DNA of 64,000 nt, taken from Eubacteriales bacterium. GTDB taxonomy: Bacteria; Bacillota; Clostridia; Oscillospirales; CAG-272. Below the pieces are notes generated by a model. The model saw nothing but the letters and a program-made list of their open reading frames with translations, did no database searches and had not been told where the DNA came from. Below are positions 1 to 64,000 of this stretch, in pieces. The stretch covers positions 24,412 to 88,411 of the forward strand of contig JAZPZY010000029.1 in NCBI GenBank assembly GCA_045544955.1. The letters are read 5' to 3'. Within the stretch, counting starts at the first letter, position 1; each line of letters begins with the position of its first letter. The translations under genes and the position numbers were made by a program.

Positions 1-1587
1 ACAAAACTGTACGAATACGCATTTCTTTCGTCAGATCTTGACAAGTCGGATAACAAGTATCTGGCACTCAGCGGCAGGATCATGAATCTGGCAAACGAAG
101 CCAATTCCGCCTCCTTCTTCCTCTCTCCCATGCTGGTAAAGATCAAGGACAAGACGCTTGATACGTGGTACACCGAACTGCCCAAACTGTCCGAGTTCCG
201 GCGAACCATTGAGCTGACCCGCCGCTATCGCAAGTACACGCTTTCCGATGATAAGGAACAGCTTTTAGCGGACGTCGGCATCTGCCTTGGCACCAACGCT
301 AAGGTGGAGGGCGTTTTCTCCAATGCCGATCTGACCTTTGGCAAGATCCGCAATGCAGAGGGAAAGCTGGTTGAGTTGACCAATTCCACCTACGTGCTCC
401 ATCTTACCAGCAAGGACAGACGCGTCCGTCGTGCTGCCTTTAAGAAACTCTATGCCACCTACAAGCAGTTTGGCAACACCTTTGCTTCCTTGCTCGGTAA
501 TACCGTAAAGGAGAGAACCACTCTTGCGAAGATCAGAGGATTTAACTCCAGCATTGAGGCATCCACCTTCAACGACGAGGTAACGCCCGTTATTTATAAC
601 AACCTCATTGACACCGTTAACCGTAATATGCAGGTCGTTTACGACTATTTCGATCTGAAAAAAGAGGTTTTGGGACTTCCTGCTTTGCACATGTATGACC
701 TCTATACGCCCCTTATTCCCGATTGTACCAAGGAATATAGTTTCGACGAGGCAGTAGAAACGGTTATTGATACGGTAAGAATCCTCGGGGACGAGTACGC
801 AGGCACACTGGAGGATGGGATCAAGAATCAGAAGTGGGTTGACGTATACCCCACAAAGGGGAAACGCGGCGGTGCGTACAGCGCCGGCTGCTATGACACA
901 CAGCCGTATATTCTTCTCAACTATAACGAAAAGATTGATGACGTTTCTACTCTTGCACATGAAGCGGGACACTCCATGCACTCCTACTATTCCCGTAAGC
1001 ACAACACCCCGCAGGAGTCGAACTACACGATTTTCGTAGCAGAGGTTGCCTCTACCGTAAACGAATTGCTTTTCTGCCACAAGATGCTTCGTGAGTCAAG
1101 CAGTCGGGAAGAGAAGCTGTCCATCCTCAACCAGCTGATGGAAACCTATAAGGGGACGCTTTACCGTCAGACCATGTTTGCAGAGTTTGAACGTGACATT
1201 CACGCTATGACCGAGTCCGGCGTCACACTCACGCAGGAAAGCCTTTGCGATACGTACTACAATATCGTAAAGAAATATTTCGGCAAGAGCGTCGTGTGCG
1301 ATAAGGAGATTGCGCTTGAATGGATGAGAATCCCTCACTTCTACCGCTCCTTCTACGTATACAAGTACGCTACCTGTATTTCTGCAGCATCTGCCATTGT
1401 GCACAGAATTGAGAATGAAGGCGAAGCGTATATCAAGCAGTACCTTGCATTCCTTTCCTGCGGCGGCAGAATCAGTCCTGTTGACAGCTTGAAGGTTGCC
1501 GGCATTGATATGGCTGACCCGTCCGTTGTAGATGCGGCTATTACAGACTTCAAAGAAGCGATCGAAATGTTCAAAGAACTTTATTGA
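1..1587 (+). CDS. pepF: Oligoendopeptidase F (M3B metallopeptidase), N-terminus cut by window edge
   Basis: Frame 1 is open from base 1 (TKLYEYAFLSSDLDKSDNKYLALSGRIMNL...), so the ATG at 82 is internal. Zinc motif HEAGH occurs in LAHEAGHSMHSYYS. Overall sequence is typical of PepF-family peptidases (recalled family knowledge). Confidence 0.9.
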   Translation, partial: TKLYEYAFLSSDLDKSDNKYLALSGRIMNLANEANSASFFLSPMLVKIKDKTLDTWYTELPKLSEFRRTIELTRRYRKYTLSDDKEQLLADVGICLGTNAKVEGVFSNADLTFGKIRNAEGKLVELTNSTYVLHLTSKDRRVRRAAFKKLYATYKQFGNTFASLLGNTVKERTTLAKIRGFNSSIEASTFNDEVTPVIYNNLIDTVNRNMQVVYDYFDLKKEVLGLPALHMYDLYTPLIPDCTKEYSFDEAVETVIDTVRILGDEYAGTLEDGIKNQKWVDVYPTKGKRGGAYSAGCYDTQPYILLNYNEKIDDVSTLAHEAGHSMHSYYSRKHNTPQESNYTIFVAEVASTVNELLFCHKMLRESSSREEKLSILNQLMETYKGTLYRQTMFAEFERDIHAMTESGVTLTQESLCDTYYNIVKKYFGKSVVCDKEIALEWMRIPHFYRSFYVYKYATCISAASAIVHRIENEGEAYIKQYLAFLSCGGRISPVDSLKVAGIDMADPSVVDAAITDFKEAIEMFKELY

Positions 1588-1603
1588 TGAAAATAGATAA
1601 AAC

Positions 1604-1635
1604 GAGAACAGGACACCGGCAGGTGTCCTGTTCTC
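1604..1635. terminator. Strong hairpin after pepF, no clear U-tract
   Basis: Perfect 14-bp inverted repeat GAGAACAGGACACC-GGCA-GGTGTCCTGTTCTC read directly. No T-run follows on the + strand, so intrinsic-terminator status is uncertain. Confidence 0.45.
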
Positions 1636-1898
1636 CCGAGGGTGAAATACAATATGAGGAAGGTCTTTTATACATAACATTTGAAGATATGGGTTCCCTG
1701 AAGGAAAAGATTCTTTCAGAGCCTGAGAATTACGAGATAATTCCAATCTGTTTAAAGGAAAAACAGGGAGAACTTTCTCTGTCGGGCTCTGCATGGCCTG
1801 ATTGACGAAGGAGCGTTCTTTTTCCATTTAAAAATATTTGGTATAGCACAATTCCTCTTTGGAGATTTGAATATGATGTTTGATAAGGAGACAATATC

Positions 1899-2384
1899 GT
1901 GAGCAGAAAACTTGTAGCATACTTTTCCGCAAGCGGTGTGACCGCAAAACTGGCGAAGACTTTATCCGAAGCCATCGGTGCAGACCTGTATGCCATTGAG
2001 CCGGCAGTGTCTTACACCAAGGCAGATCTTAACTGGATGGACAAAAACTCCCGCAGCAGCGTGGAGATGAGGGATCCTGCATCCCGGCCGGCAATTGCAG
2101 GCAAGCGTGACAACATGGACGAATACGATACCATTTTCGTGGGCTTCCCGATCTGGTGGTATGTGGCACCGACCATCATCAATACGTTCTTTGAAAGCTA
2201 CGATCTCACTGGCAAGACCATCATCCCCTTTGCCACTTCCGGGGGAAGCGGCATGGGCAAGACGAACGAAAAACTGCAGCCCAGCTGTCCGGGTGCCAAG
2301 CTGGTGGAAGGCAAGGTGTGGAAGAAGGATGCCCATGGGAGCGATCTTGCGGCCTGGGCAGAGAACCCGGTCTGCGGACTGTGA
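1899..2384 (+). CDS. Flavodoxin-family protein
   Basis: GTG start 8 nt after AAGGAG. Short-chain flavodoxin-like motifs YFSASGVT (FMN phosphate loop), FVGFPIWWY and PFATSGGSG. Confidence 0.8.
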   Translation: MSRKLVAYFSASGVTAKLAKTLSEAIGADLYAIEPAVSYTKADLNWMDKNSRSSVEMRDPASRPAIAGKRDNMDEYDTIFVGFPIWWYVAPTIINTFFESYDLTGKTIIPFATSGGSGMGKTNEKLQPSCPGAKLVEGKVWKKDAHGSDLAAWAENPVCGL

Positions 2385-2477
2385 AACAGCGGCGAAATTT
2401 GGTGATTACTGCCACTGTATCCCGGCTTTTTTATTTCGGTCAAAATGGATGCCTTGCGGATAAAGAATACTTGCGGG

Positions 2478-2512
2478 GGTGTTGCATCACAAATGCAGCA
2501 CCTCCGTTTTTT
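2478..2512 (+). terminator. Rho-independent terminator downstream of the flavodoxin gene
   Basis: GGTGTTGCAT-CACAA-ATGCAGCACC stem-loop (one G-T pair) followed by TCCGTTTTTT. Confidence 0.65.
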
Positions 2513-2549
2513 CAACCGGAATTTTTGCGGAAAATTTGGCAGAAGCCTA

Positions 2550-2605
2550 TTGACAATGCGTGTCTACTGTGGTAGACTGTACACAGAAAGTCTACTGGTG
2601 TAGAC
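2550..2605 (+). promoter_or_regulatory. blaI/blaR1 promoter with two palindromic operators
   Basis: TTGACA (2550-2555), 17-nt spacer, TAGACT (2573-2578). Two perfect palindromes GTCTAC-N4-GTAGAC lie at 2562-2577 and 2590-2605. The first overlaps the -10 element, as expected for BlaI/MecI/CopY-type autorepression. Confidence 0.7.
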
Positions 2606-2626
2606 AAATGAGCGGAGGAAATACGT

Positions 2627-2998
2627 ATGAGCATACCGAAGATACACGAAGGGGAATACCGTTTTTGTCTGATTCTGTGGGAGCATGAACCGGTCAGTGC
2701 AGGGGATCTTGCCAGATTGTGTGCTGATCAGCTGGGATGGAAACGGACGACAACCTATACGATCATCAAGCGTTTAGGAGAGCGAGGCGTTCTCAGGAAC
2801 GATAACGGTACCGTTACCTCTCTTATTTCCAAGGAGGACGCCCAGTCCTATGAGATCGACGAGCTGGTGGAAAAGCGGTTTGAAGGCTCGCTGCCGGCAT
2901 TTCTGGCGGCGTTTACCAAACGGCAGGATGTGTCCGCAGATGAACTGGACGAACTGCAGGCGATGATCGATCGGGCAAGAAAAGGAGGCGGCAAATGA
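2627..2998 (+). CDS. BlaI/MecI/CopY-family winged-helix transcriptional repressor
   Basis: 123 aa. GGAGGA RBS. N-terminal wHTH-like sequence (WKRTTTYTIIKRLGERGVL). ATGA overlap with the downstream M56 gene. Confidence 0.85.
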   Translation: MSIPKIHEGEYRFCLILWEHEPVSAGDLARLCADQLGWKRTTTYTIIKRLGERGVLRNDNGTVTSLISKEDAQSYEIDELVEKRFEGSLPAFLAAFTKRQDVSADELDELQAMIDRARKGGGK

Positions 2999-5244
2999 CG
3001 GGAATCTTTCTCTATATCGTTAATATGAGTATCACCGCAACCGTACTGGCTGCTGTGGTGTTGCTCTTGCGTCTGCTTTTGAAGAAGGCACCGAAATGGA
3101 TCAGTGTGCTTTTATGGGGATTGGTGGCCTTGCGGCTGATCTGTCCGTTTGCCATGGAGAGCCCCTTCAGTTTGATGCCGAAAACGGATTGGGTTGAAAG
3201 GGAACCCGTGACGGAGGAGAATTTTTTTCTGAACAGTGTACCGGACAGTATCCCTGCTTTTGATTCATCATCCTTTGCGGAAGATATCACGGTACACTAT
3301 TATACGATGGAGATTCCGGAGATCGAACTCTACAAAGACGACGGTGTATACTCTATTTTGGCCTGTGTCTGGGCGGCGGGAATGGTGGCGCTTCTTCTGT
3401 ATACGGTGATCTCAACTGTCCGTCTTCGCAGAAGCATCGGAGCGGCGGTTTGGGTTCGTGATAGCGTATGGGAAAGTTCCGCCGTGGATTCGCCGTTTGT
3501 TCTCGGCATTATCCGACCGCGTATCTATGTCCCCCGCGGTATGACGGAAGAAAAACTCGCTTACGTTATCGCCCATGAACAGGCACATATCCGCAGGAAA
3601 GATCACTTATGGAAGCCGCTTGGATTCCTTCTTCTGGCGGTGCACTGGTTCAATCCCGTGATGTGGCTTTCGTATATTTTGCTTTGCCGGGATATTGAGA
3701 TGGCGTGTGATGAGCGGGTGGTGAAAGAATATGACAGCCCGCAGCGTGCCGATTATTCCGAGGCTCTGCTGGAATGCAGTGTAAGGCGGTCGATGATCTC
3801 CGCCTGTCCGCTGGCATTCGGCGAAGTCGGGGTAAAACAACGGATCAAGTCAGTGCTGAACTATAAGAAGCCCGCATTCTGGATCGTGATGCTGGCGGTG
3901 GTTGCGTGTACAGTGACAGCGGTGTGCTTCCTCACAAATCCGATGTCAATACCGAATCCGTGGGTCAAGGAGTACGTGGTCGGCGGGGAAGGCATACTGG
4001 GGCAAGTGGATAAAGAAAAGTACGAAAGCGTGCACGAAGATTTTGCCATTGGTGCCGATAAATACGGGCGTGCTGTCTTTAAGGATCCTGGCAAAGCCTT
4101 TTCTACTATGAAAGGACTGTATAAAGAGGGACTGACACAGATCCGCAGGGAAAAGAATCTGCCGCCCATTTCGCAAATGACGTATAAACTTTACAAAAAA
4201 TACGGCTGGCAGGTAACGTCCGGCTCAGCAGAGGCACAGAAGCAGGCTTCTTTTATCTCCGGCTTTTTGGATATTTACGAAAACAGCTTTGATACGGAAA
4301 AGCCGAACACAGATCTTCCTGCCCCCACAGTGGAAGGGGACTTGGGGACGGATACAGTTATCGCTTCCAATGTTGCAGAAGAACCGCTTCCCTATGAAAC
4401 GCTGAAACAGCAGCAGGAAGAAATATGGGAATATTGCAAGGCCGTAGTAAGTGCTTCAGTTATTATAGAGTATCAGGAGAAAATTTTATCTGCCGCTTGC
4501 AATCCCGGTGAAAATTATGTTACGGTTTTTGTACATGATTTTTCTGAGGAAGACGTACAGCGTTTTGAAAAAACATTTGGTCATTTATCGTATATTCTCG
4601 TTTCTGTGGAGGAACCCATAGAAACGTCCCCGGAATCCCCCAAACAACTGACCCTTGACGACGTGATCACTCTCTCCGATAAGGGCGACGATCTCACCTG
4701 GGAGGATTTCGCTGAGTATTCCCATACCGATATCGGCTCGGGACTGTATATCTGGCATCTTCCCATTGATGAACTTTTTTCCGTAAAGGTCGGCGGCGGT
4801 TCGATCATGACGGCACCAATGTATATTTATCTTTGTGCAGGATCCGGTGAGCAGGAAACACGGATAGACATCCGCGACGGCGGCGTGAGGTCTTTCATCG
4901 AAGTGCAGAAGAGCCTGGGTGATGCGCTGCTGTTCGGCAATCCCCTCCGTTATTACGTTGAGTTGGCATGGGAAGAAGCAAAACAGATCGCAGAATCTAA
5001 AAACGTGGAAATTGATAAAAACCGTTTTTTAATCGGGCATGTCGGGAATGATGCGGCTATATGGGTTGATTTTTATATAAAAACCGATGGAGCGTGGAGC
5101 CGTGAAACGATAAGAATCACCATAATGCCAAGTGTAGACGGCACGTACCGAGTAGTGAATGATCCGCTGATCGTCATACCTGATACACCCGCTGAGACTT
5201 CCGGCGAATTTGAGTATCGTCCGATTCCCGGGGAAGAGACGTGA
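2995..5244 (+). CDS. BlaR1/MecR1-like M56 peptidase signal transducer with a long non-PBP C-terminal domain
   Basis: N-terminal transmembrane helices. Zinc motif HEQAH in VIAHEQAHIRRKDH. About 420 aa C-terminal region follows the last TM segment and has no recognisable penicillin-binding KTG-type motif. Confidence 0.8.
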   Translation: MTGIFLYIVNMSITATVLAAVVLLLRLLLKKAPKWISVLLWGLVALRLICPFAMESPFSLMPKTDWVEREPVTEENFFLNSVPDSIPAFDSSSFAEDITVHYYTMEIPEIELYKDDGVYSILACVWAAGMVALLLYTVISTVRLRRSIGAAVWVRDSVWESSAVDSPFVLGIIRPRIYVPRGMTEEKLAYVIAHEQAHIRRKDHLWKPLGFLLLAVHWFNPVMWLSYILLCRDIEMACDERVVKEYDSPQRADYSEALLECSVRRSMISACPLAFGEVGVKQRIKSVLNYKKPAFWIVMLAVVACTVTAVCFLTNPMSIPNPWVKEYVVGGEGILGQVDKEKYESVHEDFAIGADKYGRAVFKDPGKAFSTMKGLYKEGLTQIRREKNLPPISQMTYKLYKKYGWQVTSGSAEAQKQASFISGFLDIYENSFDTEKPNTDLPAPTVEGDLGTDTVIASNVAEEPLPYETLKQQQEEIWEYCKAVVSASVIIEYQEKILSAACNPGENYVTVFVHDFSEEDVQRFEKTFGHLSYILVSVEEPIETSPESPKQLTLDDVITLSDKGDDLTWEDFAEYSHTDIGSGLYIWHLPIDELFSVKVGGGSIMTAPMYIYLCAGSGEQETRIDIRDGGVRSFIEVQKSLGDALLFGNPLRYYVELAWEEAKQIAESKNVEIDKNRFLIGHVGNDAAIWVDFYIKTDGAWSRETIRITIMPSVDGTYRVVNDPLIVIPDTPAETSGEFEYRPIPGEET

Positions 5245-5320
5245 ACGGTGTGCAGCCGCCGGTTAGGAGATGGAAAAGGAGCCGACTGTAAAAAAACTGC
5301 AAAGGCATAGATGCAAAGCC

Positions 5321-6307
5321 TCATCCATTCTGGTATTCTATCTTTTGTTCTTTTTCTATCGGATATGCCGCAAGCGTTGTTCCCTGTAAGTCCTCTTTAT
5401 ACATGTCCACCGCCAATATCCGGCTGTTATCATATGTGGAATAATAATAGATCCCGCGGTCGGCATTACAGCAACAGCTGTATACGGTAATATCATAAAG
5501 CCCACGCCCTGCCTGCACGCATCCGCGCTGCATTTCCACAGCCTTCAGTATGTGGAAAAACGGGCTTACGCTTTCCGCTTCAGTGTTTGCGGATACAGAA
5601 TTCAGCTTCACGAATACCGCTCTTACAAACCGTGACATAGACGATGCATCTCCCGGCAGCCCCAGCGCACCCATTCCGCGGGAATACGTCTTTAATGCCA
5701 AAGAACTGTTTTCTCCGGCAAAGGTATTTTCCGGCTCTCCGTTTGTGAGACGCATATAATCGTTCAGATGAAACATATGATAATCAAACGTTGGATTGTT
5801 TGTAAGCACGCCTACCGGATTGTCATAAATTTTGATGCCTTCTATTACGGGTTCTACCGTAATAGAGCGTTCTCTGTCGGAGATGATCCAGTGAAGGGGG
5901 GATAGCGGAAGCGCATTGCTGAAGTTTTCGTTCAAAAGATTGATCCGCTTCAGCAGGATTTCTGCCTCTGCTACCGAAGAACACTGCCCCAGGATAAAAG
6001 GAATCAGTTCAAACGGTGTTACGTTGTCTTTCCCCTCGCAATACGGCTTATAGTCTGCATTTTCCGGAAAATGCAGACCGGCTGCACAAAGTCCTTTTTC
6101 ATTTATTGCATCATAATATAAGGGATAGTTTTCAGAAATATACGCCATGCCGATCATTGCAAAATGACTTTCCATGTTTTCCATCTTGCGAAAAGGAAAT
6201 ACGTAATTTCGCGGAGTAATGGTGACAGTTTCTTTATACGAGAATTCCAAATCCAGATTTCTGCCGAAATAATGATCTTTCGTTTTGTAAGTGATGGCTG
6301 TACACAT
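5321..6307 (-). CDS. Choloylglycine hydrolase / linear amide C-N hydrolase (Ntn; bile salt hydrolase-penicillin V acylase family)
   Basis: Starts MCTAITYKTKDHYFGRNLDLEF, with Cys2 as the Ntn nucleophile as in clostridial BSH. 328 aa. GGGAGA RBS 7 nt upstream. Confidence 0.85.
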   Translation of the reverse strand: MCTAITYKTKDHYFGRNLDLEFSYKETVTITPRNYVFPFRKMENMESHFAMIGMAYISENYPLYYDAINEKGLCAAGLHFPENADYKPYCEGKDNVTPFELIPFILGQCSSVAEAEILLKRINLLNENFSNALPLSPLHWIISDRERSITVEPVIEGIKIYDNPVGVLTNNPTFDYHMFHLNDYMRLTNGEPENTFAGENSSLALKTYSRGMGALGLPGDASSMSRFVRAVFVKLNSVSANTEAESVSPFFHILKAVEMQRGCVQAGRGLYDITVYSCCCNADRGIYYYSTYDNSRILAVDMYKEDLQGTTLAAYPIEKEQKIEYQNG

Positions 6308-6463
6308 ATTGCAATCTCCCGTTACGCATTGCCGTTTCCGACGTGCGAAGACAAAGTGCTTTCATATCCCGCTGGTGTGATCATCCGGAGAGGCTTTATT
6401 TAGTACAGTTCCCATAAGGCAGATGTTTTATAACAGTTTTGTTTTTTCATAACCTCAACATGA

Positions 6464-6498
6464 GCAAAAAGGGGCTGTTGCACGGAAATGCAACAGCC
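6464..6498 (-). terminator. Insulating terminator hairpin upstream of the BSH-family gene promoter
   Basis: On the - strand: GGCTGTTGCA-TTTCCG-TGCAACAGCC followed by CCTTTTTGC. A TTGAGG ... TGTTATAAA promoter-like sequence lies downstream of it, about 120 nt before the start codon. Confidence 0.55.
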
Positions 6499-6666
6499 TC
6501 GATTTGTTTGTTCGGGTGAAAAAGAGATTCATCTGCCGGTCAAAAGATGGAAATATGGCTTTTGGACACAAAAGCAACCTGAGTAAAAAAATCGGCAATA
6601 TATCGCTGTAAAGTGCGGGTTCATTGTGCTATACTATCCCTATATGATGCCGCAGGGAGATGAACA

Positions 6667-8901
6667 ATGACACAGGAATATTATTTCGGACGGGCAAAAT
6701 GGGTGGGAGCCGCCCAAAGAACGCCTGGCACCTTTTCCGTGTTACGCGGGAAGTTTTCGTTGGAGTCAGTGAAAAAAGTGTCTTTGCACGTTCTGGGACT
6801 GGGCTTCTTCAAGTGCTACATAAACGGCATCTGTGTGAATCCCGATACGTTTCTGCCTCTTTCCTCCGATTATGAAGGCAGCTGTGATCCCAGAGACGAG
6901 ATCCTGTCAGGACACCGGATCTACGTGCCGCATTTTGATATAACGGATTTCGCTGAAATTGGGGAAAACACCATCGCCGTCCACTTCGGCGGTGGCTGGT
7001 ACACCCATCCGGAACGTATTTACGGTCTCCCGAAAGCGATCTACCGCATTACAGCCGAGGAGAAGGGCAAAACGGCGGAGTACGTATCGGATGAAAACTG
7101 CCGTATCGGTGCAGGATATATCGAGGACTATCACTTTACGCAATACGAGCGTCAGAACTACGGTGAGCATCCGCTGTGCTTTGACGGAAACTTTGACGAT
7201 AGCCAGTGGGACAGAGCGACGATTGCAGAGCCCCTTCAGACGGAGTACTGTGAGACGGATTGCCCCGTGGACGCTTTGATCGAAACACTGGCTGTCCGGA
7301 GAGTAGAAAACGGCATGGGACGTGCCGTGTACGACTGCGGACAGAATACCACCGGTTATCCCGTTTTTACGATCCGGGCAAAAAAAGGCGAAAAGGTGCA
7401 GGTCCTGTTTTCCGAGGAGATCCTGGAGAATGGGATGCTGGACAGCACCCACGCCCACGGACAGGAATTTTCCATAATAAGCGACGGTACGGTGCGGTGT
7501 GTGCAGCCGGAGTTTACCTGGTTCGGATTCCGGTACTTTGCGGTGATCGGTGCGGCGGAGCCCCAATGCGTCAAGGTCGTACATGCGGATATACCGATCT
7601 GCTCCACTTTTGACAGCGATAACGAAACGCTGAACTGGACGTATAAAACCTTTATCCATACCATGCTTTGCAATATGCATACGGGGCATCCCTCCGATTG
7701 TCCCCACATTGAGCGGCTGGGATATACCGGCGACGGCCAGCTGACCTGTCACGCATCCCTGTCGGTGCTGGATGCCGGGCGTTTTTATAAAAAATGGCTG
7801 CAGGACATTGCGGACGGGCAGGATACGCTTACCGGGCACGTGCAGTATACCGCTCCCTATATGTTCAGTGGCGGCGGACCCGGCGGCTGGGGCTGTGCCA
7901 TTGTTATGGTGCCATATCAGTTGTACCGGCATTTCGGCGATACGGATATTCTCAAAAAATATTACCCCAACATGCGCCGCTATATCGATTATCTGGAGGA
8001 ACATTCGGAGTTTGGTCTGGTCACCAGCGATAAGGAAGGAGACTGGTGCCTCGGCGATTGGTGCGGTCCGAATATTCTGTACCCCGATAAGGATATCACC
8101 TGCCACAACCAGCAGGTGATCCTGCCGGCACCCATGGTAAATACGTATTTCATGGTGAAGTCCCTAAGGACGATGTGTGAGATTGCCCGTATCATTGGCA
8201 AGACGGAGGATATCCCGGAATACGAAGAAAAAGCGGCGTACCGTTCAAACGTGATCCGGGCGGCCTATTTCAATACCTTTGACGGCAATTTCATCATGAA
8301 CGTACAGGGTGCTAACGTATACGGGGCGGATTTGGGGTTGGGAGACGAAAGAACCTACGCCAATATCGTTGATTATTACGAAAAACTTGGCTGCTTTGAT
8401 ACGGGAATTTTTGCCACGGATATTCTGCTCCGGCTGCTGTTTGAACACGGAGACGGAGAACTGGCCGTCCGCCTTCTCACGGAAAGCGGACGGCAGGGCT
8501 ATGGGCATTGGCGGCAAAACGGAGCCACCACCTTCCACGAATACTGGGACAGCGGCAGAAGCCGTTCCCATAATCATCCCATGTTCGGTGCTGCCGTTGC
8601 TTATTTCTTTGCGTATCTTCTGGGTATAAAGCAGAAGGATGGCACGGCGGGGTATACATCCCTGGTGATTGCACCGCAGACCGTTTCCACTCTGCATCGG
8701 ATGGCGGGCAGCATGAAAACACCAGGCGGAGAGGTTTCCGTCCGGTATGAAAAGGACGGCACTTCTGTTCGCTTTAACGTGGTGATTCCGCCACGTACCG
8801 AGGCGGTGTTTCGGTACGCCGGGGAAGAGTTGCCCCTTTCGGAGGGGAAAAACGAGATGGTTTTTCCTCTGAGCGGACAGAATAATACAAAGGACAGGTG
8901 A
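6667..8901 (+). CDS. GH78-family alpha-L-rhamnosidase-like glycoside hydrolase (cytoplasmic)
   Basis: 744 aa with no signal peptide. Contains the GH78-type signature PSDCPHIERLGYTGDGQ (compare DCPxRERxGWxGD). AGGGAG RBS. Confidence 0.75.
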   Translation: MTQEYYFGRAKWVGAAQRTPGTFSVLRGKFSLESVKKVSLHVLGLGFFKCYINGICVNPDTFLPLSSDYEGSCDPRDEILSGHRIYVPHFDITDFAEIGENTIAVHFGGGWYTHPERIYGLPKAIYRITAEEKGKTAEYVSDENCRIGAGYIEDYHFTQYERQNYGEHPLCFDGNFDDSQWDRATIAEPLQTEYCETDCPVDALIETLAVRRVENGMGRAVYDCGQNTTGYPVFTIRAKKGEKVQVLFSEEILENGMLDSTHAHGQEFSIISDGTVRCVQPEFTWFGFRYFAVIGAAEPQCVKVVHADIPICSTFDSDNETLNWTYKTFIHTMLCNMHTGHPSDCPHIERLGYTGDGQLTCHASLSVLDAGRFYKKWLQDIADGQDTLTGHVQYTAPYMFSGGGPGGWGCAIVMVPYQLYRHFGDTDILKKYYPNMRRYIDYLEEHSEFGLVTSDKEGDWCLGDWCGPNILYPDKDITCHNQQVILPAPMVNTYFMVKSLRTMCEIARIIGKTEDIPEYEEKAAYRSNVIRAAYFNTFDGNFIMNVQGANVYGADLGLGDERTYANIVDYYEKLGCFDTGIFATDILLRLLFEHGDGELAVRLLTESGRQGYGHWRQNGATTFHEYWDSGRSRSHNHPMFGAAVAYFFAYLLGIKQKDGTAGYTSLVIAPQTVSTLHRMAGSMKTPGGEVSVRYEKDGTSVRFNVVIPPRTEAVFRYAGEELPLSEGKNEMVFPLSGQNNTKDR

Positions 8902-8907
8902 TTGTTT

Positions 8908-10788
8908 ATGATAAAACTGTTTTTGGAAAACAGCCATGAGGTTGCGGATGCACTGCGTGCCGTATCGGCGGCACTGGACATAACGTGCAGTGATGTGAAA
9001 AGCGGAGAGATCATCCTTTCCGCACGCCCATCCGGTAACGGAAGTACCGTGGTGCAGTTCAGTGAGGGGCATGCCTGCATTGCTTATGGGAACGGACTGC
9101 CGTCCTTTCTGCGCGCCCTTGCAAAACTGACGTACCGATACAAAAAGGGTGAGAAGTCGTTTGCATTTACCGAGACGCCCGTGTTCAGTAAGGTGGGCAC
9201 TATGCTGGATGTTTCCCGCAATGCAGTGATGAACGTGGCCTCCGTGAAGGAGATGCTCCTTCGTACCGCGCTTATGGGCATGAACACCTTTATGCTGTAT
9301 ACCGAGGATACCTATGAGGTGGAGGGGTATCCCTTCTTCGGCTATATGCGTGGCAGATACACAAAGGCGGAGCTCAGGGAGATGGATGCCTTCGCGTGTA
9401 CGCTGGGGGTGGAACTGATTCCGTGCATCCAGACCCTCGGCCATCTGGCTACCCATCTTTCCTGGCCGGAAGCGGGCGGATATAAGGATACGGCCAATGC
9501 CCTGCTGGTGGGCGAGGAGCAGACGTATACGCTTATTGACAAAATGCTTGATACGGTATCCGAATGCTTTACCACGCGCCGGGTGCATCTGGGGCTTGAC
9601 GAAACGAGAGATATCGGCACGGGCAAATATTTAGAGAAGAACGGCTACCGGGACCGCGCCGAGATTCTTTCGGAGCATATCGATCGGGTTACGGAGATGG
9701 CAAAGAACCGCGGACTTGCACCCATTATGTGGAGCGATATGTTTTTCCGCCTGGCAGGGCGGGGAATCCCGGGCTACCGCGACTACGATCTGCGCGTGGA
9801 GTTTGACGGCAAGAATATAAAAAAGCCCCCGGAGGGGATCACCCAGGTGTTCTGGGATTATTACCATGACAGTGAACGCTTCTATGCGGAAAACATTGAG
9901 AAGCACAGAAAGTACCTGGACTCCGATCCCATATTCGGCGGCGCCGTTTGGACGTTCAGCGGTCACGGGCCGCTTTATGCGCTTTCCCTTCAGAACACAC
10001 TGCCGGCACTGAACGCCGCCAAAGCGTGCGGAACCCGGGAGGTGCTGGCTACGGTGTGGCACAGCGGCTCGGAGGGAAGCCTGGTTCTGTCGCTTCCGGG
10101 ACTTGCCTGGTATGCAGACTACGCGTACACCGGGCAGTACGGGGAGGAATCGGTGGCTGAATGTTTCGGCGCGGCAGTGGGCGAGGATTACGCCTCCGTT
10201 CTTCTTTCCGAGCTTCCGGAGCATCCGGACGGCGGCAGATACAGCCTGTCCCGGGCACTTCTGTATAACGATCCGCTTCTGGGTATGGTAGACGCACATA
10301 TTGGCGAATTGGACATGATGGGGTATTACCGCACGGTGTCCGAAAAACTGGACGGAGTGACTATAGGCGGATTTCTTTCCCCTGCGTTTGATACCATCCG
10401 CGCCCTTTCCCGCCTGCTCGTACACAAGGCGGATTTCGGTAAGAGACTCACCGAGGCGTATCTTGCCGGTGATCGCGCGGCACTTTCTGCCCTTCAGAGC
10501 GAATGTGACGTGATTGCTGATCTTATCGACAAGCTGGCGGATGCCCATAAGGAATCCTGGATGAAATACAACAAGCCCTTCGGGTGGGAGATACACGATA
10601 TTCGCTACGGCGGACTGAAAGCGCGTATGCTCACCGCAAGGGATCGCATACGCGCCTATCTGGACGGCAGTATTGAGAGGATCGATGAGCTGTGCGAGGA
10701 GCGCCTGCGCATAACCGGCAAGTCCGGCTTTGATGGGATTTTCCTATCCCTCAAGTATCAGACCTACGCTACCCCCAACATTCTCTGA
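8908..10788 (+). CDS. GH20-like beta-N-acetylhexosaminidase family protein
   Basis: ATG at 8908 (in-frame TTG at 8902 directly after the upstream stop). TIM-barrel motifs GMNTFMLYTEDTY, LIPCIQTLGHL and the HLGLDE Asp-Glu pair resemble the GH20 catalytic core. No signal peptide. Confidence 0.65.
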   Translation: MIKLFLENSHEVADALRAVSAALDITCSDVKSGEIILSARPSGNGSTVVQFSEGHACIAYGNGLPSFLRALAKLTYRYKKGEKSFAFTETPVFSKVGTMLDVSRNAVMNVASVKEMLLRTALMGMNTFMLYTEDTYEVEGYPFFGYMRGRYTKAELREMDAFACTLGVELIPCIQTLGHLATHLSWPEAGGYKDTANALLVGEEQTYTLIDKMLDTVSECFTTRRVHLGLDETRDIGTGKYLEKNGYRDRAEILSEHIDRVTEMAKNRGLAPIMWSDMFFRLAGRGIPGYRDYDLRVEFDGKNIKKPPEGITQVFWDYYHDSERFYAENIEKHRKYLDSDPIFGGAVWTFSGHGPLYALSLQNTLPALNAAKACGTREVLATVWHSGSEGSLVLSLPGLAWYADYAYTGQYGEESVAECFGAAVGEDYASVLLSELPEHPDGGRYSLSRALLYNDPLLGMVDAHIGELDMMGYYRTVSEKLDGVTIGGFLSPAFDTIRALSRLLVHKADFGKRLTEAYLAGDRAALSALQSECDVIADLIDKLADAHKESWMKYNKPFGWEIHDIRYGGLKARMLTARDRIRAYLDGSIERIDELCEERLRITGKSGFDGIFLSLKYQTYATPNIL

Positions 10789-11580
10789 TCAGGCTTTTTT
10801 TCTGCGGTACTGAAGCGGCGTCATGCCTGTTTCACTCTTAAAGACGCGGCTGAAGTAGGAAACACTGCTGAAGCCGCAGCGCAAGCTTACCTCTGTCACC
10901 GTGATGCGCTCCTTTTCCAGCATCACCTTTGCCATGACGATGCGCGTCTTGAGCACGTATTCCATGACGCTCATTTTTGTTTCTGCCTTGAAACGACGGC
11001 AGAAATGGTATTTGCTCACGTGGATGGCGTGACAGATATCGTCTATGCCCATATCCTCAAATATGTGCTGGTTTATATATTCAATGGCGCGGCTCACAAG
11101 CCCCGACGCACTGGGCACGCTTTCCAGAGAATATTTGTCGGCAAGGGCGCAAAGCTTCAGGGCAAGCCCGCCGATCATGGCACAAGAGCGTCCGTTGGAT
11201 GCGTCACTTTCTGCGATCTCCTTCAGTGCCATATCAAAGCTGTCGTGCATATCCGCCGGGATAACGGCGTAAACGAATGCGCCTTCGCTGTATTTTTTGG
11301 CAATATCCCCGCCCACGGCATGCAGAAGTTCCTCCAGAACCGACTGTGGCACAAACAACTTCGTCCGCTCGTAGCAACGGGGATCGGCGGGCATGGTATA
11401 GTGATATTTCCCCGATCCGATAAAGCAGAGAACGCCCCGTCCGATGGGATAGGCATTTTCGCTGCATACGATGGAGCCGCCCTCGGAGTAGGTATACAGA
11501 AAGGTCGCCTTTTCCGTGGCATGCCAGATCTTGAACATGGCGTCACGGCCGTGCTCCCGGTATATGATCTCATAATCCAT
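10789..11580 (-). CDS. AraC-family transcriptional regulator (cupin + HTH)
   Basis: Start placed at MDYEIIY (ATG preceded by AGGAG). C-terminal AraC HTH (KYHFCRRFKAETKMSVMEYVLKTRI...SYFSRVFKSETGMTPLQYR). Its stop codon abuts the stop of the convergent GH20-like gene. Confidence 0.85.
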   Translation of the reverse strand: MDYEIIYREHGRDAMFKIWHATEKATFLYTYSEGGSIVCSENAYPIGRGVLCFIGSGKYHYTMPADPRCYERTKLFVPQSVLEELLHAVGGDIAKKYSEGAFVYAVIPADMHDSFDMALKEIAESDASNGRSCAMIGGLALKLCALADKYSLESVPSASGLVSRAIEYINQHIFEDMGIDDICHAIHVSKYHFCRRFKAETKMSVMEYVLKTRIVMAKVMLEKERITVTEVSLRCGFSSVSYFSRVFKSETGMTPLQYRRKKA

Positions 11581-11686
11581 TGGTGTGACTCCTGTTGCTG
11601 ATATGTTTGGGGTTATTATATCACATATGTGAAAAAAAAGCAACGTGAGTAAAAATATATAAAGAAACGTATCTGCTGGAGGTAAA

Positions 11687-13087
11687 ATGCTGTATTCAAG
11701 AGAAATCCCTGAAAAGAAACAAGTCGATCTTCTGGTGGCCGGCGGCGGCTTCGCCGGATTTGCGGCCGCCTACGCTGCGGCAAGAGAGGGACTTCACGTG
11801 CTGCTGATCGAGCGGAACTGCTGTCTCGGCGGCGTGGGCACGTCGGGACTGGTCACCGATATCCTCGGCGCAAAATATATAGACGGGGAGGGGAACGTCA
11901 CCCTCACCGCAGGGGATGTTTTTGAACAAATAGAGAAGCGCCTTCTGAAAAGAGGCGCGGCGGTGGATATCAAAGATGTGGATTTCAACCGGACGCCCCA
12001 CGGCTGGCTTCGGGGGCTTGCCCACGGACTGATCTTCGATAAGGAGGAGATGAAGCTTCTCCTTGAGGAAATGCTTTCGGAGGTTGGGGCAGAACTGCTG
12101 TACGCCACCGAGATCGTGGACGTTATAAAGTCGGGGGATACGGTTCAATCCGTCATCGTGCATAACAAGAACGGTCTTTGCGCCATCGGCGCAGACCGCT
12201 TCGTTGATGCTACCGGCGATGCCGATCTTGTCCGTCTCGCCGGATGCCCTGTGTTCAAGGGCGATGCGGACGGCGGACTTTCGGCGGCATCCCTTGAGAT
12301 GCAGGTGGAGAACGTGGATGATGCAGTCCTTACGGAATATATGGATCGGACCGGAGATCGCCGATTCAAAGCGATCATCGCAGAGCTTACCGAAAGGGGC
12401 GTGTGGCGCTTTCCGTACAACATATTCATATCGGTAAAGCTTGTCCGCGAAGGGACGTATATGATAAACACCATCCGGCAGGTGGGCGTTGACGGCTCTG
12501 ACGCGGAGCATCTCACCCGCGCCGTGCTGGACGGCAGACGGGAAAACTACGAGCTTTTTTCCATCATGCGGCAGTATTTCCCAGGTTTCTCAAAGGCATC
12601 GGTGCGTGAGATTGCGCCGAGCATAGGCATACGGGAAACGTACCGCATCGACAGCGAGTATATTCTCACCGTGGACGATCTCGCCTCCGGAAAGACGTTC
12701 AGCGACAGCGTGGCACTTTCCTCTTACGGATGGGATATGCCCCATCCGAAGGATCCGAATTTGCATCCTGCGGCGGATATTGCACGTCCCTCGCCGTATT
12801 CCCCGATTCCGTACAGATGTCTTTTGCCAAAAGGAGTGGATAATCTGATCACCGTGGGCCGGTGCATCGGTGCGGAGAGGGAAGTGCTGGGGCCTCTCCG
12901 GGTAATGGGAGCCGTGATTGCCATGGGTACCGCCGCCGGTATTGCGGCTGCCGTGGCTAAGGAGTACGGACGCCCGTTCCGGGACGTTCCCGTAAAGGAA
13001 CTCCGCCGCCGTATCACCGCCCGGGGCGGTATTACCTCGCCCGGTGAGGTAAAATATCTTTTCAAAGGAGTAAAGGAGAACCCATAA
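11687..13087 (+). CDS. FAD-dependent oxidoreductase (FAD_oxidored-like)
   Basis: N-terminal Rossmann dinucleotide motif DLLVAGGGFAGFAAAYAAAREG. 466 aa. Stop overlaps the next start (TAATG). Confidence 0.7.
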   Translation: MLYSREIPEKKQVDLLVAGGGFAGFAAAYAAAREGLHVLLIERNCCLGGVGTSGLVTDILGAKYIDGEGNVTLTAGDVFEQIEKRLLKRGAAVDIKDVDFNRTPHGWLRGLAHGLIFDKEEMKLLLEEMLSEVGAELLYATEIVDVIKSGDTVQSVIVHNKNGLCAIGADRFVDATGDADLVRLAGCPVFKGDADGGLSAASLEMQVENVDDAVLTEYMDRTGDRRFKAIIAELTERGVWRFPYNIFISVKLVREGTYMINTIRQVGVDGSDAEHLTRAVLDGRRENYELFSIMRQYFPGFSKASVREIAPSIGIRETYRIDSEYILTVDDLASGKTFSDSVALSSYGWDMPHPKDPNLHPAADIARPSPYSPIPYRCLLPKGVDNLITVGRCIGAEREVLGPLRVMGAVIAMGTAAGIAAAVAKEYGRPFRDVPVKELRRRITARGGITSPGEVKYLFKGVKENP

Positions 13088-14142
13088 TGGCAATAGAAAA
13101 ATTCACCGTCAGCAAAGACGACAGCATCTACGAAGCGTGGCCGGACGTGGTGCTGACGGCGGGAGGGAAACTTATCGCCGTGTTTACCGAATGCACCCGT
13201 CACAGTGATCGGGAAAACGCACGGATCGTGCTGGTGGAGAGCACCGACCGGGGGCGTACCTGGTCGGAGAAAAAATATCTTACCGAAATTTGCCCCGCGG
13301 ACAATTACTTCAACTGTGCCAGAATCACCAAACTTCCGGACGGCACGCTCGCCATCCTCTGTGATAAACTGACACGAAATCCCGACATCAAAGCCGAGTG
13401 CCAGTCCTCTGAGATTCACCTGTGGACGGCGGATCCGGAGGGGATCGAATGGCGTCACGAGGCGGCGTATCCCTTCTGCGGCATCGTGCCGGATAAACTT
13501 TTGGAACTTCCTTCCGGTCGGCGGATCATTGCCGCCCATTTCCTCAATGAAAAAACGGACAAGCTGGAGCAGTATCTGTGGTACAGTGATGACCACGGTA
13601 AAACCTGGTCAGACCGTGTTACCGTTGCCGCCTCGCCCGAGTACAATCTCTGCGAGGTGTCGCTTCTCCCCTGCGGTGAGAATACGCTGGTGGCTCTGCT
13701 GCGGGAAAATTCCGGCCTTGGCGAGGATATCCTCATGACCGTATCCCACGATGAGGGTGAGACCTGGTCGGAGATCGGCCACACGCCCATCTGCGGTGGA
13801 CACAGACCTACCTCCGGCCGGCTTTTGGACGGCAGGATCATGGTGACGTATCGGTTCGTCCCTTCCCATGGATTTCAGAACGCTTTCGCCGCCTTTATCA
13901 CGGAGAAGTCCCTTCTCTCGGGTGACCGCGGTGCAAAAATTCGTGTGATGCCACTGGACTACGACCGCAATCCCGTTTCCGATACGGGCTATACGGGCTG
14001 GGTACAGTTCGACGACGGCGAGATCTACGTGATAAACTATATCAAGGATGATGCCAAAAAGGCGTACATCCGGGGCTACAGCTTCCGTCCGGAGGACGTG
14101 GAATTTCCGAGGGATCGCTTCGGCGAGGATAACTATTTCTGA
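13087..14142 (+). CDS. BNR/Asp-box beta-propeller protein, sialidase (GH33)-like, cytoplasmic
   Basis: Three Asp-boxes SxDxGxTW: STDRGRTW, SDDHGKTW, SHDEGETW. 351 aa with no signal peptide. Confidence 0.75.
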   Translation: MAIEKFTVSKDDSIYEAWPDVVLTAGGKLIAVFTECTRHSDRENARIVLVESTDRGRTWSEKKYLTEICPADNYFNCARITKLPDGTLAILCDKLTRNPDIKAECQSSEIHLWTADPEGIEWRHEAAYPFCGIVPDKLLELPSGRRIIAAHFLNEKTDKLEQYLWYSDDHGKTWSDRVTVAASPEYNLCEVSLLPCGENTLVALLRENSGLGEDILMTVSHDEGETWSEIGHTPICGGHRPTSGRLLDGRIMVTYRFVPSHGFQNAFAAFITEKSLLSGDRGAKIRVMPLDYDRNPVSDTGYTGWVQFDDGEIYVINYIKDDAKKAYIRGYSFRPEDVEFPRDRFGEDNYF

Positions 14143-14175
14143 TTAAAAAATATTTCTATAAAGGTGGAACGTATT

Positions 14176-15045
14176 ATGAAAAACTTCAAAGGCATATTCA
14201 CGGCACTTCTGACTCCGTTTGATGCAACCGATGCGGTGAACGAAAAAGAACTCCGCCGGCTGATCGATTTTAATCTGGACATGGGCGTTAACGGATTTTA
14301 CGTTACGGGAAGCACGGGTGAGGCGTTTATGCTCACCACCGAGGAGCGTATGCGTGTGATGGAGATCGTCCGTGATGCGGCGCCTGCGTCTACGCTGATC
14401 GCCCACGTTGGCTCAGTGGACGAGCGTGCGGCAGTCAGACTCGCCGCCCATGCGGCACACCTTGGATATGATCTGGTATCCTCCGTATCGCCGTTCTATT
14501 ATAAGTTCTCCTTCCGTGAGATCAGAGAATATTACGAGCGCGTGGCGGACGCCGCAGGGATTCCCATGCTCGTGTATCACATTCCGGCTTTCTCCGGCGT
14601 CAATATGGGGGTGGGCGAGATGGATGCCTTCCTCTCCGATTCTCGGTTTATCGGTATAAAGTACACGTCCAACGACTTTTTTACCATGGAAAGCTGCAAG
14701 AGTCTGCATCCCGATAAGCTGATTTACAACGGCTACGACGAAATGCTTCTTGCCGGTCTTGCCATGGGTGCGGACGGAGCCATCGGCAGTACGTATAACT
14801 TCATGGCGGACAAATTTGTGAAGATCTACTCCTTGTTTGCCGAGAACAGGATCGACGAGGCAAGAGCCGTCCAGCAGGAGGCAAACCGCATTATCACCAT
14901 TCTTTGCGATTTGGGCGTTATGCAGGCAGAGAAGGAAGTCCTCTGCCAGCTTGGCTTTGATTTCGGCGAGTGCCGCCGTCCTTTCGGTGAACTGAACGAA
15001 GAACAAAAGGGAAGAATTGCCCGGGAGATCATACCGCATCTCTGA
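14176..15045 (+). CDS. nanA: N-acetylneuraminate lyase (DHDPS/NAL class I aldolase family)
   Basis: Start at MKNFKG (AAGGTGGA RBS). Colinear similarity to E. coli NanA from memory: LLTPFD, GSTGE, PFYYKFSF, VYHIPAFSGV, GIKYTS (Schiff-base Lys region), YNGYDE, GADGAIGSTYN, CRRPFG. Confidence 0.85.
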   Translation: MKNFKGIFTALLTPFDATDAVNEKELRRLIDFNLDMGVNGFYVTGSTGEAFMLTTEERMRVMEIVRDAAPASTLIAHVGSVDERAAVRLAAHAAHLGYDLVSSVSPFYYKFSFREIREYYERVADAAGIPMLVYHIPAFSGVNMGVGEMDAFLSDSRFIGIKYTSNDFFTMESCKSLHPDKLIYNGYDEMLLAGLAMGADGAIGSTYNFMADKFVKIYSLFAENRIDEARAVQQEANRIITILCDLGVMQAEKEVLCQLGFDFGECRRPFGELNEEQKGRIAREIIPHL

Positions 15046-15053
15046 GAAAGATG

Positions 15054-15073
15054 CCTGCCGTCGGGCAGTTTTT
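15054..15073 (+). terminator. Small terminator after nanA
   Basis: CCTGCC-GTCG-GGCAG followed by TTTTT. Confidence 0.5.
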
Positions 15074-15104
15074 CGACGTGTGCCGAGCGGATTTTACAAA
15101 AAAG

Positions 15105-15338
15105 TGCAAAGCGTCATCCATTCTGGTATTCTATCTTTTGTTCTTTTTGCTCATTGCTATTTGTAATATAAAAAGGCAATGTGCTTTCTTATAACAATGG
15201 TATAATCATCCGGAGGAGGCCTTATTTAGTACGGTTCCCATAAGTCATCTGTTTTATAGCACAGGATTTTTTTCATAACCTCAAAATGAGCCACAAGGGG
15301 CTGGTGCATTTCAGAATGCAACAGCCCCATATTTTTGC
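15105..15338 (-). pseudogene. Ghost copy of the BSH-family locus (3' end plus upstream terminator/promoter region, CDS deleted)
   Basis: 15105-15148 matches 5312-5355 (stop codon plus last ~11 codons, EKEQKIEYQNG) with one mismatch. About 15176-15338 matches about 6352-6510 (leader, promoter-like region and GGCTGTTGCA hairpin) at roughly 85 percent by eye. The ~1-kb CDS between them is absent. Confidence 0.75.
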
Positions 15339-15380
15339 GTCGTTTGCGCAAACATTTGAAATTTTGCAAAAATTTGCAGA

Positions 15381-15436
15381 CATCCTCCTTGTTTTCGTGA
15401 ATCACATCGTAAAAACGCCGCACTGCGGCTTTTTTT
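15381..15436. repeat. Repeat sub-element E3 with bidirectional terminator (GCCGC-ACT-GCGGC flanked by A5 and T7)
   Basis: CATCCTCCTTGTTTTCGTGAATCACATCGTAAAAACGCCGCACTGCGGC resembles 53163-53212 and 63763-63802 (CATGCTCCTTATTTTCGTGAATCGCTTCGTGAAAATGCCGCACCGCGGC). It is positioned to terminate eda on the - strand. Confidence 0.7.
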
Positions 15437-15488
15437 CGCACATCATTTGAAACGCATCATTCATTTACGTTGGCACGCCATCTTTGTA

Positions 15489-16139
15489 TCAGAATTGCGA
15501 AGTGAACAATTTTGCACGGCGTGTTATTTCTTCATAATTGCCTGCGAATATAGCCTTTTTATCAGCTATGGCAGTAGCAACACCGATTCCCTTTGCGCCT
15601 GCTTCAAGGTATTCCACCAAATTCTCATGGTTGACTCCACCGGTAGCTACGAACTTTATGTGTGAAAGCGGAACTGTAAGTGCCTTCAGATAAGAAATCC
15701 TGACTTCAGAATTTGGAAACAGCTTTACAAAATCAGCGCCATAACGATGCGCGTTTGCCGCCTCGCTGGGGGTAAATGCACCGGGGATCGACACCATACC
15801 AAGCTCACGCGTTTTCCTTATGACCGGCTCATAGCAATCGGGAGAAATAATAAATTCCGCTCCGGCCTTGTAAGCAAGTGCAAGCTGTGTTTCTGTCATA
15901 ACCGTTCCCGCACCGATTCTGACTTTGCCCTCAAAATTCTCTTTTAGCGCGCGGATATTTGCCGCAGTAACCTCGTCGCTCACGGTGCCTGATTGATCAA
16001 AGGTAACTTCAACCAGTTTGACCCCGCCTTTTTCCATTGCATCAACCGCACAGATCAACTGATCTGTCGTAAATCCGCGCATAATAACAATGATTTTATT
16101 TTTTTCAATATCTTTAATGATTTCTTCTCTGTTAAGCAT
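15489..16139 (-). CDS. eda: KDPG / 4-hydroxy-2-oxoglutarate aldolase
   Basis: 216 aa. Eda-family motifs VIMRG, VEVTF, GAGTV and FVKLFPN (Schiff-base Lys context). AT-richer than its surroundings. Confidence 0.8.
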   Translation of the reverse strand: MLNREEIIKDIEKNKIIVIMRGFTTDQLICAVDAMEKGGVKLVEVTFDQSGTVSDEVTAANIRALKENFEGKVRIGAGTVMTETQLALAYKAGAEFIISPDCYEPVIRKTRELGMVSIPGAFTPSEAANAHRYGADFVKLFPNSEVRISYLKALTVPLSHIKFVATGGVNHENLVEYLEAGAKGIGVATAIADKKAIFAGNYEEITRRAKLFTSQF

Positions 16140-16141
16140 TA

Positions 16142-16732
16142 TTATTCTCCCAAAATGATTTTTATTGTTTCTTTTAAGGAAAGCTTTACCGCTTCATCGC
16201 TTGCTGTATCAAAAATCATAAATCTGTCAACTGCTCCCGCATCCTCAAGCTCATACGGCGGAGCATAATTCGTTTTTTTGACGTAGGCTTCCCAGTTTTC
16301 AAGCTTCAGAATATCTCTGTCGGAGTTCCTTTTTTTCATTCTTTCATAGCAGAGTGATAATGGTGCCGTAACCCATATCATCAAAAGCTCGGCATCAAGA
16401 TCGTTTGCCTTGTCTTTAAGCGATCTCATATATTCTGTGCTGCGAACCTCTTTACCGAAAGGCGCACTCAAAATAACATGCCTCGCAAAGCGAAGCGTAG
16501 AAAAAGCGATAGTAAGAATGGTGGAATATTCGGCAGAGCGAAGATTATTAATATAAAACTCTCCGTCCATATCAATCTCTTTGCCGCAAACGGTGAATGA
16601 GGTGCGAAGCAGATCACAAAGATCATCTTTATCAAGGTAAACCACATTCTCAAGCGACTTTGCGATCAGCTCGGAAACGTACGTCTTTCCGCAAGCTGGC
16701 GGTGCAGCAACAAAGATCAATTTTTTCTTCAT
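16142..16732 (-). CDS. P-loop NTPase / small-molecule kinase-like ATP-binding protein
   Basis: Walker A-like AAPPACGKTYV near the N-terminus. About 196 aa. Start uncertain (ATG at 16732 or GTG at 16744, neither with an ideal RBS). Only 2 bp from eda, so probably co-transcribed. Confidence 0.55.
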   Translation of the reverse strand: MKKKLIFVAAPPACGKTYVSELIAKSLENVVYLDKDDLCDLLRTSFTVCGKEIDMDGEFYINNLRSAEYSTILTIAFSTLRFARHVILSAPFGKEVRSTEYMRSLKDKANDLDAELLMIWVTAPLSLCYERMKKRNSDRDILKLENWEAYVKKTNYAPPYELEDAGAVDRFMIFDTASDEAVKLSLKETIKIILGE

Positions 16733-16986
16733 AATAACGTGCACGGCCTTTCAAAAAATTCAATAATATGTCGTATAGTGCAGCATATCCGTTGTTGATC
16801 GTCAAGAAAAAACACGATTTATCCCTTTAGCGAAAGAGTGAGCGTTGTGTTACGCCCCGTTTCAAGGGGGATACGTTCTTTTTATTGGCAATTCAAATTC
16901 AAATCTCAATTTCACCGGCGTTTTATCTGATTATTTACAGAAAAGAGGCGGGGGCGCTTTGCGGCGGCTGTCTTTTTCGTCTGTGG

Positions 16987-17874
16987 TCACGCGTGTGTTT
17001 TTCTGTATTCGCCGGGGGTCATGCCGAATCGTTTTACAAAAGCCAGATGGTACCCGGCAAGTGAGGTGTAACCTACCGCATAGGCGATCTGCTCCACAGC
17101 CATGTTGGTATTCGTCAGTTTGCGAAGGGAGGTCTGCAGGCGGCGGTCCGCCAGCTTTTCCCGAAACCCGGTGCCGAATATTTCGTGCATGGTGCGGCTC
17201 AGCTGCCGTTCCGACAGTCCCAGTTCCCTCGCAAGATCTGCACCGGTAACCTGCTTTGTGAAGTTTTTATCGATCCAGTTTTCGATATAATTGTACCGGC
17301 TGTTTCGCTCGGTAGCGGGCGGCGGAGAAAAAGCCGCCACCGGTGTGGGAGAATCCGTAATCGCACGCAGAACGTTTATGAAAAGCTGCTGGATAAGAAG
17401 CGTAAGCTGGGTTTTGCCGGCGAGGGCGGTTTCAGTCAGCTCCCCGTATATTTTTCCCAAAAGCACAGGGACGTCCGATTCGTCCCGGAAAATGATCGGT
17501 GCGGTCAGTTTTTCCAGTGCCCCCTGAAAGGTTTCGTACAGCGGCTCTTCTTCCTTGTGTGCCTCACCGGAATGTGTACAGGAAAATCGCAGGTATACGA
17601 GTTTTTTCGGGTATCCATCCGAGTAGGCACAGTGATACACGCCCGGCGGTGTCATGCATGCCATGGACGAATTCATGCTGATGTCGCAATCGTCGTCGAA
17701 TACGATGTTGAACGGTGTATCCACGGACGAAACCAGTTCAAAATACGGATGGGTATGCAGATAGGGTACGTATCGCACACCCGGTTCACCCGGATGGGAA
17801 TTTACCACGATGCTCAGCTTCATATCTGTAAGCCGCACGTCCAGTGACACACGGAAGCCGTTTGCTTCTATCAT
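16987..17874 (-). CDS. AraC-family transcriptional regulator, divergent from module 1
   Basis: C-terminal AraC HTH (LSERQLSRTMHEIFGTGFREKLADRRL...GYHLAFVKRFGMTPGEYR). AAAGGAGAG RBS. Confidence 0.85.
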   Translation of the reverse strand: MIEANGFRVSLDVRLTDMKLSIVVNSHPGEPGVRYVPYLHTHPYFELVSSVDTPFNIVFDDDCDISMNSSMACMTPPGVYHCAYSDGYPKKLVYLRFSCTHSGEAHKEEEPLYETFQGALEKLTAPIIFRDESDVPVLLGKIYGELTETALAGKTQLTLLIQQLFINVLRAITDSPTPVAAFSPPPATERNSRYNYIENWIDKNFTKQVTGADLARELGLSERQLSRTMHEIFGTGFREKLADRRLQTSLRKLTNTNMAVEQIAYAVGYTSLAGYHLAFVKRFGMTPGEYRKTHA

Positions 17875-18142
17875 TCCACACTCTCTCCTTTCCCGAAAAA
17901 TGCAGCTGAAATGAGGCGATTCTCTGCTCTCATTGTATCATATTCTTGTCGGCTTGGCAAGGGGAAAATGCCATTCTCCTTAAAAAAATGAACATGCCTT
18001 AAAAAACCGGACAAAAGCCTTTGGAATATTGGCATGCGGCAGTATTTTTTTTGTAAAGAGGCGGTGATATAATGTAGGTAACAGCGGTACTGCTTTCGAT
18101 TATTGCACCGCCGAAACGTTTCTGAAAGGTGAACGAATACTT

Positions 18143-18913
18143 ATGAAATTCACAACTACATAGAGCCATCGCCCCTACACGCTTCCTTTCCGTGAAAAGC
18201 GTGCGGTTAATCCGTACGTTTGCCGTCTTTCTCACGATGCATCCAGCTTCACGCTGGAATACATTGATAACGGTGCTCCAGAGGCAGCACACCGGCTCCT
18301 GTGGCGTGTCCGGGATACCGGTGCGTTCAGTGAGGTTCCGCTGACCGATGGCACTATTACCGTAAACGGGCTTTCCGCCGATACGGATTACGAATTGTAC
18401 GTGGAGCGTGCGGACGGGAGCGGTGCACGGTCCGAAACCCGCCTCGTGCGTGTGGGATTTGTCCCCGGCAAGGTGATAAACTACCTTCATCCCGAGGACA
18501 CCGCCTACGCCTTTTCCGGCACGTCGGTGGATTCGCCTTCTCTGGTAAAACTGCCCACCGGACGGCTGATCGATCTGCCCATCCGGGATTCCAAATCCCC
18601 CATTCTGTTTGACGACGTGACCGGGCGGTACTATATGCTCTGCAACTACGCACCCGAGGGAGCAAACGTGGGACGCACGATCTGTGCCCTTATGTGGTCG
18701 GAGGATCTTGAATCCTGGACGCTTGACCGCCTCGTTATGGATTTCAGAGAACAGCCGCCGAAGCTGTTCGGTATTCAGTATTTTGATTACGTCTTTGACG
18801 GGGAGGATATCGTTTTTATCAGCCGTACAGCTTGCTGCGGTGCTTCCAATTTCCACGATGCAAACCACCAGACCTTCCATCGGATCAAAAACTTCCGCGG
18901 GGAGGGAAAATAA
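18143..18913 (+). pseudogene. Beta-sandwich + sialidase/BNR-like fragment gene interrupted by an in-frame TAG at codon 7
   Basis: ATG at 18143 (AAAGGTGA RBS) reads MKFTTT, then TAG at 18161-18163. The same frame stays open to 18913 (SHRPYTLPFREKRAV...YELYVERADG...FHRIKNFRGEGK). The first in-frame restart codon is TTG at 18395. Confidence 0.55.
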
Positions 18914-18965
18914 ATACGACCGGCGGAGAAAGCAACATAAAAAATACTATTCGGAGGATAAAATT

Positions 18966-20030
18966 ATGAATAACAAACTGAAAGTAGGACTGATCGGACT
19001 GGGCGGCATCTGCCGTTCCGCACACATGCGCGGCTACGCACAGATGGACAATATCGAAATTGCCGCCATCTGCGATATTCTGCCGCGGAAAATCAATGCG
19101 TTCCAGAAAGAATTTCACCTGGAAAACGTGCCTGCCTTTACCGATTATAAGGATCTTCTGCAGGTAGAAGGGCTGGATTTCGTGGATATCTGTACCCCCA
19201 ACTATCTGCATTCCGTGATCGCCGTGGAGGCGTTGGAGCAGGGGCTTCACGTATTCTGCGAAAAGCCGGATGCGGTATCCGTGGCAGAAGCACAGAGAAT
19301 GATGGCGGCGGCGGAAAAATCCGGCAAGAAACTCATGGTCATGCGGAACAACCGTTATCGCAAAACGGCAAGATACGTGAAGAACTTTATCGAAGAAGGA
19401 AAAATGGGCGAGATCTACTGCGGCCGCTGCGGCTGGCAGAGAAGACGGGGCATCCCGGGCAAGGGCGGCTGGTTTACCACGAAAGAACAGTCCGGCGGCC
19501 CTCTTATTGATCTGGGCGTACACATGATCGACCTTGCCATCTGGCTTATGGGCAATCCCACGCCGGTTGCGGTATCTGCCTGCACGTATGCAAAGTTTGC
19601 CGACAACAAGGTTTCCGACTCCGTGCATTCCGCCTTCGGCGAAAAAAAGGACGACGGCATCTTTGACGTGGAGGATCTCGCCATGGGATTCATCCGGTTT
19701 GACAACGGTGCCTGCCTGCAGATCGAGTTTTCCTGGGCGTCGAATATTGAAAAAGAAAACGTGTTCGTGGAGCTCCGGGGCACGAAAGCCGGCATGGAAT
19801 TCAAGGATAACGGCGTGAAGATCTTTACGGAAACCGAGGGTGTGCTGGAGGATCTTCAGCCCAAGATCACAGACGTTCCCGGCATACACGGGGAAAACCT
19901 CCGTCATTTCGCCGACGTTCTCATGAATGGGGCGGAGCCGGATTTCACACCGATCCAGGGCGTGAATATGATAAAAATTCTGGAAGCCATGTACAAATCG
20001 GCAGAAACCGGCTTTGAAGTCCGGCTGTAA
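18966..20030 (+). CDS. Gfo/Idh/MocA-family NAD(P)-dependent oxidoreductase
   Basis: Start MNNKLKVGLIGLGGICRSAH (Rossmann GxGxxG) 8 nt after GGAGG. EKP motif (FCEKPDA). The long 5' extension in the ORF track overlaps the upstream gene and is not used. Confidence 0.85.
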   Translation: MNNKLKVGLIGLGGICRSAHMRGYAQMDNIEIAAICDILPRKINAFQKEFHLENVPAFTDYKDLLQVEGLDFVDICTPNYLHSVIAVEALEQGLHVFCEKPDAVSVAEAQRMMAAAEKSGKKLMVMRNNRYRKTARYVKNFIEEGKMGEIYCGRCGWQRRRGIPGKGGWFTTKEQSGGPLIDLGVHMIDLAIWLMGNPTPVAVSACTYAKFADNKVSDSVHSAFGEKKDDGIFDVEDLAMGFIRFDNGACLQIEFSWASNIEKENVFVELRGTKAGMEFKDNGVKIFTETEGVLEDLQPKITDVPGIHGENLRHFADVLMNGAEPDFTPIQGVNMIKILEAMYKSAETGFEVRL

Positions 20031-20065
20031 ACTGCAGAAAAATCATTTCCGAAAGGAGCAAACGT

Positions 20066-21034
20066 ATGGAACTTTCCGTTATGTCTCCCGTTTTGAATAA
20101 AATGGGAATGGAGGACGCCCTCAAATATCTCAGCAGTCTGGGCGTGGACAGTATTGAGCTGGGTGCCGGCGGCTATCCCGGCAAAAAGCACCTGAATCCC
20201 CGGGAGTATATTGACAATCCCGAAAAGGTGCAGTGGCTCCGGGATCTTTTGAAAAAATACAATATAAAAATCTCGGCGATCGCGTGTCACGGCAACCCCG
20301 TGCATCCCAATAAGGAAACGGCGGCACGGTTTCATAACGAATTTGTGGACGCCATGAAGGTGGCCGCCCTTCTGGGGGTGGACACGATGGTTGGCTTTTC
20401 GGGATGCCCCGGCGATTCGGAGACGTCGAAGAATCCCAACTGGGTTACTTGTGCCTGGCCGCCGGAGTATCTGGAAACGCTGGACTGGCAGTGGAACGAG
20501 GTGCTTATCCCCTACTGGAAAGAAACGGCGAAACTGGCAAAAGAGATCGGCATAAAGAAAATCGCCTTTGAAATGCATCCGGGATTCTGTGTGTATAATC
20601 CGGCAACACTGCTGAAACTCCGTGAGGCGGTGGGAGATATCGTCGGTGCAAACGTGGATCCCAGCCATCTGTTCTGGCAGGGGATGGATCCCTGCCAGGT
20701 GATCAAAATGCTGGGCGGGGATGCGATCTATCATTTCCACGCCAAGGATACGAAGATCGATGCGGCGAATACGGCAAAAATCGGCGTGCTGGATACCCAG
20801 AAATACGGCGATATAAATAACCGTGCCTGGGTATTCCGGACGGTGGGCTACGGCCACGGAAAAGAAGTGTGGAACGACATTATTTCCACGCTGAAGGTGG
20901 TGGGCTACGACGGTGCCATTTCCATCGAACACGAGGACGGGCTTATGTCTCCCCGGGAGGGGCTGGAAAAGGCCATTGCCTTTCTGAAGGAAACCATTAT
21001 TTACGAAACAGCCGGAAAGATGTGGTGGGCGTAA
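20066..21034 (+). CDS. Sugar phosphate isomerase/epimerase (xylose isomerase-like TIM barrel) family protein
   Basis: 322 aa. AP-endonuclease-2/xylose-isomerase-like TIM pattern (IELGAGGYPG..., AFEMHPG, ISIEHED). AAGGAG RBS. Confidence 0.75.
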   Translation: MELSVMSPVLNKMGMEDALKYLSSLGVDSIELGAGGYPGKKHLNPREYIDNPEKVQWLRDLLKKYNIKISAIACHGNPVHPNKETAARFHNEFVDAMKVAALLGVDTMVGFSGCPGDSETSKNPNWVTCAWPPEYLETLDWQWNEVLIPYWKETAKLAKEIGIKKIAFEMHPGFCVYNPATLLKLREAVGDIVGANVDPSHLFWQGMDPCQVIKMLGGDAIYHFHAKDTKIDAANTAKIGVLDTQKYGDINNRAWVFRTVGYGHGKEVWNDIISTLKVVGYDGAISIEHEDGLMSPREGLEKAIAFLKETIIYETAGKMWWA

Positions 21035-22125
21035 TGAAAATCTATAAGCTGGGCATCATCGGATTCGGAAGCATGGGAGCTTCGCACTACAAAATTATTT
21101 CGGATAAATTCAATCTTCCCAAATATCCCGGTTACGTAGAGAACGTTCAGGTAAAAGGCGTTTTTGATCTGAATCCCAAAAGAATGCGGGCGGCAGAAGA
21201 GTACGGACTCATTGCTTATCCCTCAAGAGAGGCACTGCTCTCCGATCCGGAGATCGATATCGTGCTTGTTGCCACAACCAACGAGGCACATATGGAAAAT
21301 GCTATTGCGGCCCTGGAGGCGGGGAAGCACGTGATCTGTGAAAAGCCGGTTACGATAAGTTCGGATGAACTCAAACAGATCATGGAAACGGCAGAGCGGA
21401 CGGGAAAACTGTTCACGGTGAACCAGAACCGCCGTGTAAACCGGGATTTCGTCCTTATGCGGGAAAAGGTGGAAAGCGGTATTCTGGGAAACGTGTACGT
21501 GATCGAATCCCGCGTGGAGGGATCCCGGGGCGTTCCTGCCGGCTGGCGTACCGTGAAAAAGCTGGGCGGCGGCATGATGCTGGACTGGGGCGTACACCTT
21601 ATCGATCAGATCCTGTATATGCTCCCGCAGAAGGTGACGCAGGTTTACTGTAAAATGCTCCACGTTCAGTACCAGGACGTGGACGACAACTTTCATCTGC
21701 TCCTTACCTTTGCGGACGGACTTACGGTCATCATTGAGGTTTCCACCAATAACTACATAACCCATCCCCGGTGGTACGTGCTGGGTGAGCGGGGAACCAT
21801 GACGATTGAAAACTGGGACTGCACGGGGAAGATCGTTCGCCGGACGGATACGGACGGGGAATGGGAAGAAGAGGTCGTAATGACCGCCGCCGGTCCCACG
21901 AAAACTATGGCGCCGCGCAATCCCAAATCCACCGAAACCATCGAACTGTCTATGCCCGAGGGGCTCGTGGACAGTTTAAGCAAAACTTACGACCAGCTGA
22001 CGGCGGCAATTGAGGGGAAAGCGCCCCTCACCATCACCGCAGAGCAGGCGATGCGTGTTATGAAGGTGATGGAGGCGGCCTTTGCCTCCGCCGAAACGAA
22101 CCGGGTAATGGACGTTGATCTGTAA
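21034..22125 (+). CDS. Gfo/Idh/MocA-family NAD(P)-dependent oxidoreductase (second copy)
   Basis: ATG overlaps the upstream TAA (GTAATGA). MKIYKLGIIGFGSMGASHY Rossmann motif. ICEKP motif. Confidence 0.85.
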   Translation: MKIYKLGIIGFGSMGASHYKIISDKFNLPKYPGYVENVQVKGVFDLNPKRMRAAEEYGLIAYPSREALLSDPEIDIVLVATTNEAHMENAIAALEAGKHVICEKPVTISSDELKQIMETAERTGKLFTVNQNRRVNRDFVLMREKVESGILGNVYVIESRVEGSRGVPAGWRTVKKLGGGMMLDWGVHLIDQILYMLPQKVTQVYCKMLHVQYQDVDDNFHLLLTFADGLTVIIEVSTNNYITHPRWYVLGERGTMTIENWDCTGKIVRRTDTDGEWEEEVVMTAAGPTKTMAPRNPKSTETIELSMPEGLVDSLSKTYDQLTAAIEGKAPLTITAEQAMRVMKVMEAAFASAETNRVMDVDL

Positions 22126-22152
22126 ACAAGCTGAATACGGAGAGGAGTTTCT

Positions 22153-25100
22153 ATGAAAGGTATGTCCAAAAGAATTTGTGCTCTTTTGCTGGCGTCCGTT
22201 CTGTCGGCGGGCGTTCTTCCGGCGTGCCGTGCCGAAGATACCCAAAAGGCCGACGAGACGCAGAAAGCCGAGGATACACAAAAAACTGACGACACGCAGA
22301 AAGCCGAGGACTCCCCAAAAACGGAGGACACTCAAAAGGCGGAAGAGCCGGAGGGACGTGTTCTCATCGACTGGAACTGCGACACGCTTGAAGAGGAATT
22401 TATATCTCTCGGTGCCAATACGTATCCCCATTATTATTTTGCCGATTCTTCAATGAAGGGCGTGGAACCGGGCACCGTGTACATGGCCGGCAACGCAAGA
22501 GCTTCCGGTTACGCCACCATGACGTTGCAAAGCGAAATGACTACCGCCGCCGTCACCCTGGAGATGGATATGAAGGTGGATTCTTTCGTAACCCCGGCGT
22601 CAAATCCGAACACGCGGGGATTCGTTATTGAGTTTACACTGCCGAACGGCAAGCTGCTGTATATCGCTTTGCGGGATATGGACGGCACGACGGATGAGGA
22701 CGGCAATAACGCCACGCTGCACGTATCCAGCCTGGACCGTGCCTCCGAATACGGATACAAGGAACGGATCGCCATTCCCACGGACGGAAAGTTTCACACC
22801 TGGACATTCCAGTACGACGGGGAAAGCTTGCTCCGCCTTTCCATTGACGGAGAAACCGTGCAGGATTTCCCGGAGGTAAACGTCTTCCATAGCAAGGACG
22901 CCGGGCGGCTGCAGCTAAAAAACGTTATGCTGAACCGGACGGAGGATTCCGCCTTGAACGTGATTACGTTTGACCGTATCAAGGTAACGGAGGGCACCAC
23001 CCTTCTGCGGCGGGAGATCGAAAGTGCCGCCGTGGCTCCGGGTGCCGTGGCAGAACGATTCACCGTTACTGCCCGGTTGAATCGCCTGGAAGAGAACGGC
23101 ACGCTTACGGTATCGGTCTTCCCCCGGGGTGAAGAGGAGCGGGCGGTGACAGCATCCCTGATGCCGGAAGCCCTTTCGACGGACGTAACCCTGGAGGATC
23201 TTCCCTTTACCGGGCTGTGCACCGTGCTTGTGCAATACGCCGACGCACAGCCTTTCTCGTTCAACTATTATCTGTATCATTCCTATGAGAAAATTGCCGC
23301 CGGTGACGAAGTGAAGGCGAAGCAGGCTGACGCGGCCTACGTATTCACAGATCTGGGGGCAGCAGAGGTGCCCGAAGATTCCACTTGGTACACGTTGGCG
23401 TGGGAAACGGCAACAGATTCCGGCTCCGCCCTTTGCACCCCTGCCGTGGGGAAGGCGCAGCCGCTTACCGTGCCCGTAACCCTTACCGGTAAATACGCCG
23501 TATTTGCCGGCTATGTGGAAGGCTCTCAGGCCATCGGCGTAAACGGAACGGAGGTGTCTCTTGATGCCCCCGGAAAGATTGGCACCAATATCTGCGAGAC
23601 GTTCGTCGCCGCCGTGGATGCGGACGGGGAGGAGATCACCCTTGAAAACGTCCCCCATGCTTTCGCACAGATTGCGTATCTGAAGTTCTTGTCCATTTCG
23701 GACGAGCTTTACGATATTGCCACCCGCAAGGACGATTCCCACACCTTTATCACCGACAACGACGGGTATTCCACACTGACGGATAAAAAGCACGGTGATT
23801 ACGAAACGCTGTTCAACAGTGACTTTGTGAAGCCGTATAACAGTATTGATCAGCGGCAGTTTATCTGGTGCACCTTCTCCACCTCCATTCTGAACTACGA
23901 CAGTGAAGTCTGGTGGGAGTACGTGGAAAGCCGGCTGCGTGATCTGAACATCCCCGAGGACAAGTGGCCTGAGGATTTCCTTGACCATGTGGACACGGAG
24001 GGAAACCATCCGGATTATGATGGGCTGATGCGTCAGGTGGACAAAAACGCCTACAGCAATATACGTGCCTTGAACAAGGAAGGCTATCCCCATAAGGTGC
24101 TTTCCGATATGGCGGCTGAGAAGATCGAGGACAGCCAGTTCTACGTATCGCTCCGTATGTCTCACTACGACGACGGTCAGTACGCTTTCCAGACCGGTGC
24201 CCTACATCATCTGCATCCCGAATGGATCAGAGAAGGCGGCGTACAGGCAAGCTACGCACACGAGGAGTACCGGAATTATCTCCATGATATTCTCATTGAG
24301 ATGGCCGAGCCGGAAAACGTCACCGGTGTCCTTATGGATTTTGGCAGATATTACTACATTTTCGGCGACGAGCTGACGGACGTGGAAAAACGTACAGAGA
24401 TCATGAACGAATTTGTGAAGAGCGTGCGCGACGATCTGCCAAAGGGTAAGAAACTCACCGTACGTGTGTTGGATCCCATCTATGAAAAGGCCACCGTATG
24501 GGGGCTGGACTATAAAACGTGGGTAAAGGAAGGATGGGTAGATCGGGTATACATCTCCTGCCAGTCTCACGAGACGTTCTTTGATTTTGACGAATACATT
24601 ACGTTCTTCGAAGAGTATCCGGAGACGGAATTCTATTTGGGCGTAAACGCAACCCTGTCCGGCACCGATACGACCAAGGCAGAAGAAGAAATCCTGCAGG
24701 CGGGAGGCACTGTTCAGCAGCGGAAGCGGGTGGACAAGATGGACATCATGCTTCGCATCAGCGACTTTTACGCCGCCGGTGCGGACGGCGTGTTCACCTT
24801 TAACTGGTCGGGTACCGCGTCCATGTTCCAGAACGTCCAGAACGCCACCCGTATGCTGAAGTGGTACTATTTCACCTATCCTACGACGCTTTCACAGCCC
24901 CCAAAGGCTATGTTCACCGACAAGGGCGGTCAGCGTGTGATCTTTGATTATGACTGCGCGTCTCTCTCCGTTCCGTTTGTCAGCCTGGGGGACAATGCGT
25001 ATCCGAACTACTACTTTGCCGATCACAGAATGGACGAGACCGTTCCCGAGGGCGTAATCTATCTTGGTGGCACGGCCGCGGAAAAAACCGGCTATGCCAC

Positions 25101-26082
25101 CCTCACCCTGCCTCTTACCGGTGCAGGAAAAGCGTATACGGTTACAATGGATCTAAAGATCGACTCCATCATGCAGCCCTCCGCGTCGCCTACCTGGCGG
25201 GGACTCATTTTCGAGATCTCCAATCCCGGGGCACCGCTTCTGTATTTCACGCTGAACGGCATGGAGACGGATGGGGACGGAAACAACGCCGTTCTGTATC
25301 TGTCAAAGAAAAAACGTGCCGGCACCGACGTGGAAAAGAAGATCGCTCTGCCCGATGATGACGAATTCCACACCTGGACCGTTGACTTTGACGGCAAGGG
25401 CGGCGTGGTGATCTCTATCGACGGAAAAGAACTCGTGAAGGCGGACGGCATTACCGTCCAGCCGAAGCAGGATAAACCGATCCTGCAGATCAAAAATATG
25501 ATGATGGATATCGCCGCCGGGCAGAACTCCCTCTTTATCGATTCCGTAACGGTCACCTCCCAGGTGGAGGCACACACCACGGCACCGCTTATCCAGGAAA
25601 CAAATGCCGAAAAGATCGCCGCCAAGGCCACCGTGGAACGCCGTGCCGAGGTGCTGGGATTCCCGGTAAAGGATTCTGATTTTGAAAAGGCATGCACCGT
25701 TGAGAATGCCGCAGATCCCGGAAAGTATACCTCCCACGGAAAGGAAGCCGAGGTCCAGTTTGCCTACGATAAAACGGCAAAGCAGCTGACGTTGTACGTA
25801 ACGTATAATCTGAATTCCTGGCTGAAGGATCTTTATCTGACGGACAGTGCGGGAAACAGCGTTGACTTCTATTCGGACAGAACGTACGGGGCGTCAAAGG
25901 CGGGGAATACCCTGTGGAGCCACGCCTATGCGGAAAAGAATCACGCAGACGCGGTAAAGACCGTCACGCTGGTTATCGATAATGTAACCGAACTGCCGGA
26001 GAAATACGTACTGTTTGCCAACAACTGCGGCACGAGCACCGGTTTCACGGCAAAGATCACCGTGGAATTTCCAAAAGAATAA
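22153..26082 (+). CDS. Giant secreted lipoprotein: acidic linker, lectin/LamG-like domain, TIM-barrel glycoside-hydrolase-like core, second LamG-like domain, C-terminal beta-sandwich (function unknown)
   Basis: Signal peptide with lipobox LPAC (Cys25). Internal duplication of a ~200-aa module (YPHYYFAD/YPNYYFAD, DGNNATLHVS/DGNNAVLYLS, FHTWTFQYDG/FHTWTVDFDG). Central region is weakly reminiscent of GHL10/DUF187-type TIM barrels. Paralog of 37770-41690. Confidence 0.8.
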   Translation: MKGMSKRICALLLASVLSAGVLPACRAEDTQKADETQKAEDTQKTDDTQKAEDSPKTEDTQKAEEPEGRVLIDWNCDTLEEEFISLGANTYPHYYFADSSMKGVEPGTVYMAGNARASGYATMTLQSEMTTAAVTLEMDMKVDSFVTPASNPNTRGFVIEFTLPNGKLLYIALRDMDGTTDEDGNNATLHVSSLDRASEYGYKERIAIPTDGKFHTWTFQYDGESLLRLSIDGETVQDFPEVNVFHSKDAGRLQLKNVMLNRTEDSALNVITFDRIKVTEGTTLLRREIESAAVAPGAVAERFTVTARLNRLEENGTLTVSVFPRGEEERAVTASLMPEALSTDVTLEDLPFTGLCTVLVQYADAQPFSFNYYLYHSYEKIAAGDEVKAKQADAAYVFTDLGAAEVPEDSTWYTLAWETATDSGSALCTPAVGKAQPLTVPVTLTGKYAVFAGYVEGSQAIGVNGTEVSLDAPGKIGTNICETFVAAVDADGEEITLENVPHAFAQIAYLKFLSISDELYDIATRKDDSHTFITDNDGYSTLTDKKHGDYETLFNSDFVKPYNSIDQRQFIWCTFSTSILNYDSEVWWEYVESRLRDLNIPEDKWPEDFLDHVDTEGNHPDYDGLMRQVDKNAYSNIRALNKEGYPHKVLSDMAAEKIEDSQFYVSLRMSHYDDGQYAFQTGALHHLHPEWIREGGVQASYAHEEYRNYLHDILIEMAEPENVTGVLMDFGRYYYIFGDELTDVEKRTEIMNEFVKSVRDDLPKGKKLTVRVLDPIYEKATVWGLDYKTWVKEGWVDRVYISCQSHETFFDFDEYITFFEEYPETEFYLGVNATLSGTDTTKAEEEILQAGGTVQQRKRVDKMDIMLRISDFYAAGADGVFTFNWSGTASMFQNVQNATRMLKWYYFTYPTTLSQPPKAMFTDKGGQRVIFDYDCASLSVPFVSLGDNAYPNYYFADHRMDETVPEGVIYLGGTAAEKTGYATLTLPLTGAGKAYTVTMDLKIDSIMQPSASPTWRGLIFEISNPGAPLLYFTLNGMETDGDGNNAVLYLSKKKRAGTDVEKKIALPDDDEFHTWTVDFDGKGGVVISIDGKELVKADGITVQPKQDKPILQIKNMMMDIAAGQNSLFIDSVTVTSQVEAHTTAPLIQETNAEKIAAKATVERRAEVLGFPVKDSDFEKACTVENAADPGKYTSHGKEAEVQFAYDKTAKQLTLYVTYNLNSWLKDLYLTDSAGNSVDFYSDRTYGASKAGNTLWSHAYAEKNHADAVKTVTLVIDNVTELPEKYVLFANNCGTSTGFTAKITVEFPKE
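22231..22356 (+). repeat. Seven tandem 18-bp (6-aa) repeats encoding an acidic linker (AEDTQK-like)
   Basis: In-frame units AEDTQK ADETQK AEDTQK TDDTQK AEDSPK TEDTQK AEEPEG directly after the lipobox cysteine. Confidence 0.9.
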
Positions 26083-26109
26083 ACGATACCGATACAAGGA
26101 GGACGTACA

Positions 26110-26889
26110 TTGCGAAAGGATTATCACATGCATCCCACCGTGCTGAAGGCCCCCGGGCGGTTTGATCTGTTTGTACAGAAGGCCCTGGCGTGCGGTATCG
26201 GAGAGATCTGTGTAACGGATCACATGCCCCTGTCCATCTCCGGTGCCAAGGATCGCATCCGGGCCGGTGAGGTGAAAAATTACTGCCGCCGTGTCCGGGA
26301 ACTTGCGGAAAAGTACGAAGGGATCCTGCGTATCAAGTGCGGTATCGAGATCGATTATCATCCGTCCGCCCTTGCGGAAATCGAAAGTGTTCTGGAGGAC
26401 GGCACGTTTGACTTCATTCTTGCCTCCTCCCATATGCACGTTTTTATTGGGGATTTTGAAAACTACACTTTTTCCGATTTTGCAAAGGCGGCTCTTGAAA
26501 ATTCCCTGAAGGCGGCGGAGACCGGCTGGTTCCACGCCCTGTCCCATCTGGATATGTACCGGTTTGCCTTTGAGAATCCCCACCGGTTTCCGCTTATAAA
26601 GAATGCGTATTCGCCCGAGATGAATGAGTGCCTTATAAAGGAACTGCTGGATACGGTCGTTCGCCGGGGCATGTTTTTGGAGATCAATCCGCACCTGGCG
26701 GAGGCAAAGCAGGATCTGTCTTTTGTGTATCCGGCGGAGCCTATCGCACGGTGGGCACTGGAAAAAAACGTGCAGTTTTCCTATGGCTCCGATGTACATA
26801 ATCCGGATTCCGTGGGCGTGTATCTGGAGGTTTTGGAAAATCATCCCGTATACGGAAAAGCGTTGAAACAATGGGAGGATGAAGTATGA
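26110..26889 (+). CDS. PHP-family phosphoesterase (HisJ histidinol-phosphatase-like)
   Basis: TTG start 7 nt after AGGAGG. N-terminal DYHMH metal motif, VTDH, SSHMH and GSDVH motifs typical of PHP/HisJ. Confidence 0.75.
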   Translation: MRKDYHMHPTVLKAPGRFDLFVQKALACGIGEICVTDHMPLSISGAKDRIRAGEVKNYCRRVRELAEKYEGILRIKCGIEIDYHPSALAEIESVLEDGTFDFILASSHMHVFIGDFENYTFSDFAKAALENSLKAAETGWFHALSHLDMYRFAFENPHRFPLIKNAYSPEMNECLIKELLDTVVRRGMFLEINPHLAEAKQDLSFVYPAEPIARWALEKNVQFSYGSDVHNPDSVGVYLEVLENHPVYGKALKQWEDEV

Positions 26890-27794
26890 AAACAACCAAA
26901 GAAATCACTGAATTGCTGTCCCGGTGCCGGCACGTGGACTCCCACGTGCACACCCATCTTTGCGACGGACAGGCAGATATGACCGTTTTAAGTATCGCCG
27001 CCGCCGCCAAAGAGAAAAGCGTGGACGGCATTATCCTCACCCCTCATTTTCACAAAGCAGTGCATGACGAGACGGCAGCGTGGTATGACGATACGGACGA
27101 AAGCATCTTTCTTTCCCTGCGAGAAGAGATCGACCGCTACGAACGTGATGACGGATCGGTACGGTTTATCCTTTCCACGGAAACGGATATTCTGAATCTT
27201 GACGGGGAACTGTCTCTCCACCCCTCACCCGAAACAGAGCGCGCCCTCGATATGATCGCACCTACGCTGAACTATCATCCCTGCCTTCCGCTTATTTTCG
27301 TGGGTCTGACCACGGGGAAGAGGATTGACGGACTGCACGACAGCGGCATGTATGGGGAGGCCGCCGCAAAGCTGGGCGGCATCGGCGAGGTGTTGTCCCT
27401 TGCCTTTGAAACCGAGATCAATGCGGTAAAGAAATGCCCGTACCCTGCCATGCTGGGACACCTGTTTATGCCCTATTCTTTTCATCCGCGCCGGAACAAC
27501 TGCTTTGGTGCCACGCCGGAGCATCTTTCGGGGATGAAAAAGGAGGTGAGACGTCTGCTCTCCGCGTGCCGGGAAAAGAACGTTATCGTGGATCTCACCG
27601 GCGTTCACGTGGCGGAAGGTCAACGCGCGGAGGAGAAAATAGAAAACAATGGATTCCTTGTGGAATTTCAGAAATTCGCTATCCGTGAATGTGAGAATCT
27701 CGGTGTCACGGCGTATTTCGGAAGCGATGCCCACAGCCTTGCCGGCATTGGAAAGAGTGCCGATTATTACCGGCTGCTGTACGGAAATCCATAA
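26886..27794 (+). CDS. PHP-domain metal-dependent phosphoesterase (second, divergent)
   Basis: ATGA overlap with the upstream gene. DSHVHTHLCDG N-terminal motif, TPHFH, and GSDAHS near the C-terminus. Confidence 0.65.
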   Translation: MKTTKEITELLSRCRHVDSHVHTHLCDGQADMTVLSIAAAAKEKSVDGIILTPHFHKAVHDETAAWYDDTDESIFLSLREEIDRYERDDGSVRFILSTETDILNLDGELSLHPSPETERALDMIAPTLNYHPCLPLIFVGLTTGKRIDGLHDSGMYGEAAAKLGGIGEVLSLAFETEINAVKKCPYPAMLGHLFMPYSFHPRRNNCFGATPEHLSGMKKEVRRLLSACREKNVIVDLTGVHVAEGQRAEEKIENNGFLVEFQKFAIRECENLGVTAYFGSDAHSLAGIGKSADYYRLLYGNP

Positions 27795-27823
27795 AAATTT
27801 TTTATATATGAAAGGATAAAACC

Positions 27824-29287
27824 ATGCGTATTCTCTCAATGTTTCTGGTGCTGATACTGCTCATGAGCTTTGCCGCCTGCACGAAGGCCCCGGACGCTCC
27901 CGCAAAGACCGATCCCGCCGAGACGACGGCGGCCACTGAACCTGCTGAGACGGAAGATCTTACGCTAAAGGACAATCTTCCCGAGGAGACCTTCAACAAC
28001 GAGGCAATCGCCATCTGGTCCGGACACAACCTGTACAATAGCTACTTTAATCCCGATCCGGATAAAGAGGGCGACGTCATGTGCGAAGCCACAAACAAGC
28101 GAAACGCCGCAGTAGAGGAGCGTTTTGATGTGGTTCTTGACTGGAAAGTCGGCGCGGAGGGCGACAAAAATAACGGTGCCCGTCTTACTGCCATGCAGTC
28201 CAGCATTCTTGCCGGTGACCGCATCGACCTTGTAACCCATATTTCCACCTATTTGACACCCCGGATGACTGCCGGATGTTTTGTAAATCTGGCAAACAAC
28301 GAAATCCTTGATCTCGAAAAGCCCTGGTATTTCGACTTTGTCACCGATAACCTCCGTGTCAACGATCGGTTGTACGGCGTTTCCAGCTGGTTCGATTTCA
28401 ACACGATCAACCGTTCCACCGTTCTGTTTTACAATATGGATATGGCAGAAGACTACAACGTGGGCGATCTGTACCAGATGGTGTACGACGGCACCTGGAC
28501 CTACGACAAGCTGATGGAGATCTGTGAATCTGTGGGGTCCGACGTGAACCAGGATGGCAAATACGACGATGAGGACCGGTACGGACTTGCCGGCAAGCAG
28601 GATCGCTGGTTCCAGCAGGCATATACCACCGGATACACCTTTGTTACCACTAATGAGGACGGTACGCTGACCGTTACGGAAATGGACGACCGTCTGATAG
28701 GTGCCTTTGATACCGTGCAGAAGATCTTCAGCGCCAACTGGTATCAGAGCTTCTATACCTACGGGGAAACACGCCGGGATGGCGCTATCATGAAGGAAGG
28801 CTTCAACAATGACCGCATTATGTTCATGATGCTTATGCTGCAGGAGACGGGCAACCAGGTTCTCCGTGACGGCGGTAAGTTCGGCCTGCTTCCCACGCCT
28901 AAATTCACGGACGATATGGAGTACGGCTCCGCAACGCTGCCGGCCATTTCCTGTGTTCCCGTTACCGCAGGAAACGTGCGGACCAATTCCATCGTGCTGG
29001 AAGCTCTGGCAGCCGAATCGTACAAGACCATGCGTCCTGCCTACTTCGACGTGGCACTGTCCTACAAGTACGTAAACGACGCCACCTCCCGGGATATGCT
29101 GGATATCGCCCTGTCTAACCTGTACTGTGATTTCGGTTATATGTTCATGGACTGCGGTTTTGGCCGTGAGATCCCCATGACGCTGACCCGTACAAACAGT
29201 CTGGCTTCCTGGATGGCAGCCCACACGGCAAAGACCAATGCCGGGCTCGCCGCACTGGTGGAGCAGATCATGGCTCTGCCCGAATAA
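27824..29287 (+). CDS. Lipoprotein, ABC-type extracellular solute-binding-protein-like (orphan, copy 1)
   Basis: Lipobox SFAAC. Pro/Ala/Glu/Thr linker. 487 aa. Resembles the large sugar-SBP class of Firmicutes (recalled). Same length as, and highly similar to, 45491-46954. No permease or ATPase genes are adjacent. Confidence 0.7.
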   Translation: MRILSMFLVLILLMSFAACTKAPDAPAKTDPAETTAATEPAETEDLTLKDNLPEETFNNEAIAIWSGHNLYNSYFNPDPDKEGDVMCEATNKRNAAVEERFDVVLDWKVGAEGDKNNGARLTAMQSSILAGDRIDLVTHISTYLTPRMTAGCFVNLANNEILDLEKPWYFDFVTDNLRVNDRLYGVSSWFDFNTINRSTVLFYNMDMAEDYNVGDLYQMVYDGTWTYDKLMEICESVGSDVNQDGKYDDEDRYGLAGKQDRWFQQAYTTGYTFVTTNEDGTLTVTEMDDRLIGAFDTVQKIFSANWYQSFYTYGETRRDGAIMKEGFNNDRIMFMMLMLQETGNQVLRDGGKFGLLPTPKFTDDMEYGSATLPAISCVPVTAGNVRTNSIVLEALAAESYKTMRPAYFDVALSYKYVNDATSRDMLDIALSNLYCDFGYMFMDCGFGREIPMTLTRTNSLASWMAAHTAKTNAGLAALVEQIMALPE

Positions 29288-29343
29288 GCGAGGATAGACT
29301 AGATATCAAGACACATGCGGATGTGTGTGTGTTCATGAAAAAC

Positions 29344-29384
29344 AAAAAAACGCACCCGGAATCATTCGATTTCGGGTGCGTTTT
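29344..29384. terminator. Bidirectional terminator between SBP copy 1 and the C-N hydrolase operon (repeat sub-element E1)
   Basis: A7, then CGCACCCGGAAT-CATTCG-ATTTCGGGTGCG, then TTTT. The same CACCCGAAATC...GATTTCGGGTG hairpin recurs at 36309-36338 and 53054-53079. Confidence 0.75.
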
Positions 29385-29390
29385 GGCTTT

Positions 29391-29435
29391 TGGCGAGGGG
29401 ATTTGAACCTCCATGATCTCCTGATTATGAGGGGG
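29391..29435 (-). repeat. tRNA-Met(CAU)-like 3' half (pseudo-tRNA fragment), copy R1
   Basis: Minus strand reads CCCCCTCATAATCAGGAGATCATGGAGGTTCAAATCCCCTCGCCA: CTCATAA anticodon-loop-like, GGTTCAAATCC T-loop-like, acceptor-like 3' end. No complementary 5' half exists upstream. Confidence 0.65.
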
Positions 29436-29511
29436 ACCTGGTGGAAATAGATGAAGTTGGTGATTGTAAACGTGCCTGTTTGGCGGCTTTTTTAATCCGA
29501 GGGGATCCTTC

Positions 29512-30384
29512 TCACATGATCTTATCAAAGTTTTCGAAGATCTCCTCCCACTCTTTCGGGGCTGTGCCCTCAGAGGCAAGGGAGACGTAGGAATTGTAAT
29601 TGCGGCACTTGTGCATATACTCCCGCAGATCCTCACTGCATGTGGGGGTATCCGAGGTGTTGGTGCGGACCACTTTACCCATTTCGATCTCCACCACACG
29701 GAAGGCGTTGACAGTATCCAGTTTTGTGACCACGTTTCCCTCGGGATCGACCATGCCCGTGTAGGCGATATCCCAGAAGGGGGAAAGCTGACAGGATGCC
29801 ATATACATAGAGTGATCAATGGCACGGGTACGCAGCTTCATTTCCCACTGGGGCTTCAGCGTATCGCCGTACAGGGGATAGAGAACCAGCTGTGCTCCCT
29901 TATTGCCGAGAGAGGCCGCCGCCTCCGGGAAATAGTTGTCAAAGCAGATGATGATGCCCACCCGTCCGAAATCCAACTGGAACACAGGGTATTCCGTGCC
30001 GGGAACCAGCCCCTTTTTCTGTTCCGAGGCGGTGATATTGCACTTGCAGTAGCGTCCGACGAAATTTCCGTCTCTATCGAGGATATAGGAAGAATTGCGG
30101 ATCTTGCCGTTCTCTCCCACGTAATAATCCCACGGGACCACGTAGGCGTGGTATTTCCGTGCCAGCTCCGCACAGCGAAGATGCCATGCGTCGGCGATTT
30201 CTTTCAGTCTGTCGGGTTGCCGAAGAACGTCTCTGTTTCGTACGTACTGGAATGCCTCGGGGAAGAATACCAGATCCGCGCCCTCCTTCAGGCAGTTTTC
30301 GCCAAGTGTCATCAAAACGTCCTGCCGAGCCCCGATGTCAAAGACCATTTCGTTGTCAACCTGTATAAGTCCTATCTTTGCCAT
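29512..30384 (-). CDS. Carbon-nitrogen hydrolase (nitrilase/amidase superfamily)
   Basis: 290 aa. Catalytic-triad contexts FFPEAF (Glu) and VGIIICFDNYFPE (Cys). AAGGAG RBS. 10 bp downstream of the DUF2264-like gene. Confidence 0.8.
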   Translation of the reverse strand: MAKIGLIQVDNEMVFDIGARQDVLMTLGENCLKEGADLVFFPEAFQYVRNRDVLRQPDRLKEIADAWHLRCAELARKYHAYVVPWDYYVGENGKIRNSSYILDRDGNFVGRYCKCNITASEQKKGLVPGTEYPVFQLDFGRVGIIICFDNYFPEAAASLGNKGAQLVLYPLYGDTLKPQWEMKLRTRAIDHSMYMASCQLSPFWDIAYTGMVDPEGNVVTKLDTVNAFRVVEIEMGKVVRTNTSDTPTCSEDLREYMHKCRNYNSYVSLASEGTAPKEWEEIFENFDKIM

Positions 30385-30394
30385 AACGCTCTCC

Positions 30395-32278
30395 TTATTC
30401 CAGTGTTACTGTTTTGGTGATGCCGTCGAAGGTGACGGTGACGGTGTTTTCTTCCATGCGGATCTCCGGCTTTTCTTCGGGCTTTTCCCCGGTGGAGAAA
30501 AATACGGTGGTAACGAACCGGTATTCACCGGCCTCCAGCATCTCCCCGGTTGTCCACGTGGGGTAATAGGCAAGGGGCGAGAGATTGTGCATACCGGGAT
30601 GGATCGTGCGCGTGCCGAGCACCGTAGGAACGTCCGACACTACGCTGATCTCGCTGAGTGTATTCCCGTAGGTGATTCTGGCACCGTCAAACTGTACGCT
30701 GTCGTCCGTTACGCCTACGCAGAATCCGCCCTCGCTGACCCGGTACTTCTGTCCGAGGACTACCTTGTGAATGCGGACGTGATATCCCTTTGACAGGGGC
30801 AGCACCCAGGTGGTTATTTTGCTCTCTGCATCGTTAGCAAAGGGATAGTGGCAGGATACCTGCATATCGGGTGTAGTGCTGATCGTGTAGATCCTTGTAC
30901 GCAAAGACTCCATGGAGGCATCCTTCGTGGAGAGGGAGATCATATTATCAAGAGCCGCCTTATCCCGGGAGGAAATGGAGAATCCGGCGCGGGAGTTGTA
31001 GCAGAATTTTCCGTAATATCCCGCCATATCGTTGAAGGCACTGTTGGTCGTCTGGAAATAGTGGATGGCGTTGTTGAACAGCGTCACACCACCGAAATCC
31101 TTTTCCGCTTTTATGAGAATATCCAGCCCGTCCGTCTCACATTCCACGGCGTAGTCGCCCCGGTCGATCAGAAGCGGTGCCGCCTTGCTCTGCCAAAGGG
31201 GATGATCCTCACCTGCCAGCAGGCACATAAATCCCTCTGTATAGCAGGTGGTGGCACCGTCGGAGGAGTAGTTCTCGCCGAAGCGGGGGGAGGCGTACAG
31301 ATAGCCGCAGGGGAAGCATCCGTCCTCGGTGGGGATGCTCTTTGTGAAATAGTAGTCGATGTTTTTAAGGATGATGCTCTTGGCAAGTCCCATATCGATC
31401 TTACAGCCGGCTGTCGCCGCCAGACCGAATGCGGATACCATGGCAAAGCGGTAGCTGAGCGAGCGTCCGTAGGCGGGCACGCCGCCGTCCGTGTCGAAAT
31501 AGTGAGCGAAAAACGTAAGAAACTCCTCGCTTCGCTTCAGGTATTTCTCCCGTTTTTCGGCGTATCCCGGTGCCGTCTTATCGGCTACCAGCGTCCACAG
31601 CAGGGTGTAGGCATGGTGTGCCCACGCTTCGTAATAGTCAAAGCGGCCGAAGTCCTTGCCGTCGCAGTACCAGCCGTGTCCTACGTACAGTTCCTCCAGG
31701 GCGGCGTATCCTTCCTTCATATACGGCTCGGCCGTGGGATCGCAGTATCCCAGTTCCTTCAGGATCTCTATGCTGAAAATGGGATACCACCAGTGATTGT
31801 TGGGCCAGGAATTTTTCAGTGCGATCATGGCCTGGTTGTGGATCCATCGGGCGATCTGCTCCTTTGTGTCTGCATCCAGCGGCTCCCACAGGGATTCTTT
31901 GGCGAAATGCACCGCCACCAGATAGGCGGCGATCTCGGTGATGCACTGATTGGCAAAGCCGATCTCTGCCGTTTGGGGGATATGCCGGTCGAACCGCCGG
32001 GGCGAATCGGCGGCAGTGCCCTCACAGATGACCTTCGTGATAAACCGGCATACGTGTACCGTCTCACCGCCCACGGGAATCACAAAATCCGGATCGGAAA
32101 GAAAAGGCGCGATGCCCCACAGTGGGCGGAACAGCTCCTCCAGCCGGGTGCATTCGTAGCCTACGTGATCCACCAGAAGCGGAACGTACGCCGATTCGTA
32201 CCGGGCGGCGGTACGCGTCATCAGTTTTATGTAGTAGTTTTTGGAAAGCTCGTACAGCTCTTTTCTTGAAGTAAGCAT
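30395..32278 (-). CDS. DUF2264-like protein (putative alpha/alpha-barrel glycan-active enzyme)
   Basis: 627 aa, cytoplasmic. N-terminal region (LFRPLWGIAPF..., WPNNHWWYP) recalls DUF2264 family members. The assignment is from memory, not a search. Confidence 0.5.
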   Translation of the reverse strand: MLTSRKELYELSKNYYIKLMTRTAARYESAYVPLLVDHVGYECTRLEELFRPLWGIAPFLSDPDFVIPVGGETVHVCRFITKVICEGTAADSPRRFDRHIPQTAEIGFANQCITEIAAYLVAVHFAKESLWEPLDADTKEQIARWIHNQAMIALKNSWPNNHWWYPIFSIEILKELGYCDPTAEPYMKEGYAALEELYVGHGWYCDGKDFGRFDYYEAWAHHAYTLLWTLVADKTAPGYAEKREKYLKRSEEFLTFFAHYFDTDGGVPAYGRSLSYRFAMVSAFGLAATAGCKIDMGLAKSIILKNIDYYFTKSIPTEDGCFPCGYLYASPRFGENYSSDGATTCYTEGFMCLLAGEDHPLWQSKAAPLLIDRGDYAVECETDGLDILIKAEKDFGGVTLFNNAIHYFQTTNSAFNDMAGYYGKFCYNSRAGFSISSRDKAALDNMISLSTKDASMESLRTRIYTISTTPDMQVSCHYPFANDAESKITTWVLPLSKGYHVRIHKVVLGQKYRVSEGGFCVGVTDDSVQFDGARITYGNTLSEISVVSDVPTVLGTRTIHPGMHNLSPLAYYPTWTTGEMLEAGEYRFVTTVFFSTGEKPEEKPEIRMEENTVTVTFDGITKTVTLE

Positions 32279-32300
32279 AAAATCCTCCTTTTATCGCTTC

Positions 32301-33308
32301 TTACCGCTTCGGCGGATAGCAGACGATGACCTCGCCGCACGTTACGGATACGGTGCCGCAGCCGTACGGCACGAACCATTTTTCTCCCCGTTTAACGGAG
32401 AGGCGTTGTTCCCCGATAAGAAGCTCGCCGTCCTCCGTTACCACCAGGCTTACAAAGCTGTCCGGTACAACAGAACCGCCGGTTTGCAGTTTTGCGAGTG
32501 CAAAGCAGGGCGTGTCTTTATAACTAACGAGGGAAGTGCAGAAGCCGTTCTGCTGTTTTGGCTCAATGAAATACGCTTTCCGTGCCGTGTCCTCGCTTAC
32601 ACCCTCATAAATATAGCAGTCCAGCATGGCGTCCTCGCCCACACCGTAGTGGATCTGCATGGGCGTCAGTGCCTCCCCGGCCAGGGTGATCTTTTCCATA
32701 CGCATGGTGTAGTCGGTGGGCTCCTGAATCTCCAAAAGGAAGCAGCCGGCACCGATGGCGTGGGGCGTTCCCGCCCGGACGAGCACGGTGTCTCCCGGCT
32801 TTACGGGAAAGCGGTGCAGGGCAGACAGCATACCCTCTACGTCCTGCGTTTCAAAGAGTGCCTTCCATTTCTCCCTTGTGATGCCCTCTTTGAAGCCAAT
32901 GTAAATGGATGCACCGTCCTCTACGGCAAGAATATGCCAGCACTCCGTCTTGCCGTAATTCGTGCCGAAATGCTTTCTTGAAAAATCGGGCGTGGGATGT
33001 ACCTGTATGCCGAGACGCTCCGCCGCGTTCAGATATTTCACCAAAACACCGCTGTCCTCTCTGCCGGGGCCCAGATCGTCAGGCGTTATCACCTCGGTGA
33101 TGGGCAGAGCTTCCCCATCCACCATTACCCGGGAGATACCCTCTCCCGGTCGGTAGACCCGGTTTTTCGCCTCCACGAAGGAGGAGATCCAGTCCTCCGG
33201 CAAAAAGGAGTCGGCAGGATTCGGATTGCCCACGAACTGATCCAGCAGGCGTCCGCCTCGATAGGTGCGGTATACCCGGTTTTCCGTTTGCAAAAGCGGT
33301 TTTTTCAT
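32301..33308 (-). CDS. manA: Class I mannose-6-phosphate isomerase
   Basis: 335 aa. Cupin metal-site contexts LGIQVHPT, KTECWHIL and GTPHAIG typical of type I PMI. Confidence 0.75.
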   Translation of the reverse strand: MKKPLLQTENRVYRTYRGGRLLDQFVGNPNPADSFLPEDWISSFVEAKNRVYRPGEGISRVMVDGEALPITEVITPDDLGPGREDSGVLVKYLNAAERLGIQVHPTPDFSRKHFGTNYGKTECWHILAVEDGASIYIGFKEGITREKWKALFETQDVEGMLSALHRFPVKPGDTVLVRAGTPHAIGAGCFLLEIQEPTDYTMRMEKITLAGEALTPMQIHYGVGEDAMLDCYIYEGVSEDTARKAYFIEPKQQNGFCTSLVSYKDTPCFALAKLQTGGSVVPDSFVSLVVTEDGELLIGEQRLSVKRGEKWFVPYGCGTVSVTCGEVIVCYPPKR

Positions 33309-33310
33309 GT

Positions 33311-35278
33311 TTATTTCTCTCTTTTCAGAATAATTACGTCATTGGCAGGCACGGTGACTGTCTCGGCAAAGCCGTATCCTTCCACCTTTGAGCAAACGTC
33401 GGTTTCGGTGTAGTTGAATACGAAGGCAAAAACGGCGTCCTCGTTTTCGGAAACACGTACGTGAAGCGGAGCGTCGACGGTAATATCCCGCAGACAGAAC
33501 CGATCCGCCAGCGAAGCGGCAAACGGCGTGCCCGTGCCGGCACCCTTGTTTTCTCCGTACCATACGTAGGTTGCCGCCGTGATGACGACGCCGTCACCCA
33601 GACGCTTTTCGATCACGGCAGGATAGCCGTCGGCAAAGGTGCCCACAGCCTCCCCGTCCGTCACGTGAAGAAGATCCCGTCCGTAATAGCCGGCGTATGC
33701 TTTTTCGCCGCAGACGAAATCCAGCCCCTCGTAATCGCAGTCCACGTATTCGCATCCCATGGCCGCATTGAAATCTCCGCCTGGCATGGCAGAGTGCATC
33801 ATGGAGAACTCGTCCGTGATACCGATCTTGCCGTCGCAGACGATCACGCCGCCCTCTTTTACGAATTCGGTAAGGGCACGGGCGGTGGCGGCACTTATCA
33901 CCACGGTGTTGGAGAGGATCAGCATTTTATACTCCTTGATGCGGTCGATCTTTACGATATCGCATCGCACGCCGGCACGCCACATGGCCTCGTACGCACC
34001 GCACAAAGAGGAGAGATAGATGTTCTGATCTACGTCCTCGTAGCATTTCGTGTAGCATATCTGGAAATCGTGGCTGGTTTCGTCAAACAGGATGCCCACC
34101 TTCGCCCGGACCGGCGTCAGCGTGCCCGTCTCCCGGAGTACTTCTGCAAATTCCTTGGCAAACACAAGCCGGGGCGTGCTCCGGTTTTTGTAGTCCACAA
34201 GTCCCCGACCCGCCGTTTGCAGTCCCTTGTCAAAGGGACGCCATTTCCAGTATATCAGACCCTTGGCACCCGCCGCCAGTGCCTCCGTGCACCACTGCTT
34301 CAATTCGTAGGGACGGACGCAGGTGGTGGGATTGAACAGTGCCTTTACGTGGGTCTGCATCTCAGAGACGAAAAATCCGTCTCCCGCCGAGGCGGCGTAG
34401 AACGCGTCAAAGGTGTTCCAACGGGTGTGAGGCGCGGAGCAGTACGTCTCCTGCTTCGGGTAAAAGGAAACGCCGATCTCGTCTGTGGTATCCTTCAGTA
34501 CATAATCGTCCTGGGGACGCTCATACACCCAACTGCCGTTTGTGATCATGGAGCCGATGTTGTCGGCGATCAGCGGATGTGCCGTATCCACTTCCCGGAT
34601 CGCGTCGCACCAGTTTTTCAGGTAGATCCCCAAAGCCTTCTTGCGGAAGGAGGCAAGATCCGCCGCCGGCATAACGCTCATCCACATCCAGGGGGCGTAG
34701 GATACCTGGGAAAACTCGGTATAGGTACGCTCCCATACGTCGTTCAGTCTTTCAATCGTGCCGTATTTCTGACGAAGAAAGGTGCGGAACGCCTCCATGG
34801 TGTACGCATCGTAAGAGAAGAACATGGTCTCGTTGAATACGTCGTACCCCGCAAGGGAGGCATATCCCCGATAGGCCAGCGCCGCTTTTTTGTAGTGGGC
34901 GCAGATCAGCTCGTTTACCTCGGGATGAAAGTAGTTCAGATACCCAAAGCTTGCGGGCGTGAGCTTTTTGTGGCCGTTCTCATCCACGGCGTAGTATTCG
35001 TCCTTCATCTGAAAATCGGGAATGTATTCCATCATAGGAAGCTGGCCTGCCAGCTCCATGATCACGCCGATCCCTACCTTTTCAGCGATCTCCAGTACGG
35101 TTTTTCCGGTGTTGAAAGGGTATCCCTCCTTCTTTTCTTCCCACCAGAAGGCGGCAGGCCATATCACCACTGTATCCATCCCTGCCTCTTTCATCTGGCA
35201 AAAATTCTGCTCGATCACCTCGGGCGTGTCCTCCCGGGTCAGCTTCAGAACCGAGCCGTATGCAAATTTCCGTTTCAT
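33311..35278 (-). CDS. GH42-like beta-galactosidase
   Basis: Start moved to MKRKFAYG (GGGGAGA RBS at 7 nt). N-terminal TIM barrel followed by a trimerisation-like middle domain, an architecture typical of GH42. No signal peptide. Confidence 0.65.
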   Translation of the reverse strand: MKRKFAYGSVLKLTREDTPEVIEQNFCQMKEAGMDTVVIWPAAFWWEEKKEGYPFNTGKTVLEIAEKVGIGVIMELAGQLPMMEYIPDFQMKDEYYAVDENGHKKLTPASFGYLNYFHPEVNELICAHYKKAALAYRGYASLAGYDVFNETMFFSYDAYTMEAFRTFLRQKYGTIERLNDVWERTYTEFSQVSYAPWMWMSVMPAADLASFRKKALGIYLKNWCDAIREVDTAHPLIADNIGSMITNGSWVYERPQDDYVLKDTTDEIGVSFYPKQETYCSAPHTRWNTFDAFYAASAGDGFFVSEMQTHVKALFNPTTCVRPYELKQWCTEALAAGAKGLIYWKWRPFDKGLQTAGRGLVDYKNRSTPRLVFAKEFAEVLRETGTLTPVRAKVGILFDETSHDFQICYTKCYEDVDQNIYLSSLCGAYEAMWRAGVRCDIVKIDRIKEYKMLILSNTVVISAATARALTEFVKEGGVIVCDGKIGITDEFSMMHSAMPGGDFNAAMGCEYVDCDYEGLDFVCGEKAYAGYYGRDLLHVTDGEAVGTFADGYPAVIEKRLGDGVVITAATYVWYGENKGAGTGTPFAASLADRFCLRDITVDAPLHVRVSENEDAVFAFVFNYTETDVCSKVEGYGFAETVTVPANDVIILKREK

Positions 35279-35409
35279 TCCGATTTCTCCCCTCGCATTT
35301 TTCTTCATTATAACACTTTTTTGTGTGCATTTCTTGCTGTTCGTTGCAAAATATATTGCATTTTTTGCGATTTTCTGTTACCATATAAAAAACGGGCAGG
35401 AGGAGAACG

Positions 35410-36237
35410 ATGAGCGGTACGATCTATAAATTTGAGAGGGAAATGCTGAAGGGGGAAGACATCCACATCCGGAAAAAGAGCGATAACGCTTATTACAAAA
35501 AGCATTGGCACAACTATTTTGAGATTATCTATTACAAGAACTGTGCAGGCTATTGCTCTTTGAACGGGATGGAATACCCGCTGCGGGGGAACTGCCTCTT
35601 TTTTCTCACGCCCAGTGACTTTCACCAAATCGTAACAGAGGAGGTACCGGATTCTTACGCACTGATCATTTCCTTCAGCGAGCAGATCGCAGATAAAAAA
35701 ATACTGGAAAAGCTCACCGGAGAGGCCATCGTGCTGTACGATCTTCCGCCGCTTCTCGCCGGGCAGATCGAAGAGCTGTACACGGTATTCAGCGGAAAAT
35801 CCGCCTTTCGGGAGAGATACCTCCATCACCTGCTCAACTGCATCCTGATCTGTATTCTGGAACAGGGACAGCGTGTGTTGCCGGCGGCAAAGGATATCCA
35901 TCCTATCGTCAGAGAAAGCATCGCGTATATGCTGGCTAATCCATCCGCACCTATCACGCTTCATACCTTTGCCGAAAAATTCTGCATTACGGAAGCTTAT
36001 TTCTCCCATCTGTTTCATGAGAACGCCGGCGTTTCCTTCAAGCAGTATCTGACCTCCTTGCGGATGGAGTGTGCCAAACGAATGCTGTCTGAAGGGGAGT
36101 TTTCCGTGATCGACGTGGGATTTGAGTGCGGCTTTGTCAGCCCGTCCCAGTTTTCCCGCAGCTTCAAAAAGCACACAGGCATGACGCCTTCGGAATACCG
36201 TGCGAAGAAGAACTCGGCGGCTGGAATGACGGGGTAA
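35410..36237 (+). CDS. AraC-family transcriptional regulator, divergent from the GH42 operon
   Basis: AGGAGGAG RBS. C-terminal HTH (ITEAYFSHLFHENAGVSFKQYLTSLRM...SQFSRSFKKHTGMTPSEYR). Confidence 0.85.
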   Translation: MSGTIYKFEREMLKGEDIHIRKKSDNAYYKKHWHNYFEIIYYKNCAGYCSLNGMEYPLRGNCLFFLTPSDFHQIVTEEVPDSYALIISFSEQIADKKILEKLTGEAIVLYDLPPLLAGQIEELYTVFSGKSAFRERYLHHLLNCILICILEQGQRVLPAAKDIHPIVRESIAYMLANPSAPITLHTFAEKFCITEAYFSHLFHENAGVSFKQYLTSLRMECAKRMLSEGEFSVIDVGFECGFVSPSQFSRSFKKHTGMTPSEYRAKKNSAAGMTG

Positions 36238-36270
36238 GGCGTATCGGTCTATAAGAAATTAACGGTGGAT

Positions 36271-36479
36271 TTTTTTGTGCACATTTTCATGATAGCACAA
36301 AGAAAACGCACCCGAAATCAACTGATTTCGGGTGTTTTCTCCCTTGTCACGCTCGCTGTTTCGCCTACCGGCGGAGGTCACGCTCCAAGCCCATGACCTC
36401 CTCCGTCGGTCATGAAAGGGAAGTCCATGCTCACATCGAGAAACGAGAAAAGCCACCTAATCGGGTGGCTTTTCGTTTC
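36271..36479. repeat. Composite intergenic repeat R2 (E1 terminator, CATGACC/GGTCATG hairpin, second terminator)
   Basis: Three parts:
- 36309-36338: CACCCGAAATCA-AC-TGATTTCGGGTG + TTTT (terminator of the AraC gene, + strand).
- 36392-36414: CATGACC-N9-GGTCATG.
- 36440-36479: GAAACGAGAAAAGCCACC-TAATC-GGGTGGCTTTTCGTTTC (terminator of GH43, - strand).
The core CGCTCCAAGCCCATGACCTCCTCCGTCGGTCATG recurs at 37557-37590 and 63578-63604. Confidence 0.8.
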
Positions 36480-36516
36480 TGTGTTGTGCGTCCTTAATAG
36501 ATGCCTGACGAAATAA

Positions 36517-37392
36517 TCAGGTCATTATCACAGGTTGTAGCTTTCCGTCACAAATAGACAGCTCGTCAATGCACAGTTTGCGATGGTGAGGGTTGGAATC
36601 ACCTATAGAGCGGCGGTGATATGCAACATACCATTTACCGTGATAGCAAAATGCGCTGTTGTGTCCAGGACCGTTGGCGATTTCACCTGCGCTTAATACA
36701 TCTGAATAATAGACAAAATTTGTACAGGGGGTGTCCGAGACGGCAGCCTTAACGCAATACGTACCGTTTGTCCATGATCCTGACGAATACATAAGATGAT
36801 ATTTACCATCAATTTTCATCACGTAAGGAGCTTCGACATACTTAACAGGCGTAAGCTCTCTTGCAATTCCGCCAAAGTTTGGCTGAGGCATCGGTTCAAA
36901 GCCGTCCATCATGTCATTCATTTTGCAAACCATTAAATGTGTCCAACCACCATAATACAAATATACACTTCCGTCATCATCTTTGAACAGATGCGCGTCG
37001 ATTGGCTGTGCATTGTTGTAAATGGAATTCAGTAGAGGTCTGCCATCCTCAAATACATTTTTAAAAGGACCTATCGGTTTATCACTCACACCAATATAAA
37101 GTCCGCCGATCTCCGCTTCACTGTGAATATCGTTGGCGGCAAATATGATATAATATTTACCGTTTTTATCAATAACAGTAGGTGCCCACACAGCCTTTGT
37201 AACACCTTTGTAAGTGGACATATCGAGAATATCGTAATGTATTTTGAAATTTTTCAAATCATCCGTTGTTACAAGATCAAGATTTTGTTGGTCCTCATAT
37301 TTCAGCGAACGCGTAACATACATATAAACGGTGTCGCCATACACCCGCGATTCAGGATCGGCATACCAATTTTCAACAATAGGATTTTCCAC
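36517..37392 (-). CDS. GH43-family glycoside hydrolase (beta-xylosidase/alpha-L-arabinofuranosidase type)
   Basis: Start re-placed at GTG 37392 (GGAGG 7 nt upstream), giving VENPIVENWYADPE. Catalytic contexts YADPE, DAHLFKDDDG and VEAPYV. AT-richer than neighbouring genes. Confidence 0.85.
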   Translation of the reverse strand: MENPIVENWYADPESRVYGDTVYMYVTRSLKYEDQQNLDLVTTDDLKNFKIHYDILDMSTYKGVTKAVWAPTVIDKNGKYYIIFAANDIHSEAEIGGLYIGVSDKPIGPFKNVFEDGRPLLNSIYNNAQPIDAHLFKDDDGSVYLYYGGWTHLMVCKMNDMMDGFEPMPQPNFGGIARELTPVKYVEAPYVMKIDGKYHLMYSSGSWTNGTYCVKAAVSDTPCTNFVYYSDVLSAGEIANGPGHNSAFCYHGKWYVAYHRRSIGDSNPHHRKLCIDELSICDGKLQPVIMT

Positions 37393-37458
37393 AATAATAC
37401 CTCCAAAATCTATTTTTACCAACGCTTTTCTTATAGAAATCATCAAATATACATCCTC

Positions 37459-37487
37459 ATTGTACCACGTTTAAGATTTTTTGTCAA
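37459..37487 (-). promoter_or_regulatory. Near-consensus sigma-70-type promoter for GH43
   Basis: Minus strand: TTGACA (37487-37482), 17-nt spacer, TACAAT (37464-37459). This implies a ~60-nt leader to the GTG at 37392. Confidence 0.65.
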
Positions 37488-37524
37488 TGAGTTTACTCAA
37501 TCGTTTCATCTTGGGTTTCAAGTT

Positions 37525-37713
37525 ATTCACCCGCCTAACCGCCACCGGCGGCGGTCGCGCTCCAAGCCCACTCCCTCCTCCGTCGGTCATGGAAGGGAAC
37601 AGTTCTCATCTCACAGGCGAAACGAAAGAAAACAGCCACCCTACGATGACTGCTTTCTTTCGTTTGGTTGCGAGGATGGGATTTGAACCTCATGACCTCC
37701 GGGTTATGAGGGG
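37525..37713 (-). repeat. Composite repeat R3: tRNA-Met(CAU)-like 3' half, terminator hairpin, GGTCATG-containing core
   Basis: Three parts:
- 37665-37713 on the minus strand: CCCCTCATAACCCGGAGGTCATGAGGTTCAAATCCCATCCTCGCAACCA.
- 37621-37665: hairpin AACGAAAGAAAACAG...CTGCTTTCTTTCGTT, positioned to terminate giant paralog 2.
- 37557-37600: core shared with R2 and R5. Confidence 0.8.
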
Positions 37714-37769
37714 ACACGCTTTATAGGCTGAGAATCAACCGTTGATTTGCGATATGTTTTACGCCATAC

Positions 37770-40700
37770 TTACGGAAAATCGATGGTGATCTTTGCAGTA
37801 TAGGTATTGCTCGTACCGCAGTTTGAGGCAAATACCACGTATTTATCCGGCAGTTCGGTGACGTTGTTTACCGTGAAGGTCATGGTTTTGATGGCGGCGG
37901 CATGACCGTTGTCCGCATACTGATGGCTCCACAGGGTATAGTCGTTGCCCGTTTTGCCCCACTGTCTGTCCGTCTTGATCTCTACGATCTTACCCTCGCC
38001 GTCGACCACCATAAAGTCGAACAGCCAGGAGTTCAGATTGAAGTTCACGTCCACGCGGAGTTTTTTCGCCTCTGCGTCAAAAGCGTATTCCACCTCGGCG
38101 GTCTTGCCGAAGGTTTTATAGTTGCCGGCCTTGTCCGAATTTGCCACGGTCAGTGCTTTTTCCCAATCTCCGTCGCTTACGGGCAGGGCCAGAACCTCCG
38201 CACGCACGTCTACGGTAACGGCGGCTTTTTCTTCCGCCACGGCCGGCGCTTCCTCCTTCGGCTTCTCGGCGAAGGGATCGATCACAGTGGGACCTACCTC
38301 GGAGATCATGGAAACGTTATCCACGTACACGGCGTTATGGCCGGAGGCGATATCCATCATGACGTTGCGGATCTCAAGCTGACTGAGGCCTTCCTTGGTG
38401 GGCTCAGCCACGATGTCCTCTGCCTTCAGGATCTCCTTACCGTCGATCTTGAAGACTGCGGCACCCTTACCGTCAAAGTCGACGGTCCAGGTATGGAACT
38501 TGTCATCTGCGGGAAGCTGGATCTTCTGCACGATATCGTCGCCGGCGCGGCTCTTCTGGGACAAGTGAATGACGGCGTTATTGCCGGCGGCATCCTTTTC
38601 CATGCCGTTCAGCACGAAATACAGAAGCGGAGCGCCCGGTGTGACGATCTCAAAGACCAGACCTCGCCAGGTAGGCAGCTTTGCGGGTATCATGAGCGAT
38701 TCGATCTTCAAATCCATCGAAAGCGTATAGGAGGTACCCACGCCGTTTGTGGGAATCAAAAGGCTGGCGTACCGCTGGGCATTTTTGGCCTCGCCGCCGA
38801 TATAGAGCTGTCCCTCAGGCACAGCCGCATCCATGGCGTGATCGGCAATGTAATATTCCGGGTATTTGTTTTCGCCCCGCTTTACGATGGGGCTGGCGAG
38901 AGAATCGCAGTCGTACTGGAAGATCACGCGCTTTCCGCCCGGATCCGTAACCTTGGCGGGCTGAGGCTGCACAAGGGACGTGGGATAGATAAAGTTATAC
39001 CACTTCATCATGCGGGTGGCGTTCTGCACGTTTTTGAACATGGCATCGGTGCCCGACCAGTTGAAGGTGAACACGCCGTCCGCACCGGCCGCATAGAAGT
39101 CGTAGATGCGGAGCATGATGTCCATTGCGTCCACGGACTCACCGCCCCGGACGCTTCCGCCGGCGGCAAGGAGATCCTCCTCTGCCTTGGTCAGATCGTG
39201 GCCGGAGAGCGTAGCGTTTACGCCCAGGTAGAATTCCACCTCGGGATGCTCGTCAAAGTAGGCGATATACTCATCGAAATCGAAGAAAGTCTCATGTCCC
39301 TGGGCGGAGATGTATACACGGTCAACCCAGCCGTTTTCCACCCAATCCTTATAGTTAAGGCCCCAGCCCAGCGCCAGCTCCTGCACGGGATCAAGAACAC
39401 GCACGGTGAGCTTCTTGCCCTTCGGCAGATCGTCATGCACGCTCTTCACGAACTCGTTCATGATTTTGGTACGTTCTGCCACGTCCTTCACCTCGTCGCC
39501 GAAGATCCAGTAGTAGCGGCCGAAATCCATGAGGATACCGGTCACGTTTTCCGGCTGTGCCATTTCCACCAGAATATCGTGCAGATACGCACGGTATCCT
39601 TCGTGATAATAGCTGAGCTGTCCGCCGCCCTCTCTCACCCATTCGGGATGGAGGTGATAGAGAGAGCCGGTCATGAAGGCGTAGTCTGTGCCCATGAAGT
39701 GGGACATACGGAGAGATACGTAGAACTGGCCGTCCTCGATCTGCTCCGCCATCATATCGGAGAGAACCTTATGGGGATAGCCGATCTCGTTCAGTGCACG
39801 CATATTGGCGTAGGCATTCTTATCGAGATTACGCATGATCTCGTCGAACTCCAGATGCTCACCCTCGGTATTCACGTGGTCAAGGAAATCCTTGGGCCAC
39901 TTTCCCTCGGGGATATTCAGCTCCTTCAGGCGAGCTTCCACGTGCTTCCACCACGCTTCACTGTTATAGTTCAGTATGGAGGTGGAGAAGGTGCACCAGA
40001 TAAACTGACGCTGGTCGATGTAGGAGTACGGCTGGCTGAAATCCTCGCTGTACAGCGACTCGTAGTTGCCGTTTCTGGTATTGCAGAGGGTGGAATAGCC
40101 GTCGTTGTCGGTGATGAAGGTATGGCTGTCGTCCTCTTTTACGGCGATCTCATACAGCTCGTCGGTGAGGGATACGAATTTCAGATACGCGATCTGTGCT
40201 GTCTTAAGCGGTATGTTTTCAAGGGTGATGCCCGCGCCGTCCGCATCCAGCACGGTGATAAACGCTTCCACGATATTGGTGCTTGCCTTGGCGGTGCCCA
40301 GGTCTGCCTCAGTACCGTTCAGGGTAATGCCCCGGGAGCCTTCCATATAGCCGGCGTACACGGCGTATTTACCGGTAAGCGTCACGGGAACGGTAAGTTC
40401 CTCCACCGTCTCCGAGGGCTGAATGCAAAGAGCAGCACCCTTACTGCTTCCGGTCTCATACTGTACGGTGTACCACTCCGAGCCATCGGCGATCTTCACC
40501 TTTTCAAGATCGTTGAACAGATACGCAACCCCTGCGTCCTCCGCCTTGATCTCCTCATCGGCGGAGACGTTCTTTACGTCCTTATACAGCCAGTAATCGA
40601 AAGTGTACGGCAGTGCATCGGCGTAATTCACTTCCACCGTGCAGAGGCCGGTGAAAGGAATATCCGTAAGCGTAACAGGGACGGCGACGTCCTCCGGTGT

Positions 40701-41690
40701 CAGATCGACGGTCACTGCTTTCTCTTTATCCCCGCGGGGATAGACGGACAGGGACAGTTCGGCCTCCTCCACCAGGCGGTTCAGTTTGGGGGTAACGGTG
40801 AATTTGCCGGCTGTGGCATCAGATGCCACAGCGACTGTTTCGATTTTTGAATAATCCAGCACGGTGCCTTCCGTCACCTTGATATTATCAAAAGTAACGG
40901 AGTTGCCGGTGGAATCCTCCGTCATTTCCATCATAATGTTTTTGAACAGGAATTTGCCGCCCGTACCCTCGTGGTAACCGTCCACCTCCGGGAAATCCTT
41001 TACCAGTTCTCCGTCTATGGAAACGCGGAGCATGCTTACCCCGTCGTACTGGAAGGTCCATTTATGGAACGCGTCGTCCGTGGGGATGGCGATCCGCTCC
41101 ACGTACGCCACGTCAGAGCCGCGCTCCATCTTGGAAACACGGAGGGTAGCGTTCTTGCCGTCCTCGTCCGGCTCGCCCATGTCCTGCAGCACGATATAAA
41201 CAAGCTTATTGTCCGGCAGCTCAAACTCCATAACGAAGCCGCGGAACATAAGGTTCGCCATAGGCGTGAGCAGCGCGTCGATCTTCATATCGATATCGAT
41301 GGTACATGCGGCGTCGGTCATGGCACGGGGGGAGGTGATCGTCATGGTGGCGTAGCGGCCGCCCTTTTCACCGCCCATGTAAACGGTGCCTTTTTCCACG
41401 CCTTGTGTGGTCAGATCGGCAAAATAATAGTCCGGATACTTATTGCCGGAAACGGCAGTCACGGACGGATCCAGATAGTTGCAGTTCCAGTTGAAGAGCA
41501 ATTTTCCGGCCGGCTTTTCCTCTTTTTTTGCGTCCTCTTTCTTTGCGTCCTCTGCCTTTGCGGCGGTTTCGGCTTTTTCGGTTTCTGCAGCGTCTTCCGC
41601 GTGCACCGGCCGGCTGAACGTGGGCAGAACGCCCGCCAGCATGACCGCCGCCAGAAGAAACGCGCAGATTCTCATTTGCATACGCTTCAT
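37770..41690 (-). CDS. Giant secreted protein, paralog of 22153-26082 (LamG-like, TIM-barrel-like, LamG-like, beta-sandwich)
   Basis: 1306 aa. Signal peptide with an SPase I-type site (PVHA-ED), not a lipobox. Lys/Glu/Ala-rich linker. Long identical runs with paralog 1 (DDSHTFITDNDGYSTL, IDQRQFIWCTFSTSILNY, GYPHKVLSDM, LPKGKKLTVRVLDP, FYAAGADGVFTFNWSGT). Confidence 0.8.
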   Translation of the reverse strand: MKRMQMRICAFLLAAVMLAGVLPTFSRPVHAEDAAETEKAETAAKAEDAKKEDAKKEEKPAGKLLFNWNCNYLDPSVTAVSGNKYPDYYFADLTTQGVEKGTVYMGGEKGGRYATMTITSPRAMTDAACTIDIDMKIDALLTPMANLMFRGFVMEFELPDNKLVYIVLQDMGEPDEDGKNATLRVSKMERGSDVAYVERIAIPTDDAFHKWTFQYDGVSMLRVSIDGELVKDFPEVDGYHEGTGGKFLFKNIMMEMTEDSTGNSVTFDNIKVTEGTVLDYSKIETVAVASDATAGKFTVTPKLNRLVEEAELSLSVYPRGDKEKAVTVDLTPEDVAVPVTLTDIPFTGLCTVEVNYADALPYTFDYWLYKDVKNVSADEEIKAEDAGVAYLFNDLEKVKIADGSEWYTVQYETGSSKGAALCIQPSETVEELTVPVTLTGKYAVYAGYMEGSRGITLNGTEADLGTAKASTNIVEAFITVLDADGAGITLENIPLKTAQIAYLKFVSLTDELYEIAVKEDDSHTFITDNDGYSTLCNTRNGNYESLYSEDFSQPYSYIDQRQFIWCTFSTSILNYNSEAWWKHVEARLKELNIPEGKWPKDFLDHVNTEGEHLEFDEIMRNLDKNAYANMRALNEIGYPHKVLSDMMAEQIEDGQFYVSLRMSHFMGTDYAFMTGSLYHLHPEWVREGGGQLSYYHEGYRAYLHDILVEMAQPENVTGILMDFGRYYWIFGDEVKDVAERTKIMNEFVKSVHDDLPKGKKLTVRVLDPVQELALGWGLNYKDWVENGWVDRVYISAQGHETFFDFDEYIAYFDEHPEVEFYLGVNATLSGHDLTKAEEDLLAAGGSVRGGESVDAMDIMLRIYDFYAAGADGVFTFNWSGTDAMFKNVQNATRMMKWYNFIYPTSLVQPQPAKVTDPGGKRVIFQYDCDSLASPIVKRGENKYPEYYIADHAMDAAVPEGQLYIGGEAKNAQRYASLLIPTNGVGTSYTLSMDLKIESLMIPAKLPTWRGLVFEIVTPGAPLLYFVLNGMEKDAAGNNAVIHLSQKSRAGDDIVQKIQLPADDKFHTWTVDFDGKGAAVFKIDGKEILKAEDIVAEPTKEGLSQLEIRNVMMDIASGHNAVYVDNVSMISEVGPTVIDPFAEKPKEEAPAVAEEKAAVTVDVRAEVLALPVSDGDWEKALTVANSDKAGNYKTFGKTAEVEYAFDAEAKKLRVDVNFNLNSWLFDFMVVDGEGKIVEIKTDRQWGKTGNDYTLWSHQYADNGHAAAIKTMTFTVNNVTELPDKYVVFASNCGTSNTYTAKITIDFP

Positions 41691-41752
41691 TGTGGATAAT
41701 CCTTTCTGTTATTTAATAGAAATATCGTCTTCAAGTATTATGTTTGTTAATG

Positions 41753-42841
41753 TCAGACATCAGTAGTTTGCTCTTTTTTCAGTGCGTGTCGGTAGAGAAA
41801 ATGGGCAGCGGCTGCGGCACAGATACCGCCGATCAGTTTTCCGAGGATCATGCCGTCGAGAAACGTGTCGTCAAACGCCATGGTAAACGCAAGATGATCC
41901 CCGAACACAAAGGAAGCGGATACCGCGAACGCCATGTTCATCATGATTCCCTTGGCATCCATTTTTTCGATCATGGCAAACATGGGAATGCTGTTGGACA
42001 AAGAGGCAATCAGTCCCACGACGGACGTCTCGTTGATCTTCAGCAGTTTTCCGAAAGCAATCAGCGGCTTTTTCAGAAGCCGCGATGCGATGGCGATCAG
42101 CGGGAATACCCCAGCCAGCGTAACGGCAATGCCCCATACCGATTCAAACGCCACCCCAATGGATTCCATGTGAGGGATCAGTTTGATACCGGTGAAATAG
42201 TCAAAAATGCCTGCCGCCAGGCCGATGGTGATTACGATTACCACAATATTGCCGATGACAGAGAAGATCTTCCGGCTTACGTCCGCGTTCCATATCAGTC
42301 CGAGGCACACAATACCGGACATAAGGATCACCGGAAGAAGATTCCAAAGCAGAGCGAGAGGCGGACATCCCTCGATTAAACCGCCCGCGATGCAGCCGAG
42401 CGGCATGGTTACAATACCGCAGAGGATGCCGTTTAAGATATCCTTGTGGTATTTTTTATCCACGGTGCGAAGGGGAACCGGAACGGTAAAGCAGATGGTA
42501 ACGCCCAGCATGGAGGCAACGATCAATCCGTTAAACCCGCCCCATACCGTATCCGGGGACAACTGCTTTGCCAGCGGGGCACCGCCCATGTCGTTGGCAA
42601 GAAATCCTGCGACGAAGGACGGATCCAGGTGAAGCAGATCGGACAGCGGTCCGAACACGGGAATGATGACTTTTGAAAGCGTAGGAGCCAAAACGATCAT
42701 ACCGATCATAGCCATAGCCAGAGAGCCGGTGGCGAGGATGCCCTTTTCAAACTCTTCGCCGATTTTCAAATGGTTGCCCGTGATCCGGTCAAGGGCACCG
42801 AGAAGGGCAAACACGCCGAGAACGATTTGCAGAATATTCAT
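41753..42841 (-). CDS. eutH: EutH-family permease (ethanolamine-utilisation-protein-H-like membrane protein)
   Basis: Polytopic membrane protein colinear with E. coli EutH from memory: ALDRI, FEKG...AMAMIGM..LAPTL, DPSFVAGFLANDMGGAPLAK, IPMFAMIEKMD..G, AFAVSASFVFGDHLAF, GKLIGG. Start probably the second ATG (42841; GGAGG 7 nt upstream). Confidence 0.8.
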   Translation of the reverse strand: MNILQIVLGVFALLGALDRITGNHLKIGEEFEKGILATGSLAMAMIGMIVLAPTLSKVIIPVFGPLSDLLHLDPSFVAGFLANDMGGAPLAKQLSPDTVWGGFNGLIVASMLGVTICFTVPVPLRTVDKKYHKDILNGILCGIVTMPLGCIAGGLIEGCPPLALLWNLLPVILMSGIVCLGLIWNADVSRKIFSVIGNIVVIVITIGLAAGIFDYFTGIKLIPHMESIGVAFESVWGIAVTLAGVFPLIAIASRLLKKPLIAFGKLLKINETSVVGLIASLSNSIPMFAMIEKMDAKGIMMNMAFAVSASFVFGDHLAFTMAFDDTFLDGMILGKLIGGICAAAAAHFLYRHALKKEQTTDV

Positions 42842-42860
42842 CGTCATTCCTCCGTAAAGG

Positions 42861-45380
42861 TCAGTACAGAATTTTTACGGGACCGTACAGTCCGCTTTCC
42901 AGGGAATCGGCGTGGAAAATATTTTCTCTGCCGTGATAAGGGGTCAGCTGCCATTTTTGCCATTTGTCGAAGGAGTCGGTGTGAAGATATTCGTTGGCAC
43001 CCGTGTTGGATACGCGGATTTCCAGAAGATTCTCTTCCTTCAGCAGATCAGTCGGAATGTCAATGCAGTAAGGCTCCATCGTTTTTATCCCAACGGACGT
43101 ACCGTTTACGAATACTTCGCAGGAGCAGCGGACTTTTCCCAAATCCAGACGGATCCGGGATGCCTTTTCGGGCAGGGTAAACCGGGTTTTGTATATGCCG
43201 CTTCCGGAAAACGCCTTTCCCACGTAGCGGCTCCAATCGCCCGGTACTGCCGGCATCTCCGGCTCACTGAGCGTCCGGGTTTCGTATTCCATGGCACCAA
43301 CAACAAACTGATCAATGGGACGGAAGAGGAAGTTTTCGAGAACCAGTTCCCGGCGAAGGATATCCTCTTTTTCCGTTTCTGCCGGCATGTCGCCCTGCCA
43401 CAGGAAAAGAATCCGGCCGACGGGCAGAGTGAAGGTGGAGGATTCCGGTGCAAAAATCCGGCCGTTTTCCGCCTCCAGCACGTAAATGGAGCCGGGGAGG
43501 GAAACGTCAAAGGTGACTTCCGTGGCGGCTTCATTGAAGAGCATATACAGGGTGCCGTTGTCACAGTGACGGACACAGAGACGGAGCAGATCGGTTTCGC
43601 CCGAAACGGTGATGGACGTGGGAGCCAGGGATTCGATGCTGTCCATGACAGCCGCTTTTTCTAATCCGTCCGGTACGGTATCGGCAAGGACGAAGACCTT
43701 GCCGCCGCCGGCCATAAACCGACGGAGCACCGCTTTTACTTTCTCGGGCATGAAGCGACATTCCGGCACGACTACCGTGCGGTAGCACGTTTTGCCCATG
43801 ACAATTTTTCCCGCATCCGTCTGTTTTTCATCCGCAAGCAGGAATACGTCATCATCTGCAACGTCAAAGAGGAGACGGGCGTTTTCCATTTTTTTAGCCG
43901 CCGCTTCAAAGGCCTCTGCCGCCAGTGCGTTATCCTTTCCGGACAGAAGATCGGGCACGGGCATATACAGGGCAGTATCGGCAGCTCGCTCACCCAGCGA
44001 GGCGAGGTAGGACAGACGTTCCGCATATTCGTTGAAAACGGAAAGATCCCGATAGCAAGCGTGTTTTTCGGTGAAATAGGGAAGCTCGCCCATCATCAGA
44101 AAACCGCGGCGCCAGTACGGAACGGCAAAGAGGTTGAACAGATTTATACCGCGGACGGCCTGGTAATTCAGTACGTACCGCATCTGATTGTAATCGAGTC
44201 CCTCCCCGTATACACCGAAGGATTCGGTCATGGCATACCGCTCGCCTGCCTGGGCGGCGGCAGAGGAAGCATACCGGGGGAAGAAGGTGTTCAGTGCCTC
44301 TCTTTTTTCGGCGGGGTTTTCCTTGATCTCGGGGAAGATCTGCCGCCAGATCACGTCAACGCCCGGGATGTCAAAGCAGCGGAGTGCACGGAGAAGGTTG
44401 AAATTACCCGAATCGGTGCACGCCCGATAGGCGGTGTGGTCCAGATCCATGTGCCCGGTGAAGGCCATGCCGTGCCGGTTGGCCCAGTTCTTGTTACGGA
44501 GCATGAAATTCTCACAGAACAGCCGGCTGCACAGATCAAACCAGGCGATCCTTGCAAGACTGCCTTCCCGTGTGGGAACGCGGGTGCCCGCAAGATCCGG
44601 CAGGAATTTTCGTATGCTGTAACCGTTCTCTTTTTCAAAAAGATCTTCGATTTCTTTCCGGAACGGCACCTTACGGGGCGTGGTGGGCTCATCGGTGAAA
44701 ACCGCCAGAATATTCTCTCCCAGCAGATCCTTGAGATAGGGCTTGTAGGCTTCGTGGGTCATCTCGATAAACTTGTCCGTGGCCTCTGCCAGCGTGGCGT
44801 CCGGCAATTCGGGGATCGCTTCGCCGAAGCGTTCCTTATGGTAACAGTATTCGGTGATTTCGCAGTCGGCGGCGAAAACGTGTCCGCTTTCGATGGGTGT
44901 GTCTCCGTCAAGAAGGGCAAGTGCCACGTCCTTTTGTGCCTCGTACACGTCCCCCTTGGAAAAGGCGGCCTTGCGTGCGGAGAGACTCTGTCGGCCGTAT
45001 TCGGGATATTCGTTCATCACCTTGCCGCAGGCACCGCCGGAGGGCCAGCCGCCCTCGCCGTAAAACCACATATACATACCGCGTTTTTTCATCTCTTCGG
45101 CGGCATAGCGATATTCTTCAAAATAGGGTTTCGTGAGGTAATCCGGCTCCAGCATGGTGGGGATACTCTCCGGGCGGAACGTCTTGGGCTCTGCAATGAT
45201 AGCGATGGCTTTGATGCCCAAACGCTGCATTTCGTCCAGTTGGCTGTCGATCTCCTCCCGGGTGATGGGGCCGTTCCAGATCCAGTTATAGACCGGGGAG
45301 TGAAGGGAAGACGGGGATTTGAAATCTGTTTCGGAAAAAGTGTTTTTCTCGCTGTACAGCTTTTTTACGATGCTTTCCAT
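42861..45380 (-). CDS. Large cytoplasmic glycoside hydrolase, GH106-like (alpha-L-rhamnosidase-type) with a C-terminal galactose-binding-like domain
   Basis: 839 aa with no signal peptide. N-terminal PVYNWIWNG...GIKAIAII... and WFYGEGGWPSGGA recall GH106-type glycosyl hydrolase proteins. The C-terminal GSGIYKTRF...VFVNGTSVG resembles the GH2-type sugar-binding jelly roll. Family assignment is tentative. Confidence 0.5.
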   Translation of the reverse strand: MESIVKKLYSEKNTFSETDFKSPSSLHSPVYNWIWNGPITREEIDSQLDEMQRLGIKAIAIIAEPKTFRPESIPTMLEPDYLTKPYFEEYRYAAEEMKKRGMYMWFYGEGGWPSGGACGKVMNEYPEYGRQSLSARKAAFSKGDVYEAQKDVALALLDGDTPIESGHVFAADCEITEYCYHKERFGEAIPELPDATLAEATDKFIEMTHEAYKPYLKDLLGENILAVFTDEPTTPRKVPFRKEIEDLFEKENGYSIRKFLPDLAGTRVPTREGSLARIAWFDLCSRLFCENFMLRNKNWANRHGMAFTGHMDLDHTAYRACTDSGNFNLLRALRCFDIPGVDVIWRQIFPEIKENPAEKREALNTFFPRYASSAAAQAGERYAMTESFGVYGEGLDYNQMRYVLNYQAVRGINLFNLFAVPYWRRGFLMMGELPYFTEKHACYRDLSVFNEYAERLSYLASLGERAADTALYMPVPDLLSGKDNALAAEAFEAAAKKMENARLLFDVADDDVFLLADEKQTDAGKIVMGKTCYRTVVVPECRFMPEKVKAVLRRFMAGGGKVFVLADTVPDGLEKAAVMDSIESLAPTSITVSGETDLLRLCVRHCDNGTLYMLFNEAATEVTFDVSLPGSIYVLEAENGRIFAPESSTFTLPVGRILFLWQGDMPAETEKEDILRRELVLENFLFRPIDQFVVGAMEYETRTLSEPEMPAVPGDWSRYVGKAFSGSGIYKTRFTLPEKASRIRLDLGKVRCSCEVFVNGTSVGIKTMEPYCIDIPTDLLKEENLLEIRVSNTGANEYLHTDSFDKWQKWQLTPYHGRENIFHADSLESGLYGPVKILY

Positions 45381-45432
45381 AGGTTATGTATCTCCTGGTA
45401 AAGGGGAGTTTGTGTGAATGATTACGGGAAGC

Positions 45433-45460
45433 AAGGGGGAGTCTTTGAAAAGTCCCCCTT
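45433..45460 (-). other. Intercistronic hairpin after SBP copy 2 (no U-tract)
   Basis: AAGGGGGA ... TCCCCCTT with an inner CTTT/AAAG extension. It lies in the 110-bp gap between the SBP and the GH106-like gene. It could be an mRNA stabiliser or partial terminator. Confidence 0.45.
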
Positions 45461-45490
45461 GGGTATTTAGTTCGACGTCAGCAAATCCGG

Positions 45491-46954
45491 TTACTGCGGC
45501 AGTGCCATAATCTGAGCTGCCAGCGATTTCAGGGCGGCATTCGTTCTTTCCGTATGGGTTGCCATCCAGGATGCCAGATCCGAAGCCTGGGTCAGCGTCA
45601 TGGGAATCTCTGTTCCAATGTCACAGTACATATACATATAGCCGAAATCGCAGTACAGGTTGGACAGGGCGATATCCAGCATTTCGCGGGAGGTTGCATC
45701 ATTTACGTATTTGTAGGACAGTGCCACGTCGAAATATGCGGGACGCATGATCTTGTAGGCTCCGGCTGCCAGTGCTTCCAGAATGATGGAGGTGGTTCTG
45801 ACGTTGCCCGTGGTAACAGGGATGCAGGAAATAGCAGGCAGCGTTGCCGCACCGTACTCCATATCGTCCGTGAACTTGGGCGTAGGCAGAAGACCGAACT
45901 TGCCGCCGTCTCGCAGAACCTGGCTGCTGGCGTTGCTCAGAAGACTTATCATAAACAGAATACGGTTGTTATTGAATCCGTCGAGCATGATTGCGGTATC
46001 GCGTGCCGGCTGCCCGTAGGTGGCAAAACTTTGATACCAGTTGGCATCAAAAATCTTATGTACGGTGTCAAAGGCACCTATAAGACGGTCATCCATGTCG
46101 GAAACTCTGAGCGTTCCGTCCTCGTTGGTGGTGATAAAGGTGTATCCCGTAGTGTAAACCTGTTGGAACCAGGCATCCTGACGGCCTGCCATGCCGTAGA
46201 TATCACTGTCATCATATATGCCGTCGTTGTTTACGTCGGAACCGACGGATTCGCAGATCTCCATCAGTTTGTCGTAGGTCCACGTGCCGTCGTAGACCAT
46301 CTGGTATATATCACCTACATTGTAATTTTCGGCCATCTCCATGTTGAAGAACAGGATGGAGGAGCGGCTGATGGTATTGAAATCAAACCAGCTGGATACA
46401 CCGTACAGACGGTTACCTACGCGCAGATTATCGATCACGTAGTTGAAATGCCACGGTTTCTCAAAGTCCAAAATCTCGTTGTCAGCCAGGTTGAGAAAAC
46501 AGCCTGCAGGCATAAAGGGGGTCAGATACGTTCCTATGTGATTCACAAGGTCAACCCGGTCACCAGCGAGGATGTTGGACTGCAGTGCGGTAAGACGGGG
46601 ACCGTTTGCCGCATCGCCGGCAGCACCGGTTCTCCAGTCAAGCACAACGTCAAATCGGCTCTCCACCTCGGCGTTTCGTTTATTGGTGGCTTCCGCTACT
46701 ACATCGCCTTCTTTGTCGGGATCGGGATTGAAGATATTCGTGTACTCGTTGTGTCCGCACCAGATAATGATTTCTTCATTGCCAAAGGTTTCCGCGGGAA
46801 GATTATCAGCCAGGGCGGGATCTTCCGTTTCAGCGGGATCGGTGGCTTGTGTGGTTTCTGCGGGATCGGTGGTTTCTGCGGGGGCGGGGTTCTTCGTGCA
46901 GGCGGCAAGTCCTGCCATCATCACGAGAACCATCAGAAGAGACAAGATACGCAT
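45491..46954 (-). CDS. Lipoprotein, ABC-type solute-binding-protein-like (orphan, copy 2)
   Basis: Lipobox GLAAC. 487 aa. Long identical runs with copy 1 (VYDGTWTYDKLMEICESVGSDVN, LRDGGKFGLLPTPKFTDDMEYG, MRPAYFDVALSYKYVNDATSR). Confidence 0.7.
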   Translation of the reverse strand: MRILSLLMVLVMMAGLAACTKNPAPAETTDPAETTQATDPAETEDPALADNLPAETFGNEEIIIWCGHNEYTNIFNPDPDKEGDVVAEATNKRNAEVESRFDVVLDWRTGAAGDAANGPRLTALQSNILAGDRVDLVNHIGTYLTPFMPAGCFLNLADNEILDFEKPWHFNYVIDNLRVGNRLYGVSSWFDFNTISRSSILFFNMEMAENYNVGDIYQMVYDGTWTYDKLMEICESVGSDVNNDGIYDDSDIYGMAGRQDAWFQQVYTTGYTFITTNEDGTLRVSDMDDRLIGAFDTVHKIFDANWYQSFATYGQPARDTAIMLDGFNNNRILFMISLLSNASSQVLRDGGKFGLLPTPKFTDDMEYGAATLPAISCIPVTTGNVRTTSIILEALAAGAYKIMRPAYFDVALSYKYVNDATSREMLDIALSNLYCDFGYMYMYCDIGTEIPMTLTQASDLASWMATHTERTNAALKSLAAQIMALPQ

Positions 46955-47017
46955 GGTCGAAAATTCCTTTCAGAAATGAATTTGTTTATTCTGTACGCTG
47001 ACAGTATGGGGCTTTTT

Positions 47018-48115
47018 TCATTTCTCGTTCGTCTGATTGTAGGTGGGGAAAAGCTCCCGCCACACGTCCGTATGCGCTTCGCAGTCCAGATAATGGGCGA
47101 ATTTTGCATTCTGCCGGTCGGTTGAGGCTGCCCCGTACGCATCGGCTACGGTGCTCAGGTAGTTTTCTTTCACGCTCTCGCAGAAGGCGTGCCAGCCCGC
47201 TTTCCATGCGCCGGTTCTGAGTTCCTCATTCCGTTCAGCAAACGATGCCAGAATCCGCTCTTTTTCTTCCCCCTTGGCGAGCGCGATGCCGTTTCCCTCC
47301 GGAGATGCCGTGAAGGGAATGAAGTCGATTTCGTTGGTTTTCGTGTCGTATTTTACGGCAAGAGACGTATTCCATACGTCACCGTCCACGGCAAAGGCGG
47401 GACTGATAAAGTGGAAATTTCCCTGTCCGTACAGGATGTGACCGCCTGCAAACTGCTCATAGCAGCCGATGCAGTGGCTGTGCTGGCAGAGCACCACGTC
47501 CGCACCGTTTTTCACCATGGCGCGGCAGGCCTTGTAAAGCCGCGGCGACGGATAGCGGCAGTGCTCCTTGCCGCCGTGATAGATCACGATCACCCGGTCG
47601 TTCTGCTTTTTCGCCTCTGCGATATCTTCCATGGTATCGTATTCGTCATAAGGGCGGGAGCCCATCCGGTCATCGAGGGCGTAGGAATATTCATGCTCGC
47701 ATACGGCGATGATCGCCACCTTTTCGCCGTCCTTTTCAAAGACGATATTCTTTCGCGAATCGGCATAGTTGTCACCGAAACCTGTATAGGAAAGACCTGC
47801 CTTGTCGAGAAGGGCGAAGGTGTCCTTTACCCCTTTTATCCCGAAATCGAAAAAGTGGTTGTTGCTGAGGCCGCAGCAGTTGACGCCGATGCCGGCCAGA
47901 ACCTCTGCTACCTCCGGCGCTGCCTTCAAAGCGGGGCCGAATTTTTCAATTTCCTTTTCGCTTTCCGTCAGAACGCATTCCAGATTGACGAAATTTATAT
48001 CGTTTCCCTGAAAGACGGGCAGTGTATCCATGAAGAGCTTTCCGGTTTCCTTATTATGAAACAACGGATTGGTAACTTGAGTGGGAGAGAGATCCCCCAG
48101 CAGCAAAGCTTTCAT
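47018..48115 (-). CDS. CapA/PGA_cap-family metallophosphatase-like protein (cytoplasmic)
   Basis: 365 aa. Motifs FVNLECVLT, GLSNNHFFDFG, VIYHGGKE and CQHSHC are typical of CapA-family proteins. No signal peptide or TM segment. Has its own TGaTACAAT promoter-like sequence upstream. Confidence 0.7.
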   Translation of the reverse strand: MKALLLGDLSPTQVTNPLFHNKETGKLFMDTLPVFQGNDINFVNLECVLTESEKEIEKFGPALKAAPEVAEVLAGIGVNCCGLSNNHFFDFGIKGVKDTFALLDKAGLSYTGFGDNYADSRKNIVFEKDGEKVAIIAVCEHEYSYALDDRMGSRPYDEYDTMEDIAEAKKQNDRVIVIYHGGKEHCRYPSPRLYKACRAMVKNGADVVLCQHSHCIGCYEQFAGGHILYGQGNFHFISPAFAVDGDVWNTSLAVKYDTKTNEIDFIPFTASPEGNGIALAKGEEKERILASFAERNEELRTGAWKAGWHAFCESVKENYLSTVADAYGAASTDRQNAKFAHYLDCEAHTDVWRELFPTYNQTNEK

Positions 48116-48223
48116 AAACGTTCCTTCTTTCCGCGTTTTTATTTTGTTTGGATAATTGTATCACAAAAAGTCCAAAACAACAATGAACTATATTGAGAGG
48201 AAATATAGATTTTATGAACGATT

Positions 48224-50122
48224 TTAGTCCGTTACGCTGCGGATCACGTGACGCAGCACCGCCGTATGCCGGCTGATCACCGTATCAAATACCGTATGTA
48301 TTTCGGGCTTGTGTTCGAAAACATATTTCCGCTGTTTTTTCACCAGCTTATCTTTGGTTTTGTCATCGTGCAGGGTGCAGGCGGCGATCAGATCGCAGTA
48401 GAGCAGGCACATTTTCGCATGGTGCATAAGGAGGTTCCAGTTCTTGCACCTGTTCTGCTTTTTTTGAATGAACGCGCGGGAGAACGCCCGGATGAGTGCC
48501 TTTGCCTCTTCGCAGTTTTTTAGTATGATCTCTTTGTTTTTGTGTTCTTCAAACTTGTACAGGTCAAGCAGATCACTCAACTTCCGCAGGTAGGATGCAA
48601 CCTCGCCACCCAGCGCGCCGAAATCCGCCGCGTAGTATTCGTCACAGATTTCTTCAAAGTCAGCCTCCTTGTTCCACAGTGTTTTCGCCATGGCGTAGGC
48701 GGCGATGCCGGTGGGGAAGGCTGCCTGATTCACCTGACAGCTGATCATGCCGTTCAGCCCGATTTTTTCGAGATTTGCCATATCCAGGTGGATTATTTTT
48801 GCTATATTATAACATCCGGGATCGGCGTACTGGGCTTCGTACAGATGATAGTCAAAATCAAAACTGTCCCCGCCGAACAGCTCCTGCCAGGGCTTCAGCA
48901 TAGCAAGATTTTCGCCCACCTTTTTGGGGAAGACGAGCTTGTTGCGCACGTAGGGCGGTACCTCAGCCTTTTCCGATTCGTCGTGATCCGTAAACGTCTT
49001 TCCGTACGTTCGGGTCAGCGGCGCGAACATCATGATAAACCGGTCGGGATTCGTAAAGCGGATATGCTGGGGCGCCCACAACAGATCCACATATACGAGG
49101 AACACGATCTTGACGTCCATATTGTTTTCGGTGAGCTTGCGGTCCAGCTCATTCAGCAGCATGACGTAATAATCGGCGGGGCGCATTTTTGCACATTCTG
49201 TGCATTCGCAGTTGTTGTTTTCTCCGTCGCCAAGCCAGACGTGCATATGGGAAATTTCCGGATGTTTTTTACAGTGCGCCACCACGGCATCGGTGATTTT
49301 CTCCCGTACGACGGGATTGGAAAAGCACAGATTGGAGTTGAGGGGCTGTCCGTTCCAGAATTTCCGCTCCCCGTCCAGCTGTGCGAGATACGGTGCAATG
49401 GAGTCGGGAATCGTGTCTACCTTCTGCCAGTCGGTGCAGTGGATGCCGAAGGGTTCGCATGTCCAGGAGTGTCCCACCGCCTGATAGTGGAGCCCCCGTT
49501 TTACGATCTCCTCCTCCAGCCGTTTCACGATATGATCCACGTCATCATCACTGACCGGCGCGGCGGGGATCACGGAGGTCCCGCCGTAATTATACCAGCG
49601 CTTGAAGAATTCACTGGGAGTCTGAAACTGGATATAGTACGAGTTCATGCCCACCTTGGGCAGCCATTCGATGGTATTGTATACATGCTCATAGCTTACC
49701 TCGCCCTCGATGCAGATACCCCGGTGGCGGTAGGAGGGAGATTCGTTTACCTGTACGGTAATCTTTTCTTTTTCCAGCGTGAGGGAGGGAATCCTCTCGC
49801 CGTCCTTGCCGGGATATACAAAGCGGCAGCCCAGGGCAAACAGCAGACGGTACACCGCCATCAGTACAGAGCGTTCGTTGGAACCGGTGACAATACCGCC
49901 GCCGTTCAGGATGTCTATAAATATGGTGTCGTCGTCTGAGGCGGGGACACTGCCGTCCAGTCCTACCCAGAGAATATCCTTGCGTGCGGGATCTCTTTCA
50001 TCGTAGACCCGGGCATCAATGAATGCGGTTGGATCCATTTGTTTCAGATACTTTGCAAGTTCATCAAAAGCATACTGTATGGTGGGGCTTTTGCCGATAC
50101 GTGCGAGAATCAGGTTCGTCAT
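48224..50122 (-). CDS. DUF4838-like protein (putative glycoside-hydrolase-like TIM barrel)
   Basis: Start at MTNLILARIG (AAAGGTG 6 nt upstream). About 632 aa. RHRGICIEGEVSYEH...WLPKVGMNSYYIQF recalls DUF4838 / GH20-like N-terminal plus TIM architecture. Assignment is from memory. Confidence 0.45.
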   Translation of the reverse strand: MTNLILARIGKSPTIQYAFDELAKYLKQMDPTAFIDARVYDERDPARKDILWVGLDGSVPASDDDTIFIDILNGGGIVTGSNERSVLMAVYRLLFALGCRFVYPGKDGERIPSLTLEKEKITVQVNESPSYRHRGICIEGEVSYEHVYNTIEWLPKVGMNSYYIQFQTPSEFFKRWYNYGGTSVIPAAPVSDDDVDHIVKRLEEEIVKRGLHYQAVGHSWTCEPFGIHCTDWQKVDTIPDSIAPYLAQLDGERKFWNGQPLNSNLCFSNPVVREKITDAVVAHCKKHPEISHMHVWLGDGENNNCECTECAKMRPADYYVMLLNELDRKLTENNMDVKIVFLVYVDLLWAPQHIRFTNPDRFIMMFAPLTRTYGKTFTDHDESEKAEVPPYVRNKLVFPKKVGENLAMLKPWQELFGGDSFDFDYHLYEAQYADPGCYNIAKIIHLDMANLEKIGLNGMISCQVNQAAFPTGIAAYAMAKTLWNKEADFEEICDEYYAADFGALGGEVASYLRKLSDLLDLYKFEEHKNKEIILKNCEEAKALIRAFSRAFIQKKQNRCKNWNLLMHHAKMCLLYCDLIAACTLHDDKTKDKLVKKQRKYVFEHKPEIHTVFDTVISRHTAVLRHVIRSVTD

Positions 50123-50174
50123 GGTAAACACCTTTCTTTTTGGTTTTGTCAGACGCTGACGCGAAAAAATAAAA

Positions 50175-50927
50175 TTATCCCATTTTTCTCATTTCCATGG
50201 GCGTACGGTCAAGGTATCTTCTGAACAGTCGGGAGAAATAGTTGTAGTTGTCAAAGCCAAGGAGCTGCGAAATTTCCGAAAGCGGCATGTCGCTCCCCGT
50301 AACAAATTCCTTTGCCACCAGCATTTTCTGCTCGTTTATATAACTTGTCAGGGTTTTGCCCGTCTCCCGGCGGAAAATGTAAGAAACGTATTCCCGGGAG
50401 AGATTCAGCTGTGCACTGATGCTTTGCAGAGTGAGCTTTTCGGTACATTTTTCATCTACGATTTTGAGTATCGTGTTTACGTACGCATTCTGTGAGCGGA
50501 GGGAGTTTTTCTCAAGAAGTTCCAGCAGAATGTAGTTGAGAAGATTGGCGATTTTTGTCTTTTGGAAAGGATCGGGCGGAATATGGCTGTACGGGAACAC
50601 CTGTATCAGCCGTTTCATATCCGCGGTAAAACTGTCCGGTAGATAGGCGGGAAGGGAGGGATCAAAACCGTCAAAGGCCTCGAAATTAAAACTCACGTAC
50701 CGCACAGGTGCGTCTTCCTGCTTCCGCTCCCGTATCATGCCCGGCTTTATAAAGATCGCATCGTTTTTGTTCAGAACGTACGTAGTGCCGTTTACGCCGT
50801 ACGTGATGCTGCCTTCCAAAACAAAGGTAAGATCGTAATAGGCGATCGGCTTTGGTGTGATCACAAAGCATCCCGGCAGCTTCACGTTGCAGTAGTGCAG
50901 AAGATTCTTTACGATGTATTGTTCCAT
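50175..50927 (-). CDS. AraC-family transcriptional regulator at the head of module 2
   Basis: AAGGAGG RBS. Cupin-like N-terminus and C-terminal HTH (LSREYVSYIFRRETGKTLTSYINEQKM...YNYFSRLFRRYLDRTPMEMR). Confidence 0.85.
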   Translation of the reverse strand: MEQYIVKNLLHYCNVKLPGCFVITPKPIAYYDLTFVLEGSITYGVNGTTYVLNKNDAIFIKPGMIRERKQEDAPVRYVSFNFEAFDGFDPSLPAYLPDSFTADMKRLIQVFPYSHIPPDPFQKTKIANLLNYILLELLEKNSLRSQNAYVNTILKIVDEKCTEKLTLQSISAQLNLSREYVSYIFRRETGKTLTSYINEQKMLVAKEFVTGSDMPLSEISQLLGFDNYNYFSRLFRRYLDRTPMEMRKMG

Positions 50928-51134
50928 TTTTTTGCCTCCTTTTCTGCCGGATCTTAAAATTGTGCAAAAATGCGCCGTGTTGATTAAAATCGTTCATTGC
51001 CGTAGAAAAAAGCTTGTATTATAATGAATAATGTGCCGGTGCATACAACCATTATGCACCAATCAGCGGTAAAAGTCAATATAAATTTGTGCAATTCCAG
51101 ATAGTTTTTTATCGATATGCCAGGAGGGAATCGT

Positions 51135-52634
51135 ATGTTTGAAAAGGTAACGCCGGAGGCGGTGGGCGTCTCCTCCAAAAACGTGGAGAAATACGTGCGG
51201 CTGATGGAGCGGTATCATCTGCCCGTGCACGCCATGTTGATGATCCGTCACGGAAAGGTTTTCTACGAGAACTATTGGGAGCCGTTTCATGCGGGGTATC
51301 TGCACAGAATGTATTCCGTAACCAAAAGCTTCGTGGCGATTGCCATAGGCTTTCTCGTACAGGACGGGCTTGTGGATTTGGATGCTCCCGCCGTTTCTTA
51401 CCTTGATGCGGAAATCACCAAAAATGCGGGCGAGTACGTCAAAAAGCAGACTATCCGCCAAATGCTTATGATGTGTACGGGCGGAACCTGTAAAGTCAGT
51501 CACTTCTTCGCGGAAAAGCCGGCGGACAGACTGAAGCATTACTTTGACCGCTCCGCCCCGGAATATAAAGAGGTGCCGCATCTTCCGGGAACCGTTTTCG
51601 AGTATGACAGTACCGGTTCCTTCGTGCTGGGGGCCATCGTGGAGATTGTCAGCGGAAAAACGCTGCTTGCCTATCTGAGAGAAAAACTTTTCGATAAGAT
51701 CGGCGTTTCCAAGGACGTGTATTGCCTTAAGAGTCCCGGCGGTCATACGTGGGCGGACTCCGCTCTGCTCTGCACCGCTATGGATCTTGCGAAAACCATG
51801 CAGTTTTTGCTGAATGGCGGGGTGTGGAACGGCGAGCAGATTCTGGACGCCGCCTTTGTAAAGGAGGCAACGTCCAACCTGGTTTCTACAGACAGAACGG
51901 GGCACGCATCCCAGGATACGTATGGTTACGGCTATCAGATCTGGAAAACAGCACACGATGGCTTTGCTTTTTCCGGCCTCGGTCAGCAGTATGCGGTAGC
52001 CGTTCCCGAAAAGGATATGGTTTTCGTCATTAACGGCTACAGCCAGGGGAATCCTTCGGCAGAAGAGATTATCCTCGGCCGGTTTTTTGAGGAGATCGAG
52101 GAGCTGGCAGCCGACGGCGCGCTCCCCGAAGATGCGGCGGCGTATGCAAGCCTTATGGAATATTCCAGGTCTTTGAAACTGTACGCGCTGGACGAGAGTG
52201 CGGAAAAAAATATTTCCGCAGAGATAAGCGGAAAAACCTTTGTCATGGATGAAAATCCCATGGGAATTTCAAAAATGAAGTTTACCTTTACGGATGATGT
52301 CTGTACGTTGGATTACACGAACGTACAGGGAGATAAAACCGTATATTTCGGCATGGGAAAGAACGTGTTTGGTAAATTTCCCGAGGAGGGATATTCCGAT
52401 ACGGTCGGCAATACATATGCGCCCGGCAACTATTATGCATGTGCCGCCAGTGCTGCGTGGGATCACGAGAGAAGTCTGAAAATTCTCGTGCAGGTGATAG
52501 ACAAGTACTTTGGACGTTTGTATATGCGTGCCGTCTTTACCGAGGACGGACACCTGGCTGTTATGATGCATAAGGACAGCGAAGGCTTTATGGATGAGTA
52601 CAGCGGTTATGCACAGGGAAAGCTGCAAGGATAA
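51135..52634 (+). CDS. Serine hydrolase, beta-lactamase/transpeptidase-like (class C-related) family
   Basis: Start at MFEKV (GGAGG 7 nt upstream). SxxK active-site motif in MYSVTKSF. About 499 aa with no signal peptide. Confidence 0.75.
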   Translation: MFEKVTPEAVGVSSKNVEKYVRLMERYHLPVHAMLMIRHGKVFYENYWEPFHAGYLHRMYSVTKSFVAIAIGFLVQDGLVDLDAPAVSYLDAEITKNAGEYVKKQTIRQMLMMCTGGTCKVSHFFAEKPADRLKHYFDRSAPEYKEVPHLPGTVFEYDSTGSFVLGAIVEIVSGKTLLAYLREKLFDKIGVSKDVYCLKSPGGHTWADSALLCTAMDLAKTMQFLLNGGVWNGEQILDAAFVKEATSNLVSTDRTGHASQDTYGYGYQIWKTAHDGFAFSGLGQQYAVAVPEKDMVFVINGYSQGNPSAEEIILGRFFEEIEELAADGALPEDAAAYASLMEYSRSLKLYALDESAEKNISAEISGKTFVMDENPMGISKMKFTFTDDVCTLDYTNVQGDKTVYFGMGKNVFGKFPEEGYSDTVGNTYAPGNYYACAASAAWDHERSLKILVQVIDKYFGRLYMRAVFTEDGHLAVMMHKDSEGFMDEYSGYAQGKLQG

Positions 52635-52810
52635 CAGAAAAAATTCTGATTTGTAAGAGCATGGCAGCAGCATCGTACAGCACTGCCAGAAACATCCAAA
52701 TTGTTCTGTAAGAAACCACGTGTTACTGTTTTTATGCAGTTGAATTACCGCATCGCTTTCATCATCACACATTTCAAGTTTTCCATATAAAATACGGGTC
52801 AGAAATGATA

Positions 52811-52843
52811 TGCACGCCAAAAGTGTCTGACTTTTGGCGTGCA
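52811..52843. repeat. Isolated perfect 14-bp-stem hairpin in an AT-rich non-coding stretch
   Basis: TGCACGCCAAAAGT-GTCTG-ACTTTTGGCGTGCA read directly. No adjacent gene end that it obviously terminates. Confidence 0.6.
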
Positions 52844-52990
52844 CATCAAAATGAAGTGAACCCAAAAGTTTAGACAAAATAAAGTATCAAATCATTTGCG
52901 AATGGACTTGGACGGACCGTAGTTCCGCCTGTGATAGAACAGAACCAGATGCTGTTGCGTTTGAGTCTGTAAATTCATAGGGGTAAAGAT

Positions 52991-53251
52991 GGGGGGAGTG
53001 TCAAAAAAACACGCACTTTTTTGTGCACATTTTCATGATAACACAAAGAAAAACACCCGAAATCAACCGATTTCGGGTGTAATTTTGGCTTATGGGATGG
53101 GATTTGAAAGGCCCTTCCGAAAATATAGTCGCCTGGTCTCGCCTCGGTACACTCGGTCTCGCCATGCTCCTTATTTTCGTGAATCGCTTCGTGAAAATGC
53201 CGCACCGCGGCGTTTTCGCTCGCTCCCCCATGACCTCCGGGTTATGAGGGG
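52991..53251 (-). repeat. Composite repeat R4: E1 hairpin plus a tRNA-Met-like 3' half split by a ~117-bp insertion carrying sub-element E3
   Basis: Three parts:
- 53054-53079: CACCCGAAATC-AAC-CGATTTCGGGTG.
- 53094-53108: GGGATGGGATTTGAA, the T-loop side.
- 53229-53251: CATGACCTCCGGGTTATGAGGGG, the anticodon side.
In R3 the last two are separated only by CCT. Here about 53109-53225 intervenes, and it contains CATGCTCCTTATTTTCGTGAATCGCTTCGTGAAAATGCCGCACCGCGGC. Confidence 0.8.
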
Positions 53252-53515
53252 CTCCATTTTAGACAGAAGAAAAACAGAGTTACATAACGCCCAAATTCAA
53301 GGGATATACGTTCTATATTTCACGCCGTTGAATACTTGCATCCTTAACGTACCCGGTTCAATAGGTGTAGGCATGGGTAAAATGGGGGTAGAGTTGGCTT
53401 TAAGTATACCGTTTTCTGAAAAAGTAAGTTAAAGATCCACTTTTATACATTTAGAATTTGCTGCATTTTCAAACAAGTATGCGGATATACTTTTTTTGAA
53501 GATACAGATAAACTG

Positions 53516-54502
53516 TTACAGCCCCCGACTATATACCCAGTGTCCGCCCTTGCGGTGTTTAACAAGTTTTCCGTCCGTAGTCAATCCAGCAAGAATCCGA
53601 TTCGCCGTAGCAGCAGACACGCCGCACAGCGTACGCACATCCGCATTCATGATAAACGCATGTGGTTCGAGGAATTTTTCAATCTGTTTCCAACGAATCG
53701 CTGTTTTATCTATCTTCGCATCGCTCATTTCGTCGCTCATGCTGATTGCATCAATGAGTGATGCTTTGATCGTTGAGAGCATGAACTCAATAAATACTGT
53801 GGATTCTCCGGCATCGTTGGAGGCATTGATAGCGGCATAGTATTCGGCCTGACGGGCGTGAATCATAGACTCAACAGGCAGCCAGGCAAATGCCGGATTC
53901 CATTTTGAAAGCAGCAGGGTATGCCACAGGCGGCCTATACGTCCGTTGCCGTCAGCGAAAGGATGAATCAGCTCAAGTTCATAATGGAAGACGCAGCTGC
54001 GGATCAGCATGTGTACGTCACTGCTTTTTACCCAGTTCAGAAGTTCCATCATCAAATCCGGAACATACTGGGGAAGGGTACCGAAATGGAGGACGTGTCC
54101 ATTCTGATCGACTACGCCAACGGGGCGGGAACGGAATTCTCCGGATTCCTCCACCAACCCTTGTGTCATAATGCCATGTGCCAACAGCAGGTCGTCTACA
54201 GAATAAGGATCAAGGTCATCCAAACGCTCATATATCTCGTAAGCATTTTTTACCTCGGCAATATCCTTGGGCGGAGCCATAACCTGTTTCCCGTTAAGAA
54301 CCGCCGTAACCTGTTCCAGGCTTAAGGTGTTCTGTTCAATAGCAAGAGATGCGTGGATCGTTCGGATCCGGTTTGTACGCCGCAGGGTAGGGTTAGCAGA
54401 CAACTGATTGGCGGACGTCAGCTTACCGACCAGTTCTGCAATTTCCGCCACTTTATGGATGATCGCATTTGTTATTTGAAAAGGGGGATTTTTGTTTGGC
54501 AT
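53516..54502 (-). CDS. Fic-family protein (AMPylase-type Fido domain with C-terminal wHTH)
   Basis: Canonical Fic motif HPFADGNGRIGR. N-terminal inhibitory-helix-like SLAIEQN. C-terminal winged-helix-like tail. GGAGGGTG RBS. Confidence 0.85.
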   Translation of the reverse strand: MPNKNPPFQITNAIIHKVAEIAELVGKLTSANQLSANPTLRRTNRIRTIHASLAIEQNTLSLEQVTAVLNGKQVMAPPKDIAEVKNAYEIYERLDDLDPYSVDDLLLAHGIMTQGLVEESGEFRSRPVGVVDQNGHVLHFGTLPQYVPDLMMELLNWVKSSDVHMLIRSCVFHYELELIHPFADGNGRIGRLWHTLLLSKWNPAFAWLPVESMIHARQAEYYAAINASNDAGESTVFIEFMLSTIKASLIDAISMSDEMSDAKIDKTAIRWKQIEKFLEPHAFIMNADVRTLCGVSAATANRILAGLTTDGKLVKHRKGGHWVYSRGL

Positions 54503-54894
54503 CGTATCACCCTCCGAAACGTATTATGTTGATATAATTTATTATACCAGACTTTGTGACGAAAATCAATACATCGCTCATATCATCACTCAAAATGATG
54601 GATGGTGTTAAAATACGGAGATAATTGTAAGGTTGTCACACCCAAAACGCAGGGGCTTACGTATTTCTATACGACAGCCATCCACCTGCAAATCCCACAA
54701 ATCTCACTGATATATTATCCATCGGAAGCCGGGGTATAATCTGCGGCTATCTGTTCATCTGCTCAATCCGCACTCGGCCATTGCACGCGTAAACACTGAC
54801 AAATGTGTGCCTTTGCGGTACAACAATGGAGAAAAATGCTCAATATCGGTAAACTCTGCAAAGGAACATCATCTCAGCTTTTCGTGCTTTTTAG

Positions 54895-54932
54895 AAAAAA
54901 TTGTGGGCTGCCGCATTTTAATGCGACAGCCC
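54895..54932 (-). terminator. Terminator of the SLH-protein gene
   Basis: Minus strand: GGGCTGTCGCAT-TAAA-ATGCGGCAGCCC (one mismatch) followed by ACAATTTTTT. Confidence 0.7.
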
Positions 54933-54950
54933 CATTATTTGGCTGAACAT

Positions 54951-55964
54951 TCAGTCGTTACCACTCATAAGATCACCGAGATCCACAGAACCATCGCCGC
55001 CGATTTCGATGTAATTCTGTTTTTCCTCGTATTCTTGTTTTGCGGTCTTCAGCCATGTGTAAAATTCCTTTGAAGAAAGAAACGTTTCTTCAAATGCACT
55101 TTGCTCCGACGCCGTCATGTGCATATACGTTTCATAGGAACATACATCGGCAGACGGCGGCGGATCGGACGGTGCAGGCGGATCCGGCTTTTCCGGCTCG
55201 GCCGCGGGCGGCTCGGGGGGATCCGGTTCCAGATCACCACCCGGAATATAGGGCGGCCAGAAGGGGATCGTCCAGCTGTCCTCCTCCGTACTGTCGGAAT
55301 CGGGCGGATCCGGGGGCAGGACAGGAGTGTCTGTTTCTTTGCTTATGCCGTTTTTTTGAATATCCGCCGCTTTCAGAAAATCCTCCGCGGTGAATACTTC
55401 ATTTTCCATCAGCAGATGGGCAAGAGACTCCTCGTCCAGCAAAAGGGCATTCCAGAAAACGGTGACCGCCTCGCCGCGGCAGAAGTCCTGATTGGGTACA
55501 GAGACGGAAATCAATCCCAGAGATGCCGCCAGTGCGTACGGATTATCCCAGCGGAACTGCGCCGCCTCTCCGCTGTCTTTGTAACCGAGAACCCGGAGTA
55601 CCAGCGTCAGAAACATGCAGTCCGTCATGGGGGAATCGGGAGCAAATTCCGTATCGGAAATACCGTTTGTGATCTTATGCATAAAGGCGTAGTTCACATA
55701 CGGCTTTGCCCAATCGGGTACATCCGTAAAGGGGGCGGTATAAGATATGGCTTTCGCCCGCGCTTCTTTACCGATCATACGCACGAGAAGCGTGATACCT
55801 TCTGCCCGGGAAAGGCGGCCGTCCAGATCGTAATCTACGTTATTACCGAGGAACAGCCCCAGATGATGCAGCGCGTCTGCCGTATTGAGCTGCTGATCCG
55901 TATAGGCACTGACCGCGGGGATAAAAAGCAGAACGGTCAGAAGAATGGCGAGGATTCTCTTCAC
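54951..55964 (-). CDS. Secreted SLH-domain (S-layer homology) protein with a Pro-rich linker and acidic C-terminal domain
   Basis: GTG start after AAAGGGGTGG. Signal peptide (LLFIPAVSA-Y). SLH-like repeats (FTDVPDWAKPYVNYAF...NGISDTEFAP...). PPDPPDS/PEPPAAEPEKPDPPAPSDPPP linker. The C-terminal IEIGGDGSVDLGDL resembles a calcium-binding loop. Confidence 0.7.
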   Translation of the reverse strand: MKRILAILLTVLLFIPAVSAYTDQQLNTADALHHLGLFLGNNVDYDLDGRLSRAEGITLLVRMIGKEARAKAISYTAPFTDVPDWAKPYVNYAFMHKITNGISDTEFAPDSPMTDCMFLTLVLRVLGYKDSGEAAQFRWDNPYALAASLGLISVSVPNQDFCRGEAVTVFWNALLLDEESLAHLLMENEVFTAEDFLKAADIQKNGISKETDTPVLPPDPPDSDSTEEDSWTIPFWPPYIPGGDLEPDPPEPPAAEPEKPDPPAPSDPPPSADVCSYETYMHMTASEQSAFEETFLSSKEFYTWLKTAKQEYEEKQNYIEIGGDGSVDLGDLMSGND

Positions 55965-55997
55965 TGTACCACCCCTTTCTTTATACTTTCCTATCCA

Positions 55998-56132
55998 TCA
56001 GCCAACCACGCCGTCCCATACACCGGAAGTGTTTTCACCGGTCCATTCGTCTTCCAAGCCCTCGCCGTTGGCAATCGCTTCCGTGTAAAATGAGAGAATT
56101 TCCACGGTGGGCTTTACGTATTTTTCTTTCAT
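55998..56132 (-). CDS. Small acidic ORF (44 aa) between the giant GH127-like gene and the SLH gene
   Basis: ATG 6 nt after GAGGT. Sequence MKEKYVKPTVEILSFYTEAIANGEGLEDEWTGENTSGVWDGVVG. Below the length cutoff of the supplied ORF track. Starts 31 bp after the giant gene stop and ends 33 bp before the SLH start. Confidence 0.45.
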   Translation of the reverse strand: MKEKYVKPTVEILSFYTEAIANGEGLEDEWTGENTSGVWDGVVG

Positions 56133-56163
56133 ATTGTTACCTCGTCTTTTCAGAATCCGCCGC

Positions 56164-59100
56164 TTACAGGCAGCGGAATTTCTTTACGTCAAACATCAGA
56201 ACGACCATGGCAGGCTCGCTTTCGAGAGACAGGGATGCAGGTGCCGCTGTGACATTGTAGGCGGGCGTGCAAAGCACCACGCCGGTGTCTGCCGTGCCCA
56301 CCAGTTCAATAGCGGCGGTCAGATCCGAAAAATCGGCGATGCCGGTTACGGTCACCTTGAACGCCTGCCCTGCCTTCAGTACAGACTGAATCAGCACAGG
56401 ATCCGGACGCAGAATTACGTCACCGCTTGTGAACTGGGAACTGGTCAGCCGAATTTGAATATTCAGATTCTCGGCTGTTCCATCTGCCAGGTGAGCAGTT
56501 GCCGCTTTGAAATCGGGGAGGAATTTCCAGGAGAATGCGTCGCCGTTTTTGCTGACGACAGGTTGGTTGTAGTTCAACTTTGCGTCTACCAGCCGGTATC
56601 CCGTCTCACCGTTCACCTTCACAGGGAGATAATCGTTATCAAAGGGGAGTTTGAGGACGCCCTCCGCCTCTACTGAAATTACGCCGCTTTCCGTGGCATC
56701 GATCACGTGAGAGCCGGCGGCGGCGTTTACGGCGAGGGCTGTCAGCGCTTTGCCGTTCAGATCCAGCGTGACGCTGGCAGGAACCTTGATTTCCATATCA
56801 CAGATCACGTTCTGCATCATGCGTACAGTGGTGCCGGCAGGCGCTCCGTTCAGTGCGTTCTGCAGTACGGCGGCGGAATCGCTGTCCGCTTCCACGATTA
56901 CGTTTCTGCCCACGGAGAGTGACGCGTTGGCTCCCGCACTGACGACGTATTTATTTGCCGTTGCGGTGAATTTGAATGTACCGCCGTTGATAGCGGCAGC
57001 AGCTGTTCCGGTCACGCTGAAGATCGTGCTGCTGCTCGAAGAGAACGTACCTCCGTTTACGGTCAGCGTACCGCTCTCCCGTACTGCCACGTACGTGCCG
57101 GCTTCAAACGCACCGCCGTTGATGGTCACGGAGCCGCCGTCCACGGCTCTGCAGTAGATCAGCCGTTTCGCGGTTCTGTACGTGCCGGCATTGATGATAA
57201 ACTGTGCGCTCTGGTTGCGGTTGAAGAAGATGCCGTAATCACCGCTTGTGTAAGTTTTGGCATCCACCACACCGTCACCCACGGGGTTTTCCGCCGTGGC
57301 AGAGGAGTCCGTCAGAATCACCGTGCAGGCTGTATCCGTGTCAAAGGTGAAGGCGTTTGCATTGGTGGAGTAAAGCGTCTGCCCGTTCAGATCGACGGTA
57401 AGAATACCTGCCGCCGGATGAATGTAACCACCGGGCACATCCGTCTTGATGTCAAATTGATTCACCGTTTTCTGCAGGACGATATACTGGACTTCCCGGT
57501 CGGTGTTGGACTCGGCCAGTGCTTGTGCAAAAGTACCCGCACCGAACAGGGTATTGGCATCGGTGCCCCAGTATGCTTCTGCGTCGATAGGCTTTGCGAT
57601 CCTGTAAGCTTTGCCTGATTTCATCACGGTAACCCGGGTGTTCAGTTCATCGACCAGGGCGTATCCCTCGGGGAGAATAAACTGATCGGTGATCTCTACG
57701 TCACGGTACGCAGTGCCGTCGTAGTATCCGTTAAAGACGGTCATACCGTTTACGTCGTCGCCCATGGCGGAAGCATCCAGCCGGCCGCCGCAGTAGTAGA
57801 ACGTACCGCGGATACCGTCAACGAGGGTGATATCGCCGGTTTTGTAGTTTTCGTCGCCAAGCACTACCATGGCTTTATGCCCGGAGGCGGTGCCCAGGTA
57901 AATGGGCGCCACGCCGTTTGACACGTTGTCCTTCTGGAAACTTTGAATTTTGCCCTTCCGGATCGTAACGGTACCGCCGTTGGCGAACAGACCGTAGTAT
58001 CCGTGATACGTACCGCCGTTTATGGTAACGTGCAGACCCTCCGGGGAACCGCGGGTAAGAAGCGGTGCATACGTGTTCTGTGTGGCGCTCATTACGTCGC
58101 CATCACCGCCGGTAAAGGTGATGTTTCCGCCCGTAATGTTGGCGTTGGTGGCAAAGATCGCCGCCAGCTTCGTTGTCAGATCGTGTCCGTTCAGATCAAA
58201 GACGAAATTTGCATAGCTGGATTCAAACAGCTTGTCGTTGGTGGTGATGATGTCCCCGCCGCTGAAATCCTTCAGCAGCTTTACGTAGGTGATGCCGTTG
58301 TCGGCGGATTTGAGTGCGGTGAAGATATCTGCCAGCGTGCCGGTGTACCACATGCCGTCTGCCGTCTGATAGGTGACCTCCGCATTGGCGGGAGTGACGA
58401 GGCAAAGCAGTTCTTTGCCGTTCACTGTGGCTTTAATGTTCGCCACACCGATACCAACGAAGGTCACCGTGCCGTCCTGGGAAACCATAGCCACGGCCTC
58501 GTTATCGGAGGACCAGTTGACAACGGTGTTCGTGATTGCTTCACCCGGGTGGGCGGTGCAGACTACCTGCAGGCGGACGGGGGCATCCCCGGCCTGACCG
58601 GTAATTGCCGTGGTGCTGAGTGCATAATCGCACCTGCCGATGGCATCTGCCGCAAGATCCAGACTGCTTCGTGCCAGAGAGAGGGCGGAAAGCGTCGCCG
58701 TGGGATTGGCCGCGGTGGTGCTTGCCAGTGCCTGTGCCCAGGCGAATCGCTCCAGCGATGCCTCGCAGACGCCGGCGGTGTTTACACCGCTTGCCGCAAG
58801 GATAGAGGCGTGCAAAGCCGATGCCTGCGGGGCAGCGGTGGTATTGAGAACCGCACCCGTGGTGATCTCGTATTCAACAGACCGCTTCGCTTCTTTATCG
58901 CCGTTCAGTGCCACGAGGCGGAAGTAATAGGTCTTGCCGTTTTCGGGAAACTGTACGGCGAATTTATCCGTTTTGAGGTTCAGATAGGTGGGAATATTCA
59001 ATCCGCGCAGGTTCATGATAGTGCCTGTGTACACGCCGGGCTCGGTGCCGTACACGATCTTGTACGTATGGGTGGGAGATTCAAAATTGGTAGCGATCTG

Positions 59101-62100
59101 CACACCCTTGTAAATGCTCTGCACGTCTTTCAGCTGAAATTCGGGGAGGGTGCCGTCCGCACTCAAAAACTCGCTCTTTTCAGCATCTGTAAGGCCACGT
59201 ACTGTAAAGGCGGATACCGCAAAAGGTGCATTATAGGAACGGAGTCCCACGGAGCCGCTTGCAAACAGGTTGTTCTGTCCCTCGTAGACGAACTCGCCGT
59301 CCACATATACCCGGAACGTGTTACCGTAAACGAGAACTTTCAGCGTGTATTCCGTGCCTGCCGTGTACGTTTTGCCGGGCACGGATACCGTTTGGCTTTC
59401 ACTCTCCCACCATCTGTTTCCGTCCGTGTAGCCGATCTTCAGCTGCATATTCGCAGACGTGGGGATGATGCCCACATAGTAGCCTTTGTATTTGTCCACG
59501 GCGGCGTCAGAAACTTGGGACACACGGATAATTACTCCGTAGTTGGAGCCGGTAGTTCCGCCCGAGAGGGTGGTCTCCACGGCGTAATCCGTCCAGGACT
59601 CGCCGCCGGTTGTCATCTTGAGGTTGGAACTGGCACCCACGTTCATCTTGCCGTCTGCAAAGGTGACAACGTCCTCCCCGTAGAAGGTCCAGTCCTTCTC
59701 TGCGGTGTCCGCACTGGTGAAATCGGACACGTGCGTACCGATATCGACTGTGCTTTCCGAGGGAACGAAGGCAGGAATGTTGACGGACACTTCATTGGAG
59801 TATACCTGCTGACCGTTCAGAAGGGCGGACAGGCGGAAATAGTAAGTATGTCCCGGGATCAGTCCGGAGATCACCGCCGCCGCATCGTAGAGATTGCGCA
59901 CGGTGTGGGTGTAACTGCCCGATGCGGTGCCGTATTCTACCGTGTAGAAACTGATAAGGTCTCTGTTAAGATTGGTTTTGAGCGTTACGGTACTTTCCCC
60001 GGTAAGGGTGGCGGAGTGGATCTTTATTTCCGTCATGGGAGAAACGGGAATTACCTGAATACCCGTGATGGTCACACCGGTTGGATTGAAGAAGCGGACG
60101 TTGTTGTACTGCCCGGCGTCAAATTTGAAGCCTTTCACGGTGGATTTCGTCAGCGAATCGATACAGGTGGGAAGCTTTGAGATCAGCCCCGTGAGCGTGT
60201 AGACACCGCTTGCATCCAGCACCAGTGCTTCTTCGTATTTTGAGTTTATGTTCATGGTGGCGGTGCCGGCACCCGTGTAGAATACCTTGAGTGTGTAGTC
60301 TGCCGCAGGACGCAGAATCACGTTGTCAAACTCCACCACGTTTCTGCCGTCCTCCACATAGTAGAACGCGCTGTCTGCATCCCGAATGGTGGAGTAATCG
60401 GCAGGCACCTCCGCACCTACCCAGGGCATCAGCGTGATTCGCAGTTTGGTACAGCCGTATGGAACGAGAGTGATATCCTCCCAAAGTACCGGATTCTCCG
60501 CGAGGGGAGAGAAGGGCGGCTCGGGTACGATGTTGGCACGCAGTTCCCACTGGGGCACCTTCTGTCCTTTCGCGGCGATCTTCACCGGCGCGTTTTCCAG
60601 CGTGAAGGGCTGCAGGGGAATCTCATCTGCCACCGTTACGGTCAGGCAGTTGTTGATGTTTTCATCGTTCAGCACCAGTGCGTAATTCCAGTCGCTGGCG
60701 GCGAAGGTCTCGTAGTTATGGATAGTGTCTACGGGAATGGGATAGGAGGTCTGTGCGGTGGAAAGATCCGTCAGTTCCCGCCATTCTTCCTTCACGCCCA
60801 GGCTGAAGTTCAGCGCACCGTATTTTACGCCCACGGAATTGTTGTACCAGTAGGAGATCCGCAATTCACGGGGGAATACGATCTCCACAACGTCGCCTTT
60901 TGTCCACGTCCGTTCTACACGGAGGAATCCGTCCTCCACCGTTCCCGTGACGGTCTGTCCGTTTACCTTGAATGAGGGTGTCTTGCACCAGCCGGGTACA
61001 CGGAGCAGAAGCGGGAATACGGCAGTCTCACCCTCGTAGGTGATGCCGATGGTATCCTTGAAGGGGTAGTCCGTTTCCTGATGGAACACCGCCGTTTTGC
61101 CGTCCGCCACCTTGGCGGTCACCCGGTTGGGACCGTAGGCGATAACGGCAAGACCGCCGTCATCCGTTGCCATATACATGGAGGAGACGAACTTGGGCCA
61201 GCCCATGTGCATATTGGGCAGACAGCACTCGTAGCCGGAGGGCACGCTGTAAGCTGCCTCACTGCCCCGGTCATCCGACTGCTCGTGGTCGCCGCGGGTA
61301 GCCATCACCCGGTTTTCCGCCTGAAAATAGATATGTCCCGTAAAATCGGAGGTAAAGCAGGCGGGCAGGGCATTGTAGGCCACATTCTCCAACTCGTCCC
61401 CGATCCAGCCCTCGCCGATGATGCTCATGCCTGTTTCGTAAGAAAGCATACCCTCCACTACGGCACAGGTCTCAAGGCCCCGGTGGGGGTAATTGTCCCG
61501 GGCGCGCTCATCCGAATGTACGAAGCCGTCAATCCGTCCGTGGTCGATGCCCCAGTTGCGGATTGCTTCTCTGAGGGCGATGCGGTCCTCCTCCTTGCCC
61601 GTCATCTGCCAGAGGATGGCAGGGGTGCGGAGTGCCAGGGTGGAGTCCACCGTATGCTCACGGGTGGTGGTATTGATGTACACGTCCGTCCAGGTCCGGT
61701 CACAGTTTTTGGAGCCGGTAGATTCTGCAATCATCTCCGCAAGACCCAGCAGCCAGTCACTGTCCTCCGGCTTTGCCGGATCGTACACCCGGTTGTAGTA
61801 CCACAGAATCACTTCGATATTTTCGCCGCCGCGGGCAATGCTCCAGAGCTGGAAGGGATTTTTGGGAATCTGGGTCATCTGGAAGGCGAAATAGCCGCCC
61901 AGCACTTCCATTACCCGCTCATCGGGATCCCCCTCGTTTTCGGTGGATTCATAGTAATCCCGGAGGGTGCCCAGCACCATCATATGCGGCCACCAGTCGT
62001 TCCCGGTGAGGGAGGATCCGTCCCCGTGGACGGCGGGGCCGAAATAGCCGGTCTTCTTGCCGCTTTCCAGAATGGGATCGATCCACTGCATGGCCATTTC

Positions 62101-62487
62101 TTTCAACTCGGGATCGTCCAGCGTCCACGCCAGCGCCACAAGACCGCGGAGATAGCAGGGGCCCTTTTCCCAATAATAATCGTAGGAACTGTTCGTGCCG
62201 CCGCGCCAGGCGTTATCCGCACTCCATATGGCCCAGTACTGGTGGAGCAGGCTGGTCAGATTCTCTTTCTGATAGAGCATCTGCTGGAGCAGCCAGTCCT
62301 CGGCACGCACCGCCCCTTGGGGCAGCTTGGAAAAAGCGTTTTTGTGCAGTTTTCCTGTGTTGAACGTGTAATTGGCTTCTGCTGTCTCAACACTGGTCGC
62401 TGCGTACGATATGATCTCCATAGACGTAGTCAGTATCATGAACAAACAGAGAACGGCGCAGAGAATGCCTCGCGTTTTTTTGTTCAT
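56164..62487 (-). CDS. Giant secreted multidomain protein: GH127/GH146-like (DUF1680) beta-L-arabinofuranosidase-type domain, Fn3-like domains, DUF1080/LamG-like domain, Big_2 Ig-like domain, long beta-helix-like repeat region
   Basis: Start at MNKKTRGILCAV (AGGGAG RBS), about 2107 aa, with a signal peptide. ETCAVVEG and GYECCLPNMHMGWPKF match the ETCA / CCxPN active-site contexts of GH127 HypBA1 (recalled). WTFYG...YKGYYVGI...FRVYVDGEFVYEG is DUF1080/concanavalin-like. VVNWSSDNEAVAMVSQDGTVTFVGIGVANIKATV is Big_2-like. Repeated GGT(F/Y) motifs suggest a beta-helix. Confidence 0.75.
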   Translation of the reverse strand: MNKKTRGILCAVLCLFMILTTSMEIISYAATSVETAEANYTFNTGKLHKNAFSKLPQGAVRAEDWLLQQMLYQKENLTSLLHQYWAIWSADNAWRGGTNSSYDYYWEKGPCYLRGLVALAWTLDDPELKEMAMQWIDPILESGKKTGYFGPAVHGDGSSLTGNDWWPHMMVLGTLRDYYESTENEGDPDERVMEVLGGYFAFQMTQIPKNPFQLWSIARGGENIEVILWYYNRVYDPAKPEDSDWLLGLAEMIAESTGSKNCDRTWTDVYINTTTREHTVDSTLALRTPAILWQMTGKEEDRIALREAIRNWGIDHGRIDGFVHSDERARDNYPHRGLETCAVVEGMLSYETGMSIIGEGWIGDELENVAYNALPACFTSDFTGHIYFQAENRVMATRGDHEQSDDRGSEAAYSVPSGYECCLPNMHMGWPKFVSSMYMATDDGGLAVIAYGPNRVTAKVADGKTAVFHQETDYPFKDTIGITYEGETAVFPLLLRVPGWCKTPSFKVNGQTVTGTVEDGFLRVERTWTKGDVVEIVFPRELRISYWYNNSVGVKYGALNFSLGVKEEWRELTDLSTAQTSYPIPVDTIHNYETFAASDWNYALVLNDENINNCLTVTVADEIPLQPFTLENAPVKIAAKGQKVPQWELRANIVPEPPFSPLAENPVLWEDITLVPYGCTKLRITLMPWVGAEVPADYSTIRDADSAFYYVEDGRNVVEFDNVILRPAADYTLKVFYTGAGTATMNINSKYEEALVLDASGVYTLTGLISKLPTCIDSLTKSTVKGFKFDAGQYNNVRFFNPTGVTITGIQVIPVSPMTEIKIHSATLTGESTVTLKTNLNRDLISFYTVEYGTASGSYTHTVRNLYDAAAVISGLIPGHTYYFRLSALLNGQQVYSNEVSVNIPAFVPSESTVDIGTHVSDFTSADTAEKDWTFYGEDVVTFADGKMNVGASSNLKMTTGGESWTDYAVETTLSGGTTGSNYGVIIRVSQVSDAAVDKYKGYYVGIIPTSANMQLKIGYTDGNRWWESESQTVSVPGKTYTAGTEYTLKVLVYGNTFRVYVDGEFVYEGQNNLFASGSVGLRSYNAPFAVSAFTVRGLTDAEKSEFLSADGTLPEFQLKDVQSIYKGVQIATNFESPTHTYKIVYGTEPGVYTGTIMNLRGLNIPTYLNLKTDKFAVQFPENGKTYYFRLVALNGDKEAKRSVEYEITTGAVLNTTAAPQASALHASILAASGVNTAGVCEASLERFAWAQALASTTAANPTATLSALSLARSSLDLAADAIGRCDYALSTTAITGQAGDAPVRLQVVCTAHPGEAITNTVVNWSSDNEAVAMVSQDGTVTFVGIGVANIKATVNGKELLCLVTPANAEVTYQTADGMWYTGTLADIFTALKSADNGITYVKLLKDFSGGDIITTNDKLFESSYANFVFDLNGHDLTTKLAAIFATNANITGGNITFTGGDGDVMSATQNTYAPLLTRGSPEGLHVTINGGTYHGYYGLFANGGTVTIRKGKIQSFQKDNVSNGVAPIYLGTASGHKAMVVLGDENYKTGDITLVDGIRGTFYYCGGRLDASAMGDDVNGMTVFNGYYDGTAYRDVEITDQFILPEGYALVDELNTRVTVMKSGKAYRIAKPIDAEAYWGTDANTLFGAGTFAQALAESNTDREVQYIVLQKTVNQFDIKTDVPGGYIHPAAGILTVDLNGQTLYSTNANAFTFDTDTACTVILTDSSATAENPVGDGVVDAKTYTSGDYGIFFNRNQSAQFIINAGTYRTAKRLIYCRAVDGGSVTINGGAFEAGTYVAVRESGTLTVNGGTFSSSSSTIFSVTGTAAAAINGGTFKFTATANKYVVSAGANASLSVGRNVIVEADSDSAAVLQNALNGAPAGTTVRMMQNVICDMEIKVPASVTLDLNGKALTALAVNAAAGSHVIDATESGVISVEAEGVLKLPFDNDYLPVKVNGETGYRLVDAKLNYNQPVVSKNGDAFSWKFLPDFKAATAHLADGTAENLNIQIRLTSSQFTSGDVILRPDPVLIQSVLKAGQAFKVTVTGIADFSDLTAAIELVGTADTGVVLCTPAYNVTAAPASLSLESEPAMVVLMFDVKKFRCL

Positions 62488-62656
62488 AGATCGGTTCTCC
62501 CTTTCTTTTTTTTGGAATTTTTGGAAAAATATACTTGCATTCATGGGAAATCGATGGTATAATCAAAACAGAAGACGGCTTCTGTTATATTGATTATACC
62601 GCAGCCTTTTTCGGCATACAACCACCATCACCGTAGAAAAGGGGAGAAAATCCGAC

Positions 62657-63430
62657 ATGACGGAAGGCGCGAACAGATACATGGGCGGCGGCCGTTTTAC
62701 ATCCCGGGCACCATGGATCCATAAGAGCGTCCCGGGAAAAACCTATGAGCTGATGCTTGTCACGGAAGGCGAGATGTGGATGCGTGAGGACGGCGTGGAC
62801 TATCCGCTCACAAAGGACATGGTTCTGGTGCTGGAGCCGGGGAAATTCCGGGAGGGATACCGGGTGTCTAAGAGCAGAGTCTCCTTTTACTGGATCCATT
62901 TTCTCGATCCCGATCCCGATTTTTCGCAGTATAAGAAGTATCTGAAGATTCACGATCCGCAGAACCTTGCCATGCTGTGCCGGCAGCTCACTCATTACGA
63001 AACGAAAAAATTTCCGCCGTCCGTGTGCAATTCACTGCTGCACGTGCTGCTGCACGAGCTTGTCCGGCAGAGCCGGGACGAAACAGAAATCGCACCTCTG
63101 CCCTATCGGATCGAGCAGTGGATCAATAACAACATTGATCTCTCTCCCACAGTGGCAGACGTGTCGGATATGTTCGGATATAACGCCGAGTACCTTTCGA
63201 GAGTTTATAAAAAAGCGTACGGAACGACTCTCAAAAAAGCCATTGACGAAAAATCCATGAACCGGGCAAAGCGGCTTCTTTTGGAAAGCGATCTTTCTCT
63301 TACTGCCATTTCCGAACGGTTAGGGATGAGTGATTATAAGATTTTTCTGAAATTCTTTAAGTATCACGAGGGAGTTACTCCGTCGGAATACCGGAAACTG
63401 TACCGGGTGATACGTGTAAATAACTGCTGA
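62657..63430 (+). CDS. AraC-family transcriptional regulator, divergent from the giant GH127-like gene
   Basis: Cupin-like N-terminus and C-terminal HTH (YNAEYLSRVYKKAYGTTLKKAIDEKSM...DYKIFLKFFKYHEGVTPSEYR). Confidence 0.85.
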   Translation: MTEGANRYMGGGRFTSRAPWIHKSVPGKTYELMLVTEGEMWMREDGVDYPLTKDMVLVLEPGKFREGYRVSKSRVSFYWIHFLDPDPDFSQYKKYLKIHDPQNLAMLCRQLTHYETKKFPPSVCNSLLHVLLHELVRQSRDETEIAPLPYRIEQWINNNIDLSPTVADVSDMFGYNAEYLSRVYKKAYGTTLKKAIDEKSMNRAKRLLLESDLSLTAISERLGMSDYKIFLKFFKYHEGVTPSEYRKLYRVIRVNNC

Positions 63431-63503
63431 ACAAAAATGTGTGGGCAGGTATAATTGGAGGCCTTGGCTACGGGGGGATTGGAAAGGCCCTGTCAAAAAG
63501 CAT

Positions 63504-63555
63504 AGTCGTATCGTGCGCATTGCCTTGCACGCGCCCGATACGACTTGTTTTCTTG
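63504..63555 (+). terminator. Terminator after the AraC gene
   Basis: AGTCGTATCG ... CGATACGACT (10-bp outer stem, GC-rich inner stem) followed by TGTTTTCTTG. Confidence 0.6.
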
Positions 63556-63577
63556 TCGCACTCTCGTTATCCACCAC

Positions 63578-63802
63578 AGCCCATGACCTCCTCCGTCGGT
63601 CATGGAAGGGAACAGTTCTCATCTCACAGGCGAGACAAAAGAAACAGCCACCTTACGATGACTGCTTTCTTTCGTTTGGTTGCGGGGATGGGATTTGAAA
63701 GGCCCTTCCGAAAATATAGTCGCCTGGCCTCGCCTCGGTACACTCGGCTTGCCATGCTCCTTATTTTCGTGAATCGCTTCGTGAAAATGCCGCACCGCGG
63801 CG
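63578..63802 (-). repeat. Composite repeat R5: CATGACC/GGTCATG core, terminator hairpin, T-loop side of the tRNA-like half, then the E3-bearing insertion (anticodon side missing)
   Basis: 63578-63699 is nearly identical to 37565-37687 (R3). After GGGATTTGAA it continues with the same insertion sequence as R4 (AGGCCCTTCCGAAAATATAGTCGCCTGG...GCCGCACCGCGGCG) and then diverges. Confidence 0.8.
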
Positions 63803-63826
63803 ATCCGGCAGCCTGTTTTGGCTTTT

Positions 63827-64000
63827 TTACCGAAGAAAATCGAACGCCGCGCCGGTAACGCTGCCGGTGAAAATATCGAAGTCTCGGTTTCCCTTTTCAA
63901 AATGAGCGCACAAATCGATAAGGAACTGACGGACCAGCGACATATTCCGAAGATACGTATACCCGGCGGAGCGGATTTTCACAAGCTCGGCAAACGCCAT
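63827..64000 (-). CDS. C-terminal end of an unidentified gene (or a short ORF) running off the window
   Basis: Minus-strand frame open from 64000 to TAA at 63829-63827 (MAFAELVKIRSAGYTYLRNMSLVRQFLIDLCAHFEKGNRDFDIFTGSVTGAAFDFLR). The E3 hairpin lies just downstream as a terminator. No family recognised. Confidence 0.35.
   Translation of the reverse strand: MAFAELVKIRSAGYTYLRNMSLVRQFLIDLCAHFEKGNRDFDIFTGSVTGAAFDFLR

Follow-up and report, generated by a model that had tools for sequence, protein, structure and literature searches.

Three genes of Eubacteriales DNA at positions 18966–22125 of the 64,000-nucleotide stretch analyzed here (the window) are a trimmed copy of a module that recurs in gut Clostridia, and they add a new member to an established type of pathway. 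Genes A and C encode Gfo/Idh/MocA oxidoreductases and gene B, which lies between them, encodes a TIM barrel (Table 1). The window copy lacks two genes that accompany the module elsewhere, one for ThuA and one for an AtOGE-like lyase, and is probably functional. We give about an even chance to a role of the module in the intracellular deglycosylation of small glucoside-type substrates that have been imported, by way of a 3-keto intermediate.

Table 1 Coordinates of the trio and of neighboring features in the window.
Feature	Position	Strand	Description
AraC-family regulator	16987–17874	-	Divergent; PF12833/PF00165; candidate cluster regulator
Pseudogene	18143–18913	+	Remnant of a 473-aa FN3 + BNR_2-like protein; precedes A in the intact arrangement
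Gene A	18966–20030	+	354 aa; Gfo/Idh/MocA oxidoreductase, cytoplasmic, DgpA clade
Gene B	20066–21034	+	322 aa; xylose-isomerase-like TIM barrel, SCO6571/AtHYD subgroup
Gene C	21034–22125	+	363 aa; second cytoplasmic Gfo/Idh/MocA oxidoreductase, conserved partner of B
Giant1	22153–26082	+	1309 aa; secreted, signal-peptide-like N terminus; co-directional with the trio
PHP/HisJ-like phosphoesterase	26110–26889	+	PF02811, TIGR01856
PHP/HisJ-like phosphoesterase	26886–27794	+	PF02811, TIGR01856
Lipoprotein	27824–29287	+	487 aa; lipobox-like N terminus
Third giant protein	56164–62544	opposite to the trio	Secreted; GH127 domains and PF06439

A, B, and C are intact, tightly packed ORFs. A 35-bp spacer separates A from B, B and C overlap by 1 nucleotide (TAATG), and 27 bp lie between C and the ORF that we designate Giant1. 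Shine-Dalgarno-like purine runs precede the ATG of A, B, and the Giant1 gene. PF01408, PF02894, and PF22725 were detected in A and C (E = 1e-23 to 1e-28; 84–98 bits against cut-offs of 23–27), and PF01261 was detected in B at 2e-33, above the gathering cut-off. With both Pfam domains above the gathering score and an EKP motif in each protein (E99-K100-P101 in A; E103-K104-P105 in C), A and C belong to the Gfo/Idh/MocA family. Gene calls, Pfam, and motifs thus agree with an earlier note on this DNA, which described two EKP oxidoreductases around a TIM-barrel gene directly upstream of a giant gene.

The nearest available comparison is L087, a 96–98% identical metagenome contig from a near-identical strain of the same species. 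Relative to L087, A shows a pN/pS of 0.06, B of 0.02, and C of 0.01. These values, together with the recurrent order of B then C in other species, indicate that the three genes are real and under purifying selection. In L087, the sole close relative, a G run within B contains a +1 frameshift, which may reflect a sequencing error or genuinely inactivate the gene. Signal peptides were found in none of the three proteins, and the N termini of A and C open directly with the Rossmann motif. The trio therefore cannot act on an extracellular polymer, and its substrate has to be a small molecule that is imported into the cell.

Gene A encodes a DgpA-type enzyme. Its best solved relatives over the full length are DgpA1 (9m3d; 2e-68, 234 bits) and DgpA (7xr9; 6e-61, 209 bits), to which it is about 42–45% identical. 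Every other solved Gfo/Idh/MocA enzyme scores 100 bits or less (next best E = 1e-27), which leaves A closer to DgpA and DgpA1 than to any other characterized member of the family. True DgpA orthologues in related loci score 435 bits, and on sequence grounds A is thus placed in a paralogous subgroup that forms its own orthologue group. The best solved relatives of C are a Listeria protein (3e18; 4e-87) and then DgpA2 (9m37; 7e-52), whose structure was solved with bound isoorientin. We propose that A is a candidate glycoside C3 dehydrogenase and that C is a candidate 3-keto-glucose reductase or second glycoside 3-dehydrogenase. A reaches no NCBIfam equivalog cut-off. Among the families tried and rejected, BT2158/BT2159 (NF058561/NF058563) gave 34.7–53.5 bits for A and C against cut-offs of 750 and 650, and levoglucosan dehydrogenase LgdA (NF052479) gave 119.5 bits for A and 88.8 bits for C against a cut-off of 650.

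Despite limited sequence identity (about 19–24%), the profile of the B family matches SCO6571 (2zds; 2e-26) and the Agrobacterium tumefaciens hydratase AtHYD (8ro4; 2e-11) in the PDB. SCO6571 is closer to B by score, and AtHYD is the nearest functionally characterized relative. An AF2 model of B (pLDDT 84.6) gave the same two neighbors in Foldseek, with TM scores of 0.80 for 2zds and 0.78 for 8ro4; all other structures scored 0.68 or less. Five residues of B are invariant (E169, H171, D198, H225, and E288), and four of these, E169, D198, H225, and E288, line up with AtHYD motifs; B retains the canonical metal ligands. By sequence, fold, and metal ligands B falls in the AtHYD subgroup, a placement that at about 19% identity does not establish orthology. 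The family profile and the model lead us to propose that B is a candidate Mn2+-dependent 2-hydroxy-3-keto-glucal hydratase. It is possibly also a weak beta-eliminase; through the TIM2 profile, a histidine retained by B aligns with the site of the AtOGE catalytic histidine. Two other assignments were rejected. A DgpC/CarB-type barrel is contradicted by the profile, which matches no C-glycoside deglycosidase chain at E<=1, and an AtOGE-type lyase (8bvk; barrels of about 260–275 aa) is matched only at E = 0.5. The A/B and B/C junctions leave no space for a small DgpB/CarC subunit, and the trio is not of the DgpBC/CarBC type. The earlier assignment of B as the barrel that cleaves the glycosidic bond thus gives way to a hydratase type by profile, and the window contains no lyase gene: neither a gene for an AtOGE-like barrel nor, among the scanned ORFs, any PF01261 protein besides B. 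B-type barrels are widespread: a one-genome-per-species collection yielded 586 or more stretches that match, and the top homologues are 76–87% identical; we found no characterized member of this family.

The recurrence of the module emerged from a survey of 82 B-centered loci from other species, with denominators of 68, 61, and 53 that depend on the feature. A C-type oxidoreductase lies directly downstream of B in 53/68 loci, and an oxidoreductase lies upstream in 46/61. Sixteen of these 46 are A-type; 16 others resemble, at 55% identity or more, a single protein from these loci, which in turn has a 1e-129 match to DgpA1. ThuA is encoded close by in 28 of 53 loci, including the nearest relatives (L007–L010), and related modules have it either in the A/B interval or downstream of C. 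An AtOGE-like second barrel (273 aa; 8bvk match 2e-25) is found close by in 18/53. Both are missing in 15/53, which indicates that lyase-less versions recur. In relatives whose proteins are 82–88% identical, the order is AraC, A, ThuA, B, and C, followed by unrelated genes. About 40 loci have a divergent AraC gene upstream of the module (22–35% identity to the AraC protein in the window), and L007 has a GH4 gene close to the module, with homologues in three loci. Neither a transporter nor any substrate-specific gene accompanies the module consistently. Thus, the B-C pair is usually accompanied by ThuA, a DgpA-clade oxidoreductase, and a regulator of the AraC or LacI type; an AtOGE-like barrel joins it in some loci. 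The kinship with DgpA suggested by the earlier note is supported: A lies in the DgpA clade, C is near DgpA2, the nearest characterized relative of B acts in a 3-keto-glycoside pathway, and elsewhere the B-C pair adjoins true DgpA orthologues, ThuA, and AtOGE-like lyases.

GH4 enzymes use NAD+ to oxidize C3 of the sugar, which is followed by Mn2+-assisted elimination, hydration, and reduction. The reaction sequence that we propose for the trio resembles that of GH4, a single polypeptide of unrelated fold, but would be divided among separate proteins. A would oxidize the C3 hydroxyl with bound NAD+, after which the aglycone would leave the 3-keto-glycoside by beta-elimination. Elimination might be spontaneous for good leaving groups, as in aryl O-glycosides, assisted by B, or catalyzed by a lyase whose gene lies in another part of the genome. 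B, as a Mn2+-type barrel, would hydrate 2-hydroxy-3-keto-glucal to 3-keto-glucose, which C would reduce to glucose, restoring redox balance; alternatively, A could carry out the reduction by transhydrogenation, as DgpA does. We infer the catalytic steps, the substrate, and which of A and C oxidizes and which reduces. Oxidation, elimination, hydration, and reduction make up an established four-step pathway in A. tumefaciens, strain PUE, and B. smithii (PMC10628242, PMC7676230). By itself, a DgpA-type enzyme frees the aglycone and a hexose enediolone from aryl O-glycosides with no enzymatic lyase step (PMC11239390). AtHYD itself is inactive on 3-keto-phlorizin (PMC10628242), and a hydratase-type barrel need not, therefore, cleave glycosides. 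The oxidative cleavage cassette of the earlier note thus remains plausible as a type of chemistry, but its lyase assignment and its link to a glycan are unsupported.

ThuA and ThuB are the 3-keto-disaccharide-forming dehydrogenase of rhizobia. ThuA is common in the related Clostridia modules, but two ThuA (PF06283) representatives used as tblastn queries gave a best E of 0.19 in the window, and the trio is not of the ThuAB type. Like the trio, the DgpA/DgpB-C system of the Dorea-related strain PUE (also CarABC and DfgABE) belongs to a gut Firmicute and oxidizes C3 with cytoplasmic enzymes. A is related over its full length to DgpA/DgpA1, albeit as a paralogue, and C is related to DgpA2, but the trio has neither a DgpC/CarB-type barrel nor a small DgpB/CarC subunit. 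The GlycDH-AtOGE-AtHYD-Gfo reductase operon of A. tumefaciens (PMC10628242; 8bvk, 8ro4) has in common the four-step logic, a Gfo-family reductase partner, and an AtOGE-like barrel that also occurs in related Clostridia loci. Its oxidizing enzyme is a periplasmic FAD GMC oxidase, whereas the trio uses Gfo/Idh/MocA, and the operon has an OGE-type lyase, which the window lacks. The lgdA-lgdB1-lgdB2-lgdC set of the Firmicute B. smithii (PMC7676230) likewise combines two Gfo/Idh/MocA proteins with sugar-phosphate-isomerase-like barrels, but the trio lacks an LgdB1-type barrel and an ABC transporter. B is likened by description to LgdB2, a Mn-dependent hydratase of the same size (36 kDa) that is partly bifunctional as an eliminase (PMC7676230) and provides a precedent for a lyase-less set. 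The BT2156-BT2159 3-keto-disaccharide system of B. thetaiotaomicron (PMC8121099) operates in the periplasm (Tat or signal peptides) and requires a DUF1080 hydrolase/lyase, whereas the trio is cytoplasmic.

Other readings of the trio can be weighed against intracellular deglycosylation. Dehydrogenase, barrel, and second dehydrogenase might instead isomerize or epimerize a free sugar, a cyclitol, or a glycoside by redox chemistry, without cleaving a bond. Models for such chemistry are E. coli YcjQRS, which converts a guloside to a glucoside, and the interconversion of inositol stereoisomers. Dehydrogenases on either side of one barrel match the YcjQRS logic exactly (cited in PMC11239390), the lack of a lyase in the window fits, many epimerases belong to the xylose-isomerase-like superfamily, and A and C are weakly similar to IolG, IolW/YvaA, and scyllo-inositol dehydrogenases. 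We consider this reading unlikely. Orthology to IolG or IolE, which the earlier note had named beforehand as grounds for giving up its idea, is contradicted by scores far below the cut-offs (A 111 and C 131.5 bits against 355 for IolG, TIGR04380; B 33.8 bits against 290 for IolE, TIGR04379), and iolB/C/D/J-type genes are absent from the window and do not recur in related loci. Ketose 3-epimerases, IolE, and IolI fit the fold of B worse (TM 0.57–0.68) than AtHYD does, and the company that the B-C pair keeps elsewhere, DgpA orthologues, ThuA, and OGE-like lyases, indicates a cleavage pathway. Rather less probable is salvage of C-glycosides, in which A would oxidize the C-glycoside, a DgpBC-type enzyme encoded elsewhere would cleave it, and B and C would turn the keto-glucal into glucose. 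The relationships of A to DgpA1/DgpA and of C to DgpA2, its second-best solved relative, favor this possibility, as do the dgpA genes of Catenibacillus, which sit apart from dgpBC (PMC11170127), and the hydratase of strain PUE, which was still unidentified in 2019 (bioRxiv 10.1101/816074). Against it, identity between A and DgpA1 is only about 45% and A falls in a separate orthologue group, and DgpB or DgpC homologues are absent from the 64 kb and recur in none of the 82 related loci.

The remaining alternatives involve Giant1. The PHP phosphoesterase and lipoprotein genes are co-directional with the trio at gaps of 29 bp or less and may share an operon with it, in this species only. The trio, Giant1, the two phosphoesterases, and the orphan lipoprotein might constitute one captured operon for a hybrid pathway, in which an unusual glycan fragment, set free extracellularly, would be imported and a three-protein, lyase-less "GH4 in trans" would open or deglycosylate it, with B as both eliminase and hydratase; we regard this as improbable, a shade more so than C-glycoside salvage. 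At the bottom of our ranking is a species-specific hybrid, closest to the earlier idea, in which the trio handles an imported product of Giant1 such as an anhydro-sugar or unusual oligosaccharide. In its favor are the seven co-directional genes with gaps of 35 bp or less, the absence of a terminator-like site between C and Giant1, the retention of the arrangement in L087, and the levoglucosan pathway, which is a precedent for opening intramolecular glycosides (PMC7676230). However, Giant1 homologues are close to the module in 0/82 B-centered loci, even in the relatives with 82–88% identical proteins, and two other giant homologues have no Gfo/TIM neighbors. The link between trio and Giant1 is confined to this species, shared only by L087, and the functional tie to the giant protein drawn by the earlier note is not upheld. 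Moreover, Giant1 looks like a hydrolase rather than an anhydro-forming lyase: a model of its central 450 aa (pLDDT 75) best matches the GH156 exosialidase 6s00 (E = 3e-14, TM 0.57–0.59), which suggests a GH156-type barrel. Giant1 has no Pfam or NCBIfam match, and its family is very rare (11 clusters in 5.8e9 proteins).

Classical glycoside hydrolases abound in the surrounding locus, and this abundance, together with the GH156-like core of Giant1, argues against redox chemistry operating in place of hydrolases. The DUF1080 domain noted earlier in the third giant protein is present (PF06439, 3keto-disac_hyd; residues 950–1107, E = 8e-9, 36.2 bits against a cut-off of 26.8), but it lies 34 kb away within a secreted GH127 protein and is the sole DUF1080 counterpart to the BT2156-BT2159 system. 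The lipoprotein has no family match and has a 75% identical paralogue at 45491–46954. Relative to an intact copy in L087 (5336–6757), the pseudogene upstream of A contains a TGG-to-TAG change at codon 7 (window position 18162) and a 651-bp in-frame deletion after position 18558.

For the window itself the result is modest, with no evidence that the trio defines the workings of the neighboring glycan locus. Deglycosylation by way of 3-keto intermediates, without hydrolysis, has recently been recognized as a route by which gut and soil bacteria process glycosides, among them those of dietary polyphenols. The B-type barrel emerges as a constant neighbor of DgpA-clade dehydrogenases in gut Clostridia. 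If B is a hydratase, or an eliminase/hydratase, it would supply the gut Firmicute step left unassigned in the 2019 work on strain PUE and would provide a better genomic marker of the pathway than DgpA alone.

The earlier note had described three closely spaced genes, here designated A, B and C, as two Gfo/Idh/MocA oxidoreductases (A and C) flanking a xylose-isomerase-like TIM barrel (B). ORF listing, direct reading and Pfam bore this out, with all three genes on the plus strand. A and B are separated by 35 bp, the stop codon of B overlaps the start codon of C in the sequence TAATG, and 27 bp separate C from a 1309-residue ORF encoding the secreted protein Giant1. Both halves of the Gfo/Idh/MocA fold were identified in A and in C and the TIM barrel in B, with scores far above the Pfam gathering thresholds. 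None of the three proteins carries a signal peptide; the Rossmann glycine motif lies right at the N-terminus of A and C. Comparison of the window with the same-species metagenome contig L087 (DNA identity 96–98%; A and C proteins 98–99.7% identical) yielded pN/pS values of 0.06, 0.02 and 0.01 for A, B and C, respectively, which indicate that all three are constrained, functional genes. The B relative in L087 (7913–8885) has one extra G in a run of Gs that splits it into ORFs of 168 and 147 amino acids; the frameshift could be either real, marking a recent inactivation, or an error of sequencing.

Directly upstream of A lies a pseudogene of a 473-amino acid protein with FN3 and BNR_2-like regions. 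It is disrupted at codon 7 (position 18162), where TGG has become TAG, and by the in-frame loss of 651 bp after 18558, whereas its counterpart in L087 (5336–6757) is intact; no solved structure matches the intact protein at E ≤ 0.01. An ORF of 293 codons antisense to this pseudogene was rejected as spurious owing to its implausible composition and lack of a family match.

Coordinates of features in and around the A–B–C trio
Feature	Position	Strand	Size or content
BlaR1-type M56 sensor and choloylglycine (bile salt) hydrolase family gene	2995-6307		
Sialic-acid-like catabolic cluster	11687-16744		PF12831 FAD oxidoreductase, 351-aa BNR_2 protein, NanA-like DHDPS-family lyase, KDPG/KHG aldolase, AAA_33 kinase-like protein
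Rejected ORF	17999-18880	-	293 aa
FN3 + BNR_2-like pseudogene	18143-18913	+	
A	18966-20030	+	354 aa
B	20066-21034	+	322 aa
C	21034-22125	+	363 aa
Giant1	22153-26082	+	1309 aa
Second giant	37770-41690	-	
Lipoprotein	27824-29287	+	487 aa
Lipoprotein	45491-46954	-	487 aa
EutH ethanolamine permease, PGA_cap metallophosphoesterase, DUF4838, two PHP/HisJ-like phosphoesterases	41753-50131; 26110-27794	-; +	

Among solved structures, A is closest to the C-glycoside 3-dehydrogenases DgpA1 (2e-68) and DgpA (6e-61), with the next match at 1e-27. The best match of C is a Listeria innocua oxidoreductase (3e18; 4e-87), followed by DgpA2 (7e-52), the structure of which contains bound isoorientin. B was searched both singly and as a 23-sequence family profile. 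Both searches matched SCO6571 (2zds; 2e-26 with the profile) and AtHYD (8ro4; 2e-11 with the profile), a 2-hydroxy-3-keto-glucal hydratase. The earlier note had read the trio as a candidate oxidative glycoside-cleavage cassette; a lyase role for B was not supported by these searches: the O-glycoside eliminase AtOGE was reached only at E = 0.5, and C-glycoside deglycosidase chains were matched by neither the single sequence nor the profile. The AlphaFold model of B (pLDDT 84.6) ranks its relatives in the same order, with TM-scores of 0.80 to 2zds and 0.78 to AtHYD; ketose epimerases, IolE, IolI, UlaE and others reach at most 0.68. B retains all four canonical metal ligands (E169, D198, H225 and E288) as well as H171, the probable equivalent of the catalytic histidine of AtOGE in a profile-profile alignment with OGE-like barrels. 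An exact-sequence look-up of B returned no record, and we found no published descriptions of sequences or operon roles for DgpA1/DgpA2, W974-1/P581a, AtHYD, or DfgC/DfgD with DgpF-H.

B belongs to a family that, on these comparisons, is highly conserved. A word-based search returned at least 8000 candidates, all significant, the best 120 of which are 76–87% identical to B; an exhaustive search of 50%-identity representatives returned 324 relatives at E ≤ 1e-30. B relatives are encoded in at least 586 stretches of a collection with a single genome for each species; nearly all of the 80 retained are from uncultured gut and rumen Clostridia. We compared 82 B-centered loci, using denominators that vary by feature. 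A C-type oxidoreductase (≥48% identity) lies immediately 3′ of B in 53 of the 68 loci with enough flank, and a same-strand oxidoreductase lies 5′ of B in 46 of 61. Sixteen loci have an A-orthologue as this nearest upstream oxidoreductase, 7 have a third type and 7 a C-type enzyme; in another 16 it is at least 55% identical to a locus protein that matches DgpA1 at 1e-129, which identifies these enzymes as true DgpA orthologues. ThuA (PF06283) occurs near B in 28 of 53 loci and a second barrel of 273 amino acids in 18 of 53; 15 of 53 have neither nearby, and both are absent from the entire 64-kb window. Among solved structures the second barrel is closest to AtOGE (2e-25), with 8tcs, 8tcd and 8tct next. 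We take these three entries, together with 8tdi, to be enzymes of an alternative glycan breakdown pathway (Nasseri et al. 2024). The usual regulator is AraC (about 40 loci) or LacI (12 loci), and the 82 loci share no recurrent transporter, glycoside hydrolase or giant protein. In the four loci nearest by B identity (L007–L010; 84–88%), the gene order is AraC, A, ThuA, B, C. The closest relative among these, L007, encodes an NAD+/Mn2+-dependent GH4 glycosidase (18675–19994) about 6.6 kb from the module; its homologues form a small cluster from three loci. GH4 enzymes carry out the same redox-elimination chemistry within one polypeptide. The module is thus a constant B and C core with a variable upstream DgpA-clade dehydrogenase and optional ThuA and lyase genes.

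Three systems are known to deglycosylate their substrates by C3 oxidation, β-elimination, hydration of 2-hydroxy-3-keto-glucal and then reduction of 3-keto-glucose: those of A. tumefaciens (GlycDH, AtOGE, AtHYD and Gfo), strain PUE (DgpA and DgpBC) and B. smithii (LgdA, B1, B2 and C) (PMC10628242, PMC7676230, PMC13273386). A counterpart of every player in these four-step systems is recognizable in the Clostridia module. The model we favor, which we regard as roughly an even bet, holds that the trio is a trimmed version of this module acting on small, imported glucoside-type substrates. A would oxidize the glycoside, B would hydrate the keto-glucal, and C would convert 3-keto-glucose to glucose; homology and context suggest these roles, with the allotment of oxidation to A and reduction to C only tentative. 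The window set, which includes no dedicated lyase, can still be chemically complete, since a DgpA-type enzyme acting by itself yields the aglycone and a hexose enediolone from aryl O-glycosides, with no enzymatic lyase step (PMC11239390), and LgdB2, a 36-kDa Mn-dependent hydratase, has some eliminase activity (PMC7676230). AtHYD is inactive on 3-keto-phlorizin, which speaks against a bifunctional barrel (PMC10628242).

The missing lyase and the dehydrogenase-barrel-dehydrogenase layout would also fit redox epimerization or isomerization that breaks no bond, as in YcjQRS-like or inositol-like systems. We consider this unlikely given the fold ranking of B, the company kept by the B–C pair in other genomes and the NCBIfam scores. 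The earlier note had named IolG/IolE orthology as the finding that would overturn its reading; A and C score 111 and 131 bits against the IolG cut-off of 355, and B scores 34 against the IolE cut-off of 290, values so far under the cut-offs that such orthology is not supported. No NCBIfam equivalog threshold was approached by any of the three (levoglucosan dehydrogenase: A, 119 bits against 650; BT_2158 and BT_2159 families: A and C, 35–54 bits against 750 and 650). A salvage role in a C-glycoside pathway, with DgpBC encoded elsewhere in the genome, seems to us quite improbable. Least probable, and doubtful indeed, is a species-specific coupling of the trio to the product of Giant1, for which adjacency is the sole argument. 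The earlier note had tied the trio to the giant protein and to a glycan target, and in the window species the genes do adjoin closely: a run of seven co-directional genes has gaps of at most 35 bp, A, B, C and Giant1 stay together in L087, and no terminator-like site follows C in a scan whose promoter and terminator counts were at or under shuffle expectation and thus uninformative. Beyond this species the link is not conserved, as a Giant1 homologue lies near B in none of the 82 loci and two more distant giant members (41–56% identical) have no Gfo or TIM neighbors. Nor did the proposal hold up that redox chemistry replaces classical hydrolases: GH78, GH20, GH42, GH43, GH106 and GH127 are abundant in the window, and the trio is predicted to be cytoplasmic and hence unable to attack a polymer. 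The DUF1080 domain cited in the same context is real, but resides in a secreted GH127 protein encoded 34 kb away on the opposite strand.

Giant1 and its likewise secreted paralogue (59% identity) match nothing in Pfam or NCBIfam, and three Giant1 segments searched against Pfam at E values up to 10 gave no credible domain. Each of the two giants contains two repeated β-sandwich-like regions. The modeled central 450 residues of Giant1 (pLDDT 75) best match a GH156 inverting exosialidase (E = 3e-14, TM-score 0.57–0.59; next match 7e-7), so that the core is tentatively GH156-like. The family comprises 11 clusters among 5.8 billion proteins, some members of which carry dockerins, and the model suggests a distant, new GH-like family. 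A metagenome scan for Giant1 relatives gave 43 pattern matches, none confirmed, and exact-sequence look-ups of two homologues (P0122 and P0129) returned no record. Past approximately residue 1218 of Giant1 (window 25806 onward), L087 (13653–17115) instead matches window 60214–63679 and later 37664–41382, reflecting either a strain rearrangement of about 34 kb or a misassembly across paralogous giants. Each window giant is accompanied by one of two paralogous lipoproteins (75% identity), which match no family, have an N-terminus resembling a lipobox and may be divergent solute-binding proteins.

Elsewhere in the window, the sialic-acid-like cluster may have a bearing on the GH156-like giants. 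The EutH, PGA_cap, DUF4838 and PHP genes are interspersed with GH106, GH43 and GH42 genes, a hint that the glycan substrate may be phosphorylated or carry phosphoethanolamine. The BlaR1-type sensor and choloylglycine hydrolase both fit an organism of gut origin. The window was also scanned against Rfam and for tRNA genes, with no matches.

The kind of system to which the trio belongs is known, and the window copy is a new, trimmed member of it. In gut Clostridia, DgpA appears to have uncharacterized partners in the B and C families, a proposal that comes as no surprise and that offers specialists a useful hypothesis.

Follow-up and report, generated by a model that had tools for sequence, protein, structure and literature searches.

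Displaced 3' fragments of an initiator tRNA gene in a carbohydrate-utilisation region of an uncultured Eubacteriales bacterium: probable att scars of tyrosine-integrase elements

The stretch of DNA analysed here, a 64-kb window from the genome of an uncultured gut-type Clostridia (Eubacteriales) bacterium, was identified by Pfam and NCBIfam scans of its open reading frames as a carbohydrate-utilisation region. The encoded glycosidases comprise rhamnosidases and members of families GH20, GH42, GH43, GH106 and GH127, and they are accompanied by seven AraC-type regulators, solute-binding proteins, two paralogous proteins of 1300 aa and a Fic protein. The same Pfam and NCBIfam scans detected no recombinase domain in the window ORFs. 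When three integrases and 46 element proteins were additionally used as tblastn queries against the window (best E = 0.03), neither these searches nor the domain scans revealed an integrase, an excisionase, a Mor or primase gene or any other element gene or remnant, intact or decayed. Profiles of GC content and skew across the window did not distinguish modules by composition. ARAGORN called no complete tRNA gene, and a full-length cognate tRNA-fMet gene in the orientation of the fragments described below is thus absent within the 64 kb. Since the Rfam scan of the window also returned no match at the gathering score, none of the fragment sites is a gene.

Two pairs of inverted paralogous genes lie in the window. 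The first, detected by self-BLAST, encodes the proteins of about 1300 aa (22153-26082 on the plus strand and 37770-41690 on the minus strand, 68% nucleotide identity), to which the Pfam scan assigned no family, and the second encodes the 487-aa putative binding proteins SBP1 and SBP2 (27824-29287 on the plus strand and 45491-46954 on the minus strand, 75% nucleotide identity). Both pairs suggest that an entire operon was duplicated in inverted orientation long ago. Six to seven tandem 18-nt units resembling GCCGAAGATACCCAAAAG occur towards the 5' end of the first 1309-aa gene (22231-22356) and encode a short, acidic repeated peptide.

3' fragments of the initiator tRNA-fMet gene

The motif GGGATTTGAA occurs exactly five times in the window. 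One occurrence, at 45314, falls inside a glycosidase coding region and was rejected as a chance match, and the other four mark the half-tRNA-like sites that a preliminary description of this DNA had reported on the minus strand, all of which are present. Read 5' to 3' on that strand, site 1 (29435-29391) consists of CCCC followed by CTCATAATCAGGAGATCATGGAGGTTCAAATCCCCTCGCCA and runs into the hairpin of terminator A (29384-29347). It is a diverged tRNA-fMet 3' fragment, with CTCATAA at 29425-29431 after the CCCC, a T-loop and a truncated acceptor CGCCA. This site is decayed: it shares about 80% identity with the halves found in the comparison loci L002, L003 and L004, its exact core relative to the real tRNA is just 14 nt long, and it gave no tRNA match even in a permissive Rfam scan because it is too decayed. 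Site 2 (37713-37665) reads CCC-CTCATAACCCGGAGGTCATGAGGTTCAAATCCCATCCTCGCAACCA and continues into terminator B and the D7/D4 repeat, to 37540. Its tRNA-fMet 3' fragment extends after the CCC from C32 to A76 (37710-37665), bulged A included, and scored 16.7 bits as a 5'-truncated Rfam tRNA match against a gathering score of 29, the best such match in its stretch. Upstream of site 2, a match of 9 nt (ACATATCGC) resembles the 5' flank and start of the tRNA but was set aside as too short to interpret.

The remaining sites are interrupted by or joined to inserted DNA. Site 3 (53251-53094, minus strand) reads CCC-CTCATAACCCGGAGGTCATGGGGG, insert X (53228-53109), TTCAAATCCCATCC and onwards, terminator A and the D16 repeat; its left piece (53229-53251) is composed of CCC and CTCATAACCCGGAGGTCATG, and its right piece (53094-53108) of the T-loop and the 3' strand of the T-stem, followed by a degenerate acceptor. 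Site 4 (63802-63677, minus strand) reads X' (63802-63700), TTCAAATCCCATCCCCGCAACCA, terminator B and D7/D4, the tRNA piece itself (63677-63699) covering the T-loop to CCA. An additional site 5 (63464-63549, minus strand) joins a degenerate R-like piece (63464-63484) to an X-like piece and is conserved in the relative L038. All fragments in the window are 3' fragments in one shared orientation. Neither blastn nor alignment revealed a 5' half of tRNA-fMet in the window, which bears out the earlier remark that no site has one, nor was any piece of tRNA-Leu found. The fragments begin at two positions, namely C32 (CTCATAA) at sites 1 to 3 and T54 (TTCAAATCC) at sites 3 to 5, the same two sublocations at which crossover mainly occurs in catalogued tDNA islands (PMC4383910).

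The gene from which the fragments derive was recognised in a close relative, L035, which was found through its GH43 protein, 98% identical to that of the window. The order of features in L035 is tRNA-Leu(TAA), a displaced 5' half of tRNA-fMet, a 175-nt remnant, a complete tRNA-fMet gene (3812-3889) and GH43, the latter preceded by the same promoter as in the window. This tRNA-fMet gene was called by ARAGORN and scored 56.5 bits with the Rfam tRNA model. Its blastn matches in the window were confined to the reported sites, with 45/46 identical positions at site 2 (37710-37665, E = 3e-19), 23/23 at 63699-63677, 20/20 at 53248-53229 and 15/15 at 53108-53094, the match to site 1 being limited to 14 nt (29411-29398). 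We conclude that the fragments genuinely derive from the 3' part of this lineage's initiator tRNA-fMet gene. The comparison, made with the L035 gene rather than the host's own, yields similarity clearly beyond chance and excludes a chance origin of the repeats. The preliminary label of tRNA-Met(CAU)-like halves was therefore right in so far as these are 3' pieces of a tRNA-Met, but their source is the initiator tRNA-fMet and not Ile2 or the elongator tRNA-Met. In metagenomes, CTCATAACCCGGAGGTCATGGGTTCAAATCCCAT is carried by 23 genuine tRNA-fMet genes, and the contigs bearing GGGCTCATAACCCGGAGGTCATGGGTTCAAATCCCAT (n = 23) all contain a genuine tRNA-Met(CAT) with the initiator-type acceptor stem CGCGGGG/CCCCGCA.

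The T-stems of the sites had also been described as imperfect. A bulge is indeed present at site 2 (ATGaGG/CCCAT), but the inserted A occurs likewise in the real tRNA-fMet genes of relatives, where the 5' strand of the T-stem has the extra A both in L035 (3812-3889, CATGaGG/CCCAT) and in L036 (1439-1516, CGTGaGG/CCCAC) and the outer pair changes in a compensating way. Because these genes share the inserted A, the imperfect T-stem of site 2 does not reflect decay. The bulged-T-stem initiator tRNA genes of the lineage were accepted as tRNAs by both ARAGORN and Rfam. Two U-U mismatches occur in the T-stem of L007 and L010, which is instead GTTGG/CCTTC. No paper on bulged T-stems in initiator tRNAs emerged from a full-text literature search. 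As a side possibility, the initiator tRNA of this lineage might work with a bulged T-stem. The displaced 5' half in L035, which together with the 175-nt remnant occupies 3604-3811 directly before the full gene, comprises 32 nt of the tRNA and 4 upstream nt and is a scar of the less common 5'-fragment type that shares the anticodon-loop position.

Terminators, arm repeats and insert X

The preliminary description had the tRNA-like 3' ends running on the minus strand into a terminator hairpin, and hairpins or inverted repeats were found directly 3' of the fragments. Terminator-like hairpins were confirmed at 53053-53080, 63642-63667, 36309-36334 and 36447-36474, and self-BLAST displayed inverted repeats at 29347-29384 and 37620-37665. 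Terminator A at site 1 (29347-29384) is a bidirectional hairpin directly 3' of the fragment and is shared with the convergent SBP gene. At site 3 it lies at 53053-53080 within a minus-strand terminator A-D16 block (53017-53085), whose layout and motifs, an ACACCC...GGGTGT hairpin followed by GTTATgAAAAtG, are those seen 3' of the tRNA in the L007 attL, in L010 and in L035. Terminator B at site 2 (37620-37664) is followed by D7/D4, the whole minus-strand block spanning 37540-37664, with the GH43 promoter beyond it (37487-37459). The corresponding block of site 4 (63557-63676, minus strand) is 93% identical to 37565-37687. Additionally, two arm-only copies are present on the minus strand: D16 with terminator A, without a tRNA piece (36271-36345), and D4'/D7' with a terminator-B-like hairpin directly 3' of GH43 (36362-36480).

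Terminator B resembles the terminators found directly after tRNA-fMet in L036 and after the fragment in L003. Judging from these resemblances and from those of terminator A, the 3' ends appear to be native-type at sites 2 and 4 and element-supplied at sites 1 and 3, so that native-type junctions alternate with element-arm-type junctions along the window. Such alternation is unlike a single tandem array, and later recombination, duplication or fusion of arrays must therefore be assumed.

Insert X (53109-53228, minus strand) separates the T-stem 5' strand from the T-loop and is composed of a terminator hairpin, GCCGC-GGT-GCGGC, and about 90 nt. Its counterpart X' (63700-63802, minus strand) is 97% identical to the R-proximal part of the X of site 3 and differs at its distal end. 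In sites 3 and 4 this insert of about 120 nt lies exactly at the border between the T-stem 5' strand and the T-loop, and it resembles the 175-nt remnant beside tRNA-fMet in L035. A third copy of the left part of X, with terminator GCCGCAGTGCGGC and TTTTTACGATGTGATTCACGAAAACAAGGAGG, lies at 15376-15430, 3' of a KDPG aldolase gene and not beside any tRNA piece. The D4 repeat is present in three copies (36367-36422, 37544-37599 and 63557-63612) and holds an 8-bp inverted repeat, CCATGACC-N9-GGTCATGG, one arm of which, GGAGGTCATGG, is identical to the variable-loop/T-stem segment of tRNA-fMet. This inverted repeat may be a candidate recombinase binding site or a secondary att core. Neither the D4 inverted repeat nor the X-R junction had a match in the viral contigs scanned.

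Integrase-linked sites and synteny breaks in relatives

The exact left-half pattern was found in three genomes among 185,579 species representatives, in one copy each, all of them related Eubacteriales MAGs, and once in 2.9 million viral contigs, adjoining an integrase. In the latter, L004, a 100-kb phage contig, the fragment lies about 140 nt from the tyrosine integrase. In L002 and L006, an HTH_17 gene (xis, excisionase-type) and a tyrosine integrase gene are located about 165 nt 5' of the fragment and terminate an island that also carries genes for Mor, DUF1643 and DUF927 proteins, and in L001 the left piece is followed by a truncated integrase. The complete arrangement is displayed by L007, whose integrase is 58% identical to that of L002: a full tRNA-fMet gene (918-993) with its terminator is followed by an element of about 10 kb that ends in xis-int and then by an exact CTCATAA-to-CCA repeat (11253-11297), which ends in a terminator different from that of the full gene. 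In L036 the tRNA is directly joined to the flank found after the repeat in L007. L036 is therefore an empty site and L007 an occupied one, and both states are thus on record for this element family. For site 2 of the window, the counterpart is L035, which keeps an intact tRNA-fMet joined to the same GH43 flank.

An integrase gene is present within the tRNA-fragment interval in L006, L007, L010 and L004, and none was found between the fragments of the window. Both L010 and L036 contain extra short fragments that start in the T-stem/T-loop region and have no integrase of their own, which indicates that tandem scars are common at the tRNA-fMet locus. L036 also holds an inverted tRNA-fMet-like piece (3394-3445) with an 11-nt insertion in the T-stem region, which adjoins two direct short fragments (3317-3339 and 3617-3635). 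In the alignment 5' of CTCATAA (the P arm), the window shares just the short CC(C) junction with the integrase-linked loci. A search for viral relatives of the L002 integrase returned one distant match, cut at the contig end, with no att visible.

Comparison with related genomes, proposed earlier as a check, revealed that homology breaks inside the repeat regions. The homology to L035 (37710-36469, 91.6%) has its start precisely at the CTCATAA of site 2 and stops within the hairpin that follows GH43. That to L001 (53396-53229, 97%) gives way to divergence where the left piece of site 3 ends, and the homology to an AraC fragment of L001 runs to 36240, the edge of the arm-only block. In L038, which belongs to the same MAG as L001, homology (58113-63549, 94%) stops just before the D4-D7-terminator B-R-X block. 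All five breakpoints (37710, 36469, 53229, 36240 and 63549) lie in repeat regions, two of them (37710 and 53229) within a few bases of fragment edges, in a sample that is biased because the relatives were found via genes or patterns adjoining the repeats. L038, which represents the MAG closest to the window, has an IS200/IS605-type Y1 transposase gene (5578-6054) in place of the D4-terminator B-fragment-X block of the window.

The GH43 gene (36517-37446 in the window) was found in a different neighbourhood in each genome examined (L035, L036 and L042-L044; protein identity 98-80%) and appears to move as a single-gene module. The notion that GH43 is a constant neighbour of tRNA-fMet was rejected, as it holds in L035, loosely in L036 and not in L042-L044.

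Origin of the fragments and comparison with known systems

Integrase-made tRNA gene fragments are pervasive in prokaryotic genomes. We consider it very probable that the repeats of the window are att scars and short element arms originating from repeated insertions of tyrosine-integrase elements into tRNA-fMet, which were later eroded and reshuffled. In this scenario, elements such as the small Mor/primase/xis-int islands and phages would insert into tRNA-fMet or into its earlier scars, each insertion leaving displaced tRNA-fMet 3' fragments and short pieces of element arm. A crossover at the anticodon loop would produce the 46-nt fragment starting at CTCATAA (sites 1 to 3), and a crossover at the T-loop the fragment of about 20 nt that begins with TTCAAATCC and adjoins insert X (sites 3 to 5). 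Each fragment would be followed by a terminator either of the native tRNA-fMet kind or of a kind that the element brings along to complete the tRNA gene. All element genes, those for the integrases included, would since have been lost from the region, and the scars and arms would now lie at the 3' ends of carbohydrate-utilisation operons, where gene order varies between related genomes. We infer that integration gave rise to the fragments of the window itself and that the modules between them came in, or were swapped, by way of these sites, whether through an integrase working in trans or through homologous recombination among the att and arm repeats.

The preliminary description had left a choice between serial site-specific integrations and a tRNA-derived SINE/MITE-like repeat family. 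Its att-scar reading, that of elements targeting the tRNA 3' end, is retained, but simple serial integration followed by loss of the recombinases is not borne out, as no element remnant is present, the junctions alternate and the full tRNA that should head such an array is not in the window. The repeat family, a non-autonomous one spreading by transposition or retroposition, is highly improbable. It would account for several copies within 35 kb, for their composite structure and for the common flanking hairpins, but neither a repeat search nor self-BLAST revealed terminal inverted repeats where the copies end, and the copy boundaries, instead of being defined, vary by site and follow the structure of the tRNA. 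The exact left half is moreover limited to one copy per genome in the three related MAGs among the 185,579 species representatives and to the single viral copy beside an integrase, and in L035 the same sequence is a plain, real tRNA gene. We likewise regard as very unlikely that the fragments serve as functional tRNA-like 3'-UTRs, in which a T-arm/acceptor mimic before the terminator would stabilise or process minus-strand operon mRNAs. In favour of this, every copy follows minus-strand genes in the sense orientation and immediately precedes a terminator, and site 2 retains its bulged T-arm. However, orientation and terminator come from the tRNA gene itself, and the fragments have no acceptor 5' strand and are therefore no substrate for RNase P or the CCA enzyme. 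Furthermore, two of the four copies are split by the 120-nt insert and one is badly decayed, and relatives such as L038 have the orthologous genes without a fragment there.

A stronger though still unlikely alternative is that no integrase acted here and that homologous recombination, duplication and inversion among several scarred tRNA-fMet loci spread 3' ends, terminators and arms. Such exchanges are suggested by the duplicated R-terminator B-D7/D4 block (93% over 123 nt), by the arm-only copies at 36271-36480, by the large inverted paralogous modules (the two giant genes at 68% and SBP1/SBP2 at 75% nucleotide identity), by the alternating terminator types and by the absence of element genes from the window. 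Against it, three fragments begin exactly at C32, with the CCC junction that is also found beside xis-int in L002, and X lies exactly at the T-stem/T-loop border, a precision that speaks for site-specific crossover and not for homologous exchange. The first fragments would, in any case, still need integrase events.

Fragments of tRNA genes mark tyrosine-integrase islands and prophages, which is the Islander principle (PMC4383910), and have been described as attR sites (PMC9897764). As in Islander-type tDNA islands, where a displaced tRNA 3' fragment marks the island end in the orientation of the tRNA, the fragments of the window start at the anticodon loop or in the T-stem/T-loop region, and the element would supply a replacement 3' end and terminator. 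Fragments that are all of the 3' type and in a single orientation are the configuration expected for tDNA islands (PMC4383910), and the full arrangement of tRNA, island with xis-int and fragment is seen in the relative L007. Unlike such islands, the window contains neither a full tRNA gene nor an integrase between fragments, so that its intervals would fail Islander's integrase filter; a strict island definition thus fails on one tested feature, the integrase. At least four to five fragments are found within 35 kb, whereas arrays of three or more were rare in the Islander survey (4 in 2168 genomes; PMC4383910). The window appears to be the standard tDNA-fragment signature in the form of a decayed, integrase-less, multi-scar region, a kind of feature that is already known, and the odd half-tRNA repeats would be accounted for without anything new.

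Accretion and CIME systems, such as the ICESt1-type elements of Streptococcus thermophilus (PMC5704250) and the ssrA islands of Dehalococcoides (PMC3146451), offer a second parallel. Their segments, like those of the window, are delimited by directly repeated 3' ends of a tRNA or tmRNA gene, and many lack integration genes, carry metabolic cargo and lie in a strain-variable region; 15 of the Dehalococcoides ssrA islands are without integration modules (PMC3146451). Two intervals of the window (29436-37664 and 37714-53093) show the CIME arrangement of direct att repeats without integration or transfer genes, being bounded by fragments in the same orientation and containing no recombinase. The window differs from CIMEs in having no remnants of a parental element, and the likeness is one of sequence arrangement. 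It also differs from a clean CIME/ssrA array in its alternating junction types. In Dehalococcoides a serine recombinase acts at ssrA, whereas the enzymes linked to the fragments in relatives are tyrosine integrases at tRNA-fMet. The short type of fragment is paralleled by mycobacteriophage Ms6, which crosses over in the T-loop of tRNA-Ala (PMC1762012): as at the X-TTCAAATCC junctions of sites 3 to 5 and in the short fragments of L010 and L036, a T-loop crossover leaves a short 3' repeat. The tRNA, host and integrase differ from those of Ms6, and the T-loop-type insert of the window is reduced to about 120 nt.

The glycan operons between the fragments could also be integrase-less, CIME-like cassettes that are excised, exchanged and re-inserted in trans by the tRNA-fMet-specific integrases of resident islands or phages, a proposal that we regard as doubtful. 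If it were true, the att scars would form a portable docking system shuffling glycan-degradation modules among uncultured gut Clostridia. With the reading preferred here, that of att scars left by repeated insertions, the phenomenon is a well known one, and the fragments serve as markers of a hot spot for integration, with borders prone to recombination, in a CAZyme-rich part of the genome of an uncultured Eubacteriales bacterium. Annotators should not label them as tRNA pseudogenes of unknown origin, and the coordinates given above provide exact positions at which to ask if strains exchange glycan-utilisation modules as whole units.

In another part of the window, a choloylglycine (bile-salt) hydrolase gene is located at 5321-6307 on the minus strand. 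Its two flanks (5312-5355 and 6348-6498) recur adjacent to each other, without the gene, at 15105-15326, with 98% and 81% identity, respectively. The gene-less flank pair at 15.1 kb may represent either a deleted second copy of the hydrolase or an empty site for a one-gene module.

Follow-up and report, generated by a model that had tools for sequence, protein, structure and literature searches.

EutH proteins have been described in Salmonella and E. coli (b2452), Listeria, C. difficile, and Enterococcus, where the partners of this canonical EutH are ethanolamine ammonia-lyase and the BMC shell. Ethanolamine uptake is the sole function for which the family is known, and ethanolamine is described as depending on canonical EutH to enter the cell only when the pH is acidic (PMC7677406). 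The known L-rhamnose transporters are RhaT (DMT), RhaFGHJ (ABC), and RhaY (MFS), and there are many genomes to which none can be assigned (PMC3870299). RhaT, RhaY, RhaFGHJ, and the rhamnogalacturonide permease RhiT (acting with the cytoplasmic RhiN) take up rhamnose or short rhamnosides for cytoplasmic processing, i.e., they have the same role as is proposed below for a EutH-family permease that has no sequence relationship to any of them and a different fold. The permease is encoded in the stretch of DNA analysed here, 64 kb in its whole length and referred to as the window.

The earlier note on this DNA recognized in the gene product a clear EutH homolog, which holds true: all four sequence blocks quoted there are found in the translation, and the Pfam profile PF04346 matches the protein with E = 2.8e-108 (362.7 bits, cut-off 25) over its full length (residues 4–350, profile positions 3–350 of 351). 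The same profile is covered in full by canonical EutH, and EutH from the eut operons of Bacillota belongs to the same length class (~360 aa) and bears the same D-M-G-G, N-x-I-P, and G-D-H-L motifs. The ORF containing the gene extends over 41753..42847 (-) and comprised 364 aa before the start was corrected. The second ATG, at 42841, is taken as the start because GGAGG lies 7 nt upstream, and the ATG at 42847 was rejected because GGAGG is only 1 nt away. The protein of 362 aa thus defined agrees with the coordinates in the earlier note and is 100% identical to a database entry (P0001). The coordinates of the features of the locus are given in Table 1.

Table 1. Features of the EutH locus (positions within the window).
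Feature	Positions	Strand	Details
EutH-family (PF04346) permease CDS	41753..42841, stop codon included	(-)	362 aa
Ribosome-binding site GGAGG	42849..42853	(-)	read directly from sequence
GH106-like (alpha-L-rhamnosidase family) glycoside hydrolase	42861..45380	(-)	839 aa
Orphan ABC-type sugar-binding-protein-like lipoprotein	45491..46954	(-)	487 aa, lipobox LAAC
PGA_cap (CapA-like metallophosphoesterase-fold) protein	47018..48115	(-)	PF09587, 174.7 bits
DUF4838 protein	48224..50131	(-)	635 aa, PF16126 51.7 bits
AraC-family regulator with cupin sensor domain	50175..50927	(-)	HTH_AraC, HTH_18, weak Cupin_2
Giant 2	37770..41690	(-)	1306 aa, signal peptide, no Pfam domain

The permease is polytopic, with 9 hydrophobic segments and ~10 TM helices arranged in two homologous halves. 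Its AF2 model (pLDDT 90.6) is all helical and contains an internal repeat (residues 2–90 vs. 197–287, z = 4.8) in which the two tip motifs align; each half has a short segment, a broken helix or a hairpin, with a conserved motif at its tip (ANDMGG in one half, SNSIP in the other). Two repeats are likewise present in carriers of the elevator type, whose re-entrant hairpins are paired (NaS1 and VcINDY of DASS/SLC13, GltPh, and CitS) and which have in common with the window protein short broken helices and small-residue or Asn/Ser tip motifs at equivalent positions. A PDB sequence search with the protein gave no match, and a Foldseek search of the PDB with the model gave nothing significant, the best being NaS1 (TMq 0.43, E = 0.044). 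Because no structural or sequence match is significant, the likeness to elevator carriers is treated as no more than a lead, and the protein is not assigned to them.

As the earlier note had stated, the window carries no gene for ethanolamine ammonia-lyase, a microcompartment, or a eut regulator. When all genes called in the window were scanned with Pfam, neither an ethanolamine ammonia-lyase nor a BMC shell protein, an ANTAR protein, or a histidine kinase was detected, and phmmer searches of its ORFs in all six frames with E. coli EutA, B, C, K, L, M, N, E, D, J, T, R, and G produced no match except EutH itself. With the same queries, 89 related loci (L001–L089) were searched alongside the window. 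A eut gene within ±10 kb was found at none of the 80 loci of orthologues from species-level Clostridia genomes (47–99% identity), nor within 10 kb at any of 9 additional loci, those of metagenomic homologues that are closer, whereas all six eut-linked control loci (those of C. difficile, Listeria, Cetobacterium, Acetoanaerobium, Brevibacillus, and Fusobacterium, with full eut operons) were positive, EutA, B, C, L, M, N, E, and T being recovered. Thus, unlike canonical EutH, neither the protein in the 64 kb nor its relatives in L001–L089 are encoded in or next to a eut operon. Eut-independence is a property of the whole clade and not of a local rearrangement.

A neighbor-joining (NJ) tree with 100 bootstraps agrees with the gene contexts. 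The eut-linked EutHs group together near the E. coli protein, and the window clade with its sister representatives forms a separate group (85% support), so that eut-linked and non-eut-linked proteins are set apart; clustering with canonical EutH, which in the earlier note would have spoken against recruitment of the family to another solute, is not observed. When compared with E. coli EutH, the eut-linked proteins of Bacillota and Fusobacteriota score 349–382 bits vs. 203–223 bits for five close relatives of the window protein (L091–L095). A family-wide alignment of 30 sequences proved too diverse for scanning the genome collection, and one of six sequences was used. The window protein itself is 37% identical to EutH from E. 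coli, 44.5% to that from Listeria, and 47% to that from C. difficile. It stays under the cut-offs of all four curated NCBIfam models of EutH (375.3/482, 312.6/387, 236.4/574, and 182.1/575 for the equivalogs NF011665, NF011667, and NF011668 and the subfamily NF011666 taken together), which is weak evidence from a strict test because ten family representatives (P0121–P0150, mostly of unknown context) fall short of them as well.

There are some points in favor of regarding the protein as a normal ethanolamine permease whose eut catabolic genes are located at another site in the genome, with rearrangement or operon shuffling as the cause of its current position: databases name clade members “ethanolamine utilization protein EutH”, the window protein is 47% identical to EutH from the C. 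difficile eut operon, the motifs are shared with eut-linked EutH, and the DNA viewed amounts to 64 kb of the genome. This reading is nevertheless highly improbable in view of the clade-wide lack of eut neighbors with positive controls, the separate position in the tree, the NCBIfam scores (with the reservation just made), and the retention of the junction between the EutH gene and its upstream neighbor in a close relative (see below). The database name is probably misleading for the window protein, which very probably serves glycan utilization and is not a component of an ethanolamine operon.

Despite this separation, the clade resembles eut-linked EutH at the core. About 70 alignment columns are common to the window protein and 7 eut-linked EutHs, including D84, G86, G87, N283, D315, and H316, and the core motifs D84-M-G-G, N283-x-I-P, and G-D-H316 are common to the clade and eut-linked EutH; 11 columns separate the two, most changes being conservative (K33E, S75A, A109G, L136A, S253T, and A318G are among them). 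The shared motifs imply either a chemically similar small substrate or a role of the motifs in coupling rather than in specificity. A literature search found no paper naming PF04346 or a EutH homolog, a EutH-like protein, or the EutH family, and nothing relevant was present among the matches listed for EutH together with rhamnose, pectin, rhamnosidase, or polysaccharide. The one paper that looked promising (PMC11496695) concerns a normal eut operon.

The neighborhood in the window was described with genes called by a self-trained codon-score caller. ORFs 45554–47125 and 47189–48196, picked by length-greedy ORF calling, are antisense and were rejected as genes; the wrong-strand ORFs 17999–20932 and 35308–36174 had no Pfam match. 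The placement of the EutH gene between a GH106-like hydrolase and the second of two giant paralogs, reported earlier, is correct. The stop codon of the GH106-like gene is separated from the EutH start by 19 nt, and no terminator was found between the two genes. The GH106 assignment is distant, with 53.2 bits for PF17132 (cut-off 29) and 49.5 bits for the rhamnoside jelly-roll domain (cut-off 50). The enzyme has neither an N-terminal hydrophobic segment nor a signal peptide and is predicted to be cytoplasmic on account of the latter. The GH106–EutH pair is a conserved unit, the sole part kept in the 98%-identical relative L010, which matches window positions 45296–41769 at 98.2% over 3528 nt; synteny then ends. 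Giant 2, which starts 62 nt downstream of EutH and is 59% identical to the product of 22153–26082 (+), is therefore not kept beside EutH in this closest relative.

Farther upstream, the same operon as that of EutH includes the gene of the PGA_cap protein, which lacks hydrophobic segments and is predicted to be cytoplasmic. The DUF4838 gene is first in the putative operon, and its product is predicted to be cytoplasmic, too. The AraC-family gene adjoins the operon directly upstream on the same strand and likely encodes its local regulator. Further window content identified with Pfam includes GH20, DUF4838, and CN-hydrolase. No rhamnose catabolic gene (rhaA, rhaB, rhaD, or rhaM) is present in the 64 kb.

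The earlier claim that EutH is the only transporter candidate in the 64 kb is right for membrane permeases and has to be amended for two orphan ABC-type binding lipoproteins, one encoded in the operon and the other at 27824–29287. Among called genes and six-frame ORFs, the only polytopic proteins are EutH and BlaR1 (4 segments), so no other polytopic permease is encoded there, and Pfam and hydrophobic-segment scans revealed neither an ABC permease nor an ABC ATPase in any part of the 64 kb. A hidden ABC transporter (one binding protein, two permeases) at 18684–22125, upstream of giant 1, was considered and rejected, since Pfam identifies the products as two GFO_IDH_MocA proteins and one xylose-isomerase-like TIM barrel.

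The lipoprotein belongs to a rare family of 45 proteins and is 75% identical to its paralog on the (+) strand, which is also 487 aa long. In a profile search it matches AbnE, a binding protein (6rjy, E = 1e-5), and its AF2 model (pLDDT 88.8) has over 1000 matches in the PDB, with sugar-binding proteins at the top (E ~1e-14). A bona fide sugar-binding-protein fold encoded in the same operon as EutH, in 64 kb devoid of ABC permeases and ATPases, may suggest that EutH is the membrane part of a binding-protein-dependent secondary transporter, to which the lipoprotein two genes upstream hands over an oligosaccharide. Such pairing would recall the TRAP and TTT transporters, in which a DctP or TctC binding protein works with the membrane proteins DctQM or TctAB; the window proteins are of other kinds, the lipoprotein having the ABC “MalE-like” sugar-binding fold and the permease being EutH-type. 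The paralog at 27824–29287 has no EutH partner, and at L187, where several paralogs of the lipoprotein are grouped with GH20 and GH78, the vicinity contains no EutH and no ABC permease. In the clustering of L001–L089 together with the window, the lipoprotein has the window paralog as its only relative. ABC permeases encoded elsewhere and shared, or a purely glycan-binding role at the cell surface, are simpler explanations, and a handover to EutH is scarcely to be expected. The same very low estimate applies to the combined proposal that the EutH fold serves carriers in general, the eut members being just one branch, and that the permease and the lipoprotein make up a new kind of binding-protein-dependent secondary transporter, which would take up a rhamnose-containing oligosaccharide in place of the ABC membrane and ATPase components missing from the 64 kb.

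What the permease may carry is best judged from its neighbors across the clade. Rhamnose-related genes make up 21/163 of the genes adjacent to EutH vs. 3/978 of those at a distance of at least 2. Since 15–16 of the 21 come from one synteny group, the independent juxtapositions number ~5–7. The families involved are GH106, GH78, GH78-like, RhaM, and RhaAB, with most clade members residing in other contexts. Sixteen loci have a GH78-like gene upstream of EutH, and downstream there is often a gene for a secreted rhamnogalacturonase-like (RGase-like) protein; GH78 is directly upstream of EutH in L008, the gene order in L005 is GH88/105–GH95–EutH–RhaM, rhaM is found 5 kb from EutH in L091, and in L075 the genes for RhaA (549 bits) and RhaB converge on that of EutH. 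Of the domain families in 98 putative operon partners, those of rhamnosidases occur most often (Bac_rhamnosid6H 16, GH106 2). The partner glycoside hydrolases are devoid of signal peptides, and the RGase-like, GH43/130-like, giant, and binding-protein-like proteins possess them. As a whole, the contexts in the clade are heterogeneous: many orthologues stand alone or beside housekeeping genes (SpoIIE, tRNA synthetases), and other neighbors are alanine dehydrogenase with FAD-oxidase, esterases, PHP phosphoesterases, and TrkAH.

This organization follows the same logic as the rhiT-rhiN and rha regulons (PMC3870299), in that some clade EutHs are found beside rhamnosidases, RhaM, or RhaAB; the cytoplasmic glycosidases take the place held by ethanolamine ammonia-lyase and the BMC shell beside canonical EutH. 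The preferred reading, which is tentative and is given a probability of about 0.45, is that the window EutH imports L-rhamnose or a short L-rhamnoside, as judged from gene context. It is equally tentative, and perhaps a shade more so, that the clade represents a previously unrecognized family of L-rhamnose/rhamnoside permeases. With E. coli RhaT and FucP as phmmer queries, no match was found in the window or in any of the loci; because of this lack of homology, a role in rhamnose uptake, if true, would be a case of non-orthologous replacement. Recruitment of EutH for a solute other than ethanolamine, suggested in the earlier note, thus gains support from the membership in a non-eut clade, and of the solutes proposed there, it is a sugar (L-rhamnose or a short rhamnoside) that the context supports best; an amino alcohol or a phosphoethanolamine-derived product is supported weakly, through the phosphoesterase neighbors and shared motifs.

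A small diol or amino alcohol is a possible substrate because the core motifs are nearly identical to those of eut-linked EutH, with the 11 discriminating columns mentioned above. The protein might then be not a sugar carrier at all and rather a facilitator that moves a small neutral or weakly basic C2–C3 solute in or out, such as 1,2-propanediol, glycerol, ethanolamine, or aminopropanol from phospho-decorated glycans. 1,2-Propanediol is a fermentation end-product of rhamnose and fucose, and the pdu operons encode a propanediol diffusion facilitator, PduF, of the aquaporin/MIP family. As a facilitator for a small polar metabolite tied to rhamnose or fucose fermentation, EutH would have the same kind of role as PduF, the two being unrelated in family and fold. 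Since the rhamnosidases are cytoplasmic, free rhamnose would form inside the cell, which fits this option, as does the need for canonical EutH solely under acidic conditions, a facilitator-like behavior (PMC7677406). PHP phosphoesterases adjoin EutH in 3–4 loci, the window operon includes PGA_cap, and Fe-alcohol dehydrogenases (Fe-ADHs) are convergent with EutH in 16 loci. However, the Fe-ADHs are encoded on the opposite strand and score ~105 bits to FucO and EutG alike, and are therefore generic neighbors, uninformative as FucO. Moreover, no pdu, eut, or glycerol-utilization gene is found nearby, and the tight same-strand coupling is with glycosidases and not with diol- or amine-metabolizing enzymes. 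Secreted enzymes (RGase-like, GH43/130-like, giant) flanking a glycosidase–permease pair also follow the classic logic of import, and a C2–C3 facilitator is, on balance, rather unlikely.

Import of another glycan-derived monosaccharide or amino sugar, e.g., glucosamine or galactosamine, or broad sugar transport with specificity varying by subclade, should be considered as well, as the vicinal amino-alcohol group of these amino sugars resembles ethanolamine. The closest non-identical orthologue (L001, 84% identity) is located beside genes for AraC, GFO oxidoreductase, NagA, and NagB, although NagA and NagB are divergent from it and 1.7–5 kb away, i.e., not in the same operon. Eleven loci have GH2 immediately upstream of EutH and a CE4 deacetylase in the vicinity; GH20, DUF4838, and CN-hydrolase of the window can be read in the same sense, and other EutH clades are associated with amine-bearing substrates through genes for Xaa-Pro peptidases and alanine dehydrogenase. 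Yet the enrichment by position concerns rhamnose-related genes specifically, and the window operon has no adjacent amino-sugar kinase or deaminase, so that an amino-sugar or broad-range carrier appears distinctly unlikely.

If import of L-rhamnose or a short rhamnoside is accepted, the locus can be pictured as follows. The permease, a member of a clade that is independent of eut and widespread among gut Clostridia of the Oscillospirales type, would be a EutH-family secondary carrier with ~10 helices in two homologous halves, presumably an ion-coupled importer. In this clade, the permease would have been recruited into carbohydrate-utilization loci. The window locus would then be an AraC-controlled glycan locus of the Gram-positive style, with EutH as its membrane step. 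Outside the cell, giant 2 and the binding-protein-like lipoprotein, secreted or held at the surface, would act on the glycan; EutH would bring a small product into the cell, and the signal-peptide-less GH106-like rhamnosidase, DUF4838, and PGA_cap proteins would carry the breakdown to its end in the cytoplasm. What is imported would be the substrate or the product of the GH106-like enzyme, whose gene is translationally adjacent to that of the permease.

For the EutH family, the main consequence concerns annotation. At least two large clades of EutH lack eut context, the window clade and a clade linked to Xaa-Pro peptidase and CorA genes that is abundant in human gut metagenomes. Sequences of the window clade automatically receive the name EutH, and the use of eutH as a marker would therefore over-call ethanolamine utilization in gut metagenomes. 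The representatives of PF04346 fall into 1309 clusters at 50% identity. No structure of EutH has been solved, and neither the PDB sequence search nor Foldseek detected a solved relative. A family that combines several natural specificities with near-invariant core motifs would be well suited for separating residues for coupling from those for specificity, with the 11 discriminating columns as candidate positions. Finally, if the import of rhamnose or rhamnosides is true, EutH would be the fourth, unrelated transporter family among the rhamnose systems, and it would supply the missing membrane step for the CAZyme loci of the poorly studied Oscillospirales (Acutalibacteraceae) that have no ABC, MFS, or PTS genes.

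The window's EutH homologue is encoded on the minus strand by an open reading frame spanning 41753..42847. A GGAGG box precedes its first in-frame ATG by only 1 nt and the second by 7 nt, so that translation is taken to start at 42841, as the earlier note had it, to give a protein of 362 aa. This protein, identical to database entry P0001, has nine strongly hydrophobic segments and is covered end to end by Pfam EutH (PF04346; 362.7 bits, E = 2.8e-108); every sequence block quoted when it was first recognised as a EutH homologue is found in the translation.

The gene belongs to a run of minus-strand genes extending from 50927 to 37770 (see the table). Only 19 nt, with no terminator-like site, separate the stop codon of the GH106-like hydrolase gene from the EutH start. 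In a related locus (L010), the EutH protein is 99% identical, and nucleotide identity of 98.2% covers exactly the GH106–EutH pair (window 45296-41769), synteny stopping at the EutH 3′ end. Since the match is confined to this pair, the conserved unit is the hydrolase plus the permease. Giant 2, the large secreted protein encoded downstream of EutH, is missing at the corresponding place in this 98%-identical relative and is, judging by the sequence comparison, a local addition. It shares 59% identity over its full length with giant 1; both giants are secreted and bear no Pfam domain.

Features of the window, with export signals where assessed individually
Feature	Position	Strand	Export signal
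BlaI/BlaR1 pair adjoining choloylglycine (bile-salt) hydrolase	2627-6307		
GH78 rhamnosidase adjoining GH20 hexosaminidase	6667-10788	+	
FAD_oxidored (PF12831), BNR_2 sialidase-like protein, DHDPS-family (NanA-like) lyase; KDPG aldolase and small P-loop kinase on the opposite strand	11687-16744		
GFO_IDH_MocA, xylose-isomerase-like TIM barrel (AP_endonuc_2), GFO_IDH_MocA	18684-22125	+	
Giant 1, 1309 aa	22153-26082	+	
Two PHP phosphoesterase-type genes	26110-27794		
487-aa lipoprotein	27824-29287	+	
Giant 2, secreted 1306-aa protein	37770-41690	-	signal peptide
EutH homologue	41753-42841	-	
GH106-like hydrolase	42861-45380	-	none
487-aa lipoprotein	45491-46954	-	lipobox
PGA_cap protein (phosphoesterase-type)	47018-48115	-	none
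DUF4838 protein	48224-50131	-	none
AraC regulator	50175-50927	-	
2126-aa protein with 3-keto-disaccharide hydrolase domain	56164-62544		

Every plausible gene in the 64 kb, as called by a codon-score gene caller, was scanned against Pfam. No ethanolamine ammonia-lyase, microcompartment shell protein or ANTAR/histidine-kinase pair was found, nor any ABC, MFS or PTS component, and in phmmer searches of all six-frame window ORFs with the E. coli K-12 Eut proteins (L090) the sole match was EutH itself. The reported lack of eut genes in the window is thus confirmed. BlaR1 is the only other polytopic protein, so the claim that EutH is the region's only transporter candidate holds for polytopic permeases; it does not extend to the two 487-aa lipoproteins, which have an ABC-type oligosaccharide-binding-protein fold. 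These are 75% identical, lack a Pfam match and belong to a rare family (45 members in a database of 5.8 billion sequences). Their profile matches the arabino-oligosaccharide-binding protein 6rjy (E = 1e-5), and the structural model (pLDDT 88.8) matches >1000 PDB chains, led by ABC sugar-binding proteins (E about 1e-14). The 64 kb encodes neither an ABC permease nor an ABC ATPase, and the paralogs in a related metagenome contig (L187) likewise have no ABC permease around them; there, a relative of the lipoprotein is accompanied at 10001-17436 by three more domain-less ORFs (494-500 aa), possibly its paralogs, beside GH20 and GH78. A EutH-type importer assisted by such a binding protein has a low probability.

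One alternative would be a canonical eutH displaced from its operon. A scan of one genome per species yielded 80 loci with relatives at 47-99% identity, all from Clostridia MAGs of animal and human guts (mostly Acutalibacteraceae, Oscillospiraceae and unclassified Eubacteriales), and nine more loci were taken from around the closest metagenomic homologues. Homologues of EutA, B, C, K, L, M, N, E, D, J and T were found within 10 kb in none of the 80 + 9 loci, the sole matches to Eut queries being generic Fe-alcohol dehydrogenases. The search method is sound, since the same queries recovered full eut operons in six eut-linked control loci, from C. difficile, Listeria, Cetobacterium, Acetoanaerobium, Brevibacillus and Fusobacterium (chromosomes filed as plasmids). 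Identity of the window protein to canonical EutH is 47% for C. difficile, 44.5% for Listeria and about 37% for E. coli. In a neighbour-joining tree (100 bootstraps), eut-linked sequences of two phyla form a tight cluster near E. coli, and the window clade lies with a sister group of uncharacterised representatives at the opposite end (85% support). Against E. coli EutH, eut-linked proteins of Bacillota and Fusobacteriota score 349-382 bits and five close window relatives (L091-L095) 203-223. The window protein falls below the curated cut-offs of all four NCBIfam EutH models, which are strict and also exclude ten other family representatives tested. Phylogeny and neighbourhoods, which the earlier note had proposed to compare, therefore set the window clade apart from eut-linked EutH, and the related loci, the controls and the tree speak against displacement. 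Ethanolamine transport proper, served by eut genes at another site in the genome, is a less likely rival than the small-solute reading given below. One Clostridia MAG (L014, 1207-4029) carries two EutH paralogs of different subclades with a single gene between them; adjoining genes encode a PHP phosphoesterase and an octopine-dehydrogenase-like protein.

Genes flanking all orthologues were clustered, and clusters that recurred were annotated. What directly precedes EutH in the same orientation differs between loci: a GH78-like protein in 16, where the permease is often also accompanied by a GH43/130-like protein and a secreted beta-helix protein of rhamnogalacturonase type; GH2 in 11; GH106 in the window and L010; GH78 of another kind in L008; and GH95 in L005, in the order GH88/105-GH95-EutH-RhaM. 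Elsewhere, the EutH gene faces rhaA (549 bits against E. coli RhaA) and rhaB convergently (L075) or lies 5 kb from rhaM (L091). As these juxtapositions involve non-homologous rhamnose genes on different branches of the clade tree, they represent at least five independent events. Rhamnose-related genes make up 21/163 of the permease's direct neighbours versus 3/978 of the genes two or more positions away in those loci. The usual Gram-positive layout runs from a secreted enzyme through an importer to a cytoplasmic exo-glycosidase. By signal-peptide prediction, the loci with such partners follow it: none of the glycosidases directly upstream has a signal peptide, and the RGase-like, GH43/130-like, giant and lipoprotein partners do. 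Some contexts do not fit rhamnose: many orthologues are stand-alone or sit beside housekeeping genes. In one subclade the permease gene is paired with those for alanine dehydrogenase and a GlcD-like FAD oxidase; in others the partner is an esterase, a PHP phosphoesterase or SpoIIE.

The AlphaFold model of the EutH homologue (pLDDT 90.6, pTM 0.87) is all helical with several short broken helices. Residues 2-90 align with 197-287 (z = 4.8 over shuffles), placing the ANDMGG and SNSIP motifs at equivalent positions. Neither sequence nor fold searches found a solved homologue (best Foldseek E = 0.044), the non-significant top matches being elevator-type carriers (SLC13/NaS1, GltPh, CitS). Taken together, these features lead us to regard the protein as a secondary carrier built of two repeats, with putative ion coupling and direction. 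We put at about 0.85 the probability that it is a eut-independent permease serving glycan utilisation. Given the carrier architecture and rhamnose neighbourhood, the function with the most support is uptake of L-rhamnose or of a short rhamnoside, which the adjacent cytoplasmic GH106-like enzyme would then process; this choice of solute is tentative, at slightly under even odds. Recruitment for a different solute, as first proposed, is thus retained in its sugar version, and the amino alcohol is less favoured by the neighbours.

The main rival reading retains a small polar substrate, with 1,2-propanediol, glycerol or ethanolamine itself as candidates. Only 11 alignment columns separate the window clade from seven eut-linked sequences, most of these changes are conservative (K33/E, S75/A, A109/G, L136/A, S253/T, A318/G and others), and the core motifs are identical. 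1,2-Propanediol is the product of rhamnose and fucose fermentation. For canonical EutH, a role in ethanolamine entry is reported chiefly at acidic pH (PMC7677406). The identical motifs may alternatively serve coupling and gating, with specificity set by a few subtle positions. An amino-sugar substrate is less likely than either a rhamnose-type or a small polar solute. Rhamnose transporters are known from three families, DMT, ABC and MFS, and in many genomes no such transporter is assigned (PMC3870299); with RhaT and FucP as phmmer queries, none of these loci gave a match. A search of the accessible literature returned no paper on EutH homologues outside eut operons and none tying them to rhamnose or pectin.

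The FAD_oxidored/BNR_2/DHDPS set and, after it on the opposite strand, the genes for KDPG aldolase and a small P-loop kinase resemble a distinct module for acidic-sugar catabolism, likewise without a transporter. The triplet directly upstream of giant 1 resembles gene sets of oxidative (3-keto) glycoside cleavage pathways; a 3-keto-disaccharide hydrolase domain also occurs in the 2126-aa protein. The GH78–GH20 arrangement recurs in L187 (17473-21461). Speculatively, GH78, GH20 and the phosphoesterase-type genes would fit breakdown of a rhamnose/HexNAc glycan with phosphodiester decorations, e.g., a bacterial cell-wall polysaccharide. The choloylglycine hydrolase gene is consistent with a gut origin of the organism.

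Finally, the EutH family comprises 1309 representatives at 50% clustering (E <= 1e-3). A second clade, 36% identical to the window protein and derived from human-gut metagenomes, has no eut gene nearby in 80 sampled loci (L107-L186); its EutH gene lies directly downstream of Xaa-Pro aminopeptidase in 19 loci and in a CorA-DUF5721-EutH arrangement in about 45, from an abundant human-gut organism. In Bacillus sp. F19 (L102, 9968-11035), a sigma-54 regulator and two Xaa-Pro peptidase genes precede a EutH homologue, again with no eut genes near. With no eut genes near EutH in either the window clade or the second clade, eut-independent clades are common, and the family name EutH probably over-specifies function.
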